DNA of 64,000 bases from NCBI GenBank assembly GCA_964655125.1, contig CAZZLT010000021.1:8078-72077 (forward strand), given 5' to 3'. Numbering within the stretch: the stretch's first letter is position 1; the number at the start of each line of letters is the position of its first letter. This document shows, in pieces, positions 1 to 64,000 of this stretch. Both the position numbers and the translations under genes were made by a program. Under the pieces are notes generated by a model, which did no database searches, had not been told where the DNA came from, and saw nothing but the letters and a program-made list of their open reading frames with translations. Origin of the DNA: an uncultured Desulfurococcaceae archaeon. GTDB lineage: Archaea > Thermoproteota > Thermoprotei_A > Sulfolobales > NBVN01.

Positions 1-522
1 TAACCCTAACACTACATCCCCCTCCCTAGCCTTATTAACTACGTCGAAGTCCTTAACAGCTAGTACAGTACATACGACGTCTAAACCATGTATTAAGTCT
101 GGTAGGATAGCTGTCTCACCACCTAACAACACTAACTTATTAGTTAAGGCTGCATCGATTATACCATCTATAACCTCCTCATAAACACCCTCATCAGGTC
201 TACTCATAGCTACGTAATCAACTAGAGCTACTGGTCTACCACCATCACATACAACATCATTTACATTAATCACTACTGAATCCCAACCTAAAACTCTATA
301 ACTACCTAACTTACTAGCAACTAACGCTTTAGTCCCAACACCATCCACGTGGAGGATTAATTTAATCCCGTTAACGTTGATCCATGTTGAATATCCTCCA
401 AGACCTCCGTAACCAACCCCTAAACACTCATTAACTCTACGTATCTTATCTAACACCTTCCTATGCAACCCACTAAGTACTGTTAAGTCAACACCAGCTT
501 TAGAGTATGTCCAACTACTCAT
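1..522 (-). CDS. purM: phosphoribosylformylglycinamidine cyclo-ligase (AIR synthetase), N-terminal part; the 3' end lies beyond the window start
   Basis: Absent from the ORF track because it runs off the window. Minus-strand translation from ATG at 520-522 gives MSSWTYSKAGVDLTVLSGLHRKV...LHVDGVGTKALVA...LLGGETAILPD, a PurM N-terminal pattern. It ends the pur gene string. Confidence 0.8.
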   Translation of the reverse strand, partial: MSSWTYSKAGVDLTVLSGLHRKVLDKIRRVNECLGVGYGGLGGYSTWINVNGIKLILHVDGVGTKALVASKLGSYRVLGWDSVVINVNDVVCDGGRPVALVDYVAMSRPDEGVYEEVIDGIIDAALTNKLVLLGGETAILPDLIHGLDVVCTVLAVKDFDVVNKAREGDVVLGL

Positions 523-532
523 GAGTACTACC

Positions 533-1762
533 TCAAGAAATTACTAACTTATTTAAGACCTCCCTAAGCTTACCTCTAGCCTCATCAACACCCCTACCCC
601 TAGCTAGTAGGACTGCCATACGTCTCCCACGGTACGTGTATGGCTTCCCGAAAATCCGTATATCAACACCCTCAACACTTAATACCTCATGCACCCCATA
701 GTACTTAGGCCCCCAAACACCGTCTAAGTCAGTATATACTGCGTAACTAGCACCAGCAGATATTAAATTAACCTTAGGTATTGGGAGTCTTAAAGCAGCT
801 CTTAAATGTATAGCGAACTCACTTAAGTCTTGAGTAACTAATGTGACGAATCCAGTGTCGTGAGGTCTTGGAGCTACCTCACTAACTAGTAACCTACCAT
901 CCTTAGTTAAGAATAACTCAACACCGTAGATTCCGTAACCTCCTAAAGCCTCAACAATCTTGATGGCATACTCCCTACACTTCCTAAGTATTCCTTCATC
1001 CCTAACTGATGGTTGCCAAGACTCTATATAGTGGAAATAACCGTACCTCCAATGTTCTACAGGTTCTAAAGTACTTATGACTACCTCATTACTAGGTGTT
1101 ACGTACCTGTAGGTTAAGACTGTAAACTCTGTTAGTAAGTCAACGAATTCCTCAACTATAACCCTCCTACTCAACCCCCTACCACTAGCTACAGCATACC
1201 TATAAACATTCCTTAACTCCCCCTCACTTAACGAACTCCTTAGAACTGTATGGCCGTGACCACTACTACTCATCTCAGGCTTCACTATACATGGGTAGCC
1301 AACGGCTTCACAAGCGTTAATCAACTCATCCTCACTACCCACTACTACATACTTAGTTGTCGGTAGTTCAAGCCTCTTAGACAGGAACTCCCTTAACTCA
1401 ACCCTATTCATACATACCCTAACAGCTTCAGCGTTAGGTGTTATGAAGTAACCCTCAGATTCTAACTCCTTAAGAGCTCCAGTATCTACAGCCTCAACCT
1501 CAGGAATAACTACGTCAGGTCTCTCCCTATACACAACCTCCTTAACAGCCCTACCGTCTAACATGTTGATAACGTATTTCCTATGAGCTAAGTGCATTGC
1601 AGGTGCGTTATCATACCTATCAACAGCTACTACCTCAAGACCTAACTTATGTGCCTCAAGAACTAACTCCTTACCTAACTCACCACTACCTAAGAGTAAA
1701 ACCTTAGTTGCTGTACTACTTAATGGAGTCCCGATAAACTCCCTAACATCAACTGTAGTCAT
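533..1762 (-). CDS. purT: formate-dependent phosphoribosylglycinamide formyltransferase (GAR transformylase 2)
   Basis: KVLLLGSGELGKE and AVDRYDNAPAMHLAH match the PurT N-terminal pattern. ATP-grasp layout; 14-nt overlap with purD. Confidence 0.9.
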   Translation of the reverse strand: MTTVDVREFIGTPLSSTATKVLLLGSGELGKELVLEAHKLGLEVVAVDRYDNAPAMHLAHRKYVINMLDGRAVKEVVYRERPDVVIPEVEAVDTGALKELESEGYFITPNAEAVRVCMNRVELREFLSKRLELPTTKYVVVGSEDELINACEAVGYPCIVKPEMSSSGHGHTVLRSSLSEGELRNVYRYAVASGRGLSRRVIVEEFVDLLTEFTVLTYRYVTPSNEVVISTLEPVEHWRYGYFHYIESWQPSVRDEGILRKCREYAIKIVEALGGYGIYGVELFLTKDGRLLVSEVAPRPHDTGFVTLVTQDLSEFAIHLRAALRLPIPKVNLISAGASYAVYTDLDGVWGPKYYGVHEVLSVEGVDIRIFGKPYTYRGRRMAVLLARGRGVDEARGKLREVLNKLVIS

Positions 1763-3227
1763 AAGTTATGACACCCTTACCAGGTATCCAATCAACCTTA
1801 ACTGTTGAGAGTCCCTTACCCCTCCTGTAAGTATATGCATTCCTAACTACATCAGCGGTCATAACCCTCCTCATAGTTAACTCCTTAGAACCTATATCCC
1901 TACGGTAGAACGTATCCCAACCATCCACACACCTAACGAACCCCACACACTTATTAACCCTCCTACTAACCTCCTCAAAATCATCACCAGCACATACTAA
2001 CTCAACAATCCTTGAACCAGTAGTGTACATAGAACCATTGATGAGTTCAACACCTGCGTAAAGTACTTCACAACCGTAACTCTTGATGGACTCCTCATCA
2101 ACTACTACTGGATGACCTCTAGCAACCTTCCTGTTATTCGGGTACCCACGAGGGCATACAGCCTTAACAACTGATAGTAGATCCTCACGTACCTTAAGCT
2201 TAACACTAGCTAACCTACCAGATACAGCTCTATCTATAACCTCAAGCAAGTCAGTATCTAAAGTGTAGATGTAGTTGGATACCTCAGGATCTCCAAACCT
2301 ACTGTAGAACTCTATAACTGTAGGTCCTAGTAATGAAGTTAACATCATCTGACCAGATAAAACACCTACATACCTCTCCCCAACAACTTCCTGAAGTACC
2401 TTAAGTACCCTCTCAACAATATCAACACTCTCTCTAAACTCATCCTCATTAATGAATGGTAGGAGGTATCCAGGACCTTGAATACTTCCCATACCACCAG
2501 TCTCAGGACCTAAATCCATATCAAACGCGTGTGGGTGGTCTTGAACTAAGGGTAGCGGTAGTAATGTGTAGCCGTCAGTAATACACATAAGTGTGTATTC
2601 AATACCTTCAACCCTCTCCTCAACTAATAACTTATAATCTATATCTACGTAGTGACTCATAACATCACTAACTAACTTCCTCGTATAGTCAACACGTACT
2701 CTAGACTTAACATCACTTAGATATGCTTGTGAGTCAGCAATAACTTTAACACCCTTACCACCAGCTTGTCTAGCTGGTTTAATCACTACATCACCAGCAT
2801 TACTTACATACTCTAAAGCTTGGGAAACATCAGTGAATGCCTTATAAGCTAACCTACCCGGAATCCTATACCTCCACATAAGCTCCCTCATAAATACCTT
2901 ACTCTTCTCAATCTCAGCTAACTTACTAGAAGCTCCGAAGACTGCATAACCACTGTCTCTCAACTCATCACTAACACCATGGAATTGAGGTTCTTCAGGA
3001 CCTATAACAACTATATCAGGGGATAACCCATCAACTCTACCCCTAACCTCCTTACGGTCTAGGATGTCACATGTGATTAACCTACCCCCACTACGTTCTA
3101 CGACCTTCTTAAGACCTGGGTTAACGTATGAGGATATAGAGTATATCTTAGGCTCTAACAAACTCCTACTCAACATTAAAGCTATAGCGTTCTCCCTACC
3201 ACCATCACCTACAATTACCACCTTCAA
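1749..3227 (-). CDS. purD: phosphoribosylamine-glycine ligase
   Basis: MKVVIVGDGGRENA N-terminus and an ATP-grasp core (ARQAGGKGVKV). About 60 aa longer at the C-terminus than typical bacterial PurD. Confidence 0.88.
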   Translation of the reverse strand: MKVVIVGDGGRENAIALMLSRSLLEPKIYSISSYVNPGLKKVVERSGGRLITCDILDRKEVRGRVDGLSPDIVVIGPEEPQFHGVSDELRDSGYAVFGASSKLAEIEKSKVFMRELMWRYRIPGRLAYKAFTDVSQALEYVSNAGDVVIKPARQAGGKGVKVIADSQAYLSDVKSRVRVDYTRKLVSDVMSHYVDIDYKLLVEERVEGIEYTLMCITDGYTLLPLPLVQDHPHAFDMDLGPETGGMGSIQGPGYLLPFINEDEFRESVDIVERVLKVLQEVVGERYVGVLSGQMMLTSLLGPTVIEFYSRFGDPEVSNYIYTLDTDLLEVIDRAVSGRLASVKLKVREDLLSVVKAVCPRGYPNNRKVARGHPVVVDEESIKSYGCEVLYAGVELINGSMYTTGSRIVELVCAGDDFEEVSRRVNKCVGFVRCVDGWDTFYRRDIGSKELTMRRVMTADVVRNAYTYRRGKGLSTVKVDWIPGKGVITYDYS

Positions 3228-4525
3228 CTACAACCACCCCTAACTAAACACCCGCCTAAGAAACAACCAGTACATAAGTTCATCCCGTAATTACTGAATA
3301 CTTTAGAGACTTCATCCACTGATAACCAAGTTATTGAATCTGCCTCAACATACTTAACAGCTAACTCATCACTTAAGTTAGCAGCTAGTAACTCATCCTT
3401 AGGAGGTATTTCCTTACCGTAGGGACAGTTATTGATGAGTTTAGGACTACCTATAACTACGTGGACTTCCTTAACACCGAATTTATTCCTAAGTATCTGG
3501 ATAATACTCTTAACTGTTAAACCCCTAACTAAACTATCATCAACTATAGCGACCCTCCTACCGCTGAACACGTACTTAACAGGGTTTAACTTTAGTTGAA
3601 CCCCTATCAACCTCTCTAGAGGGTCCCCCTTAATCGCTGTCCTAACCTTAACACCAGTTGTTATGAAACCATACTCTAAATCCCTACCTAACACCTTAGC
3701 AAAGCCTAGAGCGTAAGGTATGGCTGTCTCAGGAACACCTACAACTACGTCAACATCGTACTTAAACCTCCTACCTAACTCCTCACCTAATGACTTCCTA
3801 ATAGAGTATACGTCAATACCGTCAAGTATTGAGTCATGCCTAGCCATGTATATGTACTCAAACGCACATATAGCGTGGTTAACAACTCCATCAGTAGGTA
3901 CTTCACCAACAGTAACTAAATCCGGGGATAGGTATACATACTTACCAGGGCTTACAGCACTTCTTAACTCACCACCTAAGATATTAATAGGTACTGACTC
4001 AGTAGCGATTAATGTGAGGTCAAAGCCGTACCCACCTAGATGTAGCGGTGTTAACCCAGGTACTGACCTATACGTTATGACCTCAGACTTATTAGTTATG
4101 AGTAGTAGTGAGTAAACACCTCTAACACCCTTAATGACCTCTACAAACGCCTCCACTAACTTATAGCCTAGGTTAACTAACTTAACAATCTTCCTACCGA
4201 TATCAAGTACTGAACAATCCACATAACCATCCACTAGTAGTGAGAGTTCGTAACCGTTATCACTTAAGTAGGTATACTTCCCTTCATAACGATCACCTTG
4301 ACTATAAACACCTCCAACACCTACGTACCCCTCAAGCAAGTTCAGTGAATCCTTATTAAGTAGTAAGTGTGTGATATCACCTCCAACACTCTTTAAACTC
4401 CTACCATTACTTAACACTACTACGTAGTTATCACCTCTATTATGAGATGCTAGTAAGCCGTAATACACGAACTTACTAACACTCCATAACTCATCAAACG
4501 CTACTACACCTACTAAACCACCCAT
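3224..4525 (-). CDS. amidophosphoribosyltransferase paralog lacking the N-terminal Cys nucleophile
   Basis: Collinear with the neighbouring purF. PRTase loop VAIVDDSLVRGLT is present, but the N-terminus is MGGLVGVV, with Gly where Cys1 is expected. Confidence 0.75.
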   Translation of the reverse strand: MGGLVGVVAFDELWSVSKFVYYGLLASHNRGDNYVVVLSNGRSLKSVGGDITHLLLNKDSLNLLEGYVGVGGVYSQGDRYEGKYTYLSDNGYELSLLVDGYVDCSVLDIGRKIVKLVNLGYKLVEAFVEVIKGVRGVYSLLLITNKSEVITYRSVPGLTPLHLGGYGFDLTLIATESVPINILGGELRSAVSPGKYVYLSPDLVTVGEVPTDGVVNHAICAFEYIYMARHDSILDGIDVYSIRKSLGEELGRRFKYDVDVVVGVPETAIPYALGFAKVLGRDLEYGFITTGVKVRTAIKGDPLERLIGVQLKLNPVKYVFSGRRVAIVDDSLVRGLTVKSIIQILRNKFGVKEVHVVIGSPKLINNCPYGKEIPPKDELLAANLSDELAVKYVEADSITWLSVDEVSKVFSNYGMNLCTGCFLGGCLVRGGCS

Positions 4526-4528
4526 AAC

Positions 4529-5905
4529 TCACCACCTTGAAAAAACCTTCTCAAGAACTTCAACGTTAATATCCTTAAACGGGTAAACACCTACGTAGCA
4601 GGCTAGACATAACGACGGTATCTTCACAGCCCATCGTAGACCCTCAACAGTATTGTACATCAGGCTATCAGCACCTAAGTACTTAGTTATACTGCTTACT
4701 CCATCATATCTAGACGCTATTAACTCCCTCCTAGTTGGGAAGTCAACACCCATAAAGCATGGGTACTTAACAGGTGGGCTAGCTACCCTAACATGTACTT
4801 CTTTAGCACCCCTACATTTAAGAATCCTGACAATCCTCCCCATAGTAGTACCTCTAATTAACGAATCATCTACTACAGCAACCCTCCTACCGTAGACTAC
4901 AGACTTGATAACACCGTACTTAACATCTGATATGAAGTCACGTACGTCTGGAGTAGTTATGAAGCTCCTACCGGCATATCTATTCCTGATCAAACCCTCA
5001 TCAAATAATACCTTACGTACGATACTATAGCCTAAAGCAGCACTCCTACCGCTATCAGGTACTGGAATTACTACATCAACATCTACGTTATCCATACCCC
5101 CAACATACATCCCCATCCTCACTCTAGCCTCATGGACTTGAACACCGTTGAATACTGAGTCAGGTCTGGAGAAGTAAACGTATTCGAAGACACATGGACT
5201 GAAAACACCTCTAACACCACTATCGATAACTTCTAAAGACTTACCGTCAAATGAGACTATAGTTCCAGGCCCTACCTCACTCCAAGAATCAAGTCCTAAC
5301 ACCTCAAGAGCTGAAGATTCCGATGCAACTGCTAATACATCACCGCTGAATGAATATATTAGGGGTTTAAACCCCCAAGGATCTCTAGCTATGACTAACC
5401 TAGGTTCAGGGGTTAATACAACTAAACTATAACTACCCCTAACTAACGACGCTACACTCTTAACAGCTTCAACAACATCACCTAACTCACCGTAGAATTT
5501 AAGGACTAACCTAGCCAGTACTTCAGAATCACTAGGTATGTAAGAATTTAGGAATTCCTTAGATACCTCACAGTAGTTTATTATATTCCCGTTAAAAGCT
5601 AATGAAATACTCCTACCATTACTACTCAACGTTATTGGTTGAGCCCCAACACCACCCCCAGGCTCACCAGTTGTTGAGTACCTAACATGCCCTATAGCTA
5701 CTTGAGAATCTAATTTACTGACTTCATTAGGACTTATAGCTGTTAGGACGTAACCAGACCTAACTATAGTCTCTATAGAATTCTTAGAAAGTATTGATAG
5801 ACCTGCTGATTCCTGACCTCTGTGCTGTAACTCCACTAATAACTTGTAAGTGTTTAGAGGTGCGTTAGGACCGTAATAAGCTGCAATACCGCACATAGCC
5901 ATCAA
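4529..5905 (-). CDS. purF: amidophosphoribosyltransferase
   Basis: MMAMCGIAAYYG contains the Ntn-amidotransferase MCGI start (the true start may be the ATG at 5896). PRTase loop VAVVDDSLIRGTT; C-terminal Cys residues. Confidence 0.9.
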   Translation of the reverse strand: MMAMCGIAAYYGPNAPLNTYKLLVELQHRGQESAGLSILSKNSIETIVRSGYVLTAISPNEVSKLDSQVAIGHVRYSTTGEPGGGVGAQPITLSSNGRSISLAFNGNIINYCEVSKEFLNSYIPSDSEVLARLVLKFYGELGDVVEAVKSVASLVRGSYSLVVLTPEPRLVIARDPWGFKPLIYSFSGDVLAVASESSALEVLGLDSWSEVGPGTIVSFDGKSLEVIDSGVRGVFSPCVFEYVYFSRPDSVFNGVQVHEARVRMGMYVGGMDNVDVDVVIPVPDSGRSAALGYSIVRKVLFDEGLIRNRYAGRSFITTPDVRDFISDVKYGVIKSVVYGRRVAVVDDSLIRGTTMGRIVRILKCRGAKEVHVRVASPPVKYPCFMGVDFPTRRELIASRYDGVSSITKYLGADSLMYNTVEGLRWAVKIPSLCLACYVGVYPFKDINVEVLEKVFSRW

Positions 5906-8115
5906 CTCATTAACTCATTAAGTGAGTTCTCATACGCATTAACTAGCTCATCAACCTTAAGCCTAGTAAGTATACGTCCATCATAATTAATAACTAACTC
6001 ATCACCTACTACCCTACCGATAACACCGACCTCAACACCGTACCTCCTAGCTAAGTCAACTACAACCTCCAAGTCATTACTACTAACCTCAACTAAGTAC
6101 CTAGCCTGAGTCTCAGAGAATAGTAATTCCTCATACCTACTACAACCTCTGGTAGGAACCTTACTTAAGTCTAAGATAACACCTTTCAGACCCTTAACAC
6201 ACATCTCAGCTATAGCTACTGCAACACCACCTACATCAACGTCATGTACCGCTCTAGCATACCCTAAACTTACTAACTTATTAATGAATTCAGCATTACG
6301 TAACTCACTTGAAGGTCTTGGGAGTGGTACCTCACCTAATTCAAGACCTGTATGTATGTGTAGGAATTCAGTAGCACCTATCTCAGGGTATGTAGTACCT
6401 ACGATTAAGATTAAGTCTTCATACTCCTTCAAATCCAACGTAACAGCATTCCTAACATCAGCTATAGTACCAACACCAACTATAGTAGTTACAGGTTTTA
6501 CCGGGGAGTTCATGCTTAAGTCCTCATTATAGAAACTCACCTTACCCCCAACAACAGGTAGTTTAAGTTCTTGAGCTATCCATGAAATACCCTTAACCAT
6601 CTCAGTGAAGTACCAGTAATGGTCGGGTTTCTCAGGATTACCTACATTAACCTCATCAACTATAGCTATAGGTTTAGACCCGACACTCACTAAATTCCTA
6701 TAACATTCCGCAACAGCGTTGGCAGCACCTCTAAACGGGTTTATATACGTGTACCTAGGATTACCATCACCTTTAACAGCTATCCCTAAACCATCACCGA
6801 CTTCAACTAATCTTAAAACTGCTGCATCACCGTATCCGGGCTTAACAACAGTTCTAATACCTACTTCGTAATCATACTGACTGTAAATCCATTCCTTAGA
6901 CGCTATGTTAGGTGAGCTTAACATCTTAAGTATAAGTTTACTTAAGTCCTTAACCTCAGGGATATCAGTAATCCTAACCTCAACATTAAGTTCGTTAAAG
7001 TGTTTAGGAACTACCGCATCCCTTAACCTAATACGTGGTTTAGCTAATGCCTTAGCAGGTACCTCAGCTACTAAATCACCTTTATAGTAAACCTTAATAA
7101 CCCCACTCTTATCTAGACTCCCTACAACGCTATACTGGAGCCCGTACCTCTCCAAGAACTCCTGTACTACTTTAAAGTCCTCCTTACTAACTACTAATAA
7201 CATCCTCTCCTGACTTTCAGAAACTAGTATTTCCTCAGGGCTTAAGTCATGTTCCCTAAGGTGTAGGTCATCTAATACTATAGTAGCTCCTAAGCCGTAA
7301 TCAGCTGTTAACTCAGATACAGCTGTAGCTAAGCCACCACCACCTAAATCCTTAATATACTTAACCACACCTAAGTCAGTGATATCGACTATGAAGTCTA
7401 TGATTAACTTCTCAATTAGTGGGTTACCTACCTGAACAGCTGATACGTTACTTAGGTAGTCCTCAGAACTATCTAGTGGTTTAGATGCGAATGAACTACC
7501 TAGTAAACCATCCCTACCGGTGGTATTACCTATAATTACTATTAGGTCATCAGCTTCAGGTACCTTATTAACTAACTTACTAATCTCGATAACACCTACA
7601 CATGCGACATTAACTAACGGGTACCTACTGTAGGTCTTATCAAACCAAGTCATCCCAGAAACCACAGGAACTCCTATCCTATTCCCATAATCGCTTATCC
7701 CTCTAACTACGTTCTTAACTAACCAATTAGCGTAGGGGTCTGTAGGATCACCTAAGAATAACATATCCAGTAAAGCTATTGGTCTAGCACCTAATGTCAG
7801 GATATCCCTTACAATACCCCCTACACCAGTTGCAGCACCGTTGTAGGGGTCTACAGCTGATGGGTGGTTATGACTCTCTATCTTAAACACTACTGCGTAG
7901 TTATTGAATACCCTAACAGCTGGTGCATCCCTACCAGGACCTATTATTACGTCCTCACCACTACTCGGTAATAACCTTAAGTAGTACCTACTACTCTTAT
8001 ATGAGCAGTGCTCACTCCACTGAGCTTCAAACATATTCAATTCTGCCTTAGTAGGCTCCCTACCTAAAATCCTGTGAATCTCAACTAACTCATCATTACT
8101 TAAAGGCATTACCAA
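5902..8115 (-). CDS. purL: phosphoribosylformylglycinamidine synthase II
   Basis: 737 aa with a duplicated AIRS-like fold and motifs SEHCSYKS and ESHNHPS. 4-nt overlap with purF and 7-nt overlap with purQ. Confidence 0.92.
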   Translation of the reverse strand: MVMPLSNDELVEIHRILGREPTKAELNMFEAQWSEHCSYKSSRYYLRLLPSSGEDVIIGPGRDAPAVRVFNNYAVVFKIESHNHPSAVDPYNGAATGVGGIVRDILTLGARPIALLDMLFLGDPTDPYANWLVKNVVRGISDYGNRIGVPVVSGMTWFDKTYSRYPLVNVACVGVIEISKLVNKVPEADDLIVIIGNTTGRDGLLGSSFASKPLDSSEDYLSNVSAVQVGNPLIEKLIIDFIVDITDLGVVKYIKDLGGGGLATAVSELTADYGLGATIVLDDLHLREHDLSPEEILVSESQERMLLVVSKEDFKVVQEFLERYGLQYSVVGSLDKSGVIKVYYKGDLVAEVPAKALAKPRIRLRDAVVPKHFNELNVEVRITDIPEVKDLSKLILKMLSSPNIASKEWIYSQYDYEVGIRTVVKPGYGDAAVLRLVEVGDGLGIAVKGDGNPRYTYINPFRGAANAVAECYRNLVSVGSKPIAIVDEVNVGNPEKPDHYWYFTEMVKGISWIAQELKLPVVGGKVSFYNEDLSMNSPVKPVTTIVGVGTIADVRNAVTLDLKEYEDLILIVGTTYPEIGATEFLHIHTGLELGEVPLPRPSSELRNAEFINKLVSLGYARAVHDVDVGGVAVAIAEMCVKGLKGVILDLSKVPTRGCSRYEELLFSETQARYLVEVSSNDLEVVVDLARRYGVEVGVIGRVVGDELVINYDGRILTRLKVDELVNAYENSLNELMS

Positions 8116-8768
8116 CCAACCCTTAAACTCTCACCTATACTAAGCCATATGTATAGACCACCACATGAACGACCTCTAGGGATTAACTCAGACTCTGCAG
8201 CCCTCTCCGGGTGAGGCATTAAACCTAAAACAACACCATCATCTGAAGCTATACCTGCTATATCGTAAGCACTACCGTTAGGATTACCTACATACTTGAT
8301 TAAAGGCCTTCCAGAGATTACAGCCTCACTCTCTATATAGTAACGTCCTTCCCCATGAGCTATAGGCATATCAGTGATTAAACCGTTAGGTACTAACTTA
8401 AGCCAAGGACCTCTAGGGTTATCAAACCTAACTCTAACCCACCTACATATAAACCTACATGAGTTATTCTGAAGTAGTGTACCTGGTAGTACCTCAGCCT
8501 CAGTAAGTATTTGAAAACCGTTACATATACCTAGGACTGGTAATCCGTTACATATACCTTCACGAATCTCATCCAAGACTTTACTTCTAGCAGCTATAGC
8601 TCCAGCTCTAAGCCAATCACCGTAACTAAAACCTCCAGGTATTACAACAGCATCACAGAGACCTACCCTGAAATCCGTAAACCATACTGAAGATGCCTCT
8701 AACTTAGACACCTTACGTAAAACCCATACAACATCTAAGTCACAGTTAGTTCCGGGAAACTTAATCAC
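8109..8768 (-). CDS. purQ: phosphoribosylformylglycinamidine synthase I (glutaminase subunit)
   Basis: FPGTNCD N-terminus, nucleophile elbow GICNGFQ, C-terminal MPHPER. Confidence 0.9.
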   Translation of the reverse strand: MIKFPGTNCDLDVVWVLRKVSKLEASSVWFTDFRVGLCDAVVIPGGFSYGDWLRAGAIAARSKVLDEIREGICNGLPVLGICNGFQILTEAEVLPGTLLQNNSCRFICRWVRVRFDNPRGPWLKLVPNGLITDMPIAHGEGRYYIESEAVISGRPLIKYVGNPNGSAYDIAGIASDDGVVLGLMPHPERAAESELIPRGRSCGGLYIWLSIGESLRVGW

Positions 8769-8775
8769 TACAACT

Positions 8776-9027
8776 CTAGGCAGATAACCTCACCTTAATA
8801 TCGTGAACAACTGGGTTGTAGATTCTTAACTTATGACATATATCCTTAACGTAGTTTAATGCCTCCTCAGGTGTTTGAGAATAAACTAAGAACTCTAGGT
8901 ATTTCCCAGACCTCACATCCTTAACGTTAGTATACCCCCTCCTACCTATTAATTCCTTATGAATAGTCTCTCCTTCAGGGTCCCTAACACCCCTCTTATT
9001 AGTTATTACGACCTCAACTACGTACAT
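8776..9027 (-). CDS. purS: FGAM synthase PurS subunit
   Basis: 83 aa, sits between purC and purQ. GVRDPEG motif is typical of PurS. Confidence 0.85.
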   Translation of the reverse strand: MYVVEVVITNKRGVRDPEGETIHKELIGRRGYTNVKDVRSGKYLEFLVYSQTPEEALNYVKDICHKLRIYNPVVHDIKVRLSA

Positions 9028-9750
9028 CTAAAAACCCACGTTAATACCTAATCTACGGGCAAGTGTTGAGTAAGCTAAGATTAAATCCTCAACACTACCA
9101 CCCTTCCTAAAAACCTCCTTATCTAGGTGTCTCCCATCAACATCAATAACTCTGATAGTATCACCACTAATTTCATCAGCAACTAATAACCTACCATCAA
9201 CATCTCTCCCGAACTCTAACTTAAAGTCAACTAAAGTTAAACCATACTTAATCAACTCACTACTTAAAACCTCATTAACACGTAATGATACCTCATTAAC
9301 TATATTAAGTTCCTCCTCACTCATTAAACCAGTATTAACTATATCTTCAGGAAGTATTAGAGGGTCATGTAATTCATCATTCTTATAATGGTATTCAACA
9401 ATAGGTTTACCCAACTTAGAAAGTGGTTTATATAATGGTAATCTCTTAATTAAACTGCCGTAAGCGTAATTACGTACTATAACTTCTACAGGAACCATCC
9501 TAAGCCTCCTAACAGTAAGTACCCTCCCACCATCATAACCTATGAAGTGAGTATTAACACCTCTAAACTCAAGAAGTCTAAAGAAGAAAGCACTTAAAGC
9601 AGCATTCAAAACACCCTTGCCAGGAGCTTGAGAAACCTTAACACCATCTAAAGCTGTAACAACATCTTTAAACTCCATCAACAACGTGTTTTCATCTTTA
9701 ACATAAACACGTTTAGCTTTCCCCTCATACAATAACTGACCACTAAACAT
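9028..9750 (-). CDS. purC: SAICAR synthetase
   Basis: LLYEGKAKRVY N-terminus and LVDFKLEFG are typical of PurC. First gene of the minus-strand pur operon. Confidence 0.9.
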   Translation of the reverse strand: MFSGQLLYEGKAKRVYVKDENTLLMEFKDVVTALDGVKVSQAPGKGVLNAALSAFFFRLLEFRGVNTHFIGYDGGRVLTVRRLRMVPVEVIVRNYAYGSLIKRLPLYKPLSKLGKPIVEYHYKNDELHDPLILPEDIVNTGLMSEEELNIVNEVSLRVNEVLSSELIKYGLTLVDFKLEFGRDVDGRLLVADEISGDTIRVIDVDGRHLDKEVFRKGGSVEDLILAYSTLARRLGINVGF

Positions 9751-10051
9751 TTAAATCACAAGTTTACTTAGTTAAGATATATTTATAAATTTAACTTTAA
9801 TTCAACCATAGTGTATGTTAACATAACTATGTATAAAGGTTTTAATAATTAAATTTTAACATAATCATGTTAACTTAGCATTCCTCACGAGTTATAAGTA
9901 AAATTCATTATATTAGATACTTACAACACTGGTTTATCGAGGAAATACTTAGTTCGTAGAGACCTTACTCTTAATTATTACTGAGGTCTGATACAGAGTA
10001 AGTATTAGTTAGGTGTTAGTAGAAATTATTAGATGTTAACAGGTTACATTA

Positions 10052-11428
10052 CTAGATAATTCCTAGTTTACGGAGTACTCCTCTACCTGCTAAGACTCCA
10101 GTAGCTGAAGCTACGTTAATACCTCTTGAGAGTCCTGCACCGTCACCTGCTACGAAGATGTTCTCAATAGTTGTTTCTAGGAATCTATTAACTACTGCTC
10201 TAACACTGTAGTATTTTATCTCAGGTGCGTAAATTAGTGTTTGGGATGAGGCTACACCAGGTATTATACTATCTAGTCTTTGAAGTCCTTCAATAATGTT
10301 TGTTAATACCCTATAAGGTAATGCCATAGATATATCCCCAGGTGTTACGTCCTTAAGTGTTGGTCTTATAGAACTCCTGTTAATCCTATCCCAAGTACTC
10401 CTCCTACCAGCTTCTAAATCACTAAACCTCTGAATTAGTGGTTTACCACCACCTAACTTCGTAGATAGTCTAGCTATACTCTTCCCGTAATCTATAGTAT
10501 CTTCTAAGGGGTTAGTCAACCTCACAGTAGATAGTAATGCGAAGTTTGTATTCCCACTATGTCTATCACTGTAGGACTCACCATTAACACCTACTGTCCC
10601 GTCATCGTAGACCTCCTTCAACACATAACCTCCAGGGTTAGTACAGAACGTCCTCACCTTATCATCGAATGCTTTAGTATACATCACTATCTTAGGATCT
10701 CTAACAACTCTAGTGACCTCATCCATAACTACTGACTGAACCTCAACTCTAACACCAACATCTAGAGGTCCTGGGAGGACTGCAATACCTAACTTCTTAG
10801 TAATGTTTGAGAACCACTCAGCTCCAGACCTACCAGTAGCTAATATCAAGTACCTACATACTAACTCACCACTACTCGTCTTAATAACAAACCTACTACC
10901 ACTACTAACTATGTCGTAAGCTTCAGTATTAGTTACTACCTTAATACCCCTACCCTCTAAGTAATTAGTAAAGTTCTCAATAACTTCAATAGCTCTCTCA
11001 CTCCCTATATGACGTTGTTTTATTGGGATGAAGGTAGCTCCAGCCTTAATAGCCTTCTTCTCTAAAACCTCCACCATCTCAGGGTCGGGGGTATATAGCT
11101 TAGAACTACTACTGAACCTCACCACAACATCATCAACGTACTTAATCAACCCTTCAGCAACTTCCCAACTACCTACTAACTCATGTAGTTCACCACCTAT
11201 ATCAGGTCTTAAGTTTATTAGGAAACTACTTAAAGCACCAGCACCACCAATACCGTTAAGTACTAAACACGGCCTACAGTACGTACACTTACCAGTATGT
11301 ATTAACGGACATTTCCTCACTATAGCTCTAGGGCCTTTATCAACTAAGACAACTCTTAAGTCCTTACCACCACTCTCAACAATTTCATAGGCTGAGAACA
11401 GTCCTGCAGGACCCCCACCAACTATCAC
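10052..11428 (-). CDS. uncharacterized FAD-dependent dehydrogenase
   Basis: [12 protein letters not shown] dinucleotide-binding motif right at the GTG start and C-terminal FVAGDGAG. Resembles the COG2509-type family (from memory). Confidence 0.7.
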
Positions 11429-11452
11429 TACATCACATTCGATAATAGCTCA

Positions 11453-12490
11453 TCACCTCCTAAGAGACCCTAAGACTTCATTCCTACGATCTACCATAGC
11501 CTCAACCTCCTCACCAGTACCTAATAAAGTCACAGGTACTTTAAGGATATCCTCAACCTCCTCCACCCACTTCCTAACCTCCCTAGGTAGCTTACCCCAC
11601 TCCCTAACATTACATACATCCTTAAACAACACATCAACCTTAGTTATAGCTACTTGAGTTGCTGAGTTTATAATTACAGCCCTCCTAGCTAGTTCGAAGT
11701 TAAAGGGTGCAGCCCTCCTAACCCTACCAGTTACTGAAGCCTTCTCAAGAAACCCTAACTTAACTATATCATCATAACTTAACTCATTAGGTAGTGGGCC
11801 CTCACCAACCCTAGTTACGTATGACTTAAAAACTACTAAGACCTCATCAACTTTCTTAGGCCCTAACCCAACCTCGCTTAAAACCCCTGAAGCTGATGTA
11901 TCCCTACTCGTTACGTACGGGTATGTACCGAAGTATAGGCTGAGGTAGAATCCTTGAGTACCTTCTATCAAGACCTCCTCACCCCTATCAACAGCTTCAT
12001 TAACTTCTAAAGCAACATCTCTCAAGTAATTCTTAAGTTCTTCATAATCCCTAGCTAACTTAAGCACCCTCCTAACCCTATCAGCCATAGCCGCACCAAC
12101 ACCTTGTTTAGTACTCCCAATAAAGCTCATAACCTCATCACCTCTCTCCCTCATGACATGCTCATCAGTTATAACCCCAGTGCTGAAGTCTATGAATACC
12201 CTACCACCACATTCAGTCTCTCTAACCTCGTTAAAGAATACAGGAATACTTATTAAAGCACCTGCAGGTATGTAGAGCCTACATGACTTATTAAGGAATG
12301 CTGAAGGTATAGTCCTTAACCTCCAAGTCCTACCATTATACGTAACTGTATGTCCAGCGTTAATACTTCCAGTCCTAACAGCTACTGAAGGCTTATTACT
12401 TAAACCTAAGTAAGCTACTACCTTACCCTTACCCTCATCACCGAAGAACCCACCAACTACTACAGTTACCGGCGTAATATCCCTCAACAT
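11453..12490 (-). CDS. purA: adenylosuccinate synthetase (short archaeal form)
   Basis: GGFFGDEGKGKVVAYL P-loop-like motif, NAGHTV, 345 aa. Confidence 0.9.
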   Translation of the reverse strand: MLRDITPVTVVVGGFFGDEGKGKVVAYLGLSNKPSVAVRTGSINAGHTVTYNGRTWRLRTIPSAFLNKSCRLYIPAGALISIPVFFNEVRETECGGRVFIDFSTGVITDEHVMRERGDEVMSFIGSTKQGVGAAMADRVRRVLKLARDYEELKNYLRDVALEVNEAVDRGEEVLIEGTQGFYLSLYFGTYPYVTSRDTSASGVLSEVGLGPKKVDEVLVVFKSYVTRVGEGPLPNELSYDDIVKLGFLEKASVTGRVRRAAPFNFELARRAVIINSATQVAITKVDVLFKDVCNVREWGKLPREVRKWVEEVEDILKVPVTLLGTGEEVEAMVDRRNEVLGSLRR

Positions 12491-12575
12491 GTAGAAATCA
12501 CTGAATTTAAAACTATCGTGTCCTTCAGTAACTACTTATTAAGGTCTTAACTACTGAGTATCGTAAGGTGTTAAA

Positions 12576-13166
12576 GTGGTTAAATACCTAACCCTCTCAT
12601 GGAATGATATAATGAGTCTAACCATTAAACTAGCTCATAAGTTGATTAAGTCTAACTACATACCAGATACTCTAGTAGGTATTTTAAGAGGGGGTTGGAT
12701 TGTTACTAGGTTATTAAGTGATTTCTTAAGTATAGATTCAGTTGATGTCGTAGGTATTAAGTTCTATAAAGGTGTTGAAGAACGTCATGAGAAACCTATG
12801 ATAACACACCCACTAATATCTGATGTAAGTAATAAGAAGGTGTTAGTAGTTGATGATGTAGCTGATAGTGGTAGGACCCTACAGGTAGCTATGGAGTTAG
12901 TACAGCTATATAACCCTAAAGAAGTTAGAACTGCATCATTATACGTGAAGCCTAGATCGATAATAATTCCTGACTACTACGTATCTGAGACTGATGCCTG
13001 GATAGTATTCCCTTGGGAGTATGCTGAAACATTAAGGAATATCATGAGGTATAGGGAGGTACCCTCATGTAGGGATAAGTTATTATTAATAGCTGATGAA
13101 GTAGGTTTAAAAAGTTATGAACTCATAGACGAACTCATAAACCTCATACTCATAACTACTAAGTAA
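12576..13166 (+). CDS. purine phosphoribosyltransferase (hypoxanthine/guanine/xanthine type)
   Basis: PRPP-binding loop VLVVDDVADSGRTL. GTG start preceded by AAGGTG. Divergent from purA. Confidence 0.75.
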   Translation: MVKYLTLSWNDIMSLTIKLAHKLIKSNYIPDTLVGILRGGWIVTRLLSDFLSIDSVDVVGIKFYKGVEERHEKPMITHPLISDVSNKKVLVVDDVADSGRTLQVAMELVQLYNPKEVRTASLYVKPRSIIIPDYYVSETDAWIVFPWEYAETLRNIMRYREVPSCRDKLLLIADEVGLKSYELIDELINLILITTK

Positions 13167-13202
13167 TTAACTTTAAAGTTTAAATGAGTGTAGTCTCTAG
13201 TA

Positions 13203-15263
13203 TTGAGAGGTGTTGGCTTGAGTGAGGAACTTACATCAGTGATATGTCCTTACTGTGGTGTTGGTTGTGGGTTCTTCATTAAATCACTTAACGGTAAGTA
13301 CGTAGGTATTGAGTATAATTATGAACACCCAGTTAATAAGGGTAGCTTATGCCCTAAAGCTAACGACTTATCCTTCCTTAACTCACCTGATAGGCTTAGA
13401 AAACCTCTTAAGAAGACTGAGACTGGTTTTGTAGAGATTAGTTGGAGGGATGCTATTAAGGAAGTTGCTAGTAGGGTTAAGGAGGTTGTTAAGGCTTACG
13501 GACCTGACTCTATAGCGTTCATGGCTAGTGCTAAATGTTTTAATGAGGAGAACTACCTACTTCAGAAACTAGCTAGGGTCTTAGGTACTAACAACGTTGA
13601 CCATTGTGCTAGGTTATGCCACGCACCAACATTAATAGGTATGGGTAGAGTTACTGGTGTAGGAGCTCTAACAAGTACGTTTGAAGATATAGCTAATTCT
13701 GAAGTAATAGTTATTTGGGGTTCTAACCCAGCTGAGACATACCCAGTCCTCATGGGTCAGTACATACTTAGAGCTAAGGGTAGAGGTGCTAAGATAGTAG
13801 TTGTAGACCCAGTTAAGACTAGGACTGCATGGTTCTCAGACGTATTCGTCCAGATTAAACCAGGTACTGATATAGTTGTAGCTAACGCTATTATGAACGT
13901 AATTATTAGTGAGGGACTATACGATAAGGAATTCGTTGAGAAACGTGTTGAGGGTTTTGATAAGTTAGTAGAAGTTGTTAGGAAGTATACACCGGAGTTA
14001 GCTGAGGGTATTAGCGGTGCTCCAGCATTCACTATAAGACAGGCAGCATATACTATGGCCTCAAGTAGGAAGGGATCACTCCTATGGTCTATGGGGGTAA
14101 CACAGCATATCGTAGGTTATAGGAATGTACTTGCGTTAGCTACGTTAGCAGCATTACTTGGTTGGTACGGTAAGCCAGGTACATGTGTTGGTGGTTTAAG
14201 AGGTCAGAATAACGTTCAAGGTGCTTGTGATATGGGTGCGTTAGCTGAGTTCCTACCAGGTTATGTTAGAGTTACTGATGATGCCGGTAGGTCTAGAATA
14301 GCTAGTTTATGGGGTGTTAACGAGTTACCGAGTAATGTAGGACTTACAGTCCCATGTATATTCCGTGAAGCTGAGAGTGGTAGGATTAAAGCTATCTACG
14401 TAATGGGTGAGAATCCAGTAGTGAGTGAGCCTAACAGCTCACACGTTATTGAGGGTTTAAAGAAGGTTGAGTTCTTAGTAGTTCAGGATATATTCCTGAC
14501 AGAGACTGCTGAGTATGCTGATATAGTCTTACCAGCAGCTGCTTGGGTTGAGAAGGAGGGTAGTTTTACTAATAGTGAGAGGAGGGTTCAGTGGTCATTT
14601 AAAGCTTTAGAACCTCTAGGTGAGGCTAGACCAGACCTAAATATAATAGTTGACTTAGCTAGAGAGTTAGGTTTAGAGAAGTATTTCCCGTACACAACCC
14701 CTGAGGAGGTGTTACTAGAGGTTAATAAGGTCATACCTTCCTACGCAGGAATAACACCTGATAGGTTAAAACGTACTTTAGGTGGTGTTATATGGCCTTG
14801 CCCTACACCAGAACATAGCGGTACTCAAGTACTCCACGTAGATAGGTTTAGAACACCTACAGGTAAGTTCATGATAATACCTGTAGAACATCAACCACCA
14901 GCTGAAGTACCTGATGATGAGTACCCACTAATACTAACGACCCGTAGGGTTGTAGGGATATACCATACTAACACAATGACTGGTAGGTCAGCATCCATAA
15001 GTAGGCGTTGGCCTGAAGCTGAAGCATTAATCAACAAATCAACAGCTAGTAAGTACGGTTTAAGGGGTGGTGATGTTGTGAAGGTCGTTACTAGGAGGGG
15101 TGAGTACGTAGTGAGGGTTAGAGTAAGTAATAGCGTAGCTGATAACGTTATCTCAGTACCGTGGCATTGGGGAGCTAATAAAGTAACTAACGATGCTTTA
15201 GACCCTGAAGCAAGTACACCTGAAGCTAAGGTATGTGCGTGTAAGGTAGTGAAGTTGGGGTGA
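13203..15263 (+). CDS. fdhA: formate dehydrogenase alpha-like molybdopterin oxidoreductase (Cys type)
   Basis: N-terminal CPYCGVGCG Fe-S motif. CARLCHAP places Cys-His where FdhF has Sec-His. No twin-arginine signal. Confidence 0.8.
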   Translation: MRGVGLSEELTSVICPYCGVGCGFFIKSLNGKYVGIEYNYEHPVNKGSLCPKANDLSFLNSPDRLRKPLKKTETGFVEISWRDAIKEVASRVKEVVKAYGPDSIAFMASAKCFNEENYLLQKLARVLGTNNVDHCARLCHAPTLIGMGRVTGVGALTSTFEDIANSEVIVIWGSNPAETYPVLMGQYILRAKGRGAKIVVVDPVKTRTAWFSDVFVQIKPGTDIVVANAIMNVIISEGLYDKEFVEKRVEGFDKLVEVVRKYTPELAEGISGAPAFTIRQAAYTMASSRKGSLLWSMGVTQHIVGYRNVLALATLAALLGWYGKPGTCVGGLRGQNNVQGACDMGALAEFLPGYVRVTDDAGRSRIASLWGVNELPSNVGLTVPCIFREAESGRIKAIYVMGENPVVSEPNSSHVIEGLKKVEFLVVQDIFLTETAEYADIVLPAAAWVEKEGSFTNSERRVQWSFKALEPLGEARPDLNIIVDLARELGLEKYFPYTTPEEVLLEVNKVIPSYAGITPDRLKRTLGGVIWPCPTPEHSGTQVLHVDRFRTPTGKFMIIPVEHQPPAEVPDDEYPLILTTRRVVGIYHTNTMTGRSASISRRWPEAEALINKSTASKYGLRGGDVVKVVTRRGEYVVRVRVSNSVADNVISVPWHWGANKVTNDALDPEASTPEAKVCACKVVKLG

Positions 15264-15267
15264 TTAT

Positions 15268-15759
15268 ATGGCTAAGATACTCTACGTAGACCCTAAACTC
15301 TGTATACATTGTAAGGCTTGTGAAGTAGCTTGTGAGAGAGAACATGACGGTACTAACTTCATAGAGGTTTACCTAGTTGAAGAATCTGAAGTCTCAATAC
15401 CGTACACGTGTAGGCATTGCGAGAACGCACCATGTGTAACTGTATGCCCTACTAAAGCACTGTATAGGAGTGATCGTGGGGTATTCGTAAACTATATAAG
15501 ATGTATCGGTTGTAGACAATGTATAGTTGCATGTCCGTTTGGAATACCTAAATTTCTAGATAAGTTTAAAGTTATAGTTAAGTGTGATTTATGCAGATAT
15601 AGACTAACTAAGAACCTACCACCAGCATGTGCTAGTACATGCCCTACAGGAGCTATAAGCTATGTAGAGGAGATTGAGATAACTAGAACTAAACGTGAGG
15701 TTGAGATAACTAAGATTGTAGAGTCTGTAAAAGCTGCGAAAACCCTACTACGTACCTAG
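15268..15759 (+). CDS. 4Fe-4S ferredoxin-type electron transfer subunit (FdhB/HybA-like)
   Basis: Four Cys clusters (CIHCKACEVAC, CRHCENAPCVTVCP, CIGCRQCIVACP, CDLC..CASTCP). Starts 5 nt after the fdhA stop. Confidence 0.78.
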   Translation: MAKILYVDPKLCIHCKACEVACEREHDGTNFIEVYLVEESEVSIPYTCRHCENAPCVTVCPTKALYRSDRGVFVNYIRCIGCRQCIVACPFGIPKFLDKFKVIVKCDLCRYRLTKNLPPACASTCPTGAISYVEEIEITRTKREVEITKIVESVKAAKTLLRT

Positions 15760-15918
15760 TACAGGTAATTTTATAATTAAGTAGGAGTACTGATTAAGTG
15801 GTAGTTAGTATGCCGAAATGTAGCCGTAGTAAGGAGAAGAAGGAAGGAGGGAGTAAGGGAGGTAAGAAAAGTAAGTAGTCTTAAACCTAAACATAAGATA
15901 TTTTACTACTATAATTTC

Positions 15919-16545
15919 CTAACCCCGTAACCTCCTAGACCTTAACCACACCTCATAACAGATCTTACGCCACAACCTATTAATCACCTCAATATTATCC
16001 TGCCTAGTTAGGAATCCTAATTTAGTGATTAAAGAGTTGAGGGTCTTCACAGTATCTTGACTAGTTTTTATGAAGAGTAGGTCGTCATCATACCCACATG
16101 TAATCCTCTCAATAACTTCTAAGACCTCACCTAATACCCCTACATCTAAGGGGATCTCAAAATATCCGAAACTAGTGAGTAATTTCCTAACTACCTTATT
16201 ACCCTCCCTAGTCGTTGCTAAGTAAATACTAACTTTATCACTCTCTAACATCTCCTCAATAGATGCTATTAATGACTTACCAATACCTAAACCCCTATAC
16301 CTCCTATCAACAACTACGTAGTAGATAACTCCTACCCTCTCTGGTGAGGTGTTAACTATGTAGTATACACCCACACCAACGACTTTATCATCTAATGATG
16401 CTATCAACACATTACATATACCTAACTCTATACATGAGTTAACATACCATATGTTATAACCCTCCATACTACTACCTATAATCCCGTCCACTACCTTAAG
16501 ATCTCTAAGCACATCTCCAGATACCTCAGTAACTTTAAGTATCAT
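15919..16545 (-). CDS. GNAT family N-acetyltransferase
   Basis: Acetyl-CoA binding motif VVVDRRYRGLGIGKSLI. Confidence 0.7.
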   Translation of the reverse strand: MILKVTEVSGDVLRDLKVVDGIIGSSMEGYNIWYVNSCIELGICNVLIASLDDKVVGVGVYYIVNTSPERVGVIYYVVVDRRYRGLGIGKSLIASIEEMLESDKVSIYLATTREGNKVVRKLLTSFGYFEIPLDVGVLGEVLEVIERITCGYDDDLLFIKTSQDTVKTLNSLITKLGFLTRQDNIEVINRLWRKICYEVWLRSRRLRG

Positions 16546-16575
16546 CTCAACCTCGTAATTACGTAGTGAGCTTAA

Positions 16576-17202
16576 TCACTTACTACTTACTACCTTCTTA
16601 TAAGGACATAATACAGAGTATGTACAGTAGTTACATTCCCACGAGTACTTCGGGTAGGTAGGACTCACTATCCTATCAACTATATCAGCTTCTGTAAGCT
16701 TATCTAATACTGTGAATTGAGTGATCCTGTCAGGGGTTATGTATATTAGTAATGAGTAATTAAGATCCATCAACCAGTTATATATCATCACCTGTTCTAA
16801 ATGTGGTTCGTGAGGTATGTTAAGGTCTGATCTAGAAGTCTTAATCTCAATCCCAACCCTACCATCATCAGTACTTACTATCGCATCAACTCTACCCCTA
16901 ATAACTACGTTATCACCAGTAGGTAGTACGACCTCCCTAGACCCCTCAACCTCAACACTTACACTACCTCCAAACCTCTCCTTAAGAATACTCTGTAACC
17001 CCCTATGTATTAAACTACCAGATATTAACGTGGGTATGAAAACCTCCCTCAACCTCAACTCAGGGTATGTGAGTTCGTAACTCCTCTTAAGTAGACACCT
17101 CACTAAGTCTGAAACCCAGTAAACATTAGGTTCTCTAACATGTTTCTCATACTCATCCCTACTTAACTCATAAATCATTTTAACTATATCTAAACTCAAC
17201 AC
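16576..17202 (-). CDS. Cas4-like PD-(D/E)XK exonuclease with 4-Cys Fe-S motif (no cas neighbours)
   Basis: N-terminal Cys (VRCLLK), RVDAIV...GIEIKTS (D..ExK), QVMIYNWL (QxxxY), C-terminal CNYCTYSVLC (Cx2Cx5C). Confidence 0.75.
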   Translation of the reverse strand: MLSLDIVKMIYELSRDEYEKHVREPNVYWVSDLVRCLLKRSYELTYPELRLREVFIPTLISGSLIHRGLQSILKERFGGSVSVEVEGSREVVLPTGDNVVIRGRVDAIVSTDDGRVGIEIKTSRSDLNIPHEPHLEQVMIYNWLMDLNYSLLIYITPDRITQFTVLDKLTEADIVDRIVSPTYPKYSWECNYCTYSVLCPYKKVVSSK

Positions 17203-17325
17203 TTACTACCCACATCATAATAAGTACTTTAAATTAATTAACCTTGATTACCTCCTCAGAAGAAGAAAATATTAAATATATTTTAAACAGATCCTTAATT
17301 ATAGTTTAAGTGAGGTTAGTAGGTA

Positions 17326-18912
17326 ATGGTATTAGAGTTGATTGACCCTAATCAAGAAGGTCCTAATCAAGAGTATATTGTAGTAAGTGTAACTCCTGAC
17401 CTAGCTTTAGACATAGGTTATACTTATGCTGGAGGTTTAGGTGTTCTTGAAGGTGATAAGTTCTACGCAGCAGCAACTTTAGGGTTGAGGTACATCACCT
17501 TCTGCTTATACTACGACCAAGGTTATGTAGCTTATGATTTTGATAGTGATGATAACCCTATACCTAAACCTCAAACTCAGCCTGAGGAGTTCATTAAGTC
17601 TTTAAGGAGTGAAGGGACATTTAAGATTAAGTTAAGGGGTGAGGACGTAAGTGTTGAGGTGTTAAGCTATATCTATAAGACTGCTAAAGCAGTATTTCTT
17701 AAACCAGAATCACCTCAGTGGGCTTCCCAACTCACTAAGAGACTCTACATTGAGGGGGATGTAGAGGAGAGATTCTATAAGTACACACTATTCGCTAAAG
17801 CTGTTGCAGAGTATATTAAGGAGTACTTACCAGTATATGATATAGCTTTTATAGACCTTCAAGAAGCGTATACAGCATTCCTCCCACTAATACTTAAGAT
17901 ACCTGGTAGGTATAGGTTAGTAATTCATACAGCAGGTATTTGGGGTCATCCAAGCTTCCCACGAAACCTGATATACTCTGAGTACGGGTATAAGTTAATA
18001 CCTCCTGAAGTAGTCTTAACTGATGTAGGTCTAGCAGCTTCATCACAAGCATTTGCAGTCTCAGCAAAACACCTCGACATACTCTTGAAGATATTCCCAC
18101 ACTTCAGTGAGAAGCTATCCTACATAACTAACGGTATTAATATTGAGAGGTGGATGTACCCAGCACTGAAGGATACTTACGAATCACATAAACTAACACT
18201 AGATTCACTACCGATAATTAAGGAGAAGGCTAAGAAGGAGTTAGAGGACTTCTTAAGGAATTATAAGGATGTGACGTTAGAGGGTAAGACTGTAGTGTTC
18301 TGGGGTAGGAGATTAGTTGAGTATAAGAGGCCTTGGTTTGTTATTAGATTAGCTAATGAGTTAGATAATAAGGACGTAATCTACGTATTAAGCGGTAAGG
18401 CACATCCCTACGACGGTTACGGATTAAATATTATGAAGGAGTTTATGAAGTTACATAAGAAGAAGGAGAACGTCATCTACATACCTGAACACACTGTAGA
18501 TATAGCTAAGAAGGTCTTACAAGGAGTTGACCTACTACTCTCCACACCATTCTCAGGTTGGGAAGCATGCGGTACTAGTTATATGAAGGCTGCAGTTAAT
18601 GCTGTCCCAACAATTACTTCTAGGGATGGAGGAGCTTTAGAACTCATAGTTCACGGTGTTAATGGTTGGTTCTTCGGTGATGATATTAGAGAACCTATAG
18701 ACTATACAGGACCTGAGGCTAGTAGGATAAACGATGTAGAGTATCAAGAATTTAAAAACATATTCCTGAAGGTTGTGGGTATGATGAAGAGTAATCCTGA
18801 AGGGTACTTCAGAGTAGCTTTATCAGCTTTAAGGTCATTCATACCTAGAGTGTCTATGATTAGGGTTTTAAGAGATTACTACCCACAACTAATTAAATTA
18901 CCAACTATTTAA
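17326..18912 (+). CDS. glgP: alpha-glucan (glycogen/maltodextrin) phosphorylase, short archaeal form
   Basis: GGLGVLEGDKFYAAA and EACGTSYMKAAVNA (PLP-Lys region, compare EASGTSNMK). Confidence 0.82.
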   Translation: MVLELIDPNQEGPNQEYIVVSVTPDLALDIGYTYAGGLGVLEGDKFYAAATLGLRYITFCLYYDQGYVAYDFDSDDNPIPKPQTQPEEFIKSLRSEGTFKIKLRGEDVSVEVLSYIYKTAKAVFLKPESPQWASQLTKRLYIEGDVEERFYKYTLFAKAVAEYIKEYLPVYDIAFIDLQEAYTAFLPLILKIPGRYRLVIHTAGIWGHPSFPRNLIYSEYGYKLIPPEVVLTDVGLAASSQAFAVSAKHLDILLKIFPHFSEKLSYITNGINIERWMYPALKDTYESHKLTLDSLPIIKEKAKKELEDFLRNYKDVTLEGKTVVFWGRRLVEYKRPWFVIRLANELDNKDVIYVLSGKAHPYDGYGLNIMKEFMKLHKKKENVIYIPEHTVDIAKKVLQGVDLLLSTPFSGWEACGTSYMKAAVNAVPTITSRDGGALELIVHGVNGWFFGDDIREPIDYTGPEASRINDVEYQEFKNIFLKVVGMMKSNPEGYFRVALSALRSFIPRVSMIRVLRDYYPQLIKLPTI

Positions 18913-20118
18913 CAATCCTAGCATCCTTAACTCAAGGATTGTTAATGCTGTGTTAAGTATACAGTAAGCGTTAATTCTCGACCCGTAGGGTAGGAAGTAC
19001 TTATGGACCTCACCACTAGACTCACCCTTAGAGGAGATATAGTAGTAATGGTCACTAGTACTTAAATACCTCCAAACACTTATTAAGTCATCATTATCGT
19101 CTAACTCGTTAATCACCCTCCACAAAGATTTATGTCTGTTGAAAACAGTTAACTGTTCCTCACATCCTAACCACGCACTAAGGTCTTTCTCGACATCAGC
19201 CCAACTAATAGTGTTTTCTGGAGGGACGTCATAAACATCAACTGGTTTAAACATCTTAACAGCTTCTGAAGCTGTTAGTACCTCAACACCGTTCTTAACC
19301 ATAAACATTATTAGATGTTTTAAGAATTCTAGAATACCTGACTCAACACTTTGGTGTTCACCGAAGGTTTCATAATCCATAGCTAGTACTACTAAATCAC
19401 CTGGTGACTTCATAATCCAGTCTAAGTACTTATCAGCAAAGAGTGGGTACTGATCCCATGACCTATTAGTAAATCTGAAAGCTACGTCATCACTTAACCT
19501 GTAATTCCTTAGGAATAAGTGTATAGTTGATGTAGGTGGTGAGTATACGTGGTTAGGACTCCTACCCTTAAGAACCCTCTCAACACCTTCAGTAAATACT
19601 GCTTTAAACCCTAAATCACTTACGATACTAGCTATAGTGTTATTATAGATCATCTCAGTATTCACGAATACGTTAGGAACTACACCGAATAACTCCTTAA
19701 TTAAACCTACCTGGAGATTTACTTGAGTTATGAATTCTCTAGGGTCCTCATATACAGATGTTAAGCTATGGTAGTAGGGTTCAACAACTACTTCAGCTAA
19801 TTCAGAATTAATTAAATCCTTAAACAACTCAATAACTTCAGGTACATACCTCATAAGCTGTTCAAGGACTACTCCTGAGAAGCTAAAGTTAATCTTTACA
19901 GACCCTCTAACAGATTTTAAAGTCTCAATAAGTAGTTTAGTAGTAGGTATGTAACACCTACTACTTACCTTCTTAATAACTGTAGAGTTAAGACCTTCAT
20001 CAAATATTAAATCCCTTAAATCCCTACTACTGAAGTTGTTGATTAGACCACTCACTAAGTCTGTCTTCAACCTATAGGGTTGATGTACTTCAAACAGTAT
20101 GACTACGTACTTAACCAT
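18898..20118 (-). CDS. glycoside hydrolase family 57 (alpha-amylase / glucan-processing enzyme)
   Basis: FEVHQPYRL GH57 N-terminal motif and YETFGEHQ. I trimmed the start to ATG 20118 (MVKYVV) because the track's 18 extra codons overlap the upstream gene. Confidence 0.8.
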   Translation of the reverse strand: MVKYVVILFEVHQPYRLKTDLVSGLINNFSSRDLRDLIFDEGLNSTVIKKVSSRCYIPTTKLLIETLKSVRGSVKINFSFSGVVLEQLMRYVPEVIELFKDLINSELAEVVVEPYYHSLTSVYEDPREFITQVNLQVGLIKELFGVVPNVFVNTEMIYNNTIASIVSDLGFKAVFTEGVERVLKGRSPNHVYSPPTSTIHLFLRNYRLSDDVAFRFTNRSWDQYPLFADKYLDWIMKSPGDLVVLAMDYETFGEHQSVESGILEFLKHLIMFMVKNGVEVLTASEAVKMFKPVDVYDVPPENTISWADVEKDLSAWLGCEEQLTVFNRHKSLWRVINELDDNDDLISVWRYLSTSDHYYYISSKGESSGEVHKYFLPYGSRINAYCILNTALTILELRMLGLLNSW

Positions 20119-20128
20119 ACAGACCCTA

Positions 20129-21379
20129 CTAGGATATGAGTGAGTCTTTAATAGTTGATGAGCCCTTAACAACTTTATTAGGCCATACCTTAGAGTTAAT
20201 TATACTGACGTTATCACCTACAACTACGTTATTACCTACTACACTATCCTCAATAGTTACGTTACTACCTATCCTTACATGCCTACCAACTATACTATTA
20301 ACTACCCTACTCCTACTACCTATGAAACACCTATCCATAACTACAGAATCCTCAATAACTACACCATCACCTACTATAGTGTAGTGGTCTATAACTGAAT
20401 TCGTTATCCTAACCTTACTACCTAAGGAGATATGCCTACCTAATAGTATATCACCTTCTAATATCAGGTCACCAACACCTAACCTATCTATTATTGACTT
20501 ACGTAATATCCTAGAGAGTTGTCTCCTACCCATAAACCTAATACTGTAGTGTACGTAGTCTACCTCCATCTCCTCAGGACTTAACACTTTAAGTAGGTAG
20601 AATACAGCTTCCTTATAAGATTCAGGAGTACCTATATCAAACCAATACCCCCTATACACATACCCGTAAACACTATAACCATACTCTATCAACTTAGGTA
20701 TTACATGCCTACCGAAATCTAACTCACCACGTTCAAGTAATTTCTTACCTACGCCGTAGTTGAAGAAATCCCTAAACTGTGGTGATAGTAGGTATATACC
20801 GGTATTTACTAGTCTTGAAGGTGCTTCCGACGGACTCGGCTTCTCTACAAACTTCTTAATCCTATAATCACTACATAACTCAGCAACACCGTAATGTCTT
20901 AACCTCTCAACATCTTCTATCTCCTTCAAAACTATAGTCATGTATGAGTCCTTAACGTTATGGTACGCCCATAAATCACTTAAGTCTACGTCGAAGACTA
21001 TATCACCCTGAACAACAAGTACGTGATCACGTATATCGTAGTAATCCATTAAAATCTTAACAGATTCAGCATTACCTCTAGACTCTACATTAGGTTGATA
21101 CCTAATTCTAACCTCATCATCCTTAAGCCCTAACCTATGAGTAATACGTTCACCACTACCGAGATAATCAAATAACCCAGTATAATTTACATAACCACTA
21201 ACCCCTAAGTAAAACTCCCTAATACCCTGCTTAGCTAACTTAAATATTGTGAGCTCTATTAACGGCTTATTTAAGAATCTAATCATAGCTTTTGAAGTAT
21301 CTACCGTTAACGGGTATAATCTAGTGCCTAAACCCCCTATAGGTATGATTGCCTTAGAGAGTGGAAATTTAACAGTAAT
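20129..21379 (-). CDS. sugar-1-phosphate nucleotidyltransferase with C-terminal left-handed beta-helix (GlgC-like context)
   Basis: The track ORF starts at ATG 21286. The same frame stays open upstream to 21379 and encodes KAIIPIGGLGTRLYPLT, the essential G-rich NTP loop. The only start candidate there is ATT directly after TAG. Confidence 0.7.
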   Translation of the reverse strand: MTVKFPLSKAIIPIGGLGTRLYPLTVDTSKAMIRFLNKPLIELTIFKLAKQGIREFYLGVSGYVNYTGLFDYLGSGERITHRLGLKDDEVRIRYQPNVESRGNAESVKILMDYYDIRDHVLVVQGDIVFDVDLSDLWAYHNVKDSYMTIVLKEIEDVERLRHYGVAELCSDYRIKKFVEKPSPSEAPSRLVNTGIYLLSPQFRDFFNYGVGKKLLERGELDFGRHVIPKLIEYGYSVYGYVYRGYWFDIGTPESYKEAVFYLLKVLSPEEMEVDYVHYSIRFMGRRQLSRILRKSIIDRLGVGDLILEGDILLGRHISLGSKVRITNSVIDHYTIVGDGVVIEDSVVMDRCFIGSRSRVVNSIVGRHVRIGSNVTIEDSVVGNNVVVGDNVSIINSKVWPNKVVKGSSTIKDSLIS

Positions 21380-21469
21380 CTACTCCCTAATAAGTATATG
21401 TTGAAGGAGCTTATAAATATTAAGTCATTATGTTTAATAATTTAATAGTACTTACTTAACGGTGGGTTA

Positions 21470-23050
21470 GTGGTTAAGGTATGGTTACTTACGTTTGAAT
21501 TGGATGGTCTTGCTAGGGTTGGGGGTTTAGGTAGAGCTGTACGTATGTTTGCTAAAGCCCTCTCTAGAAGGGGTTTAGATGTTACGGTCTTCATACCCTC
21601 CCACGGTAGGCATCTCTCAGAGGATTATAGGAGGGTATGTGGTTTGAGGAGTGTTGACGGGTTTAGTGTTAGGGGGTTTAGGAGGGGTGTTGACGGTAAT
21701 CTCTACCCCTACTACGTAGGGGCTGAGGAGGGCTTCGTAGATGGTGTGAGGTTTATAATTTTTAAGGGGTTAGACTACGAGACAGGTAGGTTTTTAGATT
21801 CTTGGAATATCTACGAGAACTTACCTGAGAAGGTATGCCTATATACTAGAGCTTTAAGACATTGGATTGAGTTCACTAATGAATTACCAGACATCATACA
21901 TTCTAATGACTGGACCTCAGGTTTAGCTGGAGTCCTACTTAGGATGTACTTAGAGAAGAGAGGTTATAGAGTACCGCATCTACACTCCATACACTTACTC
22001 TCATCACCTTCATTCCCATGGCATTACGCATCTGAGGATTGGTGTGGACTTCCGAACACCCTACATAAAGTGTGGGTTGGGTATAGACATGAGCTACGTA
22101 TGACTCAGGAAGTCTGGGATTCAGTACACGGTAACGTAGATGGTTTCACAATACTTGAAGCTGATGCAGTATCAAGTAATAGTTACGGTTATCTGAAGGA
22201 AATACTGAATGCGTTCGGTACTTGGTTAGAACCGAAGACATGTGTCATTCATAACGTAACTGATTGGAGTGTTAGTGATGTTGAGGGGATAGCTACTAGA
22301 TATGTTGGGAGTACTTCTAGAACCCATGTTAGGAAGTACGTAATTGACTTCTTCAAAAAATTTGAAGGTGTTAAATATGGTGAGTTACGTAACGTTGATA
22401 AACTCATAGTAACCTCTGGTAGGTTAACATGGCAGAAGGGGTTCGACATACTCATAAAGGCTTTAGACTACATAGACGGTAGTATAGGCTTGTTAATCAG
22501 TAGTATTAGTGTTGGTGATAGAGGGTTTGAAGAATTAATTAGTAGGTTAGTTAGTGAGAGGTGGGGAAGGGTCTTAATAACTTACTCATTAATCCCTGAA
22601 GACATACTTAAGTTAACGATATACTCAGCAAATGTTTATGTAGCCCCGTCAAGGTATGAACCCTTCGGCTTAGTATCTATTGAAGCTCAAGCATTAGGTA
22701 CTCCAGTAGTAGCTTCTAATGTTGGTGGATTACCTGAGACTATATTAGATATTAGGTATAGTGTTGAGGGTAGTGGGACTTTAGTATCTATAGATGATTT
22801 ATGGGGTTTAGCAAGTACTGTAGAGTCTATAGTATTTACTACGGAGGCTAGAGATACATTAAGTCCTGAACTAATATATAGAGTTAGGGTTGAATGGATT
22901 AGAGATTTACTGATGAGGAATCCAGACCTAGACATCAGGTTAAACGCTGTTAGGTGGGTAGATAAGAAATTCAGAATTGATAATCTATCTGAGATGTTAC
23001 TTAATTGTTATGAGAAAGCTAAGTTATACTCATACTACAGCACACTTTAG
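21470..23050 (+). CDS. glgA: glycogen synthase (GT5)
   Basis: KVWLLTFELDGLARVGGLG N-terminal motif and EPFGLVSIEAQALGTPVVASNVGG. Confidence 0.85.
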   Translation: MVKVWLLTFELDGLARVGGLGRAVRMFAKALSRRGLDVTVFIPSHGRHLSEDYRRVCGLRSVDGFSVRGFRRGVDGNLYPYYVGAEEGFVDGVRFIIFKGLDYETGRFLDSWNIYENLPEKVCLYTRALRHWIEFTNELPDIIHSNDWTSGLAGVLLRMYLEKRGYRVPHLHSIHLLSSPSFPWHYASEDWCGLPNTLHKVWVGYRHELRMTQEVWDSVHGNVDGFTILEADAVSSNSYGYLKEILNAFGTWLEPKTCVIHNVTDWSVSDVEGIATRYVGSTSRTHVRKYVIDFFKKFEGVKYGELRNVDKLIVTSGRLTWQKGFDILIKALDYIDGSIGLLISSISVGDRGFEELISRLVSERWGRVLITYSLIPEDILKLTIYSANVYVAPSRYEPFGLVSIEAQALGTPVVASNVGGLPETILDIRYSVEGSGTLVSIDDLWGLASTVESIVFTTEARDTLSPELIYRVRVEWIRDLLMRNPDLDIRLNAVRWVDKKFRIDNLSEMLLNCYEKAKLYSYYSTL

Positions 23051-23061
23051 CGGGGTTTAAT

Positions 23062-24543
23062 ATGAAGTTACCTATATATAAATTCAGACCTGTGTCTGGG
23101 GCTGAATGGGGTTCTGGAGGTATCTTCGGTTTAAAATATCATATGGGGGTACTATACTTCACATTATCATTTGATGCTAAGGCATACTTCTTCAGAGATG
23201 ATACGTTCAGAAGGTATGACTTCGATTTAGTAGGTCCTGAACCTAGGTCTGGAGGTGATACATACAATGCTGTTGAGGTAGTAGATAATAAGATATTCTT
23301 TGGTGGGTGGGTCCATAGTCCAGTAAGGTATAAGGTTATGGATAAGTACTTAACTATAGACTTCTCCAACAAGTACTCACACCTACATCAGTATGACGTA
23401 TATGAGGACAGAGTAACCCTACTATGGAAGGAGAGTACTGGTTTAGAGAATGAGTGGGTTGGTGAGGTATCATCAATTACTTACGACCCAGTAAATGATG
23501 GTTTACTAATATCTAGAGCTGATGGTAGTAGGTCTTTAGGCGTCTTCAGATTTAACTTAAGAGAGGAGAAGATGGAGTTAGTAAGTGATAAGCCAAGTCT
23601 TAAGAGTTCTATAATGAGTGATTCAGTATGTTTCGACGTATCAATAGGTATTAACGGTATATACGGTATTCAATGTCTAGACCTGATTAGGAATTCATGG
23701 AGTTTTAGATGGTTTTCAGATGATTTAAAGGATATATCAGTTGATGGTGAAGGTGTTTTAAGACCTATACAGGTAGGTTCTATAGCTTCAGCCTACGGTA
23801 GGTTATTCATCTTCGTTAGAGGTGGTGTAATTGTTTGGGATCCTTCAGAGGAAGTAGGTAATGACTTACACTTCGTAAGACTCTACGACTTCTGTAGGAA
23901 GGATTACGGACCTGTAAGGACTAATCACGTAGTAGTCGGTGGAGGTATAGTAATACCATTCAACGCATACCCACACGGTATCTTAAGAATTGTTAAGGAC
24001 GAACTTAAATGGATAGCTAAGAATATTAACTACATACCCGTAAGTACTAACTTACTGTATATAACACCACCTAATGTTAGAGTACTAACATCATTAGGTG
24101 CTCGTATAACTTCAGTAGAACATATAGGTAGTGAGTTAGTGTTAGGTGCTAACACAATGGCTAATTTAGGTATATACGACGCTACACCATTCGATGTCGG
24201 TGAGAGGGAGTTACTATTCCTCAACATAGACTCAATACTAACTACAAACCCACCATCAACTACTATAAAAGTGTTAGGTAGTGTTGTAGGTAATAACGCT
24301 TGGGGTGGGATACCAATTAACAACTATAGGAAAGCTACGTTACATATGAAAACATCTAAAGATAATAAACTCAAGATCTACGAATATGATTTAGGGCTAC
24401 CCCCAACACTACATAACGTAGACCTCATCGATGTTAAAGTAGGTAAGAACTCCGTAGACCTCAGTAACTACAATAACTTAATCTCATTTAAGTTTGAGGT
24501 AGAAGACCCTAACGCTGAAGTCTATATAATCCTTAAGAATTAG
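23062..24543 (+). CDS. conserved hypothetical protein, probable beta-rich/propeller-like, co-transcribed with glgA
   Basis: 493-aa ORF 11 nt after the glgA stop with typical coding composition. I recognise no catalytic motif. Confidence 0.6.
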   Translation: MKLPIYKFRPVSGAEWGSGGIFGLKYHMGVLYFTLSFDAKAYFFRDDTFRRYDFDLVGPEPRSGGDTYNAVEVVDNKIFFGGWVHSPVRYKVMDKYLTIDFSNKYSHLHQYDVYEDRVTLLWKESTGLENEWVGEVSSITYDPVNDGLLISRADGSRSLGVFRFNLREEKMELVSDKPSLKSSIMSDSVCFDVSIGINGIYGIQCLDLIRNSWSFRWFSDDLKDISVDGEGVLRPIQVGSIASAYGRLFIFVRGGVIVWDPSEEVGNDLHFVRLYDFCRKDYGPVRTNHVVVGGGIVIPFNAYPHGILRIVKDELKWIAKNINYIPVSTNLLYITPPNVRVLTSLGARITSVEHIGSELVLGANTMANLGIYDATPFDVGERELLFLNIDSILTTNPPSTTIKVLGSVVGNNAWGGIPINNYRKATLHMKTSKDNKLKIYEYDLGLPPTLHNVDLIDVKVGKNSVDLSNYNNLISFKFEVEDPNAEVYIILKN

Positions 24544-24707
24544 TAGTTGTTAGGAATTATCCTAACTATACTATTAAGAAATAACTTATACTAGGTTAGA
24601 ATTACGTTAGTCCTAATAAAGTTACTTAAGTATTATACTTTGAAAACTACTTTAGTATGTGTAAAGTTTTTAAATCTATACCTACATATATAATATCGGT
24701 GTTATGT

Positions 24708-25262
24708 ATGGTTAAACCCATGACTAAGGATGCATTACTATCAGCTTTTGGCGGTGAGTCAATGGCTCATATGAGGTATCTAATATTTGCTGATACTGCT
24801 GAGAGGGAGGGATTCCTAAATATTGCTAAGTTATTTAGAGCTATTGCCTACTCAGAACAAGTACATGCAACTAATCACTACAGAGCTTTAAGAGAATATA
24901 ATGAGGATGCTAAGGTTGTTGCAGGAGCTCCTATAGGTCCTGGTAATACCTTAAAGAATCTAGACTTAGCTATCAGAGGTGAGGAGTTTGAAATTACTGA
25001 GATGTATCCAGTATATTTAGAACTTGCTAAGTATCAAGGTGAGAGGGAAGCTGAAAGGAGTTTTAACTTTGCTTACCAAGCAGAGAAGATACATGAACAA
25101 CTATATAGAGAGGCAAAAAGCTACGTAGAGAAAGGTCAGGACTGGCCTCTTAAGGGGAAGGTCTGGATATGTTCTGTCTGTGGACATACCTACGTAGGGG
25201 ATGAACCACCTGAGAAATGCCCTATATGTGGTGTACCTAAGAACAAGTATGTAGGTTTTTAA
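24708..25262 (+). CDS. rubrerythrin
   Basis: Diiron ferritin-like motifs (GESMAHMRY, SEQVHATNH, GEEFEITEMY, AEKIHEQ) plus a C-terminal rubredoxin-like CSVCG...CPICG. Start trimmed to ATG 24708, downstream of the TTTTTAAAT box. Confidence 0.85.
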   Translation: MVKPMTKDALLSAFGGESMAHMRYLIFADTAEREGFLNIAKLFRAIAYSEQVHATNHYRALREYNEDAKVVAGAPIGPGNTLKNLDLAIRGEEFEITEMYPVYLELAKYQGEREAERSFNFAYQAEKIHEQLYREAKSYVEKGQDWPLKGKVWICSVCGHTYVGDEPPEKCPICGVPKNKYVGF

Positions 25263-25411
25263 ACACTAAATAAATTTTCAATCTTTTTAGATAGGGTACC
25301 TCTACTAAGTGATCATTATACTATACCTTACTTAAAATGTCTACTGGTTAGATATACATATATAATATAAATATATATCTATAATACCTAATATTTATTA
25401 GGTGTTTAGGT

Positions 25412-26419
25412 ATGAGTGATATTAGGTCTGAGGTTCGTACGTTACAGAGGGTTGGGAGTTCATTAGCTATCTACCTCCCTAAGGAGTGGTGTGAAATTAA
25501 TAAATTATCTAAGGGTTCTAAAGTTACTTTAAGGTATTCAGATAATTTCTTATGTTTAGAGCTTGAGGAGCTTAGTAAGTCTGTACGTAAGGAGCTAACA
25601 TTTGATATAACTTCATTATCTGAAGATGTTTTGAAGTACCTACTCATCTCTCTATACATAATAGGCTACGACTTCGTGAAGTTAGTATCACGTAAGAAGA
25701 TAAGCCTACCTCTAAGGAGGTACTTACTCTCAATGCTTCGATACACATCTAAGTATGAGGTTATTGAGGAAGGTGAGAATTACATAGTGGTTGGTGGTGT
25801 AGGTAGTACTGATAACGTTGTAGATGCCTTAAGACGTGAATTCAATGCAGTTTCTACAGTCTTTAAGTACGCTATAGAAGCTCTTGAAGGAGGGCCTAAG
25901 ACATTAGATGAGTATTATGACGCTATAAATGAATTAGATGATGATGTTGATAAGGCTCAGATAGAGGTTGAAAGAGCTACATATAAACTAATTGAGAAAC
26001 CATACATTAGCTCAGAACTCATACATGTCATCCCAGCAACTATAATATCAATATACCTTGAGAGACTCTCAGACCATTTAGTACTAATTGTAAGGGAAGT
26101 ACCTAGAGACTTCCCTAACATCAGTAAGTTAATTACATACTTACGTGAGTTTAATAAGAGTTATACAGCGTTGTATGAGGTCTTCAATAAGATAAACACT
26201 AGAAGTTACAGCATATCTGAGATTAACCATGTGTTAGAGGAGTTAGTACGTATTATAGAGAGTAAGAGAGTTGTGAGAGAAGAACTTACTAAGTCATTCC
26301 ACGAACAAGGTCATGAATTAATAACCTACCATGTAGTTAGGATTTATGGACTCTTAACAGATATAGCAGAGGTATTAGTTGATATGCTAACAGAATCATT
26401 TATAAAGTCAAAGTCATAA
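25412..26419 (+). CDS. AbrB/SpoVT-domain plus PhoU-like regulator
   Basis: N-terminal VGSSLAIYLPKEWCEINKLSKGSKV (AbrB-like swapped hairpin) followed by a long helical PhoU-like repeat region. Confidence 0.68.
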   Translation: MSDIRSEVRTLQRVGSSLAIYLPKEWCEINKLSKGSKVTLRYSDNFLCLELEELSKSVRKELTFDITSLSEDVLKYLLISLYIIGYDFVKLVSRKKISLPLRRYLLSMLRYTSKYEVIEEGENYIVVGGVGSTDNVVDALRREFNAVSTVFKYAIEALEGGPKTLDEYYDAINELDDDVDKAQIEVERATYKLIEKPYISSELIHVIPATIISIYLERLSDHLVLIVREVPRDFPNISKLITYLREFNKSYTALYEVFNKINTRSYSISEINHVLEELVRIIESKRVVREELTKSFHEQGHELITYHVVRIYGLLTDIAEVLVDMLTESFIKSKS

Positions 26420-26534
26420 CTCCAAACAACTCTATATACTCAATAATATTTGTAAATTCATGAATATTCAATAAATATTTAAATATATATAAAACTTAAG
26501 AACAATATAGTAAGATATTATCATAGGTGATAAG

Positions 26535-26630
26535 ATGAATACTAAATGGGTAATAACTTTAGTAGTGTTAAGTGAGGCTGTCGCAAGTATAACATTAGTA
26601 GTGTTAGGACTACTAAACTCTATAACTTAA
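26535..26630 (+). CDS. possible 31-aa hydrophobic small protein
   Basis: ATG preceded by GGTGAT at -9..-4 (SD-like). Encodes MNTKWVITLVVLSEAVASITLVVLGLLNSIT, one predicted TM span with an internal TLVVL repeat. Confidence 0.3.
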   Translation: MNTKWVITLVVLSEAVASITLVVLGLLNSIT

Positions 26631-26798
26631 CCTGTTTTAATAATAGGTTAGAGGATCTTAAGACATTAATGAGTTTGAAGTTTATTAAATTACTAATAGT
26701 AATTTAGGCAACATTAATAAAATCCTTATATTTAATATTGATATGATTATGAAGTTATTAACCATAACTTAATATTTTATTATCGGTGGTTATTATAG

Positions 26799-27365
26799 AT
26801 TGAGGTTAGATGGCATGGTAGGGGTGGTCAGGGAGTTTGGACTGTTAGTAACCTTCTAGCTGAGGCAGCTATTAGGGAGGGTAAGTACGCACAGTCATTC
26901 CCGACTTTCGGACCTGAGAGGATGGGAGCACCTATAGCTGCATTTACTAGGATATCTGATAGTGAGATTGAGATTCATTCAGATATTTACGAACCTGATG
27001 TTGTGGTAGTGTTGGATTCGACGTTAGTTGGTTATGAAGATTTCGTAAGTGGTTTGAAGAGTGGTGGTATCCTACTAATTAATTTTAAGGTAGATACTGA
27101 TTTAGGTATGTTAAGTAAGCTTATTGGTAAGGATTTAAGTTCATATGAGGTCTATGTAGTACCAGCTACTGAGTTAGCTTTAAAGATTTTAGGTAGGGGT
27201 ATAACTAATACAGCTATGTTAGGTGCTTTACTTAATACTACACCAGTAGTTAGTCTTGAGAGTATTGAGGAGGTTATTAGGGAGAGGTTTAAGGGTCCTA
27301 TAGCTGAGAAGAATGTAAAGGTTATGAGGGAAGCTTATAGGTGTGTTAGACATGTCGGGAAGTGA
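26799..27365 (+). CDS. porG: pyruvate/2-oxoacid:ferredoxin oxidoreductase gamma subunit
   Basis: The track ORF starts at 26922. The frame is open from 26799 and encodes IEVRWHGRGGQGVWTVSNLLAEAAIREGKYAQSFPTFGPER, the conserved PorG N-terminus. Codon 26799-26801 is ATT directly after TAG. Confidence 0.8.
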   Translation: MEVRWHGRGGQGVWTVSNLLAEAAIREGKYAQSFPTFGPERMGAPIAAFTRISDSEIEIHSDIYEPDVVVVLDSTLVGYEDFVSGLKSGGILLINFKVDTDLGMLSKLIGKDLSSYEVYVVPATELALKILGRGITNTAMLGALLNTTPVVSLESIEEVIRERFKGPIAEKNVKVMREAYRCVRHVGK

Positions 27366-27645
27366 GTTTGTTAGGGAGTTACCTCAAGTACCGACGACTG
27401 TTAAATTATCAACTGAACTTAAGACTGGTTCTTGGAGGTCTTACAGACCTGTAGTAGACCTCGGTAAATGCGTTAAATGCCTTATATGTTGGGTTTACTG
27501 TCCTGAATCAAGTATTAGATGGGATGGTAGTTCTGTAAGTGTAGATTATGACTTCTGTAAGGGTTGTGGGATATGTGCTCATGAATGTCCTGTTAAAGCT
27601 ATAGTTATGGTTCCTGAGGGTGGGGGTTATGAAGGTAGTAGGTGA
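27343..27645 (+). CDS. porD: pyruvate:ferredoxin oxidoreductase delta subunit (2x 4Fe-4S)
   Basis: CVKCLICWVYCP and CKGCGICAHECP. Confidence 0.85.
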   Translation: MLDMSGSEFVRELPQVPTTVKLSTELKTGSWRSYRPVVDLGKCVKCLICWVYCPESSIRWDGSSVSVDYDFCKGCGICAHECPVKAIVMVPEGGGYEGSR

Positions 27646-28858
27646 GGTTAGAGCTTTAAACGGTGATGAAGCAGTAGCTTACGCTGTTAAGCAATGTAAT
27701 GTTGATGTAATCTCAGCATACCCAATAACACCTCAGACAATAATTGTTGAGAGGTTATCTGAGTACGTAGCTAATGGTGAGATACATGCTGAGTATGTAA
27801 ATGTAGAATCTGAACACTCAGCACTTAGTACATGTATTGGTGCTGCAGCGGCTGGTGCTAGGACATTCACAGCAACATCATCTCAAGGCCTAGCACTGAT
27901 GTGGGAGTTACTCTACATAGCCTCAGGTCTTAGACTACCTATAGTTATGGCTGTAGTTAATAGAGCTCTATCAGCACCTATAAACATACACTGCGATCAT
28001 AGTGATTCTATAGGTACTAGAGATTCAGGTTGGATTCAATTCTATGTAGAGAACTCTCAAGAAGCTTACGATACCGTGATACAGGCATTTAAAATAGCTG
28101 AACATCCAGATATTCAACTACCAGTTATGATTAATTTAGATGGGTTCTACCTAAGTCATACCTTAGAGAATGTGAGGGTATTACCAGATGATGTAGTGAG
28201 TGGGTTCGTAGGGTTTAGAAAACCTGTTAAGGTATGGGTACCATACCTAGGTAAGGAGGTTCCTGCAGTACTTGACGGCTACACACCTATCTCATTAGGT
28301 ATTATAGCTCTATCAGACTACTACTACGAGTTTAAGATGATGGTTATTAAGGCTATGGAGAACGCTAGAGAAGTTATTAAGGAAGTGAGTAAGGAGTTCT
28401 CAGAGTTAAGTAGTAGGGTTTATAGTGATGGATTCCTAACACATTACGGTATTGAAGATGCTGAAGCTGTGTTAGTAGTTATGGGTTCTGCAGCTGGTAC
28501 TGTAAGGTACGTAGCTAGAGAGCTTAGGAAGAAGGGGTTGAAGGTAGGTGTTATTAGGTTAAGGACTTTCAGACCATTCCCATATGAGGAATTAACTAAG
28601 TTGTTAGAGAATGTTAAGGCTGTAGGCGTTATGGATAGAGCAGTATCTCCAGGAGCTTACGGTGCACCACTATTTAATGAGGTGAGGACAGCATTATATG
28701 ACTCTAGTAATAAGCCAGTAGTAGTTAATTACGTATACGGTATTGGTGGTAGGGATTTAAGCCCACATACTGTTAAGGAATTATATAGTGACTTACTAGA
28801 GATTGCTAGGGGTAAGAAACCATCAAATACTGTTAGGTATGTTGGGGTGAGGTTATGA
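27620..28858 (+). CDS. porA: pyruvate:ferredoxin oxidoreductase alpha subunit
   Basis: ALNGDEAVAYAVKQCNVDVISAYPITPQT is typical of PorA. Overlaps porD and porB. Confidence 0.9.
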   Translation: MGVMKVVGEVRALNGDEAVAYAVKQCNVDVISAYPITPQTIIVERLSEYVANGEIHAEYVNVESEHSALSTCIGAAAAGARTFTATSSQGLALMWELLYIASGLRLPIVMAVVNRALSAPINIHCDHSDSIGTRDSGWIQFYVENSQEAYDTVIQAFKIAEHPDIQLPVMINLDGFYLSHTLENVRVLPDDVVSGFVGFRKPVKVWVPYLGKEVPAVLDGYTPISLGIIALSDYYYEFKMMVIKAMENAREVIKEVSKEFSELSSRVYSDGFLTHYGIEDAEAVLVVMGSAAGTVRYVARELRKKGLKVGVIRLRTFRPFPYEELTKLLENVKAVGVMDRAVSPGAYGAPLFNEVRTALYDSSNKPVVVNYVYGIGGRDLSPHTVKELYSDLLEIARGKKPSNTVRYVGVRL

Positions 28859-29811
28859 GTACCTCAATAAATTTGAAGGAGTTAGCTAGGGAGAGCCCTA
28901 AACTACTTCCAGGACATAGACACTGTGCTGGGTGTGCAGTACCTATAGTAGTTAAGTTAGTCCTAGCAAGTGTTAAGGAGCCTGCTGTAGTGGTAACTGC
29001 TACAGGTTGTTTACAAGTAGCTACTACTATATTCCCGTATACTTCATGGTATATCCCATGGATACATAATGCGTTTGAGAATGCTGCAGCTACTGCTTCA
29101 GGTATTGAAGCAGCGTTTAAAGCTCTTAAGAAGAGGGGTGCTGTTAATGACGATAACGTTAATATTATAGTGTTCGGTGGTGATGGAGGTACTTACGATA
29201 TAGGATTCCAATCATTAAGTGGTGCTATTGAGAGAGGTCATAACTTCCTCTACATACTCTACGATAATGAAGCATACATGAACACAGGTATTCAGAGGAG
29301 TGGGGGTACACCATTCGGTGCGTGGACAACTACATCACCTGCAGGTAACGTAATTCCTGGGAAACCACAGCATAAGAAACCTATAGCTGATATAGTCGTA
29401 GCTCATAGAGCTCCATACGTAGCTACAGCTACACCAGCTCATTGGTTAGACCTCATGATGAAGGTTAGGAAGGCGTTAAGTATTAGAGGTCCTAAATTCA
29501 TACACGTGTTAACACCATGTCCACGTGGTTGGAGGTTTGACTCAAGTCTATCTATAGAAGTCTGTAGACTAGCTGTTGATACATGCTACTTCCCACTCTG
29601 GGAGTTTGAGAAGGGTGTTTGGAGATTAACTGATAGGAGTTTAGCGATTGTTAAGAACCCTAACCTGAAGAAACCTGTAGAGGAGTTCTTAAAGGTACAG
29701 GAGAGGTTTAGACATGCGTTAACTAAGGATACATACGTAGTTAAAGAACTTCAAGAGTATGTAGATAGTGTATGGAGTGACTTACTGAGGAGGGTAGGTA
29801 TTACTAGTTAA
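28855..29811 (+). CDS. porB: pyruvate:ferredoxin oxidoreductase beta subunit (TPP-binding)
   Basis: GHRHCAGC, GGDGGTYDIGFQSL, and NEAYMNTGIQRS TPP motif. Confidence 0.9.
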   Translation: MSTSINLKELARESPKLLPGHRHCAGCAVPIVVKLVLASVKEPAVVVTATGCLQVATTIFPYTSWYIPWIHNAFENAAATASGIEAAFKALKKRGAVNDDNVNIIVFGGDGGTYDIGFQSLSGAIERGHNFLYILYDNEAYMNTGIQRSGGTPFGAWTTTSPAGNVIPGKPQHKKPIADIVVAHRAPYVATATPAHWLDLMMKVRKALSIRGPKFIHVLTPCPRGWRFDSSLSIEVCRLAVDTCYFPLWEFEKGVWRLTDRSLAIVKNPNLKKPVEEFLKVQERFRHALTKDTYVVKELQEYVDSVWSDLLRRVGITS

Positions 29812-29848
29812 TCACTACAAGTTTTAAACCCCGATAACATTACATATA

Positions 29849-30583
29849 TTGTTGTTGATTATGAATCATGTAGGCATATTTTTCGACTTCGACGGTACTT
29901 TAAGTCCTTTAAACGTACGTAGGGAAGATGCTAGAGTTAGAGATGATGTTGCTGAAGTACTTAAGGAGTTAGTTAATCATTACGTAGTAGCTATAGTTAG
30001 TAGTAAGGACTGTTACTTCCTTAGGAATAGGACTCCATACATAAGTAACTACGTATGTATTAATGGTTTAGAAATACTAACTAATGAGTACGTAGTAAAT
30101 GATTCTACAGTACTTAAGGAAGACTTAATTAAAGCTCTTGAGGATATCTACTCACTAGCTAGGAGGTTAGAGAATGTATATGTTGAGGGGAAGAGGTCTT
30201 TACTAGGCCCTCTCCTAGGCATAAGTATTGATTGGAGGGGTTTTGAAGGAGTACCTAAGGGGTTAGAGGAGGTAGTTGAGGCAGCTACTTCTAGAGGTTT
30301 AAAAGTTATTAACTATAGGTATAATCCATTCGTAGATATCTATATATCTAAGAAGGATAAGGGTGATGGTGTTAAGGTGTTGAAATCCTTACTTAATCTA
30401 GGTAAACTCATATACGTAGGTGATGGTGAGAACGATATACCTGCATTTAAACTAGCTGATGTATCAGTCTTAGTACGTCATAGTCTTAATCAAGAATTTA
30501 AGGTAGATGTAGATTTCGAGGTTAGATTTGAGGAGTTGGGTAGGTGGTTAGTTGAACATGTTCTTACAGGTAGACTACTTTAA
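29849..30583 (+). CDS. HAD-IIB sugar phosphatase (trehalose-6-P / mannosyl-3-phosphoglycerate phosphatase-like)
   Basis: Motif I FFDFDGTLSP and motif IV GDGENDIPAF. The likely start is ATG 29861 (MNHVGIFFDFDGT). Confidence 0.7.
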   Translation: MLLIMNHVGIFFDFDGTLSPLNVRREDARVRDDVAEVLKELVNHYVVAIVSSKDCYFLRNRTPYISNYVCINGLEILTNEYVVNDSTVLKEDLIKALEDIYSLARRLENVYVEGKRSLLGPLLGISIDWRGFEGVPKGLEEVVEAATSRGLKVINYRYNPFVDIYISKKDKGDGVKVLKSLLNLGKLIYVGDGENDIPAFKLADVSVLVRHSLNQEFKVDVDFEVRFEELGRWLVEHVLTGRLL

Positions 30584-31178
30584 CTTACTAATTACTATAG
30601 GTTTAACAGTAGCTACAGTCTTAGTAGGTTATGTATCAGGTGTTTTAATTAGACGTTTAATACTCTACGTACTCACTAGGGTAGGATTTGATGAGTGGTT
30701 TAAGAAGTTTGCTATCGGTAAGGCTATATTAAGGAGTGGGTACTCTGCTAGTGAGTTCTTCGGTTTAATCACCTCATGGATTATATACTTAACCTCATTC
30801 CTACTAGCACTAACTATACTCACATCAAGTTTAAACCTAATAACATTATCTGATACACTATACACTATAGTTTCAGTATATATAGTAGGTTTCATTAAAG
30901 CATTCCTGATAATAATTACAGGCTTCATACTTACAGATACATTCATAGGTTACATATATAAGAGTTCTGAGTTAAGGAGTGAGATTAGGTTATTAACAAC
31001 TGTTGCTGAGTACTTAAGGATAATGATTTACTTAGCAGTAATAGTGTTTGCTTTAGAGCAGGGGGGCTTAAGCGTTCACTCACTAAACATATTATTAGTA
31101 CCTATTATTTGGGGTTTAACAATAGCTATGCTCATAATAATATTATCTCAAGTAATACAGCAGGTTGCTGGGAAATGA
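30552..31178 (+). CDS. integral membrane protein with repeated conserved-TM-helix-like segments
   Basis: Four or five hydrophobic spans. ATGA overlap with the downstream glycosyltransferase. Confidence 0.6.
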   Translation: MNMFLQVDYFNLLITIGLTVATVLVGYVSGVLIRRLILYVLTRVGFDEWFKKFAIGKAILRSGYSASEFFGLITSWIIYLTSFLLALTILTSSLNLITLSDTLYTIVSVYIVGFIKAFLIIITGFILTDTFIGYIYKSSELRSEIRLLTTVAEYLRIMIYLAVIVFALEQGGLSVHSLNILLVPIIWGLTIAMLIIILSQVIQQVAGK

Positions 31179-32419
31179 AGTTCTTCTCAGTAATGTATCA
31201 GACATCTAATAGTAAGGGGCAGGAATTAGTTGCTCAGAGGATGGTTAAGTGGGCTAGGAGGTTAGGTTATGAGGCATGGTTAATAACTAGTATCTACCAC
31301 GACGGTGAACCTGTAGTACCTCTAATTGAGGTATTGAAAAGTATTGACGGTTATGTAGTGTTTGAGAATGACTCTAAGGTAGGACTCCCAGTAATTAGAG
31401 TCGATAGTAGTAAGACTTTCTGGCCTCCTAGGAGGATAATGTTTAGAGACTTCATAACAATACTTAAGAATATAGATGATAAGATAGGTATCGACTTCAT
31501 AGTAACACACTCAACACTTTGGAACGGTCCTGAAGAAGTTTCTAGGTGGATTATGTGGAAGAGGCTTATGAGGAATTTAGGTGAGGTAGTCAACACTACT
31601 ATCTACGGACATATGTCACATTACCAACCACCAGACCCTACCAGGTATGAACCTATAGAGAGAGCCTATAGGATGGCTTGGAACTCAACTACCTTCCCAA
31701 CAATCTTCAAAGTTGCTGACTTCATAATATGTGTTACTAATGTCGAGGCTGAAGACATGATAACCTATGGTGCGAGACCAGATCAAATACATCTATTTCC
31801 AGGAGGTTTAGATGATGACTTAGCAACACTTATAGATAATGCTAAACCTGACGACTTCATAGAGAAGTACGGAATTAGTAGGGATAAATTAATAATCTCC
31901 TACTTAGGGACTGTAGAAGAGAGGAAGAATCCATTAGCAGTTGTTAGGGTTGCTAAAAGATTGAAGAACTTAAAAGATGTAGTCTTCGTAATAGCTGGTA
32001 AACCCGGAGACCAGTGGAGTGAGGTAGTTAGAGAGGCTAAAAACTTAAAGAACGTCGTAATTACTGGTGAGTTAAGTGAGGAGTATAAAGCATCCTTGAT
32101 TAAAGCCTCATACCTAAACATCATAATGTCTAAGATGGAAGCATTAGGACTAACCCAAATTGAGTTTATGTATGGTGGAGTACCAGTAATAAGTAGCGGT
32201 ACCTACGGTCAGAAATGGTTAATAACTAATAATGTTGATGGAGTGGTTGTGAAAGGCCCTGACGATATTGAAGGAGCTGCTAAAGCTATTGAAGAACTAG
32301 TTAAGGACCCAGGTAAGAGGGAGTTAATGTCTGTAAATGCACGTAATAAAGCTAAGAACTTACTAATGTCTAAACTCATGACAGAACTCCTAAATAGAGT
32401 AAAATCAATAATTAAATAA
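31175..32419 (+). CDS. GT4-family glycosyltransferase
   Basis: C-terminal E-x7-E region KMEALGLTQIEFMYGGVPVISS. Start trimmed to ATG 31175 (MKFFSVMYQ), which overlaps the previous stop as ATGA. Confidence 0.8.
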   Translation: MKFFSVMYQTSNSKGQELVAQRMVKWARRLGYEAWLITSIYHDGEPVVPLIEVLKSIDGYVVFENDSKVGLPVIRVDSSKTFWPPRRIMFRDFITILKNIDDKIGIDFIVTHSTLWNGPEEVSRWIMWKRLMRNLGEVVNTTIYGHMSHYQPPDPTRYEPIERAYRMAWNSTTFPTIFKVADFIICVTNVEAEDMITYGARPDQIHLFPGGLDDDLATLIDNAKPDDFIEKYGISRDKLIISYLGTVEERKNPLAVVRVAKRLKNLKDVVFVIAGKPGDQWSEVVREAKNLKNVVITGELSEEYKASLIKASYLNIIMSKMEALGLTQIEFMYGGVPVISSGTYGQKWLITNNVDGVVVKGPDDIEGAAKAIEELVKDPGKRELMSVNARNKAKNLLMSKLMTELLNRVKSIIK

Positions 32420-32545
32420 TCACAGTAAATTAAGCTTTAAATCCTTAACTCTAACTAACATAACTCATAAAAACTCCTACTAATTAAGTTATGTAGACTA
32501 CCTTAACTATATAAGTAATTAAGTTTAACTTAATAATCTCTAAAA

Positions 32546-32780
32546 CCGTTTCTCAGTAGATGGTAGTTCATAGCCGTTCATGTTCGCTAATTTTGTGACT
32601 CCCTACCACCTACCTCTCAACGGCTGTTTCACCCCGACCGCTCCTGCGGGAGTCGTTTACCCCCTAGTTGCCTAGGGGTACATCCCCTCCCCTCGGGCAA
32701 CCGGGGCTCATCCAAGGATTCATCAGCCTCAAGACCTCATCGGCTTCAGAGCGCCCAACAACACGTGCTCGGAGAGGCTT
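32546..32780 (-). ncRNA. rnpB: RNase P RNA-like structured RNA (compact); 5' boundary uncertain, possibly up to 32824
   Basis: A GC-rich island in AT-rich surroundings. The minus strand carries CUGAAGCCGAUGAGG (CR-I-like) and ACAUGAACGGCUAU (CR-V-like), whose AGCCG/CGGCU can form P4. It also has GGGGUGAAAC and GGGGGUAAAC motifs and CCUCUC/GAGAGG in P2-like order. A TTTAAAG box lies just upstream. Confidence 0.55.
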
Positions 32781-33123
32781 AAAAAGCTTTAAAGTGAGGT
32801 GAACGATTATGAAGACCGAAACAGCCCTCATACTTAGTTCCTCTTGTACTTAGTGTTGAAGTAACTACTGTACTTGGTACTATACTCTGTAATTCTTTAG
32901 GTATTAATTTAGAAGTAAATTCTACTAACATCCCTAAATCATCATAGAAAACCACTCTGTAATATTTACCACAGCAGTACCTCTTATTAAATACTGTTAC
33001 ATTGATTTCAATATGATGATCTACATAAACTAATCGACCACCTGGCCCTATTAGTCTAAGTACAGGCTCAGGTTTTATTACCTTAACTATCTCACCACTT
33101 ATCTGTAATACTTCAGTACCCAC
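32779..33123 (-). CDS. hypothetical protein (3' end may be over-called into the RNA gene)
   Basis: 114-aa ORF with GTG start after GGGGAGG. No recognisable motif. The last ~15 codons overlap the GC-rich RNA island and its promoter. Confidence 0.4.
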   Translation of the reverse strand: MGTEVLQISGEIVKVIKPEPVLRLIGPGGRLVYVDHHIEINVTVFNKRYCCGKYYRVVFYDDLGMLVEFTSKLIPKELQSIVPSTVVTSTLSTRGTKYEGCFGLHNRSPHFKAF

Positions 33124-33312
33124 TAAACCTCCCCATACACTTACTACTCAACCAGCTAATGTTACTGTTAATACTAAAACTATAATTACTAAGATTATTG
33201 TAGTTATTACGGATGATATACCATTCCTCATACTATTTAAATAATATTTCATGTTTTTTAAACTTCCCTCAGGGTGGGAGTCAGCTTTATTACTATTGAA
33301 GTTTAGGATTTA

Positions 33313-34002
33313 ATGTGGGTTAAAGTGCCTAAGGTAGTTGTTGATCTACCCTATAATGTGATTGAGAAGATAGTTAGGAGGTATCCAGGTTCTACTATTG
33401 AGGATGCTGTTAGGCAGTTTATATTAGATATAGTAGGTGGTGAGGTTCAGGTAATTCAGACTCAGCAAGACTTAAGTAGGATTCAGAGGTTACTTCAGGA
33501 TATGGTTAACCCGTTTACAGCTAAGGTTGATGAGGTTGCTAGGAGGTTAAGTGATGTTGTCGAGACTTTAGACACTCTGTCTGAGAGGGTTAAGACTTTA
33601 GAGGAGGAGGTTAAGTCTCTTAGGGTGAGGTCTGAAGCTCAAGTAACTACTCAGCAGGTTAAGGAGGTTAGGAAATCAGCTATTGATGTGCTTAGGGATC
33701 AGAAGGTTATGTTTGAGAAGGATATCGCTTCTAAGATTAGGAATAGGGATGCATTCTTTGATAAGTTAAGGAGGGAGGGTGCTGTAGTACTTGAGGTTAA
33801 AGGTCAGAGAGTAGCTGTAGAACCTAGCTTCTGGAATGAGTTTAGAATGAGGTTAGAGAGTTTAGCAACTAATAATGAGTCTGAGGTTAGGGAGAAGTTA
33901 GGTAAGGTAGGTTATAACCTACTTAAGACTCTATGGGAGAGTGGTATAGTTTACTACGACTCAGTCAATAAGAAGTGGAAATTTAGTGAGGAGATTACTT
34001 AG
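33313..34002 (+). CDS. hypothetical coiled-coil protein
   Basis: 229 aa with a heptad-like central stretch (VDEVARRLSDVVETLDTLSERVKTLEEEVKSLRV). No known motif. Confidence 0.55.
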   Translation: MWVKVPKVVVDLPYNVIEKIVRRYPGSTIEDAVRQFILDIVGGEVQVIQTQQDLSRIQRLLQDMVNPFTAKVDEVARRLSDVVETLDTLSERVKTLEEEVKSLRVRSEAQVTTQQVKEVRKSAIDVLRDQKVMFEKDIASKIRNRDAFFDKLRREGAVVLEVKGQRVAVEPSFWNEFRMRLESLATNNESEVREKLGKVGYNLLKTLWESGIVYYDSVNKKWKFSEEIT

Positions 34003-34040
34003 ACTAAGTAGGTTTAGTAACTCCATAGGGAGTAACGGTC

Positions 34041-34778
34041 ATGTGTAGGGAGGTAATGAACGTAGGTGAGTTAGTTGAAGGGTATATAATACGTAGGTTA
34101 AGTAGGTTTGAAGTCCTAGTTGATTTAGGAGGTAGGTTTGAAGCAGTACATAACACTAATACCGGTAGACTTAAAGACATATTAGTTAGTGGTTATAGAG
34201 CACTACTAAAACCTATAAATGGTGAGAAGCTTAAGTATAGGTTAGTAGGTATTGAGTTCTACGACGATCGTTACTGTATTGTTGATACATTAACGCAGAG
34301 TAAGGCTTTTGAGAAGGCTGTAGAGTTAGGACTCATACACTTCCTCAGTAATTGCTCTATAGTTAGGAGGAGCCCTAAGTACGACTCAGTAGTTTTCGAT
34401 TATATGATTAAATGTGGTGGTGACTACGCTGTAGTAGAGGTTAAGAGTGCTGAGTTTAGAGGTAGTGGTAATGAGGCTATGTACCCTGACTGTCCGACTG
34501 TAAGAGGTCGTAAACAGTTGATGAAGTTAGTAGAGTTAAGTAGTTTAGGTTTAAAGACTTACTTAATATTCCTAGCTGCGTTCCCAAACCCTAGGTGTTT
34601 TAAGCCTTATAGAGAAGGTGATGTAGTAATTGATGAGTTAGTTAGGGAGTGTATTAAGGTTGGAGTGAATGTTAAGGTTATATCTATGTTTATGGATCGT
34701 CGGGGTAACGTGTATTTAGAGAATACGGACTTACCATTATGTAGTGAGTGGTTAAGTAGTAATTCACAGTATTACTGA
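34041..34778 (+). CDS. sfsA: SfsA-family nuclease-fold protein
   Basis: RLSRFEVLVDLGG N-terminal OB-like region and a C-terminal YAVVEVKS PD-(D/E)XK-like core, typical of SfsA. Confidence 0.8.
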   Translation: MCREVMNVGELVEGYIIRRLSRFEVLVDLGGRFEAVHNTNTGRLKDILVSGYRALLKPINGEKLKYRLVGIEFYDDRYCIVDTLTQSKAFEKAVELGLIHFLSNCSIVRRSPKYDSVVFDYMIKCGGDYAVVEVKSAEFRGSGNEAMYPDCPTVRGRKQLMKLVELSSLGLKTYLIFLAAFPNPRCFKPYREGDVVIDELVRECIKVGVNVKVISMFMDRRGNVYLENTDLPLCSEWLSSNSQYY

Positions 34779-35855
34779 ACCTTCATTCTCAATACTTAAG
34801 TCAACCTCCTTATACGGAAGTATTACTGTCTTCTTAGGTATTAAGACCTCATCCCTAATAACTACTTCATCACCTATTACTGACTCAGGTTCAATCCTAA
34901 CCCACTTACCTATTAAACTCCTCTCACCGATTAATGCGTGACTTATTACAGAACCTTCATCAACTACTACGTTATTAAATAATAGGCTGTTTTTAATCCT
35001 GACAGCCGGACCTATCACTGAATCCCTACCTATGATTACGTAGGGGCCTACCCTACATAGACTACCTAACCTTACGTTAGCTGATATATATGTTGGCTGT
35101 ATCACTTCAGCACCATCTACTAAGGATTCACCGGATATGTAACCGTTAGGGTAGTAATACCTTAACGCTTCGAAATTAGCTTTAAGGTAATCTGAAGGTA
35201 ACCCAATATCTGACCATATACCCTCATGAACGTATGCGTAGAGTAGACCCTCACTAACTAACTTAGGTAGTACATCCCTAGCTAATTTCGACGGTTTCTC
35301 AGGTACATACTTAATTACTTCAGGTTCGAATACGTATATACCAGCATTAACGATATTTGATAATACCTCCCTCCTATGTGGTTTCTCAATAAACTTAACG
35401 ACTTTACCTGAATCCTCAAGAACTACTACACCGTATCTAGATGGGTCATCAACTCTAGTCACCACCATAGTTGCTAACCCAGAATGCTTTCTATGGAATT
35501 CTAAGACCTTCCCGTAGTCTACGTTAGAGAATATATCACCGTAAACTACTAAGAATGTATTGTTTAGTCCGTAGACGTTATTGATAAGTCTTAACGGTCC
35601 AGCATCACCTAAAGGTATTTGCTCCTCAGTGAATAATATATTAGCGTTGAAGTACCTACTATTACAGAAGTTCTTAACAGCATCTGCTAAGTACTTCACA
35701 GATATTATGATTTCCTTAAACCCACTATCAACTAATGACGTAACTGTCCAATCAAGTAACGGTCTATCCAGTATTGGGAGTAGGGGTTTAGGCTTAGTAA
35801 GTGTTAGAGGTCTTAAACGTGTTGCAAACCCACCAGCTAATACCACAACCCTCAT
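34764..35855 (-). CDS. sugar-1-phosphate nucleotidyltransferase with C-terminal beta-helix
   Basis: MRVVVLAGGFATRLRPLTLTKPKPLLPIL has the intact G-rich loop. Hexapeptide-repeat C-terminus. Paralog of 20129..21379. Confidence 0.82.
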   Translation of the reverse strand: MRVVVLAGGFATRLRPLTLTKPKPLLPILDRPLLDWTVTSLVDSGFKEIIISVKYLADAVKNFCNSRYFNANILFTEEQIPLGDAGPLRLINNVYGLNNTFLVVYGDIFSNVDYGKVLEFHRKHSGLATMVVTRVDDPSRYGVVVLEDSGKVVKFIEKPHRREVLSNIVNAGIYVFEPEVIKYVPEKPSKLARDVLPKLVSEGLLYAYVHEGIWSDIGLPSDYLKANFEALRYYYPNGYISGESLVDGAEVIQPTYISANVRLGSLCRVGPYVIIGRDSVIGPAVRIKNSLLFNNVVVDEGSVISHALIGERSLIGKWVRIEPESVIGDEVVIRDEVLIPKKTVILPYKEVDLSIENEGSVIL

Positions 35856-35912
35856 ACGACCTACATAACCCCATGTAATGTAATTATTCCTGAAATATAA
35901 AGTTGATTATAT

Positions 35913-37040
35913 TTAGAGGAAGGGGGATAATATTAGGTATGTAATCGCCATTAAGATGAAAGTTAAGAATGTAGTTGATAGTAAGTACTTATAAATACTA
36001 TGGAGGTCTACCTTAAAGAACTTAAGCGTAAGTACTAGACATAGATGTGATGGTGATATCATATAGCTAAGGTAGGTAAGCATTAAGGTAAGACTTACTA
36101 ATCCAATACTATGTGTTACGTTAGTAATGAGTGGTACTGTAATTGCTAACGCACCTGTAGGGATACCTAACACAAATCCTAAGAGCATTGATATAGCTAT
36201 TATAGATACTGTAAGGAATGTTGGGGGTAAGTCAGTAAATAATGATGTGAATAATTCAGGGAATCCACTCAACATTAATACCTCACGAACTGATAATGCT
36301 GCATAAGTTGTTAGTATAATCATAACTACATCCTTATTAAATGTTGACTTAAGTAGTAATGACCTACTAGGTCTTACTAAGACTATTAACGATATTAAAC
36401 CTAGTAATACAGCTGTGATTATGTTAACCCCTAACACAACTATGAATACAGCTACTAGTAGAGGTATTATGTAGAGTAAGTTACTTATAGACTCCCTCAT
36501 AACACCTACTGAAGTATTTCTTAACTCCTTACGTACTGGTATGAACCCCACCGCATACATTACTAGAGCTAAAGGTATGTTATATAATGCTATCTGAGCA
36601 GCGTTAAAACCTGAGAGTGCTGAAGTTAATATGATTATCTGTGTTAGTGGGTATATAGGTGCTATTAAATGTCTAAACCATATATTAACATATGCTGCTT
36701 TATTAGAGTCTAAATTAATCTTCTTAGAGATTTCAGAAACTAACGGTGCTGACATTAGAGCACCCCCAGCTACTGGTAAGAGTCCGAAGAGTGCTGGGAT
36801 TAACGATATCGTTAACCACACCTTCTTAATCATTGTTAGTAATGCATTACTTAACCTGGTAATGATGCTGGACTCCTTATATATGTTAGCCATGATAGCT
36901 ATGATAGCACTAGAGACTATAACATCAATGTTTATAGGTCTAATACCTGTCATGTAGTAGGCTAATAGTATTTGGTACGGGTTTAAAGTAAGTACTGCTA
37001 ACGTGAATGAGAATGTTAACAATGCTACTGCTAGATTCAC
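35913..37040 (-). CDS. polytopic integral membrane protein (about 10-11 TM, transporter-like)
   Basis: 375 aa, almost entirely hydrophobic spans. GTG start. The frame stays open 32 codons further upstream. Confidence 0.65.
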   Translation of the reverse strand: MNLAVALLTFSFTLAVLTLNPYQILLAYYMTGIRPINIDVIVSSAIIAIMANIYKESSIITRLSNALLTMIKKVWLTISLIPALFGLLPVAGGALMSAPLVSEISKKINLDSNKAAYVNIWFRHLIAPIYPLTQIIILTSALSGFNAAQIALYNIPLALVMYAVGFIPVRKELRNTSVGVMRESISNLLYIIPLLVAVFIVVLGVNIITAVLLGLISLIVLVRPSRSLLLKSTFNKDVVMIILTTYAALSVREVLMLSGFPELFTSLFTDLPPTFLTVSIIAISMLLGFVLGIPTGALAITVPLITNVTHSIGLVSLTLMLTYLSYMISPSHLCLVLTLKFFKVDLHSIYKYLLSTTFLTFILMAITYLILSPFL

Positions 37041-37177
37041 TCTAAAGTAGAGTAGTATAAAGAGTGTTACTATAGCTACTGGAGTTGCGTAGATAGGGTT
37101 AAGTATTATTGTTGACCCCCACGACAGATTAATCCGTTACTTCTAGGTTTATAAAGATTATTATAAGCTAAGATCAT

Positions 37178-38740
37178 GTGGTTGATGATATGTTTAGAAT
37201 ACCATTCATAAGTAATACAGGCTTAGTAGTTTCTGAACACCCACTAGCTTCTGTAGTAGGTGCTAAGGTATTAAGTAGTGGTGGTAATGCTGTAGATGCT
37301 GCTATAGCAACTTCATTCACGTTAAGTGTACTTCAGCCACAGTTAAGTGGTTTAGGTGGTGATTACTTCGCATTAATATACATAGCTAGTGAGGGGAAGG
37401 TATACTTCATAAACGGTAGTGGTTACTCACCGAGGTCTCTCAACCCGGACTTCTTAAGGTCATTAGGTCTTAAGGAAATACCTCCACATACTCCGTACTC
37501 CATAACTATTCCGGGGATGGTTGATGCATTACATAATATGTGGAGTAGGTTTGGAAGTATTGAGTGGGGTAAGTTAGTAAGTCCTTCTGTAAAATTAGCT
37601 GAGCAGGGATTCCCTCAATACCCATCACTAGTTAGAGCTGTTAGAGAGAATTATGAGTTATTAGCTAAGGATGAAGGATCTAAAAACACCTACTTAATAC
37701 ATGATATAGGTGTTGGTAAGTGGGTTAAATTCCCTAATTTAGGTAAAGCGTTAAAACTCATAGCTGAGGATTACAGGAACTTCTACGAGGGTGATATAGC
37801 TGAATCCATAGTTAATTACTTAAGGAGTAAGAGTGGTTTCATAGAACTAGATGATTTTAAAGATTATAAATCGTTTTGGGGTGAGTCTTTAAGAATTGAT
37901 TATAGGGGTTATCAAGTACTTGAAACACCACCGAATACTCAAGGAGTTACTACACTACACATACTTAAACTACTATCAAACATCAACTTAAGCAGTATTA
38001 AGCTACTAAGTAGTGAGGAGGTTAAACTACTCCTTAAGTGTTTTAGAGCTGCTTACAGGATTAGAGATAAGTATGTAGGTGACCCTAGATACGTTACTAA
38101 GGATTTACTAGGTCCTGAAGTAATTAATGAATTACTTGCAGAGTTTGAGGGTACTTCAGCTAATGTAGTGCAGAGACGTAACACCTCATTAGGTGATACT
38201 ACATACTACGTAGTAGTTGATAAGGAAGGTAATGTAGTTTCAGGAATACAGAGTATATTCTACTCCTTCGGATCAGGTATTACAGAACCTAAGTACGGGA
38301 TAACACTAAATTGTAGGGGTTCCTCATTTACGTTAACTCGCGGTGATGTTAATGAGTTAGCTCCTAGGAAATACCCACTACATACCCTATCCACAACCTT
38401 AGTACTTGACCCTAAAGGTAGTTTAAAGTGGGTTTTAGGTACTTCAGGAGGTCATTACAGACCTCAAATACATGTAGAACTAATTACTAGTTTGATAGAT
38501 TACGGATTAGATGTACAGAGAGCTGTAGAACTACCTAGATTCTTATGGGACTTAAGCACTGATGAGTTAATTGTTGAGGGAGGTGTTGATGTAGTAGGAG
38601 TAAATGAGGTAGAGGTACGTAAGGTTAATTACCCAAGTAGATTAGGTGTAGCTGCGATAGTAGAATTCTTAGGGAATGTTAAGATAGGGGCTTCAGATAT
38701 TAGAGGTGATGGGTTAGCACTCAGTATTGAGTACCCCTAA
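37178..38740 (+). CDS. ggt: gamma-glutamyltransferase
   Basis: GGNAVDAAIA, the autoprocessing site region LGDTTYYVVVD, and TSGG near the C-terminus. Confidence 0.85.
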   Translation: MVDDMFRIPFISNTGLVVSEHPLASVVGAKVLSSGGNAVDAAIATSFTLSVLQPQLSGLGGDYFALIYIASEGKVYFINGSGYSPRSLNPDFLRSLGLKEIPPHTPYSITIPGMVDALHNMWSRFGSIEWGKLVSPSVKLAEQGFPQYPSLVRAVRENYELLAKDEGSKNTYLIHDIGVGKWVKFPNLGKALKLIAEDYRNFYEGDIAESIVNYLRSKSGFIELDDFKDYKSFWGESLRIDYRGYQVLETPPNTQGVTTLHILKLLSNINLSSIKLLSSEEVKLLLKCFRAAYRIRDKYVGDPRYVTKDLLGPEVINELLAEFEGTSANVVQRRNTSLGDTTYYVVVDKEGNVVSGIQSIFYSFGSGITEPKYGITLNCRGSSFTLTRGDVNELAPRKYPLHTLSTTLVLDPKGSLKWVLGTSGGHYRPQIHVELITSLIDYGLDVQRAVELPRFLWDLSTDELIVEGGVDVVGVNEVEVRKVNYPSRLGVAAIVEFLGNVKIGASDIRGDGLALSIEYP

Positions 38741-38781
38741 ACAAGACTAACCTACTTCTACAGCTTCACTCCTTAATTGTT

Positions 38782-39114
38782 TTACCCAAAACTCTCATTA
38801 CTAATCCATTCCTCAACGTCATACACTCTTAAATCTATACGTGATTCTAGTAAATCTTTAAATAACTCTAACCTCTTAATCATGTTTAAGTTCTTCACAC
38901 CCTTAACCACTACAACTATATCAATATCACTATCGATGAGGTAGTCCCCACGAGCTCTACTACATACTAAGTAAACACCAATAACTTCAAGTCCGAAAAC
39001 CCTACACTTCTCTCTAACCTTAACAGCAAATCTTCTAGCTTTTTCTAACGCCTCAACATGAGATCTCAACGTAGATACTGCCTTACCCACTCCACACCCT
39101 CCTAGCTCTTTCAA
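38782..39114 (-). CDS. minimal nucleotidyltransferase (MNT) of an MNT/HEPN pair
   Basis: YLVCSRARGDYLIDSDIDIVVVV corresponds to the GSxxRG..D.D polymerase-beta NTase motif. Confidence 0.75.
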   Translation of the reverse strand: MKELGGCGVGKAVSTLRSHVEALEKARRFAVKVREKCRVFGLEVIGVYLVCSRARGDYLIDSDIDIVVVVKGVKNLNMIKRLELFKDLLESRIDLRVYDVEEWISNESFG

Positions 39115-39164
39115 AAGATCTTTAGCTTTATCGTATGTGTAGAGTTGATATGGTAATGCATTAG

Positions 39165-39466
39165 TTACATTTTAGTTACATTAGGATATCGAGATATGAC
39201 GTAATGTATAGTGAGTTCTCTAAGGTCATCCACTAACCCCTTAACCTCTAACCCTAACTCCCTCTCAATAACCTCAGCTATCTCAAGGAGGTTATGTCCT
39301 CTAAAGACCGCACCAGCATTTAATAGTAAGGCCTTTAACACCTTCTCAACAGCTTTTTGAGACCAAAAACAGCTGAATCCCAATCCTGAGTAATTAAATC
39401 ATTATATGCCTTCCTTAAATCATGTTCAGCTTGCTTAAACCATAGTAAAGCTTCTTCCCTAACCAT
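39165..39466 (-). pseudogene. HEPN-domain partner gene interrupted by a -1 frameshift in a T5 run
   Basis: ATG at 39466 gives MVREEALLWFKQAEHDLRKAYNDLITQDWDSAV. The frame breaks at 39365-39369 (A5 on plus). The track ORF 39165..39383 continues FWSQKAVEKVLKALLLNAG...RGH. Confidence 0.65.
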
Positions 39467-39711
39467 TAACCTCACTATTCCTTTTGTTAAATAATCAAAT
39501 ATTTATTACTGATCCTTACTAAGGCTCTGGAGAGTAATTCTAAAATCCATTAACCCCGTAAACTATTCTGTAAGAATGATTAGAGGATTACTAACTAGTA
39601 CTTTAGCTCCTTAACCTAATACTTTAAATCTCATTACTAACAATACTTCATTTAATGATACTACATCTACGTTAAGTACTTCTTCAAGTTTTGAAGCTAC
39701 CCTACTCAACC

Positions 39712-39866
39712 CTTAATTCTTATAGATCTCTTAGTTATGACTTCAACATCTACATCTCTAACGATACATCTACGTAATAATGAACTGAAAATACCATCTC
39801 TATAAATTCAAAACCCTCTAACTAAGTTGATGATCTTATTAAGGTTAAGCTCAAAATACTCTAAAT
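39712..39866 (-). pseudogene. decayed remnant of a second MNT-like gene
   Basis: The minus-strand frame reads LEYFELNLNKIINLVRGF*IYRDGIFSSLLRRCIVRDVDVEVITKRSIRIKG*. It is collinear with the NTase core of 38782..39114 but has in-frame stops. Confidence 0.3.
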
Positions 39867-39972
39867 TACTACTTGATTAATTCCTTTTTGAAGCTGCTTA
39901 AAACACCCGTATTTAAAAGGTAAACTCTTCAACGTATTAAAGTATTTAAAATGTTGTTTTTAGGTATTTGAG

Positions 39973-41058
39973 GTGGTTGATCTGTACTCTGTGTTAGGTG
40001 CTCTTAAGGACTTGTACAGGGGTAGGTATTTAAGACCTGATGTTTATGTTATATCTTTAATTCCTGGTGATGGTATAGGTCCTGAAGTAACTTCAGCTAC
40101 TTTAGAGGTTATTAAGAGGGTTGTGGATGTCTACGGTGTTAGAGTTGATGTGAGGTTTGTTGAGGCGGGGGATCAAGCGTTGAGTAGGTATGGTCAGGCA
40201 TTACCTCAATCAAGTATTGACGTTATTAAGAATTCCCATACATGTCTTAAAGCACCTGTAGGTGAGACTTCAGCTGATGTGATTGTTAGACTTAGGTTAA
40301 TGTTTGATTTATTCGCTAATATAAGACCTGCTAAATCCTACCCGAATACACAGGCTTTAAGAAGTGATATAGATTTAGTGGTTGTTAGGGAGAATACCGA
40401 AGACCTTTATAAGGGGTTGGAATTCTATATTAATGTTAATACAGCTATAGCGTTGAGGGTGATAACTTATGAAGCCTCTAAAAGAGTTGCTGAAGTAGCT
40501 TTTAAGATAGCTAGTGGGAGGAGGAAGAAGGTAACAGCTGTACATAAGTCTAACGTACTTAGACATACATGCGGGTTATTCGCTAAGGCATGTAGGGATG
40601 TTGCTAAGAATTACCCAGAAGTAACTTATGAGGAACAATACGTTGATGCATGCGCAGCTAACTTAGTTAGGAAGCCTCAGAACTTCGACGTTATAGTCAC
40701 TACTAATATGTTCGGGGATATACTATCTGATGAAGCTGCTCAAGTAGCTGGTAGTTTAGGTTTAGCACCGTCATGTAACTTAGGTTATGAGTACGCGATA
40801 TTTGAGCCTATACATGGTGCTGCATTCGATATAGCTGGTAAGGGTATAGCTAACCCTATATCCATGATATTATCAGTAGCTCTAATGTTTGAGTGGTTAG
40901 GGATTAAATACGGTGATGATTCCTGCATTAGAGCTGCTGAAGCAATTAACAACGCAGTATATAGAGTACTTAGTGAGGGTAGGGTATTAACACCTGACTT
41001 AGGTGGTTCAGCTAAGACTTACGAATTAGCTGAGGCTATAGCTTCAAAGATCCTCTAA
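39973..41058 (+). CDS. isocitrate/isopropylmalate/homoisocitrate dehydrogenase family protein
   Basis: IPGDGIGPEV and NMFGDILSDEAAQVAGSLGLAPS are signature motifs of the beta-decarboxylating dehydrogenases. Confidence 0.85.
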   Translation: MVDLYSVLGALKDLYRGRYLRPDVYVISLIPGDGIGPEVTSATLEVIKRVVDVYGVRVDVRFVEAGDQALSRYGQALPQSSIDVIKNSHTCLKAPVGETSADVIVRLRLMFDLFANIRPAKSYPNTQALRSDIDLVVVRENTEDLYKGLEFYINVNTAIALRVITYEASKRVAEVAFKIASGRRKKVTAVHKSNVLRHTCGLFAKACRDVAKNYPEVTYEEQYVDACAANLVRKPQNFDVIVTTNMFGDILSDEAAQVAGSLGLAPSCNLGYEYAIFEPIHGAAFDIAGKGIANPISMILSVALMFEWLGIKYGDDSCIRAAEAINNAVYRVLSEGRVLTPDLGGSAKTYELAEAIASKIL

Positions 41059-41145
41059 CTCATTAAATTCAAATCAACTTTACTAGTCTTAAGTAAGTAT
41101 TAAAAATGTACTTATGGTTTTATTAATGATATTACGGGGTACTAC

Positions 41146-41832
41146 ATGTACTATGACTATAGAGTAGTGGATGAGGAGGTTGTGGACTTACCTAATGGTA
41201 GGTTAGTCTTTAAGAGAGTTAGTAAGGACTTACTGAGGATTAATAAGGATGTTAACGGTTATAAAGTATCTAAGGTTTTAAGCGTTGGAGAGGAGTATAC
41301 ATTAAGTTTAAGACCTATACCACCATCAGGTATTTCAATTAATGTTGACTACATACTCATTAAATTCTTAGAACCTATAACTCTAATACCTAAGTCTTCA
41401 GCAACGTTAGAGATTAAAATACCTGTAGATTTAGGAGTTTACGTAGGTAATTCCTTAGTGGATATAATACCTTTAAGTAAGGTTAAGTACGCACTCTACG
41501 GACCTTCAGACTTAGGAGTCCTCTGTAGGTATGTAGATCAAGGTATTATCAGTGCGGTGAATCCTAAAGTCTTAGGTAGTATTAAGATAGTTATTAACTC
41601 AGTACTAGACTCAGTATTAAGTGTAGGTAGGGTGGTCATACCTATCAACGGCTTAATAACTTACTTAACATATGATGATGAGGTATTCTTCAACGTAGTT
41701 GAGGCTAGAGTTACTGATAAGAATCGTGTTGAAGTGTATACTAAGGATAAACCCTCAGTAAGTGAGGGGGTAAGACTTAGATATCAGAGTAGTGGTACGG
41801 AATTAACTTATGTGATGCTGTACGGTGCTTGA
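41146..41832 (+). CDS. conserved hypothetical protein, translationally coupled to mscS
   Basis: 228-aa ORF with coding-type composition. 4-nt overlap with the next gene. No motif recognised. Confidence 0.55.
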   Translation: MYYDYRVVDEEVVDLPNGRLVFKRVSKDLLRINKDVNGYKVSKVLSVGEEYTLSLRPIPPSGISINVDYILIKFLEPITLIPKSSATLEIKIPVDLGVYVGNSLVDIIPLSKVKYALYGPSDLGVLCRYVDQGIISAVNPKVLGSIKIVINSVLDSVLSVGRVVIPINGLITYLTYDDEVFFNVVEARVTDKNRVEVYTKDKPSVSEGVRLRYQSSGTELTYVMLYGA

Positions 41833-42632
41833 TCATGGATCTCATACCATTAATTACTGACATATCCCTACTACTTCGGATCTTAATATCAATAACCGTT
41901 ATAGTAGTATCTTACTACTTAGGTATAGTATTGAGTAATTACATCATGAAGTTGAAGTTGAAAGCACCTCCTGAGATCCTACATAATATTACGAGAACAC
42001 TTAAAATATTCCTACTAGCCTTAGGCTTCTTAATAGTATTACCTATATTAGGTATTGAGTTATCAGGTCTACTAGTAGCTGTAGGTTTTACAGGTATAGT
42101 GGTGGGTTTAGCCGCACAACAAATCTTAAGTCAATTCTTCGCAGGTATATCTCTACTACTGGAGGGTAGGGCTAGAGTTGGTGATTCTATTAGGATAGGT
42201 GATGATTGGGGTATTATTGAGTCTATAGGTCTTATGTCAACTCAAATTAGGTTATGGAGTGGTGAGATATTAACTATGCCTAATAATGATTTAGTATCTT
42301 CTAAGATCTATAATTTCTCAAGGCCAGTAGCTAGGAGGGTGGATATATCCATACCTATATCATATACTTCAAACGTTAGTAAAGCGTTAGAAGTCATTAG
42401 GAGTTTATTAGATAGTAAGGAGTTAGTACTAGCAGAACCTCAACCAGTATTAATAGTTGATTCCTTAGGTGATTCAGTTATTATTATAAAGGTGTTGTTC
42501 TGGGTCCCATCACAAGAATTCTGGACTATTAGGAGGGAGATTATTAGGGAGATTAAGGAGTCTTTAGAAGCTGTAGGTATTGAAATACCGTACCCACAGA
42601 GAGTTATTTGGTTGAGAGAGTTAAGTAAGTAG
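41829..42632 (+). CDS. mscS: small-conductance mechanosensitive channel
   Basis: Three N-terminal TM spans followed by GDSIRIGDDWGIIESIGLMSTQIRLWSGEILTMPNN, the MscS beta-domain signature. Confidence 0.85.
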   Translation: MIMDLIPLITDISLLLRILISITVIVVSYYLGIVLSNYIMKLKLKAPPEILHNITRTLKIFLLALGFLIVLPILGIELSGLLVAVGFTGIVVGLAAQQILSQFFAGISLLLEGRARVGDSIRIGDDWGIIESIGLMSTQIRLWSGEILTMPNNDLVSSKIYNFSRPVARRVDISIPISYTSNVSKALEVIRSLLDSKELVLAEPQPVLIVDSLGDSVIIIKVLFWVPSQEFWTIRREIIREIKESLEAVGIEIPYPQRVIWLRELSK

Positions 42633-43310
42633 GTTATGTGTTCTTAAGTAATATTGTAGTAGTGTATCACCATCAACTAACACAGTACCTAACTTCTCAG
42701 CAAGTCTCCTAGCACTACTTAAAGACATTGAAGTACCTTCATCAAGTACTTCAGCTATGACTGTAGCTGGTGTAAGTCCTGCTAACCTAGCTAGCAACTC
42801 ACTTAACTCTGTATGACCTCTCCTTAAGCCAACCCCTCTACTCAGGAGTATAGGTACGTGGCCAGGACTCATGAATGAACCGTAAAACATCTTCTTACCA
42901 ACATCTACAGCACCTCTAACCACATACTCAGTTACTTCATAAAGTTTCGATATAGTTAAAGCTCTATCTACATCTGAAATCCCGGTCCTAACACCTACGT
43001 AATTAACCCATAAACTAAAAGCAGGTCTATCACCGTAGCCTAACCTCCTACTCGTTAAGTCCTTAAACTCAGTACTACTTAGGATTTCATCTATGAATTT
43101 CAGACCGAGGACCCTACCAACTTCGTAAGGCATTACATAACATATTAGACCGCCAGCTACAGTCCTCAACATGTAAACCTCCTTATAAGTTATGAATGAT
43201 GCGTGGTAAACCATATCAACTTCATCTTCACGACTACTTGAGTCGTGAATGAGTACGGGTTTACCGGACTTAAAGAGTTCTATAGCGTGTAGTAGTAAAT
43301 TCACTCTCAA
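42621..43310 (-). CDS. ribB: 3,4-dihydroxy-2-butanone-4-phosphate synthase
   Basis: SREDEVDMVYHA...GGLICYVM matches the RibB acidic loop and GLIC motif. 229 aa, archaeal size. Confidence 0.8.
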   Translation of the reverse strand: MRVNLLLHAIELFKSGKPVLIHDSSSREDEVDMVYHASFITYKEVYMLRTVAGGLICYVMPYEVGRVLGLKFIDEILSSTEFKDLTSRRLGYGDRPAFSLWVNYVGVRTGISDVDRALTISKLYEVTEYVVRGAVDVGKKMFYGSFMSPGHVPILLSRGVGLRRGHTELSELLARLAGLTPATVIAEVLDEGTSMSLSSARRLAEKLGTVLVDGDTLLQYYLRTHNLLT

Positions 43311-43313
43311 CTC

Positions 43314-44672
43314 CTAACTCCTAACCCTCATAAAATATTTAAGTATTAGTGAGGAAATCACCAACACAACACCTAATACTAAGAACGTATCAGAAATTCT
43401 TAAGACCTCCCTACCTCTAAACTCGTATAGAGGTCTACTTAATGTCTGCGTAGTAGGTACGTAATCACTTGGTGGGGTTTGTGAGTCAACATGACCCCGT
43501 GTGTAGGTCTTAAACACAACCTCAACTAACTTAGGTGTTAAGTACTCGTTAAGTACTTCATACTTAACTCTATGCTCAGTAATACCTAATTTCAAATCAG
43601 TTAGATACGCTTTAGTAGGTTTTAACGATACGTAACTACTACCAGACATACTAACACCTCTGAGGAAGTCCGTAATGTTACATATGATGAAGTAATTCCT
43701 TAAAGTACTTACATTATAATCTAACAATACTAAATAACCACCTACTACTAATGCTGAAGAACTACCTAGGTTGAACACCTTAGTAGTTAATGTTGATGTA
43801 GATAGTACTAGTAAGTAGTTAGTGTTTAAGTCATTCACAACTATAAATAAATCATCACCGTATACTGACGTCAACGTACACCTTACTAAGTTATCGTTTA
43901 CTAAGACCCTATACGTAGATATGTTAAGGTCTTCTAAGTTTACTACAGCTATGTAGAGTCCTAAAACCCTCGAATTAAATATTATGTAGATATTATCATT
44001 AACTACGTACGTATCTACGACCTCATCATCACCTTCCAAACCTACATACCTACCAACTAAGTAGTTATTATCTAACCTACCCACAAATACGTTATAACTC
44101 CATAAGTAGTTAGGGTCTCTAGAGTATATAGAACCAACCACGAATATAGAGTTACCATACCTTAGTATCTTCCTACCGTAACATGCTGTACAGTTAGCTA
44201 TGTAGGAGTTAAGAGAGACTTCAGAAACGTTAAACTCAGTAAGTAGTAGTTTATAGGAGGTATTAGTTAGTACGTACCCAGTAAGCAGTACCTTATTATT
44301 AAGTCCTAATAAGTCGTAAAGTACTGAGGTAGGGTCGAACCTAATACCTACTAATGAGTTGTTATTTATGATTATTACGTAGGTATTGTTTAAAGTCCTA
44401 CTAATACCTACTAATCTATTATCTAACGTTAGACTTAACCTATGAGTACTCATATTTAATAGTGTATAGACTTCATCACTAAGTAAGTTCAGGGTAAGTA
44501 TGCCTGAATCTGTAGGTATTATGATCGTGTAATTATGGATTACTGGTTGGTATAACCTACTTACTCTTAAACTTAACTCAAGCTCTAAGCAATTAATATC
44601 AGCTTTTATAGGTATTAACAGTAGTATCAGAGTTAGTATAATCACTAAATACAGTACCTTATAATTAATCAC
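43314..44672 (-). CDS. secreted/surface-anchored repeat protein, heavily sequon-rich
   Basis: N-terminal signal/TM (VLYLVIILTLILLLIPIKA) and C-terminal TM anchor (FLVLGVVLVISSLILKYF). 10 N-x-S/T sequons counted. Recurrent YVxxxN..LVG blade-like repeats. Confidence 0.6.
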   Translation of the reverse strand: MINYKVLYLVIILTLILLLIPIKADINCLELELSLRVSRLYQPVIHNYTIIIPTDSGILTLNLLSDEVYTLLNMSTHRLSLTLDNRLVGISRTLNNTYVIIINNNSLVGIRFDPTSVLYDLLGLNNKVLLTGYVLTNTSYKLLLTEFNVSEVSLNSYIANCTACYGRKILRYGNSIFVVGSIYSRDPNYLWSYNVFVGRLDNNYLVGRYVGLEGDDEVVDTYVVNDNIYIIFNSRVLGLYIAVVNLEDLNISTYRVLVNDNLVRCTLTSVYGDDLFIVVNDLNTNYLLVLSTSTLTTKVFNLGSSSALVVGGYLVLLDYNVSTLRNYFIICNITDFLRGVSMSGSSYVSLKPTKAYLTDLKLGITEHRVKYEVLNEYLTPKLVEVVFKTYTRGHVDSQTPPSDYVPTTQTLSRPLYEFRGREVLRISDTFLVLGVVLVISSLILKYFMRVRS

Positions 44673-45403
44673 TTAACATCACTTTTAGGCTTACCATACC
44701 TACTTATTAAATCAGCGATTTTCTCATAGTTCTTACTGTAGAGTCTATACTTAATCACTACATCCTTATCATTCTTAACCAACTCTACAAACTTCCTCGT
44801 AGGGTCTACATTAACTGTGAACTCCTTAGGTATGGGGAACTTAATAGTCATACCAGTCCCTACAATCCCTCTATCATATATTGTGTAACCCCTAATTACT
44901 TGGATCATGACTTTAGAAGCCCTCCTCATAAACATGTTTAGTAACGTAACAGCTACGTAGGGTATTTCATAACCTAGTAGGAAGCCTAAGAATTTAATCA
45001 TGAGTTCACCACCTTCAAAGTAGTGTATAACTACGTTGAAGTATAGGTAGTACCAGAGGAGTAGTAAGACCATATTAGCTAAACTCAGTAGTGATGATTT
45101 AACCATAGGTTTTAACTCTTCATTAAGTTTTGAATCATGTTGTACTATACTCATAACATCTTCAGAACTAACCTCAAGTATCTTCCTACCACTCCTTATT
45201 TCCTTAGCCTCACTACCTACTACATGCTTAAGTGATGTTCTTAACGTGAAGTACATCATTATAAACATAGATAATATAAATATCACGAATGTGTAGGTAA
45301 GGTATTGTGGGTAGTAAGTATTAACTATAGCTAATGTAAAAATTATTAACTGACCATATACTTGACTAAATACCATAAACTTCTTACTATATACGTATGA
45401 CAC
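44669..45403 (-). CDS. membrane protein with C-terminal soluble domain (paralog of 63618..64000)
   Basis: Four hydrophobic spans, then IRGYTIYDRGIVGTGMTIKFPIPKEF...YRLYSKNYEKIADLISRYGKP. 4-nt overlap with the downstream gene. Confidence 0.6.
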   Translation of the reverse strand: MSYVYSKKFMVFSQVYGQLIIFTLAIVNTYYPQYLTYTFVIFILSMFIMMYFTLRTSLKHVVGSEAKEIRSGRKILEVSSEDVMSIVQHDSKLNEELKPMVKSSLLSLANMVLLLLWYYLYFNVVIHYFEGGELMIKFLGFLLGYEIPYVAVTLLNMFMRRASKVMIQVIRGYTIYDRGIVGTGMTIKFPIPKEFTVNVDPTRKFVELVKNDKDVVIKYRLYSKNYEKIADLISRYGKPKSDVK

Positions 45404-45416
45404 CTAAACACCTAGT

Positions 45417-45821
45417 CTAAATAACTGTAGTGACTTTTATAAGTATATCGTAATACCTTAACAGTATGATGAGTAGTATAATACCCGGTAATACTAAACC
45501 GAATACTAGTCCTAGAATACCCCAGATAAGTAGGGATTCCTTAAGATTATCGAATCTACCGTTATCGATAGCTGAGGAAACATCATTTAACTCTACATAA
45601 CCGTAGATTGAGATAGTACCTGATAACATCAGATATATAAGTCTAGGTATGTCTGAGAGTTCGTAATTTAATATCGTAGTAATACTTAATACTGACGTAG
45701 TTATCAACGTCGCAACACATGTAGTTAATAATGCAATACCGACTATGAGGAAAGTTACTGAAGCTATGCTTAAGAGAGTCTTCACCCTCCTCAGTAGTAG
45801 TACAGGATTATTAATGTTCAT
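45417..45821 (-). CDS. small integral membrane protein
   Basis: 134 aa with about 4 hydrophobic spans. First gene of the three-gene minus-strand cluster. Confidence 0.5.
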   Translation of the reverse strand: MNINNPVLLLRRVKTLLSIASVTFLIVGIALLTTCVATLITTSVLSITTILNYELSDIPRLIYLMLSGTISIYGYVELNDVSSAIDNGRFDNLKESLLIWGILGLVFGLVLPGIILLIILLRYYDILIKVTTVI

Positions 45822-46103
45822 CTACGGGATTGCCATTAATAATACCTTATAACGAGGTATATAAATTATAATTACCGTGGATAACGTTAACACTACTTAC
45901 TGAACATACCTAAGAACATACTAATTCCTTAATTTAAGTGAGGATGGATTTCATTAGAGGAGGTAATGCTACTGAGGTGGGTTACTCACTATAACATTGG
46001 TTTAAAACATAATTAAATGTATGACTTAACACTAAGCTAAACTCACAATGTAGGACTTACAAAACATATCATTACTCTATATACTACAGCTAACATAATC
46101 TTA

Positions 46104-46811
46104 CTAAGTTTTAAAATTCCATGAGTCTCGTGAGTACTTACTTAAGTATAACTCCTCTGCTAACTTAACCTCATCCGTAGTTAAATTATCTATGACGACC
46201 CTCCATAAGAATACCTCACTTAATGACTTGATAATGTATGTGTAAATCCCTTCGATAGTTATATTATGTCCTACCTCATCTGATAACTTAGTTACCTCCC
46301 TCTTTAACCTCCTTAAAGAACTTCTTAACTTAATTAAATCACTACTTACTAATAACGTTGAGTGACAAAGTAATGAGTACTTAGTGAGTGAACCAGCCAT
46401 ACCTGAGACCTTCCTACCATTAACTAATACCTCATTAGATGTAGTAGCTATGTTCTTAAGTTTTAAAGAGTTTAAAGTACTTACTAATAAGTCCTTCAGA
46501 ATATCATAACATAACGTTAACCTCCCTCCATAAACCCTAGGTAGTACTAACGTTATGTTTAGATTACCTCCGTCGTGATATACTGTACCACCACCTGAGT
46601 GCCTCCTAACTATAGCTATATCATTAATTAAGCAGTAATCTACGTTAACTTCACTTATAACATCTTCAAACCTACCTAACACTACTGACGGTTTATTAAC
46701 CCAAAACCTTATTACCGGTTTATCAACTTCGACGTTATTTAAAGCTTCCTCAACAGCTAAGTTCATGTAGGGGTCTGAAGGTCTTAATGATTTTATAACC
46801 CTTACATTCAT
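46104..46811 (-). CDS. lplA: lipoate-protein ligase A, catalytic domain only
   Basis: VRRHSGGGTVYHDGGNLNITL and GRKVSGMAG (lipoyl-AMP binding Lys region). Confidence 0.85.
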   Translation of the reverse strand: MNVRVIKSLRPSDPYMNLAVEEALNNVEVDKPVIRFWVNKPSVVLGRFEDVISEVNVDYCLINDIAIVRRHSGGGTVYHDGGNLNITLVLPRVYGGRLTLCYDILKDLLVSTLNSLKLKNIATTSNEVLVNGRKVSGMAGSLTKYSLLCHSTLLVSSDLIKLRSSLRRLKREVTKLSDEVGHNITIEGIYTYIIKSLSEVFLWRVVIDNLTTDEVKLAEELYLSKYSRDSWNFKT

Positions 46812-48154
46812 ATCTTAAGAACCTGAAGTAAAGCATCTCTTAAAACCTCACCTAATGTTGGGTGTGCTAATAACGTGTTAATCACTGTATCTGATGTGGA
46901 TTCTAGAGTTACAGTTATAGATGCCTCATTCACAACTTCAGAAATTCCGTAACCAACACCATGTACACCTAACACACCCCCATACTTAGAATCAACTACT
47001 ACCTTAATCATACCACTAGACATAGATGCTCTAACTAAGGCGTTAGAAGTTAGTGATTGACGTGCTATTAAGACCTCATAACCTAAACTCCTAGCTTCAT
47101 CCTCAGTTAAACCTACTGAGAATACCTCAGGGTATGTAAACGTATATCGTGGGGTTACCCTACAAGTAAACCTCATATTACCGTTAGAGACGTTCACACC
47201 AGCTACTACCCCCTGTACTATAGCTGAGTGAGCATATGTTGAGATACCAGTAACATCACCAGCAGCGTATACATTACCTACACTAGTCCTTAAGCTATCA
47301 TCAACCCATACATAACCATTACGTAACTTAACGTTAAGACCTCCTAACACGTCTAACCTTGGGTTACTTACAGATGCGTTAAACACCTCATCAACACCTA
47401 CAGTTAATACTTCATTACCCCTCATCAGACGTACTTCCTTAACCCCCTGCTTAACTACAATACCACTAACTACAGTATTGGTCATTACCTCAACACCTCT
47501 CTCAGCTAAAGCTAACATTAAGTAATTAACTACCTCCTTATCGAAATCCTTCAACACCTCAGAAGCTCCATCAACTACTATGACCTCAGAACTTAACATA
47601 CTGTAGGTACTAGCTATTGATAAACCGAAGGGGTTACAGCCAATGATTAATACCTTATTAGGTGGTTCTTTAAGGTCTATAAACTCAGTACATGGTCTAA
47701 CACCATCACCTGAACTCCACTTAAGACCTGTAGCTATTATAGCTTTCTTAAACCTTATGTAGGAATCACCTACCTTAGCAGTACTCTCATTCACTAAAAC
47801 TGCTTTATTCTTCAGAACTTCAACACCTAAGTCCTCAAGTGTCTTCCTCATAGATTCTGAAAGTACGTTAACTACATTAGTTCTTACGTAGTTGAAGACC
47901 TTCTCAGCATTCATGGATAACTTATCTACTGAAATACCTGTATCCTCCTGTGATAACTTATTAAGTAAGTCTATAGTTGATAAGTATTTTAGTAGGGTAG
48001 CTAGAGGTACACAACTCTTATTTAAGCAAGTACCCCCGATATGTTTTTCCTCAACTAATAATGTCTTAAGCCCTTTAACAGCTGTTATTAATCCAGCATA
48101 ATAACCTGCTGGACCGCCACCTACTACTAATACATCATATTCTCTACTTGACAC
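46808..48154 (-). CDS. lpdA: dihydrolipoamide dehydrogenase (E3)
   Basis: VVGGGPAGY FAD motif, redox disulfide GGTCLNKSCVP, C-terminal HPTLGE. Confidence 0.9.
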   Translation of the reverse strand: MSSREYDVLVVGGGPAGYYAGLITAVKGLKTLLVEEKHIGGTCLNKSCVPLATLLKYLSTIDLLNKLSQEDTGISVDKLSMNAEKVFNYVRTNVVNVLSESMRKTLEDLGVEVLKNKAVLVNESTAKVGDSYIRFKKAIIATGLKWSSGDGVRPCTEFIDLKEPPNKVLIIGCNPFGLSIASTYSMLSSEVIVVDGASEVLKDFDKEVVNYLMLALAERGVEVMTNTVVSGIVVKQGVKEVRLMRGNEVLTVGVDEVFNASVSNPRLDVLGGLNVKLRNGYVWVDDSLRTSVGNVYAAGDVTGISTYAHSAIVQGVVAGVNVSNGNMRFTCRVTPRYTFTYPEVFSVGLTEDEARSLGYEVLIARQSLTSNALVRASMSSGMIKVVVDSKYGGVLGVHGVGYGISEVVNEASITVTLESTSDTVINTLLAHPTLGEVLRDALLQVLKI

Positions 48155-49349
48155 TTAAGACCGCCCTTAACCTACTCTCATCCTTAATCAAGCTTATGAA
48201 TTTATCGAGGAATTGAGCTGCTGTATGCCCATCTATAACTCTATGGTCGAAGGTTAAGCTGAAGGTACATAAAGTCGCTATGTTAATCCTACCCTCCTCA
48301 ACTATAGGTTTCTGTACGAACCTACCAACACCTAATATAGCTACTTGAGGTGGGTTTATTATCGGCGTGAACGCGTCTATACCATACATACCTAAGTTAG
48401 TTATGGTGAACGTACCACCACTAACATCCTCAATACTTAACTTCCCCTCCCTAGCCTTCCTAGTAAGTTCATTACATGTAATTACTACCTCCTTCAAAGA
48501 CTTCTTATCAGCTTCCTTAACTACAGGTACTACTAATCCATGATCTATTGCGACTGCAAAACCTATGTTAATCTCATCAATGACTTTAATTGTGTTATCC
48601 TCAAGTGTTGAGTTAATTATTGGGAATTCCTTTAATACCTCAGCAACTAACTTAATCAGTATTGGTGTGTATGTCAGTCTAATCCCAACCTCCTTCTCCA
48701 CTAACGGTAGTAACTCATCCCTAATCTTAACGATATTATCAACTACCTCCTCCCTACATATAGTTACTTGAGCCATAGTCCTTAAACTCTCAGTCATCCT
48801 CTCAGCTATAGTCATCCTTAAAGATGTTAAAGGTATGACTTCCTTAACCCTCAACCCCGTCTTAGTCTTCTTCTTAACCTCCTCTACATACTTAATAACA
48901 TCCTCTTCAACTATTAACCCTCCAGGACCGGAACCCTTAATAAGACTTAAGTCAATACCTTCCTTCTCAGCTATCATCCTAGCCCTAGGTGTAGCTCTAA
49001 CTCTAGTAGGTGGTGGGGGTGGGGTAGGGACTTCAGGTACTGCCCTCTCTACAGGTTTAGTAGGTTGTGGTTGGGTGATGACTTCAGGTACTGCCTCACC
49101 TAACTCACCTATGAATGCGATCACACCACCTACAGGGACTGTAGTCCCTACAGGAGCTACTATCTTTAGGAGGTAGCCGGAGGTAGGGGCTTCAACATTA
49201 GCTGTGATCTTCTCTGTCTCAATAACTAATAACGGCTCACCCTTACTAACCCTATCACCTTCACTCTTCAACCACTTCTTAACCACGCCTTTAGTCATTG
49301 TTAAACCGAGTTTAGGCATCTTCACCTCTACAACCATGGAGTTACCCAC
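48144..49349 (-). CDS. dihydrolipoamide acyltransferase (E2)
   Basis: Lipoyl domain with VIETEKITANVEAP, a Pro-rich linker, a peripheral-subunit-binding domain (ATPRARMIAEKEGIDL), and the catalytic DHRVIDG. Confidence 0.9.
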   Translation of the reverse strand: MGNSMVVEVKMPKLGLTMTKGVVKKWLKSEGDRVSKGEPLLVIETEKITANVEAPTSGYLLKIVAPVGTTVPVGGVIAFIGELGEAVPEVITQPQPTKPVERAVPEVPTPPPPPTRVRATPRARMIAEKEGIDLSLIKGSGPGGLIVEEDVIKYVEEVKKKTKTGLRVKEVIPLTSLRMTIAERMTESLRTMAQVTICREEVVDNIVKIRDELLPLVEKEVGIRLTYTPILIKLVAEVLKEFPIINSTLEDNTIKVIDEINIGFAVAIDHGLVVPVVKEADKKSLKEVVITCNELTRKAREGKLSIEDVSGGTFTITNLGMYGIDAFTPIINPPQVAILGVGRFVQKPIVEEGRINIATLCTFSLTFDHRVIDGHTAAQFLDKFISLIKDESRLRAVLSVK

Positions 49350-50340
49350 CCACGACAGAAATACTTCTTAAAACCCTATATACGTTTATTAGTAAGGGCC
49401 CGTTACGTAGGAGTCTCACACCTACTACATCATCTTTAGTTACTTCTAACTCCCTCTCACCATCTAGAGCTACTGTATACCTATTCCGCGGGATCTCTAC
49501 TACCTCACCAATACTTATAGGTTTAAAACTCCTAACACTAACATCTCTGAATTCCCCAGGCATCACTACAGACCTAACCTTAAGACCCCCCTCACCAAAC
49601 TCTACTAAGTAACCTAAATCACTCTCAAACGATGTAGGTCTTAAGAACCCTAAAATCGATGCTAAACCTATATCTGTTGGCTCACCCTTACTGAAGACTG
49701 CGTAGGCTAGGTAATCCACATCAACTATAGCTTTAGCACCTATGTACGGAGTCTTAAGGATCGCTACATCTATAACTGCTGCATCCACTGACTTACCGTT
49801 AAGTAAGACCTCTAATGATTTAGCCTTAATTAAACAATCACTTAATACCTTACCAGTAGCTACTAGACCTGCAGCATAACCAACTAATGTTGCGTCGTAG
49901 AATGCTCCAGTCACGTTATTAGTCCCTGCAGCAACACAGACCATCGGTACATCACCTCCACAACCCTTAAACACAGCTCTTAAAGTACCGTCACCACCTA
50001 CTACAACTACAGCTTTAATACCGTCCTCCCTCATCTTCTTAGCAGCTACTATAGTATCTAAAGCTGTACCAGTACCTCTAGTCTCAACCAACTTTAAACT
50101 AGTTGAAACACGTTTAGATAAGGTAGTACATACGTCCTCACCTAAACCGTAGTTATCATGCATTATGAGTACCTCATCAACACCACCAGCATCTAAACCC
50201 ATAACCACCCTCTTACCTAACTCCACCTTAGTGAAGTTACTTAAGTAACTAGCTGATGAGACTAACCTCCTAATATCCTTACCAGCATCTGGATTTATTA
50301 TTAAACCGACTTTAACACCCATAACTAACACCGAGAACAT
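49342..50340 (-). CDS. NAD-kinase/diacylglycerol-kinase-fold protein (AcoX-like) inserted in the 2-oxoacid dehydrogenase operon
   Basis: VVVVGGDGTLRAV GGDGT motif. 8-nt overlap with the E2 start. Confidence 0.7.
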   Translation of the reverse strand: MFSVLVMGVKVGLIINPDAGKDIRRLVSSASYLSNFTKVELGKRVVMGLDAGGVDEVLIMHDNYGLGEDVCTTLSKRVSTSLKLVETRGTGTALDTIVAAKKMREDGIKAVVVVGGDGTLRAVFKGCGGDVPMVCVAAGTNNVTGAFYDATLVGYAAGLVATGKVLSDCLIKAKSLEVLLNGKSVDAAVIDVAILKTPYIGAKAIVDVDYLAYAVFSKGEPTDIGLASILGFLRPTSFESDLGYLVEFGEGGLKVRSVVMPGEFRDVSVRSFKPISIGEVVEIPRNRYTVALDGERELEVTKDDVVGVRLLRNGPLLINVYRVLRSISVVGG

Positions 50341-50373
50341 AAGTAATTAAGAGAAAAATAAGTTAGGTTTTAA

Positions 50374-51363
50374 TTAAGCCTTCCTAACGACTTCCTTAAC
50401 AGCCTTAACTACCTTCTCAGCATTAGGTAGTATCTCCTTCTCTAAGACCGGGCTAAACGGTATTGGTACTGTAGGTGTTGTAACCCTCTTTATAGGTGCG
50501 TCTAAATACCCGAAACACTCATCAGCTACTATAGCTGCAACCCAAGAAGCAAAACCACATCTATCGTAGTCTTCATCAACAACTACTAACCTACCTGTCT
50601 TCTTAACAGATTTAATAACAGCATCCTTATCAAAAGGTACTAAAGTCCTAGGATCTATAACCTCAACACTAATCCCCTCCTTCCTCAACTCATTAGCAGC
50701 TTTAAGAGCTTCATGAACCATATAAGCTACAGCAACTACAGTTACGTCACTTCCTTCCATCTTAACATCAGCCACCCCGAATGGTATTGTGTATGGCTCC
50801 TTAGGTACAGGCCCCTTCACACCGTAGAGTAGTTTATGTTCGAAGAATATCTTAGGATTATCATCTCTGATAGCAGTGATTAGTAGTCCTTTAGCATCGT
50901 ATGGTGTTGAAGGTACTACTACTTTAAGACCTGGTACATGTGCGAATATTGAGTAAAGTACTTGTGAGTGTTGAGCAGCTGCTGAGAGTCCACCACCTAT
51001 TGTAGTCCTAATCGTTACAGGTATCTTAATCTTACCTCCAAACATATAACGCATCTTAGCTGCTTGATTATATATCTGATCCATACAAACTCCGAAGAAG
51101 TCTACAAACATTAACTCAACTACAGGTCTTAAACCAGCTGCAGCGGCACCTACGGCAGCACCTATGAATCCCGTCTCAGATATTGGCGTATCTATAACTC
51201 TATCAGGACCGAACTTCTGTAGTAACCCTTTAGTAACTCCGAAGATACCTCCGTAAACACCTACATCCTCACCCATAACTACGACGTTAGGGTCTCTCTC
51301 CATCTCCTGCATTAAAGCCTCATTTAAGGCTTCTACAAATGTGATTTCCCTTACCTCACCCAT
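50374..51363 (-). CDS. 2-oxoacid/acetoin dehydrogenase E1 beta subunit
   Basis: Transketolase-like pyrimidine-binding fold, with VVMGEDVGVYGGIFGVTKGL and DTPISETGFIGAAVGAA. Confidence 0.9.
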   Translation of the reverse strand: MGEVREITFVEALNEALMQEMERDPNVVVMGEDVGVYGGIFGVTKGLLQKFGPDRVIDTPISETGFIGAAVGAAAAGLRPVVELMFVDFFGVCMDQIYNQAAKMRYMFGGKIKIPVTIRTTIGGGLSAAAQHSQVLYSIFAHVPGLKVVVPSTPYDAKGLLITAIRDDNPKIFFEHKLLYGVKGPVPKEPYTIPFGVADVKMEGSDVTVVAVAYMVHEALKAANELRKEGISVEVIDPRTLVPFDKDAVIKSVKKTGRLVVVDEDYDRCGFASWVAAIVADECFGYLDAPIKRVTTPTVPIPFSPVLEKEILPNAEKVVKAVKEVVRKA

Positions 51364-51372
51364 AAGACCACC

Positions 51373-52392
51373 TCAGTAGTAAGGATCTGTGAATACATCT
51401 GTATACGCCTCACTAGGTTCTGGGTAGGGACTCCTCTCAGCAAAGTCTACAGCTTCTTCAACCTCCTTAATAGCCTTCTTACGTATATCCTCAAGTAATT
51501 CCTCAGTAGCTATACCGTCCCTAATCAACCTCTGCTTAAACAGTAGTATCGGGTCACGCTTCTTCCACTCCTCAATCTCCTCAACACTCCTATAAACCAT
51601 AGGATCACCTTCGAAATGCCCGTAGAACCTGTATGTCTTACAGTCAAGTAGTGACGGTCCCTCACCCCTCCTAGCACGTTCTACAGCTGCTTTAGCAGCT
51701 TCATAAACAGCTAGTACGTCCTGACCATCAACAGTAACACTCGGGATACCGAAACCTACAGCTCTCTCAGCTACAGACCTAGCTGTTGAGACCCTAGGCT
51801 GTAATTTAGATGGTGTTAAACTCCTTAACGATATAGCGTATTGATTATCCTCAACAACAAATATCACCGGTAGCTTCCATACAGCAGCTAGGTTAAGTGA
51901 TTCAAGCATAGCACCTTGGTTTTGAGCACCATCACCGGCGAAACACACAACTACGTTATCAGTACCTTTATACTTTAAAGCTAATGCAGCACCTATAGCT
52001 AGAGGACCTCCAGCACCTACTATACCGTTAGCACCTAACATACCTACCTCAAAATCAGCAATATGCATAGAACCTCCCTTACCTCTACAAGTACCAGTCT
52101 TCCTACCGAAGAGTTCAGCCATCATACCCTTAACATCAACACCCATAGCGATACAGTGGCCGTGACCCCTATGAGTACTAGTAATGTAATCACCTTTCTT
52201 CAAATTAGATATAACACCTACGGCTACAGCCTCCTCACCAGCGTATAGATGTACGAATCCGGGGATCCTACCCTGAGCAAATAGTTCGTGAACTCTATCC
52301 TCAAACGCTCTAATTAATACCATCTTATAATACATATCTAATAATTTCTCGGGAGGAAGCAAAACACATTCCCAATAAATAATTATTAACAC
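51373..52392 (-). CDS. 2-oxoacid/acetoin dehydrogenase E1 alpha subunit (TPP-binding)
   Basis: GFVHLYAGEEA and the GDGAQNQG...EDNQYAIS TPP motif. The real start is probably the in-frame TTG near 52362 rather than 52392. Confidence 0.9.
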   Translation of the reverse strand: MLIIIYWECVLLPPEKLLDMYYKMVLIRAFEDRVHELFAQGRIPGFVHLYAGEEAVAVGVISNLKKGDYITSTHRGHGHCIAMGVDVKGMMAELFGRKTGTCRGKGGSMHIADFEVGMLGANGIVGAGGPLAIGAALALKYKGTDNVVVCFAGDGAQNQGAMLESLNLAAVWKLPVIFVVEDNQYAISLRSLTPSKLQPRVSTARSVAERAVGFGIPSVTVDGQDVLAVYEAAKAAVERARRGEGPSLLDCKTYRFYGHFEGDPMVYRSVEEIEEWKKRDPILLFKQRLIRDGIATEELLEDIRKKAIKEVEEAVDFAERSPYPEPSEAYTDVFTDPYY

Positions 52393-52442
52393 ATTTATAA
52401 ATTATCATTACTGTCTACTGCTTAAGATGTTATTTAATGATA

Positions 52443-53849
52443 TTATAATGTTAAGTAGGTCTTCAATATCTTATCATAATAATTCTCACGACACTCCACA
52501 CATACTTCGAAGGGTAACCTAGAATATGGTTGTCCACCACCCATTAAGCAACCGTTAGGACATATATATGTGACCATAGCACCTGCCCTTATAATACCTT
52601 TCCTAACAGCTTCTAGAACTCCTCTTAATTCGTAAGGACCTACAGCTCTTAAATACCCGTAAATACTTGGTTTGAATATGTGGTCAGGGTCTGTAGGTTC
52701 TAACTCGGTGATATCTGATGTTTTAAGTATGGTCTGTACTTCCCTTGCTGTTAATACGTAGTCCCCGTACACCTTCCTAGAAATACATTGAGTTATTAGG
52801 ACTACCCTATACGGTATCCGTGTAGCTGGTGGTTGAGTTAAATACTTCCTAAGGTCTGGGTAGAACTGAGTTATGTATTTATACTCTGCGTAACTCATAG
52901 GGACTATACTTAAATCTGTAGATGGTCTTACCTCAGCAAGTGGTGTCCATAGAACTACCTTATCAAAGCCTAACCTCCTGATAGCTGTGATCAACTTACC
53001 TGGATGTACCTCTTCAGATTCAGCTAATGCTGCCAGTGCTTCGTACTCTAAATAAGCTACTAACTTCTCACCCCTCCTAAGCATATCCTGAATTAACTGT
53101 GTAGTACTTACGTGGTTTATAGCACCTACTGGGCAATACGCCGTACATAACCCGCATGAGATGCATGGGGTGTTATCTAACGGTTCTTGAAATGGTGTTG
53201 AGACAGCAATATCTATACCCCTATTTATGATACCTAAAGCATTCACACCTAAGCTACTACACACACTAACACACCTACCGCATACGATACATTTCTCACC
53301 ATCTAAGTTCAGCAACTTACCATTAACATTAACTACTGATGTGCGGCAGAAGTCAAACCTCCTCTCACCCTGCCTAAAGAACTTACCCTCAACTAATTTC
53401 TTAATAAGTGTTAAGAACTCAACATTATTTATAGGACAACCCCTAAGCCAGTAATCAACTTTAACGTAATTACTTATTGGTAATACCATAACTAATTTAC
53501 TTGTAGGTGCGTTAGTAAGAGTCTTAACAACATCTTCTTTTAAATCCTTCATAAGTGCTGGGATACCGCCTAAGAAACTACAAGATCCTAGAGCTACTAA
53601 TACCTTAGACCTAGACCTAAGCTCAACTAACTTCCTAACCTCTTTCTCAGAAGTTACTGAACCTTCAATAAACACTACATCATACTCCTCCTTCTCACCT
53701 ACATAACCAAGTAATGGTTCGTAAGCTATCGTAACGTTATACTTCTCCAGTAGTTCTAGTAATGCATCACCTAAGTTTAAAATCTCATGTCTACAACCAT
53801 CACAACCACTGAAACTGTATATACCTACTACTAACTTATTACTGGTCAT
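52443..53849 (-). CDS. chimeric hydrogenase subunit: [NiFe] small subunit + 2x[4Fe-4S] ferredoxin + degenerate [FeFe]-hydrogenase H-domain-like module
   Basis: SGCDGC, GSCSFLGG and RGCP form the small-subunit proximal cluster. CIVCGRCVSVCS and CISCGLCTAYCP are ferredoxin motifs. Then RRLGFDKV, PMSYAEYKYITQFYPDL, VVLITQCISRK, DYVLTAREV and TYICPNGCLMGGGQP are collinear with [FeFe] H-domain motifs. Confidence 0.8.
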   Translation of the reverse strand: MTSNKLVVGIYSFSGCDGCRHEILNLGDALLELLEKYNVTIAYEPLLGYVGEKEEYDVVFIEGSVTSEKEVRKLVELRSRSKVLVALGSCSFLGGIPALMKDLKEDVVKTLTNAPTSKLVMVLPISNYVKVDYWLRGCPINNVEFLTLIKKLVEGKFFRQGERRFDFCRTSVVNVNGKLLNLDGEKCIVCGRCVSVCSSLGVNALGIINRGIDIAVSTPFQEPLDNTPCISCGLCTAYCPVGAINHVSTTQLIQDMLRRGEKLVAYLEYEALAALAESEEVHPGKLITAIRRLGFDKVVLWTPLAEVRPSTDLSIVPMSYAEYKYITQFYPDLRKYLTQPPATRIPYRVVLITQCISRKVYGDYVLTAREVQTILKTSDITELEPTDPDHIFKPSIYGYLRAVGPYELRGVLEAVRKGIIRAGAMVTYICPNGCLMGGGQPYSRLPFEVCVECRENYYDKILKTYLTL

Positions 53850-53855
53850 AAACTA

Positions 53856-55124
53856 TCATCTCCTAACCTCTAGATGGACAGCGCATACGAGACATGGGTC
53901 ATAAGCTCTAACTAAAGCCCCTACCTTAGCTTCAACCTCTGTCAGACTCACTCCCTCCTCCAATAAATTCTTACTTAATGACTTAGTAGTTACTTCAATA
54001 TGTTTTGAGAACATGACTGTAGGTGTTATTATGTTAGCATATGTTATAACTCCCTCATCATTTAATCTGTAATGATGTATTAGTAAACCTCTAGGAGCTT
54101 CTATAACTCCGACGCCTTCGCCAGCCCTGACCTTAACATCAGTACGTATGTTTAAGTCCTTCTCCTTCAAACCACCTAATATCTCTTTAGAACTAACTAT
54201 ACAGTACAGAAGTTCTACAGCTTTAGCTTTAAGATTACTGAAGGGATTCGTAAGCTCTCCCCTCACATCACTCACAACATCTGAAATACCTGATAACCTC
54301 TCACTAAAAGCTAGTAGTCTAGCTCTAGGACCTACAAAGAATGTCTTACCCCTATATAGGCAGTACTTAGATGTTGAGTACTCACTAATACCTTCACTTA
54401 TATAGTTTAAGTACTCAGACTTTCTAAATCTAACACCATCACTACCTACTACATAATCACTCATCGAGAGGTACCCGGTAGGTGAGTCTAAGACTACGTA
54501 ATGTGGTTCTGGATCCTCCAGCTTCGGTAGGTTTAAATCTACGATATATCTGATTAATTCCTGAGCAACTTTCTCAGCTTTATCTAAAGTCTTCATAGTC
54601 TTCTCCAACACCTCCCTTGTTAAGTTCTTAGTAAATCCGCCTACACTATATGTATTCGGATTAACTATCCTACCAGCTAGGAGTTTCGTTGCTTGGAGAC
54701 ATAAGGTATTTAATATCATAGCCGACTTAACTAACTCAGGCTTCGACAACATTAACTCATTTAGGTTCCTACTGTTGAGATAATCAAGTATTGCTAAGAA
54801 GTATAGATGTACTACTGTATTCTGAGCTATTTGAATCTTATTCATAACTTCCTTAAGCATTATAACATCCTCACTAACCTCTACCTTCAGAGCATCCTCA
54901 ACAGCACTTACTGAGGCTAGGAAGTGAGCGACACTACATGCACCACAGATCCTAGATACTATATAGGGGACTACAGTGAACTTCTTACCAATAATCACGT
55001 GTTCGAAGAATCTAAGATCATCCATAACTACGAATTTAGTCCTTACATCCTTATCACGTAGGTCTACCTGAACTTCTAAATGCCCGAATACCCTATCTAC
55101 CTTACTCTGAATACTTAAACTCAT
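53856..55124 (-). CDS. [NiFe]-hydrogenase large subunit (group 3-like, cytosolic)
   Basis: N-terminal RICGACSVAH and C-terminal DPCLVCAVH followed by a 5-residue tail LEVRR. 422 aa. Confidence 0.9.
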   Translation of the reverse strand: MSLSIQSKVDRVFGHLEVQVDLRDKDVRTKFVVMDDLRFFEHVIIGKKFTVVPYIVSRICGACSVAHFLASVSAVEDALKVEVSEDVIMLKEVMNKIQIAQNTVVHLYFLAILDYLNSRNLNELMLSKPELVKSAMILNTLCLQATKLLAGRIVNPNTYSVGGFTKNLTREVLEKTMKTLDKAEKVAQELIRYIVDLNLPKLEDPEPHYVVLDSPTGYLSMSDYVVGSDGVRFRKSEYLNYISEGISEYSTSKYCLYRGKTFFVGPRARLLAFSERLSGISDVVSDVRGELTNPFSNLKAKAVELLYCIVSSKEILGGLKEKDLNIRTDVKVRAGEGVGVIEAPRGLLIHHYRLNDEGVITYANIITPTVMFSKHIEVTTKSLSKNLLEEGVSLTEVEAKVGALVRAYDPCLVCAVHLEVRR

Positions 55125-55789
55125 GTCTCATCACCTGACTTAAACTTCCTAAACAACTCGCTGATGATACCTACTGTAGGTAGGGAACTCCAAAAGAGTT
55201 CACCAAGTCTTAGAATATCCTTCATATCTATACCGTACTTAACATACAGCTTAACCCCCTCCTCCAACACATCATACCTACTTACAGGACCTCTACAACC
55301 TATACATGGGGAACGTTCATTAGTACATACAGCATTACACCCAGCTATAGTTATAGGTCCTAAACACGGTACACCCTTAGCAAGCAAACACTCACTACCA
55401 TATAAACTACATTCCGAACATATAGGTATTCCCTCAACACCGTAATCCTTCGAAAGTTTTAGTAATTGACAGTAACCTCCCTTCATACTACATGACTGAC
55501 ACTTAATCTTATGAGACGCTAGTATTAACTCAATTATAGCTCTACGGTATTTAAGAACCCTCTCACTATCAGTAAATACTTTAAGTCCTTCAGCTACTGG
55601 GTAAGCACATGCTGGGACTAACCTACCACCACTTACCTCAACTATACAGACTCTACATGTAGCTTCATTAAAGATCCCTTTAAGGTAACATAATGTAGGT
55701 ACTTCATACCCTGCCTTAACTATAGCGTTAAGCAATGTTGACTCAGCATCTACATCTACTTCCTTACCATTCACGAATACCTTAACCAT
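55121..55789 (-). CDS. HoxU / NuoG-N-terminal / HydA-N-terminal-like 2Fe-2S + 4Fe-4S subunit
   Basis: VFVNGKEV...PTLCY...CRVCIVEV (2Fe-2S), HKIKCQSCSMKGGYCQL (His-ligated 4Fe-4S motif), plus further Cys clusters. Confidence 0.85.
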   Translation of the reverse strand: MVKVFVNGKEVDVDAESTLLNAIVKAGYEVPTLCYLKGIFNEATCRVCIVEVSGGRLVPACAYPVAEGLKVFTDSERVLKYRRAIIELILASHKIKCQSCSMKGGYCQLLKLSKDYGVEGIPICSECSLYGSECLLAKGVPCLGPITIAGCNAVCTNERSPCIGCRGPVSRYDVLEEGVKLYVKYGIDMKDILRLGELFWSSLPTVGIISELFRKFKSGDET

Positions 55790-55793
55790 CTAA

Positions 55794-57749
55794 TCACCTC
55801 TTAACTACTGCCCCCTGCGGACAGGTTATGAAGCATTGAGAACACCTAATACATCTAGATTTATCTATCATGTACGGCTTACCCCTCTCACCACTAACAG
55901 CATTAGTAGGACATACCTTAGCACATAACCCACAACCAACACATTTAGTAGGATCTACCCAGTACTCAACTAATCTTGCACAAACCCCTGCAGGACACCT
56001 CTTCTCTCTTATATGAGCTATATACTCATCTCTAAAGTACCTTAACGTGGATTTTACTGGGTTAGGTGCTGTACCACCTAAAGCACATAAACTACTACCT
56101 ACTATAGCATCACTTAACTCAGTAAGTATCTCTAAGTCTTCCTCACTACCCCTACCCTCAGTAATATTATTTAATATGTCGTAGAGTATCTTCATACCTA
56201 TACGGCATGGAAAGCACTTACCGCAGGATTCAGCTAGGGTGAAGCTAGTGAAGAACTTAGCTACATCAACCATACAGTTCTTATCATCTATTACTACAAC
56301 TCCTCCTGAACCCATGATAGCCCCAGCACTCTGTAAAGTCTCGTAATCAACTGGAGTATCCAGCATATCTGAGGGGACACAACCACCGCTAGGGCCGCCG
56401 ACCTGTACCGCCTTAACATTCCTCCCTTCTGGGGGACCGCCTGCTAGGTCATAAACTAACTTCTTAAGTGTTATACCTATAGGTACTTCATAAGCACCAG
56501 TACGTCTTACAGAACCTGTAATACAGAACATCTTAGTACCTTTACTCTTCTCAGTCCCATACTTAACGAACTCATCAACACCTACTTGAAATATTGTTGC
56601 TACATGTGCTACTGTCTCAACATTGTTTATAACTGTAGGTTTACCCCATAAACCTTTAGTTGCTGGGTATGGAGGCCTCTGCCTAGGTCTAGTACGTCCT
56701 TCAATAGCTGCTATTAATGCTGTTTCCTCACCACAGACAAACGCACCAGCACTTAATATAACCTCTATATCGAAGTTAAAACCGCTACCTAAGATATTCC
56801 TACCTAATAACCCGTACTTCCTAGCCTCCTCAACAGCTTTTGATAATCTCTCAGCCATTAAAGGCTTCTCAGCCCTAACGAAGATATAGCCTTTAGAAGC
56901 ACCTATAGCGTAAGCACCTATTATCATACCCTCAACAATTCTGTAGGGGTCTGCCTCAGCTAATAACCTATTCATGAACGCTCCAGGATCTCCTTCATCA
57001 GCATTAACTATGAAGTACTTAACATCACTTACTTGTGATTGAGCTATATCCCATTTAATCCATGTAGAGAACCCAGCACCTCCACGTCCTCTAAGACCTG
57101 ACCTCTTAACAATCTCGATAACAGTCTTAGGGGTAGTGTTTAATGCTCTCTCAAGTCCTTTAAAACCACCGAAAGCTATGTACTCCTCAATAGATTCCGG
57201 ATTAACTACACCGCAATTCCTAGAAACAAACCTTACTTGATTAGACCAAGGAGTTAGTTCCTCAAGTAATGGTGCCTTAGGAGTAGGTAGTGTTAATCCT
57301 CTAGACCTAATTGCAAATGCTCTAGATAGGTCGTTATTTAAGTACTCTCTAATTATTTTAGGTATGTCTTCAGGCTTAACATTAGCGTATATTACTGATG
57401 GGAAGTCCTTCCTAGAAATCTCTAACCACGGATCTATGTAGCAGAGACCTATACAACCTGTAATTCCGATATCTATGTTTAAACCGCTTGACTTAACCTC
57501 CTTAACAACTACATCATATACTTCCCTAGCTCCAGCAGCTAAAGTACAACTAGCTATCGGTACTTTAATCTTTAACCCGTACCTCCCATACTTAATCTCA
57601 TCAATCCTCCTCTCCCTCTTAACCCTACACTCAGGACTCTCATGACATAGAGGACCTTCAGTCCTACACCTAACATAATGTTTACATGGGTATTCCGGTG
57701 TATGCCAACACCTACTACAACACTTATCCATTAAAGTCCACGTACTCAT
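55794..57749 (-). CDS. NuoF/HoxF/HydB-like NAD(P)H-binding flavoprotein subunit with N-terminal Cys-rich extension and C-terminal 2x[4Fe-4S]
   Basis: GRGGAGFSTWIKW (FMN), NADEGDPGAF, ESCGKCFPCRIG (N3 cluster), and C-terminal CVGCGLCAKVCP and CIRCSQCFITCP. Confidence 0.9.
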   Translation of the reverse strand: MSTWTLMDKCCSRCWHTPEYPCKHYVRCRTEGPLCHESPECRVKRERRIDEIKYGRYGLKIKVPIASCTLAAGAREVYDVVVKEVKSSGLNIDIGITGCIGLCYIDPWLEISRKDFPSVIYANVKPEDIPKIIREYLNNDLSRAFAIRSRGLTLPTPKAPLLEELTPWSNQVRFVSRNCGVVNPESIEEYIAFGGFKGLERALNTTPKTVIEIVKRSGLRGRGGAGFSTWIKWDIAQSQVSDVKYFIVNADEGDPGAFMNRLLAEADPYRIVEGMIIGAYAIGASKGYIFVRAEKPLMAERLSKAVEEARKYGLLGRNILGSGFNFDIEVILSAGAFVCGEETALIAAIEGRTRPRQRPPYPATKGLWGKPTVINNVETVAHVATIFQVGVDEFVKYGTEKSKGTKMFCITGSVRRTGAYEVPIGITLKKLVYDLAGGPPEGRNVKAVQVGGPSGGCVPSDMLDTPVDYETLQSAGAIMGSGGVVVIDDKNCMVDVAKFFTSFTLAESCGKCFPCRIGMKILYDILNNITEGRGSEEDLEILTELSDAIVGSSLCALGGTAPNPVKSTLRYFRDEYIAHIREKRCPAGVCARLVEYWVDPTKCVGCGLCAKVCPTNAVSGERGKPYMIDKSRCIRCSQCFITCPQGAVVKR

Positions 57750-57751
57750 AC

Positions 57752-58267
57752 TTAAACACCTGATTTCCTCTTACTGGAGGTGAGACCCCTATACTTTAAA
57801 GCTAATTTCCTAGCTTCTTGTACATTGACGTACCCATGCAGGTACCTTTCACTACCATCCCTACTAACAACCATGATCACTGGTGCTAATGAACAACAAC
57901 CAAAGCATCTAGCCCTCTCAACACTAACTAAACCATCAGGAGATGTAGTACCTCCCTTAATACCTAAAGCATCTCTTAAAACCTTATAATTATCTTGATT
58001 ACCTTTTAAATGACATGCCGTACCCATACAGACTAAAAATATGTAGTACCCCGGGGGTTCGAGCTTGTATTGATGGTAGAAAGTAGCTACGTTAATTATA
58101 TCTGATAGGGGTATCCTCATAATGTTTGAGAGTTTCTCAAGAGCTTCCCGAGGTAGGTACCCATAAACTGACTGTATCTCCTGAAGTATCCTCATAAGAT
58201 ATTGCCTACTACTATACCTACCAAGTATATCTGATAAAACATTATCTACGTTACTTACCGTGGGCAT
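57752..58267 (-). CDS. NuoE/HoxE/HydC-like thioredoxin-fold 2Fe-2S subunit
   Basis: VCMGTACHLKG and RCFGCCSLAP supply the four 2Fe-2S cysteines. Confidence 0.9.
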   Translation of the reverse strand: MPTVSNVDNVLSDILGRYSSRQYLMRILQEIQSVYGYLPREALEKLSNIMRIPLSDIINVATFYHQYKLEPPGYYIFLVCMGTACHLKGNQDNYKVLRDALGIKGGTTSPDGLVSVERARCFGCCSLAPVIMVVSRDGSERYLHGYVNVQEARKLALKYRGLTSSKRKSGV

Positions 58268-58324
58268 GTAACCACCCTTAAGGTAATCATACTTAGCCTT
58301 AAGCTTATCATCAAGAGGTATTTG

Positions 58325-58347
58325 AAGAAAGCTTTAAAAGCTTTCTT
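58325..58347. promoter_or_regulatory. perfect 23-bp palindrome containing a TTTAAAA/TTTTAAA box, upstream of the hydrogenase operon
   Basis: AAGAAAGCTTT-A-AAAGCTTTCTT, with 11-nt arms read directly. It lies 58-80 nt upstream of the ATG at 58267, which is itself preceded by GGGTGG. Confidence 0.4.
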
Positions 58348-58420
58348 ACGATATCACCGTTATAAATCTCGATTAGAATAGTCATGAAAATATAATAAAT
58401 CTTTATTTTAAGTATACTAC

Positions 58421-58921
58421 TCATTCCATATTCTCTAAAATTGCGTTAACAGCTATTCTAGCAGCTGTTTTAACAACCTCACTACACTTATCAATAGCTC
58501 CACTACTGATGAACTCGTTAAGTTCATTAGGATCTCTTAAGTTATAGTACCTACCGAATAACCTTATATGTATATCCCTACATCTAACACTTCCGAAGGA
58601 CTCTTTAAACTCATCAAATACTTTATAACTAACCTCCATAGCCTTCTTATAACCTTTAGATTCTGTTGTAGGTTCTAACCTATCACGTCCGAATACTAAG
58701 CTAACAGCCATTAAAGCACCTAGTAAAGCACCGCAGACCTCACCACCCCTAGCTACACCCCCGGCTAACGCTGAAGCAGCTTTAAATACATTACCATCAC
58801 TTAAGTTAAGGACATCCTGAACAGCTTTTAAAGTCATTTGAGAACATCCATGGTATTTAAGGTCTAACTCCTTAGCTAGAGACTCAACCCTACTTATCAA
58901 TAACTCCTTATCTAGACGCAT
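58421..58921 (-). CDS. C_GCAxxG_C_C family putative redox-active protein
   Basis: GGEVCGALLGALMAV core motif plus additional conserved Cys residues (CSQM, RCRD, KCSE). Confidence 0.75.
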   Translation of the reverse strand: MRLDKELLISRVESLAKELDLKYHGCSQMTLKAVQDVLNLSDGNVFKAASALAGGVARGGEVCGALLGALMAVSLVFGRDRLEPTTESKGYKKAMEVSYKVFDEFKESFGSVRCRDIHIRLFGRYYNLRDPNELNEFISSGAIDKCSEVVKTAARIAVNAILENME

Positions 58922-59009
58922 TTAAAAACCCCTAACACCTACTACGTAGGAATTAATAAGTTCATGATATTTTAAAATTACATATGGGTTTAGTTCTTAC
59001 GGTGGTATC

Positions 59010-59689
59010 TTGAGTTCTAAAGTCAGTCTAGCCCTCATATTCTTTGGTAGGGAGGGAGTACCTTTAACAGCTTGGCCACGATACAATTACGATGTTGGGG
59101 GAAGGGTTAATGAGTTATTAAGTGAGTGTAGTAGTTGGTGTGTAGATGATTGCGAGTTTGTTATTAAGAAGTAGGTTAAAAGTGAGGAGGATTTAAGAAG
59201 GTCTAACAAATTTGATGGTGTAGTTATCTACATACTTACAACAGGTCTTAAGTATGTTCTATTCTATAGTGTTGTCAGGAAGCTAGGTAAGCCAACCCTA
59301 ATACTAACTGAACCTTACTACTCATTAGCACGGCCTAGAATTACTCAGCTTATGAGGGGGATTACCCAGTAATCAGTATATCCTCAAGTAGTAGGGAGGA
59401 TAGATCTGAACCATATGCTACCCATACACATGATGAGAATGTGAGACCAGCTGTTATTATGACTAAAATGAGTGTAGGGCAGGTAATCACTGTATGTCAA
59501 GTATCATCAGACTTCAGTAAACTCTACCTACATATTAATAAGGTAGTTGATACACCTATAATAGACTTAGGATGTAGGACTAAGATTAAGACTTACGTAA
59601 GGAATGTTAGGGAGTGGTTATGGAGTTATAGACAACCACTCCATAGGGTGGTTACTTACGATGACTGGAGTTATGAGTTATCTAGTTAG
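59010..59689 (+). pseudogene. disrupted gene of unknown function (in-frame TAG plus at least one frameshift)
   Basis: The frame from 59010 reads LSSKVSLALIFFGREGVPL...CEFVIKK*VKSEEDLRRSNKFDGVVIYILTTGLKY...TEPYYSLARP...*. The track ORF 59441..59689 continues in another frame. Confidence 0.45.
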
Positions 59690-59736
59690 CTAGGTTGATG
59701 AGGTTAGAAGTAGTTTACGAACCTGAATAACATATC

Positions 59737-60432
59737 TTAACTACTTAATACCTCATTCAGTAAGAACTCTAGTAACTCCCCTAAATCATTGAATACCGCT
59801 ACTGCATTAACACTACATAACTCATACTCTGTATACCCATCAGTACTTAACCCTATAAAGTATGAGCCTAAATTATTTGCTAAGTAACCATCAGTACAGG
59901 AATCACCTAAGACTACAGCATCATCACCTCTAACACCGATTAACTGGTCAGTATATGGTTTAGGCCTCCCACCAATATCTCTACCACATATACGTACCTT
60001 ATCAGTAGGTATCCCCAACCTACTGATTATGAATGATATCACACTATTAGGTTGGAGTGATGAGATATACACCTCCTTACCATTACTAATAAGTAACTCA
60101 AGTAATTCTCTAGCTCTTAAATCAGTAACTACCCTGTACAACGCTACTAACTCATACTCCTCAAGGATTTTAGAGAATAGTTGGAAATCCTTATGAATAC
60201 CCCACTCACCATAACATAACTTAATTAAGTCGTAAGGATCTACATAACTCTTGATTAAATCTATGTTAAAACCCCTCTCAATCATAGCCTTAGCTAACTC
60301 CCTCCTAACACTTATGAAGTCAATAAACTGTGTAAATCTATGAACGATAACACCATCAAAATCCAACACATATGTAGACCTCCTTAAAGCATCACGTAGA
60401 TGTACCTCACTACGGTTAGGACATATGAACAC
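59737..60432 (-). CDS. HAD-superfamily hydrolase
   Basis: Motif I VLDFDGVIV, a Lys in GRPKPYTD, and motif IV LGDSCTDG. Confidence 0.75.
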   Translation of the reverse strand: MFICPNRSEVHLRDALRRSTYVLDFDGVIVHRFTQFIDFISVRRELAKAMIERGFNIDLIKSYVDPYDLIKLCYGEWGIHKDFQLFSKILEEYELVALYRVVTDLRARELLELLISNGKEVYISSLQPNSVISFIISRLGIPTDKVRICGRDIGGRPKPYTDQLIGVRGDDAVVLGDSCTDGYLANNLGSYFIGLSTDGYTEYELCSVNAVAVFNDLGELLEFLLNEVLSS

Positions 60433-60490
60433 TTATCAACACCTCAACACTCTAAACTTAAATTCTTAGGATATACCTAATTAAGATTTA

Positions 60491-60883
60491 TCAATGCTTA
60501 AACATTAAGTTAAGTAGTACACCACCGTTACCTAACCATCTAGGTAATCTAATGATATGTGGGTTTAGGAATTTATCCACTATAACTACCCCAACATAAT
60601 CTGGTACGTATGTGAAAGCCCATGAATATGCAGTATATGGGAGGACCACGTAGACATAATCAGAAATTAATACCCTAGTACTTAACTGCTTAAGTAACTT
60701 AAGCTTAGGCCTCCTCTTAACCTCAAACACATGAACTGAAGGTCTGAGGATATCCGGGACTACAACAATTAAATCTATCTCTAAACCACCAACATATACG
60801 TTCCTCCCCATATGAATAGCTATACTATCAAATAACTTCAAGCAAGCATCAATTAACTCACTCTCATCTTTAAATACCTTCAA
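60491..60883 (-). CDS. small PD-(D/E)XK nuclease-fold candidate
   Basis: 130 aa. GGLEIDLIVVV ... VHVFEVKRR fits a D...ExK restriction-endonuclease-like core. Size is similar to Hjc-type resolvases, but the N-terminus differs. Confidence 0.45.
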   Translation of the reverse strand: MKVFKDESELIDACLKLFDSIAIHMGRNVYVGGLEIDLIVVVPDILRPSVHVFEVKRRPKLKLLKQLSTRVLISDYVYVVLPYTAYSWAFTYVPDYVGVVIVDKFLNPHIIRLPRWLGNGGVLLNLMFKH

Positions 60884-60992
60884 AGCCCGACAATATAAGT
60901 TGAAGACTATTTAAAATAACTACCTCTAAATACCTCAATAACTCAACACCATCAACTAGTATTACCGCTTAAGAGTAGAAAATCTTAGGAAA

Positions 60993-61100
60993 AGGTCTCG
61001 CCCCACTACGTGAAGATCTAACCGGTAAGCATAAGCCTACAGGGCTTTAACCCTGCAAGCTCATACTTATCAGTTAGATCTTCACGTAGTGGGTTGGCGC
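60993..61100 (-). ncRNA. candidate ~100-nt rod-shaped hairpin RNA (alternatively a MITE-like inverted-repeat element)
   Basis: 21-bp perfect stem (61002-61022 / 61073-61093), a 3x3 loop, an 11-bp stem, a 3x3 loop, and a 5-bp stem with a 6-nt loop. Both irregular pairs are G.U only on the minus strand. A TTAATTA box lies ~29 nt upstream and T-runs lie downstream in minus orientation. Confidence 0.4.
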
Positions 61101-61251
61101 CGTTAATATCTATGTTACGAATCTAATTAACCTTAGCATTATAATACGTAGAGTTTTTTATGATGTGTGGTTAAGGTGTTAATAAATTTTCTGATGTGTA
61201 AGTCATTAGGTATTACTTACTGATTTCATGAGTGTTTACTTAGTCCTTAAT

Positions 61252-62721
61252 TTATATTTCTATCTCCTTACTCTTAGCTTGACTCCACATACCTGGTATT
61301 AATATCGATAGAGCTGGTATTAATTCAAGCCTACCTAACCACATATACATTATTAGTACTACCTTACTCAACGTATTTAGGTTTTGAAATGATATGTATG
61401 CAGGTCCTACATTACCTTGAGCTGATGCTATTGCTGAGAGTGCTGAGAATGGGTCGTAACCTAAGGACGTCAGTGTTAAAGTACCTAAAACTACAGCTAT
61501 GAGATATAATGATATGAATGAGAGTATCCTTAATATTAATCCCTCCTCAACTACATGGGTATCTATCTTAATAGGTTTTACAATAGCTGAAGGTAGGTAT
61601 AGACGTTGTAATTCATTAACCATAGCTTTAAAGGTCACTACTAACCTACCTACCTTAATAGCACTACCAGTTGAGCAGATATTACCTCCTATAAACATCA
61701 GGATTAAAAGTAGTGATTTAGAGAATGGAGGCCAGTAATTAATATCTACTGTTAAGTAACCTGTTGTTGTTGCTATCGATACTACCTGGAAGACAGCATA
61801 TCGAAGTGCTTGCAGTATATCTAAACCTAAGTTCAACATTAAATCCAGTGTTACAGTTATTGATGCTATTGAAATTAAGAGTATATAGTACCTCACCTCA
61901 TAATATTTAAAGAATGCTTTAACACCGTACTTGAAGAGCATGTAGTGTGCTATAAAACTAGTAGCTCCTAAGAACTCAAACACTGTGAGGGTCCCCTCAA
62001 TATATAGGTTATTAAAAGCTGCTATACTAGCATCCCTAGTTGAGAACCCTCCAGTAGCTATTGCCGTGAATGAGTGGGTGATAGCTTCGAACGGATGCAT
62101 ACCGAATATTACCAGTATTACAGTACATATTAGTGTGTAGGACGTGTAGATAATCCATAAATCCCTAACCGTCACCCACGTTGAAGCTCTAATCTTAACC
62201 TCCCTAGCCTCTGCTAAGTATAGTTTGAAGAGCTCAGCAGTACTTGGAATACCTACTATCACTATAGTTAGGAGTACTATACCCATACCACCAACCCATT
62301 GAGTAAGTGCTCTCCAGAACAGTATGGTCTTAGGTAGTGATTCAAGATTAGTAAGTAACGTCATACCAGTAGTTGTGAAACCTGACATACTTTCGAAGTA
62401 AGCATCAACGAACGGAATACCACATATTATCATATATGGGATAGCACCTACCAACGGTAGTAGTAACCAGCTAATACCAGCTACTAATAACGCACAACTA
62501 AGGCTTAAGTGAGTTATAGGTATATAACGTGATGCAATGTAGGTGGAGATTATCAAAGACATACCTAAGAAAGTGAAGACTAAAGCATTTCCAACCTCAC
62601 CGTAGAGTAAACCTATAAATGCAGGTAAGAGTAGTATCACACCTGAAGCTGTTAGAATCCTAAGTAATGAAGAAATCAACGACTGATAACTCTTAACAAT
62701 TAATTTAAACCTCATCAACAC
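61252..62721 (-). CDS. trkH: TrkH/KtrB-family potassium transporter
   Basis: 489 aa, polytopic. Repeated pore-loop-like segments (SGFTTTGMT, TGGFSTRD, TTTGYLTV, GNVGPA) are typical of TrkH. Confidence 0.85.
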   Translation of the reverse strand: MLMRFKLIVKSYQSLISSLLRILTASGVILLLPAFIGLLYGEVGNALVFTFLGMSLIISTYIASRYIPITHLSLSCALLVAGISWLLLPLVGAIPYMIICGIPFVDAYFESMSGFTTTGMTLLTNLESLPKTILFWRALTQWVGGMGIVLLTIVIVGIPSTAELFKLYLAEAREVKIRASTWVTVRDLWIIYTSYTLICTVILVIFGMHPFEAITHSFTAIATGGFSTRDASIAAFNNLYIEGTLTVFEFLGATSFIAHYMLFKYGVKAFFKYYEVRYYILLISIASITVTLDLMLNLGLDILQALRYAVFQVVSIATTTGYLTVDINYWPPFSKSLLLILMFIGGNICSTGSAIKVGRLVVTFKAMVNELQRLYLPSAIVKPIKIDTHVVEEGLILRILSFISLYLIAVVLGTLTLTSLGYDPFSALSAIASAQGNVGPAYISFQNLNTLSKVVLIMYMWLGRLELIPALSILIPGMWSQAKSKEIEI

Positions 62722-62839
62722 GTAGTCACATCCTACACTCCTAATACCCTACAACTAATAAATACTGATAAAACTGTAAAGCCTGTTACAGTAATGAATT
62801 TAGTAAAAAGAAATTATTTAAGTTTAAATCCTTAACTCA

Positions 62840-63241
62840 TCACTCCTTACACGTAAATTCCTTAACTTTTACAAAGTTCTTAAATATCGGTTCTTCACCA
62901 CCAGGTGGTGAGTACACGAATAAGAATTCAAGTGTTTGACAAGTTGATGTATTCTCAAAACCGTGCTCCTCACCTACTGGTGCGTAAACTAACGTGTAGG
63001 GACCTACAGGAAACTCCTTATCCTTAGTGAAGAACTTACCCTCACCATGAATTATAAACATAATCTCCTCACAACAATCATGCTTATGTAGTGGTACCCT
63101 AACACCAGGCCCCATAACAGCTAATCCAATACTCATGTTCTTAATACCTATTAACTGAGGATTACCGTAGATCCTAACCCTACGTAATAGAGTTTCAGGG
63201 TGGTGGAATTCAGCAGCATCTGAAAACTTAATCACCTTCAT
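62840..63241 (-). CDS. cupin-domain protein
   Basis: PLHKHDCCEEIMFIIHGEG ... GEEHGFEN are the two cupin His-containing motifs. Confidence 0.75.
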   Translation of the reverse strand: MKVIKFSDAAEFHHPETLLRRVRIYGNPQLIGIKNMSIGLAVMGPGVRVPLHKHDCCEEIMFIIHGEGKFFTKDKEFPVGPYTLVYAPVGEEHGFENTSTCQTLEFLFVYSPPGGEEPIFKNFVKVKEFTCKE

Positions 63242-63617
63242 ACAGAACCCTCAAGTATATAGTAACACTAAATCAAAAATACTTTCTTGAAGCCCACCAA
63301 CTTCAGTAGATAGTGGTTCATTCTATCATTCCCGAATCACTACTCCTTAACAGTTACTCATCCCCATATACTCAGGTAAATCCAATCCTTAAGTGATTAA
63401 ACTAATCCTAAACACATAAAGCTCATTAAGTCCATCAACACATACAATCACCTATAGAAGACTTCATAACCCCAGCATAACATCAGGGACACTACAAGTA
63501 GTTAAGACTAAGACAACCGTGAATAATTACCTTATGATTTATGAAGTCTACAGAACTACCCTCTCCTCAACTCTACATTAGCATATATTAAGTAAATCAC
63601 TTAAATCCCCTACCATA

Positions 63618-64000
63618 CTAACTAGATATTACCTCAGCTTTACCGTAGTTACTTAACGTTTCTGTGAGTTTAGGTGTGTTCTTAGTATATAGTAGGAATC
63701 TTACTGTGTATCTACCGTGCTTCCTAGACAGCTCAACACACTTCCTATTACTATACTCTCTCACTAGATAGTCCTTACTTAACGGGAACTTAATAACTAT
63801 GTACTGACTACTTGATACTATACCTCTATCATAGACTTCATAACCTCTTAACACGTAGGTTAATGTCTTAACCCTAAATACTAACTCTGAAGCTAGGTAC
63901 AGTATGTAAGGTACTACGAATCCGATAATATACGCTATTAGTCTTAAGTTTAAGTCAGTAATTACGAATCTAGGTAGGATTAAGTAGAAGTATATGAAGT
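63618..64000 (-). CDS. membrane protein, paralog of 44669..45403; the 5' end lies beyond the window end
   Basis: The track ORF starts at GTG 63854, but the frame stays open to the window edge (FIYFYLILPRFVITDLNLRLIAYIIGFVVPYILYLASELVFRVKTLTYV-LRGYEVYDRGIV...). It is collinear with the TM4 and C-terminal domain of the 244-aa protein. Confidence 0.6.
   Translation of the reverse strand, partial: FIYFYLILPRFVITDLNLRLIAYIIGFVVPYILYLASELVFRVKTLTYVLRGYEVYDRGIVSSSQYIVIKFPLSKDYLVREYSNRKCVELSRKHGRYTVRFLLYTKNTPKLTETLSNYGKAEVISS

Follow-up and report, generated by a model that had tools for sequence, protein, structure and literature searches.

The window analysed here, a stretch of 64,000 nucleotides, carries a gene whose product joins parts of a [NiFe] and of an [FeFe] hydrogenase in a single polypeptide. 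Does the [FeFe]-like half of this protein still house an H-cluster, and, if not, what could its role be beside a [NiFe] site? The host of the operon is represented by a MAG of an uncultured Thermoproteota from a hot environment, listed at NCBI as "Sulfolobales archaeon".

The fusion gene and its operon

The gene, of the HyhS-HydA fusion type (52443..53849, minus strand), is an intact ORF, running without interruption from ATG to stop and coding for 468 amino acids, in which both Pfam and NCBIfam recognize domains. Among the independent assemblies of Logan, JGI, ENA and NCBI, at least 23 contigs encode an identical 468-residue protein; thus, the ORF is not an assembly artefact, and the possibility of an assembly error or a frameshift at the domain junctions was ruled out on the same grounds.

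The Pfam domains found along this ORF agree with the three modules proposed by an initial annotation made from the DNA letters. The first module (residues 1-160; 53370..53849, minus strand) is the N-terminal domain of a group 3 [NiFe] small subunit, with the proximal-cluster cysteines C16, C19, C90 and C138, of which C16, C90 and C138 are invariant among 56 homologues. The profile search suggested for it by the initial annotation returned Oxidored_q6 over residues 16-151 (E 6.6e-23), and the domain matches the delta subunit of Pyrococcus furiosus SHI (E 2.2e-20) and the [NiFe] small subunit of A. mobile (7t2r_E, E 4.9e-11). The second module (residues 181-245; 53115..53309, minus strand) is a 2x[4Fe-4S] ferredoxin recognized by Fer4_7 and Fer4_21, equivalent to FS4A/FS4B of HydA; the Fer4 families cover residues 186-244, and the eight cysteines, invariant in the 56 homologues, form two CxxCxxCxxxC motifs (C187/190/193/197 and C229/232/235/239). 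Moreover, residues 174-299 align with residues 134-265 of T. kivui HydA1 (72 bits). All the cysteines that had been listed for these two modules, as well as C355, C430 and C434 further downstream, are present in the translation, and so are the peptide strings quoted with them.

The third module (residues 246-445; 52515..53114, minus strand) is a shortened homologue of the H-domain of [FeFe] hydrogenases. The family PF02906 (Fe_hyd_lg_C), whose curated cut-off is 22.1 bits, scores 26.2 bits on the whole fusion and 30.2 bits (E 4.4e-7) on residues 246-468 alone; the lack of any such match had been named beforehand as the result that would speak against the homology. The C-terminal domains of the family behave alike, with 19 out of 23 matching PF02906 and no other profile. 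The AlphaFold2 model of the domain has a pLDDT of 90-97, and a Foldseek search with it retrieved [FeFe] hydrogenases as the top PDB matches (8a6t_A, E 1.7e-18; also 7p5h_A and CpI). A chance resemblance was rejected on the basis of these profile and structure matches, and the homology to the H-domain claimed for the C-terminal residues holds over positions 246 to 445, approximately. In public databases, most members of the family bear no more specific name than "4Fe-4S binding protein" or "F420 hydrogenase gamma subunit".

The fusion is the last gene of a five-gene operon on the minus strand, in the order hydC-hydB-hydD-hyhL-fusion, with a spacing between genes of -4 to +6 nt. The gene hyhL (53856..55124, minus strand; 422 aa) codes for a group 3 [NiFe] large subunit (NiFeSe_Hases, E 6.4e-35) in which both metal-binding motifs, RIC60GAC63 and DPC411LVC414AVH, are intact; the closest solved structure is the alpha subunit of P. 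furiosus SHI (E 1.7e-51). The hydD gene (55121..55789, minus strand) codes for a conduit subunit of 222 aa with a HydA/NuoG-like N-terminal half and a C-terminal half resembling a [NiFe] small subunit, an assignment with which NCBIfam agrees. Its residues 1-123 match 7q4v_A (E 7e-25) in the HydA/NuoG N-terminus, with a [2Fe-2S] and a His-ligated [4Fe-4S] cluster; its residues 121-199 match residues 160-250 of the delta subunit of P. furiosus SHI, i.e., the domain of the medial and distal clusters (E 1.4e-14). HydD contains 15 cysteines and His93. The product of hydB (55794..57749, minus strand; 651 aa) is a BfuB-type NADH/FMN diaphorase (nuoF_fam, 465 bits) with a CCxxC prefix at the N-terminus and a 2x[4Fe-4S] module at the C-terminus; it aligns over nearly its full length (residues 67-650) with the HydB of the A. 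mobile [NiFe] enzyme (7t2r_B, 658 bits) and scores 630-650 bits with the HydB subunits of A. woodii, T. kivui and T. maritima. Lastly, hydC (57752..58267, minus strand; 171 aa) codes for a NuoE/HoxE-type thioredoxin-like [2Fe-2S] subunit (2Fe-2S_thioredx, E 3.8e-37; HoxE and NuoE profiles). The same gene order occurs in Brockarchaeota, in another Sulfolobales MAG and in Bathyarchaeia (loci L085, L086 and L087).

Concerning the surroundings, an operon for a 2-oxoacid dehydrogenase, a source of NADH, begins 50 nt downstream of the hybrid operon, and genes for pyruvate:ferredoxin oxidoreductase are present in the window; this metabolic context was counted in favour of a coupling to NADH and ferredoxin. 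Pfam scans of all the ORFs of at least 110 aa, a size under which small hypC-like genes could escape, retrieved no hyp, hycI or hydE/F/G gene from the window, and neither a HycI nor a GAF gene adjoins its operon. The Rfam scan of the whole window matched no family, hence no rRNA.

Residues of the H-like domain and its relatives

The three motifs that hold the H-cluster in canonical enzymes have had different fates in the fusion. In place of the L1 motif TSC(C/S)PxW with its relay Cys, the fusion reads VPMSYAE; according to the alignments and to a residue table in CpI numbering, the L1 remnant M318-S319-Y-A-E322 (52884..52898, minus strand) has Met318 at CpI C299 (the proton relay), Ser319 at CpI C300 (a cubane ligand) and Glu322 at CpI W303. 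The pair Glu-Tyr that the initial annotation had put in the place of the TSCCP cysteines came from a wrong register, as multiple alignments of 44 to 90 sequences place Met318 and Ser319 there. The left-anchored register of L1 was rejected: all the multiple alignments favour the right-anchored one, as do the invariant Ser319 and the PCS/PCC intermediates. The L2 motif MPCxxKxxE corresponds to TQC355ISR358KVY, where the Cys is kept, Glu361 is replaced by Tyr and Lys358, as had been noticed from the sequence, by Arg; the L3 motif CxxxCxxGGGQP is preserved as IC430PNGC434LMGGGQP.

The earlier count of three cluster ligands out of four is right for C355, C430 and C434; nevertheless, it is an understatement, because the fourth position is occupied by a Ser that is invariant in 56 close homologues. 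In the active HydA1 of A. woodii, a Ser at this very position ligates the cubane of the H-cluster (PMC10021017), and, by analogy, the supposedly missing fourth ligand is probably Ser319. None of the 56 close homologues departs from S319, C355, C430, C434 or E270. In the wider sample of 73 fusions, the three Cys are present without exception, while position 319 is a Ser in 66 and a Cys in the other 7; moreover, two members of the family have lost GGGQP and retain the four cubane ligands. E268, E270 and E322, lining the would-be [2Fe] pocket, are invariant or nearly so.

Around these residues, most of the canonical pocket is gone. Every fusion has lost the proton pathway of CpI (E279/S319/E282/R286, CpI numbering) and the F417 lobe through deletions or substitutions, and no canonical second-sphere residue is kept: A230/S232 are changed to Glu, M353 to Thr and M497 to Tyr, and the regions of P324/Q325 and F417 are deleted. 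Position 299 (CpI), a Met in the window, takes 13 residue types across the family, and position 358, an Arg in the window, is a Trp in 17 fusions. The domain had been estimated to be about 100 aa shorter than its canonical counterparts, which agrees with the approximately 95 aa found over the compared region; however, the shortening is shared across the family and not peculiar to the locus, since the deletions occur in every fusion, including the members from Brockarchaeota and Bathyarchaeia that retain the relay Cys. The term "degenerate" used for the domain has some ground in the loss of the relay Cys, of the proton pathway and of Lys358, and, with neither the proton-relay Cys nor the E279/E282/R286/S319 (CpI) pathway left, doubting a canonical H-cluster was reasonable. 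The term is ill-fitting in another respect, since the conservation of the H-like domain (mean pairwise identity of 0.38) comes close to that of the small-subunit domain (0.45), and its site residues are invariant. Judging from this conservation, the domain is under purifying selection.

These data bear on the idea that the domain is a structural relic, i.e., a metal-free scaffold for the assembly of HydD with the small-subunit domain. Such a role would be in keeping with the missing 95 residues and with the disappearance of most pocket residues; however, a site of one Ser and three Cys so strictly maintained (the three Cys in 73/73 fusions, Ser319 in 56/56 close homologues, even where GGGQP is lost) would be unexpected without a cluster, and we regard this explanation as highly improbable.

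The window fusion is one of 64 out of 73 sampled fusions whose L1 lacks the relay Cys, which is kept in only nine. In each of the 64 a Glu is found at position 303 (Glu322 of the window), one helical turn downstream of the lost relay position, and in none of the nine Cys-keepers. In a rough NJ tree, built without the reference sequences of Greening et al., the window fusion falls in one clade with fusions from Brockarchaeota, Bathyarchaeia and Hadarchaeota, and the switch from Cys to Glu maps to a single branch, which makes it one event and not a repeated co-variation. On this phylogenetic distribution, the Cys-less fusions are a large derived clade, an undiscussed branch of the published hybrid family. 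As for the sampling, a scan of a genome collection with the family alignment retrieved only four archaeal fusions, missed the species of the window and returned mostly bacterial [FeFe] hydrogenases, whose dominance is due to the generic nature of back-translated patterns. Only six further fusions, none of them from Thermoplasmata, were gained from a second word-indexed search for homologues, which started from Cys-keeping members.

Proposed electron path and role of the H-like domain

Starting from the observed subunit set, gene order, homologies and residue conservation, the reading that we prefer, with a probability of roughly one half, is that the operon encodes a five-subunit, cytoplasmic, Bfu-type (NuoE/NuoF-core) [NiFe] hydrogenase coupled to NADH and ferredoxin, whose H-like domain would hold a [4Fe-4S] cluster only. 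HyhL, with its intact [NiFe] site, would be the place where H2 is formed or cleaved. The path of the electrons, as inferred from homology, would lead from this site to the proximal [4Fe-4S] cluster in the N-terminal domain of the fusion, and from there to two clusters in the C-terminal half of HydD, which would supply the medial/distal part that the small-subunit domain of the fusion lacks. Its last stretch would run through the His-ligated [4Fe-4S] and the [2Fe-2S] cluster in the N-terminal half of HydD and end in HydBC, at the FMN/NAD(H) site and at the clusters that face ferredoxin; the overall reaction, a confurcation or bifurcation, would link NADH and reduced ferredoxin to H2.

The N-terminal half of HydD and, from the fusion, the two ferredoxin clusters with the H-like domain would fit together like the pieces of a HydA cut in two, and the docked part of the fusion would form a side arm ending in a [4Fe-4S] cubane on Cys355, Cys430, Cys434 and Ser319. 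In the derived subclade this arm most likely carries the cubane only, which would act as a relay or an entry point for electrons, and lacks a functional [2Fe] subsite, given that the proton-relay Cys, the entire canonical proton pathway and Lys358 are gone. The drift of position 299 and the absence of GGGQP from two members that keep the four ligands likewise cast doubt on a [2Fe] site. By homology, what HydD lacks of HydA and of the small subunit is found in the fusion, and vice versa, which suggests how the two hydrogenase types may have been joined: if true, a reciprocal exchange of halves between a hydA and a small-subunit gene, with HydD and the fusion as its products, would be the way in which the hybrid arose.

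A different role for the side arm would be that of a sensor or regulator, its H-cluster or cubane reporting the H2 or redox state and gating the bifurcating core without turnover. The putative sensory [FeFe] hydrogenases of groups C and D (HydS-type) also lack the proton-relay Cys. The fusion would resemble them, by analogy, in having lost the relay Cys and kept the cluster ligands, and its H-like domain lies to the side of the most direct route inferred between the [NiFe] site and FMN. However, neither the fusion nor the operon contains a PAS, kinase or other signalling domain, and GAF-domain genes adjoin the Cys-keeping loci, not that of the window. We consider a sensory function improbable.

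The main alternative to a cubane-only domain is an enzyme with two catalytic sites, in which the fusion would hold a full H-cluster (the Ser319 cubane plus [2Fe]), with Glu322 as the relay, and the [NiFe] and [FeFe] sites would feed one bifurcating core. In canonical [FeFe] enzymes, Lys358 binds the distal cyanide; its replacement by Arg in the window fusion and by Trp in 17 relatives argues against such a site, and so does the change or deletion of all the canonical second-sphere residues. On the other side, C434, the equivalent of the bridging Cys, is invariant, GGGQP is so except in two members, and a normal H-cluster tolerates a Ser ligand (PMC10021017). Glu322, being fixed exactly in the Cys-less clade, could be a replacement proton relay, and a CpI variant with a carboxylate in place of the relay Cys (C299D, PDB 6glz) is a studied enzyme; the correspondence between lost Cys and gained Glu is weakened by its origin in a single event.

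Furthermore, maturation with [2Fe]adt gave H2-evolving activity to published group F fusions (PMC11216029). According to that work, one such artificially matured fusion made H2, and the domain was called a true H-cluster domain; hence, the scaffold of the family, with the same deletions, can hold [2Fe], which counts against the cubane-only reading. The purifying selection on the H-like domain and the invariant or nearly invariant Glu residues of its would-be pocket (E268, E270 and E322) weigh in the same direction. The enzymes assayed were Th1 and Th2, and they may be of the Cys-keeping type. Taking both sides together, a fully catalytic second site in the window enzyme is possible but rather doubtful. 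A related and equally tentative proposal concerns the derived clade as a whole: in these 64 out of 73 sampled fusions the [FeFe]-type site may have been rebuilt (Ser ligand, no relay Cys, Glu322, Glu268/Glu270) to accommodate an H-cluster with a carboxylate relay or a different cofactor. If so, the published hybrid family would hold two chemically distinct kinds of [FeFe] half.

Comparison with known systems

Among the solved enzymes, the P. furiosus SHI (group 3b sulfhydrogenase, 9e15/9nez) has the large subunit closest to HyhL, and its delta subunit matches both the N-terminal domain of the fusion and the C-terminal half of HydD. The large-subunit CxxC motifs of group 3b are present (C60/C63 and C411/C414). 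SHI differs in its undivided delta, in its NADPH-binding beta and gamma subunits, no genes for which are found in the window operon, and in having neither a NuoE/NuoF core nor an H-domain.

The electron-bifurcating HydABCSL of Acetomicrobium mobile (7t2r, Bfu type 3) shares the BfuB/BfuC core, the [NiFe] large subunit and a small-subunit module cut to the proximal-cluster domain (7t2r_E, 179 aa, aligning to residues 8-157 of the fusion). As in Bfu type 3, a BfuC accompanies a BfuB that combines an FMN/NAD(H) site with a C-terminal ferredoxin module; the single BfuA conduit, in contrast, is missing. A. mobile has one HydA of 692 aa without an H-domain, whereas in the window the BfuA/HydA-like modules are divided between HydD (the N-terminal clusters) and the fusion (the ferredoxin and the H-like domain, homologous to the H-domain).

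The electron-bifurcating [FeFe] HydABC enzymes (T. kivui 8a6t, A. woodii 7q4v, T. maritima 7p5h) provide the best sequence and fold matches to residues 174-468 of the fusion and have the same HydB/HydC partners; A. woodii HydA1 also has a Ser at the cubane-ligand position (TSCSPGW). Unlike the fusion, they work without a [NiFe] partner, and their H-domain is of full length, with the relay Cys, Lys358 and the E279/E282/R286 pathway all in place. Nar1/IOP1, which are eukaryotic assembly factors for cytosolic Fe-S proteins, have an H-domain with a [4Fe-4S] cluster held by four Cys, without [2Fe] and without the relay Cys. They offer a functional analogy to an H-domain with a cubane only; they differ in the four Cys ligands and in the absence of hydrogenase partners.

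The closest system is that of the group F [FeFe]/group 3f [NiFe] hybrids of Greening et al. (2024, Cell 187:3357; PMC11216029), which are defined by the fusion and contiguous hyhL, hydB, hydC and hydD, and to which the archaeal hybrids mentioned in the initial annotation can be traced. The published hosts of the family, represented by 21 genomes, are archaea and include Thermoproteia. The window has the same combination, namely a single ORF with a small-subunit and a HydA-type domain next to hyhL, a NuoF-like hydB, a NuoE-like hydC and a NuoG-like, four-cluster hydD; on its gene and domain content, the locus is a member of this family. Since it matches the published definition and is syntenic with the Brockarchaeota and Bathyarchaeia loci, its architecture was already known, and the locus is no new kind of system. 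There are also differences. The published HydB is described with a glutamate-synthase-like domain, whereas that of the window is a standard BfuB; the window operon has no HycI or GAF gene beside it; and the H-cluster cysteine ligands were stated to be conserved, whereas the window fusion has a Ser at the first ligand position, a Met at the adjacent relay position and a fixed Glu. What can be added to the 2024 report is that most public members of the family lack the relay Cys, yet maintain a strict Ser/3-Cys site and a fixed Glu. This raises the question of whether both catalytic sites of the hybrids are active in all the lineages or only in the basal ones, and indicates Ser319 and Glu322 as the sites bearing on how the scaffold tunes or silences an H-cluster.

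Reality and modules of the fusion gene

The fusion of a [NiFe] small-subunit part to an [FeFe]-type domain is real and statistically solid. The gene (52443..53849, minus strand) runs uninterrupted from ATG to stop and encodes 468 aa. Every cysteine and peptide string given in the initial annotation is there, and all three modules are backed by profile searches. Oxidored_q6, the Pfam [NiFe] small-subunit/NuoB family, was retrieved on residues 16–151 (E 6.6e-23), 4Fe-4S dicluster families on residues 186–244, and Fe_hyd_lg_C (PF02906; curated cut-off 22.1 bits) with 26.2 bits for the full-length protein, rising to 30.2 bits (E 4.4e-7) for residues 246–468 alone. PF02906 was the sole Pfam family matched by 19 out of 23 C-terminal domains of the family (best 4e-15); the NCBIfam search returned a [FeFe] group A profile (110 bits) and a sulfhydrogenase delta profile (85 bits). 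The AlphaFold2 model, obtained from an alignment of 56 homologues, has a mean pLDDT of 85.5 (90–97 in the H-like domain), and its best PDB matches are T. kivui HydA1 (E 1.7e-18), T. maritima HydA, and Clostridium pasteurianum CpI. Moreover, across independent assemblies of Logan, JGI, ENA, and NCBI, at least 23 contigs encode the identical protein; therefore, an assembly or frameshift artefact at the domain junctions is ruled out.

The C-terminal tail is the least conserved portion of the protein (mean identity 0.18). After GGGQP it carries a CxxC pair (FEVC448VEC451R; residues 448–451, 52497–52508, minus strand), limited to the close relatives of the window's protein (P0001–P0011 among the homologues gathered).

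The H-like site and the Cys-less subclade

CpI, A. woodii HydA1, other group A enzymes, and 73 fusions were aligned, with the CpI numbering reconstructed from PDB alignments. The cysteines at CpI 355, 499, and 503 are invariant and correspond to C355, C430, and C434 of the window. At L1, the first H-cluster motif, the window reads V-P-M318-S319-Y-A-E322, and the multiple alignment places M318 and S319 on CpI C299 and C300, the proton relay and the cubane ligand, respectively. The replacement of the TSCCP pair by Glu-Tyr, proposed initially, derives from a wrong register: the left-hand "PM" anchor that produces it was discarded in favor of the right-hand YPxL anchor because of the intermediates IPCSEAA (Bathyarchaeia) and IPCCYSA (Brockarchaeota) and the invariance of Ser319 (56/56 close homologues). 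[quoted passage not shown] Since TSCSPGW is, in addition, common among genuine group A enzymes, a Ser/3-Cys cubane in the window's H-like domain is plausible by analogy.

The window's fusion lacks the relay Cys at L1, the E279/E282/R286 helix, S319, the P324/Q325 loop, and the F417 lobe (CpI numbering), and Lys358, i.e., the Lys of MPCxxK, is Arg, as originally read. The domain had also been described as shortened and degenerate. The shortening stands; however, the deletions are present in every fusion, Cys-keeping ones included, and they therefore represent a family trait rather than locus-specific decay. Degeneration does not hold: the conservation of the H-like domain is close to that of the small-subunit domain (mean pairwise identity 0.38 vs. 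0.45), and the site is maintained, not decaying. E268 and E270 (CpI A230 and S232) show no or almost no variation among the homologues.

Seven of the 73 fusions (Brockarchaeota- and Bathyarchaeia-type) have Cys at position 299 and two (Hadarchaeota-type) have Trp-Cys at 299–300, all nine with Ala at position 303; the remaining 64 lack Cys at L1 and carry Ser at 300, with a Glu (the window's E322) aligned to CpI W303. A rough neighbour-joining tree has the Cys-bearing lineages on its earliest branches and unites the 64 Cys-less fusions in a single clade, within which the window is deeply nested; hence, the Cys-to-Glu switch was probably a single event and not a repeated co-variation. After the switch, the Glu was kept in 64/64 sequences, whereas drift at position 299 produced 13 residue types; position 358 is occupied by Arg (43), Trp (17), or Lys (4). 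Two members lost GGGQP and still keep all four ligand positions. These Cys-less fusions make up a large clade, previously unremarked, in which the Ser/Glu-containing site is conserved.

A cubane-only relay in the window's derived subclade is favored by the absence of Lys358 and of all canonical second-sphere residues and by an erosion that proceeds stepwise through the clade; we assign this reading a probability of about 0.5. The same losses count against a complete H-cluster in which Glu322 relays the protons, a reading that can draw on the activity published for one matured group F fusion (PMC11216029) and that we consider rather unlikely. A sensor would be less probable still, and an empty scaffold highly improbable.

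Seven HydA-like proteins of about 430–450 aa (P0136, P0137, P0162, P0172, P0178, P0187, and P0228) combine a full N-terminal F-domain with a fusion-like shortened H-domain, with a single Cys at L1 (e.g., SPRCPAF) and with Glu in place of Lys358; in the rough tree they are the closest neighbours of the archaeal fusions.

Operon, partner subunits, and metabolic setting

Five minus-strand genes are tightly packed (spacing −4 to +6 nt) in the order hydC, hydB, hydD, hyhL, and fusion. According to profile searches, HydC (171 aa) is NuoE/HoxE-like, HydB (651 aa) is NuoF-like with a C-terminal ferredoxin module, and HyhL (422 aa) is a group 3 [NiFe] large subunit, with both [NiFe]-binding CxxC motifs intact (C60/C63 and C411/C414) and P. 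furiosus SHI alpha as its closest solved match (1.7e-51). HydB aligns nearly full-length (658 bits) with the B subunit of A. mobile NiFe-HydABCSL, an electron-bifurcating enzyme of solved structure, and scores 630–650 bits with HydB subunits of bifurcating [FeFe] hydrogenases. Its residues 1–53 (57591–57749, minus strand) match the "CCxxC motif-containing NuoF prefix domain" (NCBIfam NF040902, 74.8 bits). The solved HydB structures lack it, their alignments starting at about residue 59–91.

HydD (222 aa; 55121–55789, minus strand) is a chimera. Residues 1–123 match the HydA/NuoG N-terminus (7q4v_A, 7e-25), the part that bears the [2Fe-2S] and His-ligated [4Fe-4S] clusters, and residues 121–199 match residues 160–250 of P. 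furiosus SHI delta (1.4e-14), the medial/distal-cluster domain of the group 3b [NiFe] small subunit; the sequence shows CxxC...PCLGPxTxAGCNAxC...CIGCRGP. The fusion holds the complementary parts, namely the small-subunit N-domain followed by the HydA ferredoxin module and H-domain; thus, it appears that hydA and the small-subunit gene each gave one half to the other.

From the domains, homologies, conservation, and synteny observed here, we infer a Bfu-type hydrogenase in which H2 chemistry at the [NiFe] site would be coupled to NAD(H) and ferredoxin. Electrons would pass from the proximal cluster in the fusion's N-domain to the pair of clusters in the HydD C-half, then to those of its N-half and to HydBC, with the fusion's ferredoxin clusters and H-like cubane as a side arm.

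A 2-oxoacid dehydrogenase complex operon (46104–52392; E1 alpha, E1 beta, a DAGK/NAD-kinase-like protein, E2, E3, and lipoate-protein ligase) starts 50 nt downstream on the same minus strand, and pyruvate:ferredoxin oxidoreductase subunits lie at 26922–29811 (plus). These would provide NADH and reduced ferredoxin, in keeping with H2 evolution by confurcation. The Brockarchaeota hybrid cluster (L085) is likewise flanked by lipoate ligase genes (998–2106), and a rubrerythrin gene directly follows it (9476–9943); in the window, rubrerythrin is encoded at 24657–25262 (plus). A C_GCAxxG_C_C family putative redox protein (166 aa; 58421–58921, minus) lies immediately upstream of hydC (about 150 nt, same strand), and a molybdopterin oxidoreductase with its 4Fe-4S partner at 13203–15759 (plus). 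Two minus-strand ORFs, one inside a purine-biosynthesis operon (3224–4525, 433 aa) and one that is an unannotated gene in all related contigs too (43314–44672, 452 aa), had no Pfam match at E <= 1e-5, and no Rfam family reached its gathering score on either strand of the window (1–64000).

Relation to the published hybrid hydrogenases

The hybrid architecture had already been published, so the main case for its novelty is lost. According to the available text of Greening et al. 2024 (PMC11216029), group F [FeFe]/3f [NiFe] hybrids, reported from 21 genomes, have an N-terminal HyhS domain fused to a C-terminal HydA domain and contiguous hyhL, hydB, hydC, and hydD, the last encoding a four-cluster conduit subunit; the reciprocal half-exchange is not spelled out in that text. 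Matching gene orders occur in Brockarchaeota (L085), a second Sulfolobales MAG (L086), and Bathyarchaeia (L087). The window's protein is named "4Fe-4S binding protein [Sulfolobales archaeon]" at NCBI and "F420-reducing hydrogenase gamma subunit" at JGI; annotation thus lags behind the paper.

Next to the operon, the Cys-keeping loci (L085, 2087–3873; L087, 2217–3302 and 9549–10058) encode the maturation protease HycI and a GAF-domain protein; neither gene lies within 10 kb of the operon in the window or L086.

The remaining interest is modest but concrete, residing in the Cys-less Ser/Glu clade and the reciprocal domain exchange; in its architecture, the window locus is exactly the published group F/3f hybrid.

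What the first reader, a model, noticed from the sequence alone, without database searches (positions are those of the whole stretch)
52443..58267. Five-gene operon looks like a HydABC-type flavin module with a [NiFe] catalytic pair grafted in
The gene order on the minus strand is NuoE-like (2Fe-2S), NuoF-like (FMN/NAD(P)H, N3 cluster, two extra C-terminal 4Fe-4S), a 222-aa 2Fe-2S plus His-ligated 4Fe-4S protein equivalent to the N-terminus of HydA/NuoG, the [NiFe] large subunit, and the chimeric small subunit. Gaps or overlaps are at most 6 nt (4-nt overlap at 55121-55124). The 222-aa protein together with the ferredoxin and H-like part of the chimera rebuilds the domain order of a trimeric bifurcating [FeFe] hydrogenase HydA, split in two with a [NiFe] small-subunit module in between. 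The [NiFe] site ligands are intact (RICGACSVAH, DPCLVCAVH plus a 5-residue LEVRR tail). No hyp maturation genes, endopeptidase or hydEFG lie in this 64 kb. A NAD(P)H- and possibly ferredoxin-coupled (confurcating) H2-evolving enzyme is plausible, since PFOR is also encoded here.
Basis: partly seen in the sequence, partly recalled or inferred. Interest (0 to 1): 0.75.

Follow-up and report, generated by a model that had tools for sequence, protein, structure and literature searches.

The report
Hybrid [NiFe]/[FeFe]-type bifurcating hydrogenase operon
This is a real five-gene operon for an archaeal 'hybrid' hydrogenase, in which nickel-iron hydrogenase parts are fused to the body of an iron-only hydrogenase and joined to an NADH/ferredoxin flavin module; this kind of enzyme was described in 2024, so it is a further example rather than a discovery.

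Summary
Five tightly packed minus-strand genes (52443-58267) encode NuoE-like HydC, NuoF-like HydB, a 222-aa conduit protein, a [NiFe] large subunit with intact ligands, and a 468-aa fusion. The fusion joins a [NiFe] small-subunit N-domain, a 2x[4Fe-4S] ferredoxin domain and an [FeFe]-hydrogenase H-domain.

However, the architecture matches the 'group F [FeFe] / group 3f [NiFe] hybrid hydrogenase' of Greening et al. 2024 (Cell, PMC11216029), which is reported from Thermoproteia among other classes.

New details found here:
- The 222-aa protein also carries the C-terminal half of the small subunit, so HydA and the small subunit have swapped halves.
- HydB has the signature residues of bifurcating Bfu enzymes.
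- The window belongs to a large subclade in which both cysteines of the H-cluster L1 motif are gone (Met-Ser). Three cluster cysteines, the GGGQP motif and one serine remain invariant.
- No hyp or hydEFG genes lie in the window.

Most likely function: NADH plus reduced ferredoxin drive H2 evolution (or the reverse) at the [NiFe] site. The H-like domain probably carries only an Fe-S cluster.

It is a new member of a known kind, of moderate interest.

The parts
57752..58267 (-). HydC/BfuC: NuoE-like thioredoxin-fold [2Fe-2S] subunit (171 aa)
   Evidence: Pfam 2Fe-2S_thioredx, E 3.8e-37. NCBIfam HoxE and NuoE models hit, but below their cut-offs. A Cx4C...Cx3C pattern (VCMGTAC...RCFGCC) is visible in the translation.
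55794..57749 (-). HydB/BfuB: NuoF-like FMN/NAD(H) subunit (651 aa). It has an N-terminal CCxxC prefix, a thioredoxin-like N-domain, the NuoF core and a C-terminal 2x[4Fe-4S] domain.
   Evidence: Pfam and NCBIfam hits. Full-length phmmer matches to bifurcating BfuB/HydB/NfnB chains, E 1e-188 to 1e-205, against about 1e-117 or weaker for non-bifurcating NuoF and 5e-72 for HoxF. The B2-cluster ligands C492, T530, H579, C585 and C590 and the motif DPGAFM align to A. mobile C438, C476, H525, C531, C536 and A202/M204 (PMC9304861).
55430..55789 (-). HydD N-terminal half (residues 1-120): the HydA/NuoG-type [2Fe-2S] and His-ligated [4Fe-4S] domains
   Evidence: Pfam Fer2_4 and NADH-G_4Fe-4S_3. Aligns to A. 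woodii HydA1 residues 7-130 (E 7e-25), TmHydA 2-119 and TkHydA1 3-124.
55121..55429 (-). HydD C-terminal half (residues 121-222, plus stop codon): the C-terminal medial/distal-cluster part of a group 3 [NiFe] small subunit, with 8 Cys
   Evidence: NCBIfam sulfhydrogenase delta models match residues 84-204 to profile positions 119-249 (E 6e-15 and 1e-14). Aligns to Pf SH1 delta residues 161-241, E 1.4e-14.
53856..55124 (-). HyhL: group 3 [NiFe] hydrogenase large subunit (422 aa) with all four Cys ligands and a 5-residue tail after the C-terminal His
   Evidence: Pfam NiFeSe_Hases, E 6e-35. PDB matches: Pf SH1 alpha 1.7e-51, MvhA 5e-46, A. mobile HydL 5e-38, Hox 5e-32. Motifs RICGACSVAH and DPCLVCAVH.
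53382..53849 (-). Fusion protein residues 1-156: [NiFe] small-subunit N-domain carrying the proximal [4Fe-4S] (C16, C19, C90, C138)
   Evidence: Pfam Oxidored_q6, E 6.6e-23. Aligns to SH1 delta, MvhG and VhuG. C16, C90 and C138 are invariant in 56 of 56 family members and C19 in 55 of 56.
53100..53333 (-). Fusion protein residues 173-250: HydA-type 2x[4Fe-4S] ferredoxin domain
   Evidence: Fer4 dicluster Pfam hits. Aligns to HydA1 from residue 134 onward. All eight Cys are invariant.
52443..53099 (-). Fusion protein residues 251-468 (plus stop codon): a shortened [FeFe]-hydrogenase H-domain. L2 Cys355 and L3 Cys430/Cys434-GGGQP are retained. L1 is Met318-Ser319 in place of Cys-Cys.
   Evidence: Pfam Fe_hyd_lg_C. 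hhalign probability 100. Foldseek matches to CpI and HydA1, E about 1e-17. Residue mapping. Invariant residues.
58268..58420 (-). Putative promoter and leader upstream of hydC: TATA-like TTTATAA (58366-58360) and TTTTAAAG (58339-58332), plus a GGGTGGT Shine-Dalgarno-like motif (58277-58271) before the ATG at 58267
   Evidence: Read directly from the sequence. This is inference only; no transcript data were available.

Best explanation
The operon encodes a cytoplasmic, five-subunit, flavin-based electron-bifurcating/confurcating hydrogenase. It is of the hybrid type described as group F [FeFe] / group 3f [NiFe].

HydB (FMN, NAD(H) site, B1-B5 clusters) and HydC ([2Fe-2S]) form the Bfu core. This core merges or splits electron pairs between NAD(H) and ferredoxin.

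HydA and the [NiFe] small subunit have exchanged halves:
- HydD = the HydA N-terminus plus the small-subunit C-terminus (four clusters).
- The 468-aa protein = the small-subunit N-domain (proximal cluster) plus the HydA ferredoxin domain plus the H-domain.

Electrons probably run from the [NiFe] site to the proximal cluster, then the medial/distal clusters on HydD, then the HydD His-[4Fe-4S] and [2Fe-2S] clusters, then HydB B1 and FMN.

In vivo the enzyme most likely re-oxidises NADH together with reduced ferredoxin, evolving H2 (NADH + 2 Fd_red + 3 H+ -> NAD+ + 2 Fd_ox + 2 H2). NADH could come from, for example, the adjacent 2-oxoacid dehydrogenase complex, and reduced ferredoxin from PFOR. 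The reaction is reversible.

I take the [NiFe] site to be the working H2 catalyst. In this subclade the H-like domain has no L1 cysteine. It most likely holds only a (Ser,Cys3)-bound Fe-S cluster at a side branch, like cluster A5 of the A. mobile NiFe-HydA, rather than a complete H-cluster.

Shown: gene content, domain homologies and conserved ligands. Inferred: complex formation, electron path, direction of the reaction and the cofactor of the H-like domain.
For: Architecture:
- ORFs and spacing; domains; PDB homologies of all five proteins.
- These match the published description: a HyhS-HydA fusion plus HyhL, HydB, HydC and a four-cluster HydD, in 21 genomes including Thermoproteia.
- The same five-gene order recurs in a relative whose fusion protein is 72% identical, and in Bathyarchaeia, Ignisphaera and Asgard contigs.

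Bifurcation:
- HydB matches bifurcating BfuB chains over its full length.
- It has the B2 ligand set Cys/Thr/His/Cys/Cys and the DPGAFM motif. Schut et al. report these as conserved in Bfu enzymes and not found in their non-bifurcating homologues.
- The C-terminal 2x[4Fe-4S] domain, the proposed ferredoxin site, is present.

[NiFe] site is functional:
- The four Cys motifs are intact and conserved in 117-119 of 120 homologues.
- HycI sits next to the Bathyarchaeal operon and HypD/HypC/HypF lie near the Asgard one.

H-like domain:
- hhalign maps Met318/Ser319 onto CpI Cys299/Cys300.
- No Cys occurs at either position in the roughly 65 sequences of the x-S clade sampled here. That clade is a single group in a rough NJ tree.
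- In CrHydA1, changing this ligand Cys to Ser, Asp or Ala abolished stable cubane binding, [2Fe] insertion and activity.
- A. mobile shows that a bifurcating NiFe enzyme can keep a HydA whose H-cluster is replaced by a plain Fe-S cluster.
- No hydEFG genes are in the window or in the five related loci inspected.

Context:
- PFOR lies at 26922-29811, a rubrerythrin at 24657-25262, and the 2-oxoacid dehydrogenase cluster directly downstream. That adjacency is conserved in the relative whose fusion protein is 72% identical.
Against: - The H-like domain is not decaying. Mean pairwise identity is 0.37, against 0.45 for the small-subunit domain. Model confidence there is mostly above 90. Cys355, Cys430, Cys434, Ser319, Glu270 and the GGGQ motif are invariant or nearly so. 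This suggests a retained cofactor, possibly more than a relay cluster.
- Ser at the Cys300 position is natural. It occurs in about 20% of [FeFe] hydrogenases, in most A3-type BfuA proteins and in the solved A. woodii HydA1. Ser319 might therefore ligate the cubane.
- One group F fusion protein (Th1) made H2 after artificial maturation. Most archaea with active [FeFe] enzymes also lack HydEFG.
- No experiment or multimer model was run here. Complex formation and the electron path rest on homology and on the published AlphaFold model of a different member, whose HydB has a GltA domain that is absent here.
- Co-transcription is untested.
Confidence: 0.7

Rival explanations
1. This is a true dual-site hybrid. 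Both the [NiFe] centre and a complete H-cluster in the fused H-domain turn over H2. The H-cluster would be matured by an unknown archaeal pathway. The complex would act as a 'redox valve', as proposed for group F/3f enzymes.
For: - The published group F protein Th1 produced H2 after [2Fe]adt loading.
- The bridging Cys434, Cys430, Cys355 and the GGGQP motif are invariant.
- Ser at the fourth ligand position is natural in the solved A. woodii HydA1 and in most A3-type enzymes.
- The domain is well conserved and confidently folded.
Against: - The window clade has no Cys at either L1 position.
- The Cys299 proton relay is Met, or a variable residue in relatives.
- CpI Met353, Met497, Ala230 and Ser232 are replaced here by Thr, Tyr, Glu and Glu.
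- CrHydA1 with Ser at the L1 ligand position loses the cubane and takes up no [2Fe] subcluster.
- No hydEFG genes lie nearby in any locus inspected.
- Th1 and Th2 come from Thermoplasmata.
Confidence: 0.2
2. This is an ordinary non-bifurcating NAD(P)-linked soluble [NiFe] hydrogenase of the Hox (3d) or sulfhydrogenase (3b) type, with some accessory Fe-S domains added.
For: - The best NCBIfam and PDB hits of the large subunit are sulfhydrogenase alpha subunits.
- HoxE and HoxU models hit HydC and HydD.
- Public annotations call the fusion 'F420 hydrogenase gamma' or 'sulfhydrogenase delta'.
Against: - All these hits are far below the curated cut-offs: 217 against 700, 116 against 224 and 102 against 333 bits.
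- No 3b beta or gamma subunit genes are present.
- HydB carries the B2 ligand set, the DPGAFM motif and the C-terminal dicluster domain, which non-bifurcating HoxF and NuoF lack.
- The H-domain homology is unambiguous.
Confidence: 0.05
3. The H-like domain has been re-purposed for chemistry other than H2 turnover. It would use a cubane plus a carboxylate-lined pocket (invariant Glu270 and Ser319, near-invariant Glu268 and Glu322), while the [NiFe] site handles H2. Examples would be a second substrate or a sensing/regulatory cluster.
For: - A distinct set of invariant polar residues replaces the hydrophobic [2Fe] pocket residues of CpI.
- The published paper itself raises the possibility that one module acts on a substrate other than H2.
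Against: - Glu268 and Glu270 are shared with fusion proteins that keep the L1 Cys (P0239, P0054). The Trp-Cys class has Asp only at position 268. These residues are therefore not specific to the Cys-less clade.
- No candidate substrate genes sit in the operon.
- There is no structural or biochemical evidence.
Confidence: 0.05

Closest known systems
Group F [FeFe] / group 3f [NiFe] hybrid hydrogenase complexes of archaea (Greening et al. 2024, Cell 187:3357; PMC11216029)
   Same: - The defining fusion is the same: an N-terminal group 3 [NiFe] small-subunit domain and a C-terminal HydA H-domain.
- The four contiguous partners are the same: HyhL, HydB, HydC and the four-cluster HydD.
- It occurs in Thermoproteia/Thermoproteota, Bathyarchaeia and Asgard archaea.
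- HydEFG genes are absent.
- It is predicted to be bifurcating/confurcating.
   Different: - The modelled reference (Thermoplasmatota UBA147) has all H-cluster Cys ligands and a HydB with a GltA domain.
- Here L1 is Met-Ser with no Cys.
- Here HydB has no GltA domain. Instead it has a bacterial-type C-terminal dicluster domain and an N-terminal CCxxC prefix.
- Whether the published set includes this Cys-less subclade could not be checked, because the supplements are not held.
Acetomicrobium mobile NiFe-HydABCSL, a Type 3 NiFe-Bfu (PDB 7T2R; Feng et al. 2022, PMC8880783)
   Same: - A five-subunit bifurcating [NiFe] hydrogenase built on a HydABC module.
- HydB matches at E 1e-196, with the same B2 ligands.
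- The small subunit part next to HydL carries only the proximal cluster.
- The HydA-derived C-terminal domain carries an Fe-S cluster instead of the H-cluster. This is my preferred model for the H-like domain here.
   Different: - In A. mobile, HydA is one 692-aa chain and HydS a separate 179-aa protein. Here HydA is split and each half is fused to half of a three-cluster small subunit.
- The L2 and L3 motifs are retained here.
- The large subunit here is closer to 3b and 3c enzymes than to A. mobile HydL.
Bacterial trimeric bifurcating [FeFe] hydrogenases HydABC (T. maritima 7P5H, T. kivui 8A6T, A. woodii 7Q4V)
   Same: - HydB and HydC are homologous (E about 1e-188 to 1e-194 for HydB).
- HydD together with the fusion protein rebuilds the HydA domain order.
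- The H-domain fold is the same.
   Different: - The bacterial enzymes have no [NiFe] module.
- The H-domain here is about 215 aa, against about 350 aa in the bacterial enzymes.
- It lacks the invariant first Cys of the TSC(C/S)P motif, which is present in 69 of 69 bacterial hits.
Group 3b sulfhydrogenase (Pyrococcus furiosus SH1, alpha-beta-gamma-delta)
   Same: - The best sequence matches for the large subunit are SH1/SH2 alpha (1.7e-51).
- Both halves of the small subunit match SH1 delta.
   Different: - Scores are far below the equivalog cut-offs.
- There are no beta or gamma subunits here.
- The diaphorase here is NuoEF/Bfu-type.
- The delta subunit is split between two chimeric proteins.
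Group 3d NAD-linked Hox hydrogenase (HoxEFUYH; PDB 5XF9)
   Same: It has the same five functional roles: NuoE-, NuoF- and NuoG-N-terminus-like subunits plus a small and a large subunit.
   Different: - The gene order and fusions differ.
- HoxF lacks the B2-B5 clusters.
- The Hox large subunit is a weaker match (5e-32).
- Hox enzymes have no H-domain.

Membership tests
Group F [FeFe] / 3f [NiFe] hybrid hydrogenase (Greening 2024) | One polypeptide with an N-terminal group 3 [NiFe] small-subunit domain fused to a C-terminal [FeFe] H-domain | tested here: met
   Oxidored_q6 at residues 16-151 plus Fe_hyd_lg_C. Matches to SH1 delta and HydA1 on the same chain. hhalign probability 100 to bacterial HydA. 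Foldseek matches to CpI and HydA1.
Group F [FeFe] / 3f [NiFe] hybrid hydrogenase (Greening 2024) | Contiguous genes for HyhL, HydB, HydC and a four-cluster conduit HydD | tested here: met
   HydD has [2Fe-2S], a His-ligated [4Fe-4S] and 8 further Cys in a segment like the small-subunit C-terminus. The same order is seen.
Group F [FeFe] / 3f [NiFe] hybrid hydrogenase (Greening 2024) | Conserved cysteine ligands of the H-cluster (CpI C300, C355, C499, C503) | tested here: not met
   Three of the four are Cys (C355, C430, C434). The C300 position is Ser319 and the neighbouring C299 position is Met318. Ser at this position occurs naturally elsewhere, so cluster binding is not excluded.
Group F [FeFe] / 3f [NiFe] hybrid hydrogenase (Greening 2024) | Phylogenetic placement with the group F HydA and 3f small-subunit reference sequences | tested here: inconclusive
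   In a rough NJ tree the window nests inside the fusion-protein family, sister to members with Cys-Cys or Cys-Ser at L1 and apart from a Trp-Cys class. No labelled group F or G reference sequences were available.
Group F [FeFe] / 3f [NiFe] hybrid hydrogenase (Greening 2024) | H2 production by the fusion protein after [2Fe]adt maturation | not testable with these tools
   This needs an experiment. It has been reported only for the Thermoplasmata proteins Th1 and Th2.
Bfu (BfuABC/HydABC) electron-bifurcating enzyme family (Schut 2022) | BfuB with a NuoF core plus a C-terminal 2x[4Fe-4S] domain and an N-terminal thioredoxin-like domain; BfuC with [2Fe-2S] | tested here: met
   Pfam domains. Full-length alignments to 9BOV_B, 9N5U_B, 7T2R_B, 7Q4V_B, 8A6T_B and 7P5H_B.
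Bfu (BfuABC/HydABC) electron-bifurcating enzyme family (Schut 2022) | B2 [2Fe-2S] ligands, including the His that is absent from non-bifurcating homologues (A. mobile C438, C476/Thr, H525, C531, C536) | tested here: met
   C492, T530, H579, C585 and C590 align to these positions. The criterion comes from PMC9304861.
Bfu (BfuABC/HydABC) electron-bifurcating enzyme family (Schut 2022) | Bfu-specific residues in the FMN/NADH pocket (A. mobile A202, M204) | tested here: met
   The window has GDPGAFMNR, aligned to A. mobile GDPGAFMDR. The third residue cited in the paper, F182, could not be located by my count.
Bfu (BfuABC/HydABC) electron-bifurcating enzyme family (Schut 2022) | Tightly coupled NAD(H)/ferredoxin/H2 bifurcation activity | not testable with these tools
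   Needs an enzyme assay.
A. mobile-type NiFe-HydABCSL | An intact single-chain HydA without H-cluster motifs, plus a separate one-cluster HydS | tested here: not met
   Here HydA is split across two genes, each fused to half of a small subunit. The L2 and L3 motifs are retained.
Group 3b sulfhydrogenase | Equivalog-level alpha and delta subunits plus beta/gamma (FAD/NADPH) subunits | tested here: not met
   Alpha models score 217 and 193 bits against cut-offs of 700 and 880. Delta models score 85 and 70 bits against 500 and 460. No beta or gamma genes are in the operon.
Group 3d Hox hydrogenase | HoxEFUYH equivalogs, with a HoxF lacking the extra B clusters | tested here: not met
   HoxE scores 116 bits against 224 and HoxU 102 against 333. 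HoxF (5XF9_A) is the weakest of the listed matches, at 5e-72. The extra clusters are present here.

The most novel reading that the evidence does not exclude
A single, ancient and widespread subclade of the fusion proteins has lost both L1 cysteines. It includes this window and at least about 55 clusters at 90% identity, from Sulfolobales/Desulfurococcaceae-like, Ignisphaera, Zestosphaera, Bathyarchaeia and Asgard MAGs. It still strictly conserves Ser319, Cys355, Cys430, Cys434, GGGQP and a set of glutamates (Glu270 invariant, Glu268 and Glu322 nearly so). The most novel reading is that this pocket holds a cofactor that is neither a canonical H-cluster nor a plain relay cubane. One example would be a naturally Ser-ligated cubane bridged by Cys434 to a different, HydEFG-independent metal site. 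That would make it a natural intermediate between an [FeFe] hydrogenase and an Fe-S relay domain, or a new catalytic site.
Probability: 0.1. Interest if true: 0.85.

Novelty: new member of a known kind. Interest (0 to 1): 0.4.

Why it matters
Hybrid [NiFe]/[FeFe] hydrogenases link the two major, evolutionarily unrelated H2 enzymes. So far they are known only from metagenomes and lysate assays.

This window adds three things:
- It is a complete, well-assembled example from an uncultured Sulfolobales-type archaeon. It has a clean Bfu signature and a conserved position next to an NADH-producing 2-oxoacid dehydrogenase cluster, which suggests a concrete physiological role in disposing of NADH and reduced ferredoxin as H2.
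- It shows that the two chimeric proteins are reciprocal halves of HydA and the small subunit. One insertion of a circularly permuted small-subunit/large-subunit cassette into hydA would explain this.
- It shows that most retrievable family members lack any L1 cysteine. This bears directly on the open question raised in the 2024 paper: why one complex should carry two 'redundant' hydrogenase modules. In this clade it may carry only one.

Public annotation still labels these proteins '4Fe-4S binding protein' or 'F420 hydrogenase gamma'.

Tried and rejected
- Filing the enzyme under group 3b or 3d was rejected. NCBIfam and PDB hits are all far below the curated cut-offs, and the partner subunits are wrong.
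- I first read the missing L1 cysteines as proof that the H-domain is dead. I softened this after three findings. TSCSP (Ser at the ligand position) is the majority form among the bacterial hits, 46 against 23. It occurs in the solved A. woodii HydA1. It is known in about 20% of sequences.
- Full-text searches for 'TSCSP' gave only one marginally relevant paper.
- The supplementary tables of the Cell paper, which hold the group F/G sequences and taxa, are not held. Direct comparison with Th1, Th2 and UBA147 was therefore impossible.
Only 4 fusion loci were recovered.
- tRNA and Rfam scans of the window found nothing.
- I treated Glu268 and Glu270 as possible markers of a remodelled pocket. This was rejected as clade-specific evidence: both glutamates also occur in members that keep the L1 Cys, and the Trp-Cys class has Asp at 268.
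- No residue-level 3D check of Ser319 against the three Cys was possible, because model coordinates are not exposed.

Full report
**1. Observation**

- 57752-58267 (171 aa)
- 55794-57749 (651 aa)
- 55121-55789 (222 aa)
- 53856-55124 (422 aa)
- 52443-53849 (468 aa)

They are separated by 2, 4, -4 and 6 nt. The next gene upstream, a C_GCAxxG_C_C protein, lies 153 nt away. That spacer holds TATA-like boxes and a GGGTGGT ribosome-binding motif before the hydC ATG. Downstream, 50 nt with its own TTTATAAA box precede a 2-oxoacid dehydrogenase E1-alpha gene.

Pfam and NCBIfam give the following:
- 171 aa: a NuoE-type [2Fe-2S] protein.
- 651 aa: a NuoF-type protein with a C-terminal dicluster domain and an N-terminal 'CCxxC NuoF prefix'.
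- 222 aa: a [2Fe-2S] plus His-[4Fe-4S] protein.
- 422 aa: a [NiFe] large subunit.
- 468 aa: a protein combining Oxidored_q6, a 2x[4Fe-4S] ferredoxin domain and the iron-only hydrogenase large-subunit C-terminal domain.

**2. The chimera is real**

- phmmer against PDB sequences hits T. kivui HydA1 (E 3.7e-24) through residues 174-299 and 408-446. It hits P. furiosus SH1 delta (E 2e-20) through residues 5-209.
- A profile of 52 family members aligns to a profile of 30 bacterial HydA proteins with hhalign probability 100, E 6.7e-52, over 308 columns.
- An AlphaFold2 model built on the family alignment has mean pLDDT 86, and mostly above 90 in the H-like part.
- Foldseek against the PDB returns T. 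kivui HydA1, CpI and T. maritima HydA at E 1e-18 to 1e-16.

**3. A reciprocal swap**

- Residues 1-123 of the 222-aa protein align to the first 124-130 residues of HydA from A. woodii, T. maritima and T. kivui.
- Its residues 121-199 align to residues 161-241 of SH1 delta. That is the medial/distal-cluster part of a group 3 small subunit.
- The 468-aa protein has the complementary pieces: the small-subunit N-domain with the proximal cluster, and HydA from about residue 134 onward.
- HydA and the small subunit have therefore each been cut at a domain boundary and joined crosswise, with the large-subunit gene between the two chimeric genes.
- A single in-frame insertion into hydA of a segment running from mid-hyhS through hyhL to mid-hyhS (as from a tandem copy) would produce exactly this order. 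This is my inference.
- Cysteine counts give four clusters on HydD. They give four cluster sites on the fusion protein: the proximal cluster, two ferredoxin-type clusters and the H-domain site.

**4. Already described**

Greening et al. 2024 (Cell; PMC11216029) defined group F [FeFe] hydrogenases by exactly this HyhS-HydA fusion. The fusion is contiguous with HyhL, HydB, HydC and a four-cluster 'HydD'. [quoted passage not shown]

Their further results:
- They modelled a bifurcating/confurcating complex.
- One Thermoplasmata fusion protein makes H2 after artificial maturation.
- Nearly all archaeal carriers lack HydEFG.
- They regard the physiological role as unclear.

**5. Distribution and source**

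- The exact window protein occurs on at least 23 metagenome contigs.
- It clusters with NCBI MAG proteins named 'Sulfolobales archaeon ... 4Fe-4S binding protein', and with IMG proteins called 'F420-reducing hydrogenase gamma subunit'.
- About 60 clusters (at 90% identity) of 428-506-aa fusion proteins were retrieved. Where named, the names are Sulfolobales, Desulfurococcaceae, Ignisphaera, Zestosphaera, Bathyarchaeia and Asgard.
- An exhaustive HMM search adds a 476-859-aa class.
- The five-gene order is conserved in a relative whose fusion protein is 72% identical. It is also conserved in Bathyarchaeia (with HycI adjacent), Ignisphaera and an Asgard contig (with HypD, HypC and HypF about 4 kb away).

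**6. The flavin module is of the bifurcating kind**

- HydB aligns end to end with BfuB-type chains at E 1e-188 to 1e-205. These are a Bfu formate dehydrogenase, NfnB, A. mobile NiFe-HydB, and the HydB subunits of A. woodii, T. kivui and T. maritima. Non-bifurcating NuoF scores about 1e-117 or weaker, and HoxF 5e-72.
- In the alignment to A. mobile HydB, the B2-cluster ligands C438, C476, H525, C531 and C536 correspond to C492, T530, H579, C585 and C590. The pocket motif is GDPGAFM.
- Schut et al. report that the His is missing from non-bifurcating homologues and that Thr replaces C476 in two-thirds of BfuB sequences. They also report A202 and M204 among pocket residues conserved in Bfu enzymes and not found in non-bifurcating ones.
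- Unlike the published UBA147 model, this HydB has no GltA domain.

**7. The [NiFe] module**

- The large subunit has RICGACSVAH and DPCLVCAVH-LEVRR.
- These motifs are present in 119 and 117 of 120 homologues. Tails after the His run from 0 to 14 residues.
- The best solved relatives are Pf SH1 alpha (1.7e-51), MvhA (5e-46), A. mobile HydL (5e-38) and Hox (5e-32).
- All NCBIfam equivalog scores are far below cut-off.
It then falls to 32-36% for ordinary 'sulfhydrogenase alpha' proteins.
- The large subunit is therefore a group 3 enzyme, nearest to 3b but not inside it. This agrees with the published 3f proposal.

**8. The H-like domain in detail**

CpI numbering was verified directly: TSC299C300P, M353-P-C355, K358.

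Mapping from MAFFT and hhalign:

| Window residue | CpI position |
|---|---|
| Met318 | C299 |
| Ser319 | C300 |
| Thr353-Gln-Cys355 | M353-P-C355 |
| Arg358-Lys359 | K358-K359 |
| Tyr428 | M497 |
| Cys430, Cys434 | C499, C503 (followed by GGGQP) |
| Glu268, Glu270 | A230, S232 |
| Glu322 | W303 |

Conservation in the family:
- Cys355, Cys430, Cys434, Ser319 and Glu270 are invariant.
- Glu268, Glu322 and Thr353 are nearly invariant.

The fusion family falls into four L1 classes:
- Trp-Cys: the larger proteins.
- Cys-Cys: one cluster.
- Cys-Ser: two Bathyarchaeal clusters.
- x-Ser: all the rest, including the window.

In a rough NJ tree the x-Ser proteins form one clade, sister to the Cys-Cys and Cys-Ser members.

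What is known about these positions:
- C299 belongs to the proton-transfer pathway. This is established knowledge, and the CpI variants C299A/D, E279, E282, S319 and R286 appear among the PDB titles.
- C300 is a cubane ligand. In CrHydA1 this is C115, with C114 as the neighbouring residue.
- In CrHydA1, C115S, C115D and C115A lose the cubane, take up no [2Fe] subcluster and are inactive.
- Yet Ser is natural at that position in about 20% of sequences. The authors suggest that the neighbouring Cys might substitute as ligand.
- Here, 46 of 69 bacterial hits are TSCSP, as is the solved A. woodii HydA1. The published P1 motif is xTSCxPxW.
- The window clade is thus unique in having neither cysteine.

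The domain is not decaying: mean pairwise identity is 0.37, against 0.45 for the small-subunit domain.

A precedent exists for a HydA-derived domain that carries only an Fe-S cluster in a bifurcating [NiFe] enzyme. That is cluster A5 of A. mobile NiFe-HydA.

**9. Context**

- The window has no hyp, hycI or hydEFG genes.
- It has PFOR gamma, delta, alpha and beta genes at 26922-29811 and a rubrerythrin.
- Immediately downstream of the hydrogenase lie E1-alpha, E1-beta, an NAD-kinase-like gene, E2, E3 and a lipoate ligase.
- This adjacency is conserved in the relative whose fusion protein is 72% identical. It is absent from the more distant relatives.

**10. Conclusion**

The system belongs to a kind published in 2024.
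- The best-supported mechanism is a Bfu-type confurcating/bifurcating hydrogenase whose H2 chemistry runs at the [NiFe] site.
- In this subclade the H-like domain most likely keeps a (Ser,Cys3) Fe-S cluster rather than a full H-cluster. I put this at about 0.55-0.6, against about 0.2 for a functional H-cluster.
- The points beyond the published description are the Cys-less clade, the explicit reciprocal-swap view, the Bfu ligand check and the link to the 2-oxoacid dehydrogenase cluster. These are incremental.

Noticed in passing
window 46104-52392 (minus strand): A complete 2-oxoacid dehydrogenase cluster starts 50 nt downstream of the hydrogenase operon. It comprises E1-alpha, E1-beta, an NAD-kinase/DAG-kinase-like gene inserted between E1-beta and E2, then E2, E3 and lipoate-protein ligase. 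The adjacency is conserved in the relative whose fusion protein is 72% identical (GCA_038742065.1), but not in the Ignisphaera, Bathyarchaeia or Asgard relatives. It is an NADH-producing complex next to an NADH-consuming hydrogenase, in an organism that also has PFOR.
   Followed up: partly
window 57597-57749 (HydB residues 1-51): HydB begins with a Cys-rich 'CCxxC NuoF prefix' domain (NCBIfam NF040902, 74.8 bits against a cut-off of 45). It has 7 Cys in 41 residues. The solved bacterial HydB chains lack it, and the 608-aa Ignisphaera HydB may lack it too. Its cofactor and role are unknown. Some metagenome gene calls start HydB 6 codons later.
   Followed up: no
window 58421-58921 (minus strand): A C_GCAxxG_C_C 'putative redox-active protein' lies directly upstream of hydC. 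It is also present in the relative whose fusion protein is 72% identical, but not in the more distant operons. It may be an accessory or redox partner.
   Followed up: no
window 13203-15759 (plus strand): A molybdopterin oxidoreductase catalytic subunit (686 aa, with an N-terminal Fe4S4 domain) is followed by a 163-aa 4Fe-4S dicluster subunit. The substrate is unknown.
   Followed up: no
window 38782-39475 (minus strand): A small nucleotidyltransferase-like ORF (110 aa) lies next to two overlapping short ORFs (72 and 46 aa). By eye these resemble a HEPN domain split by a frameshift, so this may be a degraded HEPN/MNT toxin-antitoxin pair. No family search was run on them.
   Followed up: no
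window 1-12000 and 46000-58000: There is strong strand-linked GC skew (about -0.3 to -0.4) wherever genes lie on the minus strand, and positive skew where they lie on the plus strand. This is consistent with purine loading of the coding strand rather than a replication signal.
   Followed up: no
window 44669-45403, and beyond about 63400 (seen in L001-L003): Two DUF2208 membrane-protein paralogues flank an approximately 18-kb block. The block holds the 2-oxoacid dehydrogenase cluster, the hydrogenase operon and a TrkH gene.
   Followed up: no
protein hits P0001, P0502-P0512; P0242-P0253: Public annotations of the fusion protein miss the H-domain. They read '4Fe-4S binding protein', 'F420-reducing hydrogenase gamma subunit' or 'sulfhydrogenase delta'. 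Separately, a class of 476-859-aa fusion proteins has L1 = S-W-C-P: the ligand Cys is kept and the relay is Trp. This class may correspond to the experimentally active Thermoplasmata enzymes.
   Followed up: partly
locus L009 (Hadarchaeota MAG CAZKND010000029.1, match 9001-10422): A Hadarchaeota contig encodes a relative that is 27% identical across residues 1-440 of the fusion protein. Hadarchaeota is not among the classes named for group F in the main text of the 2024 paper.
   Followed up: no
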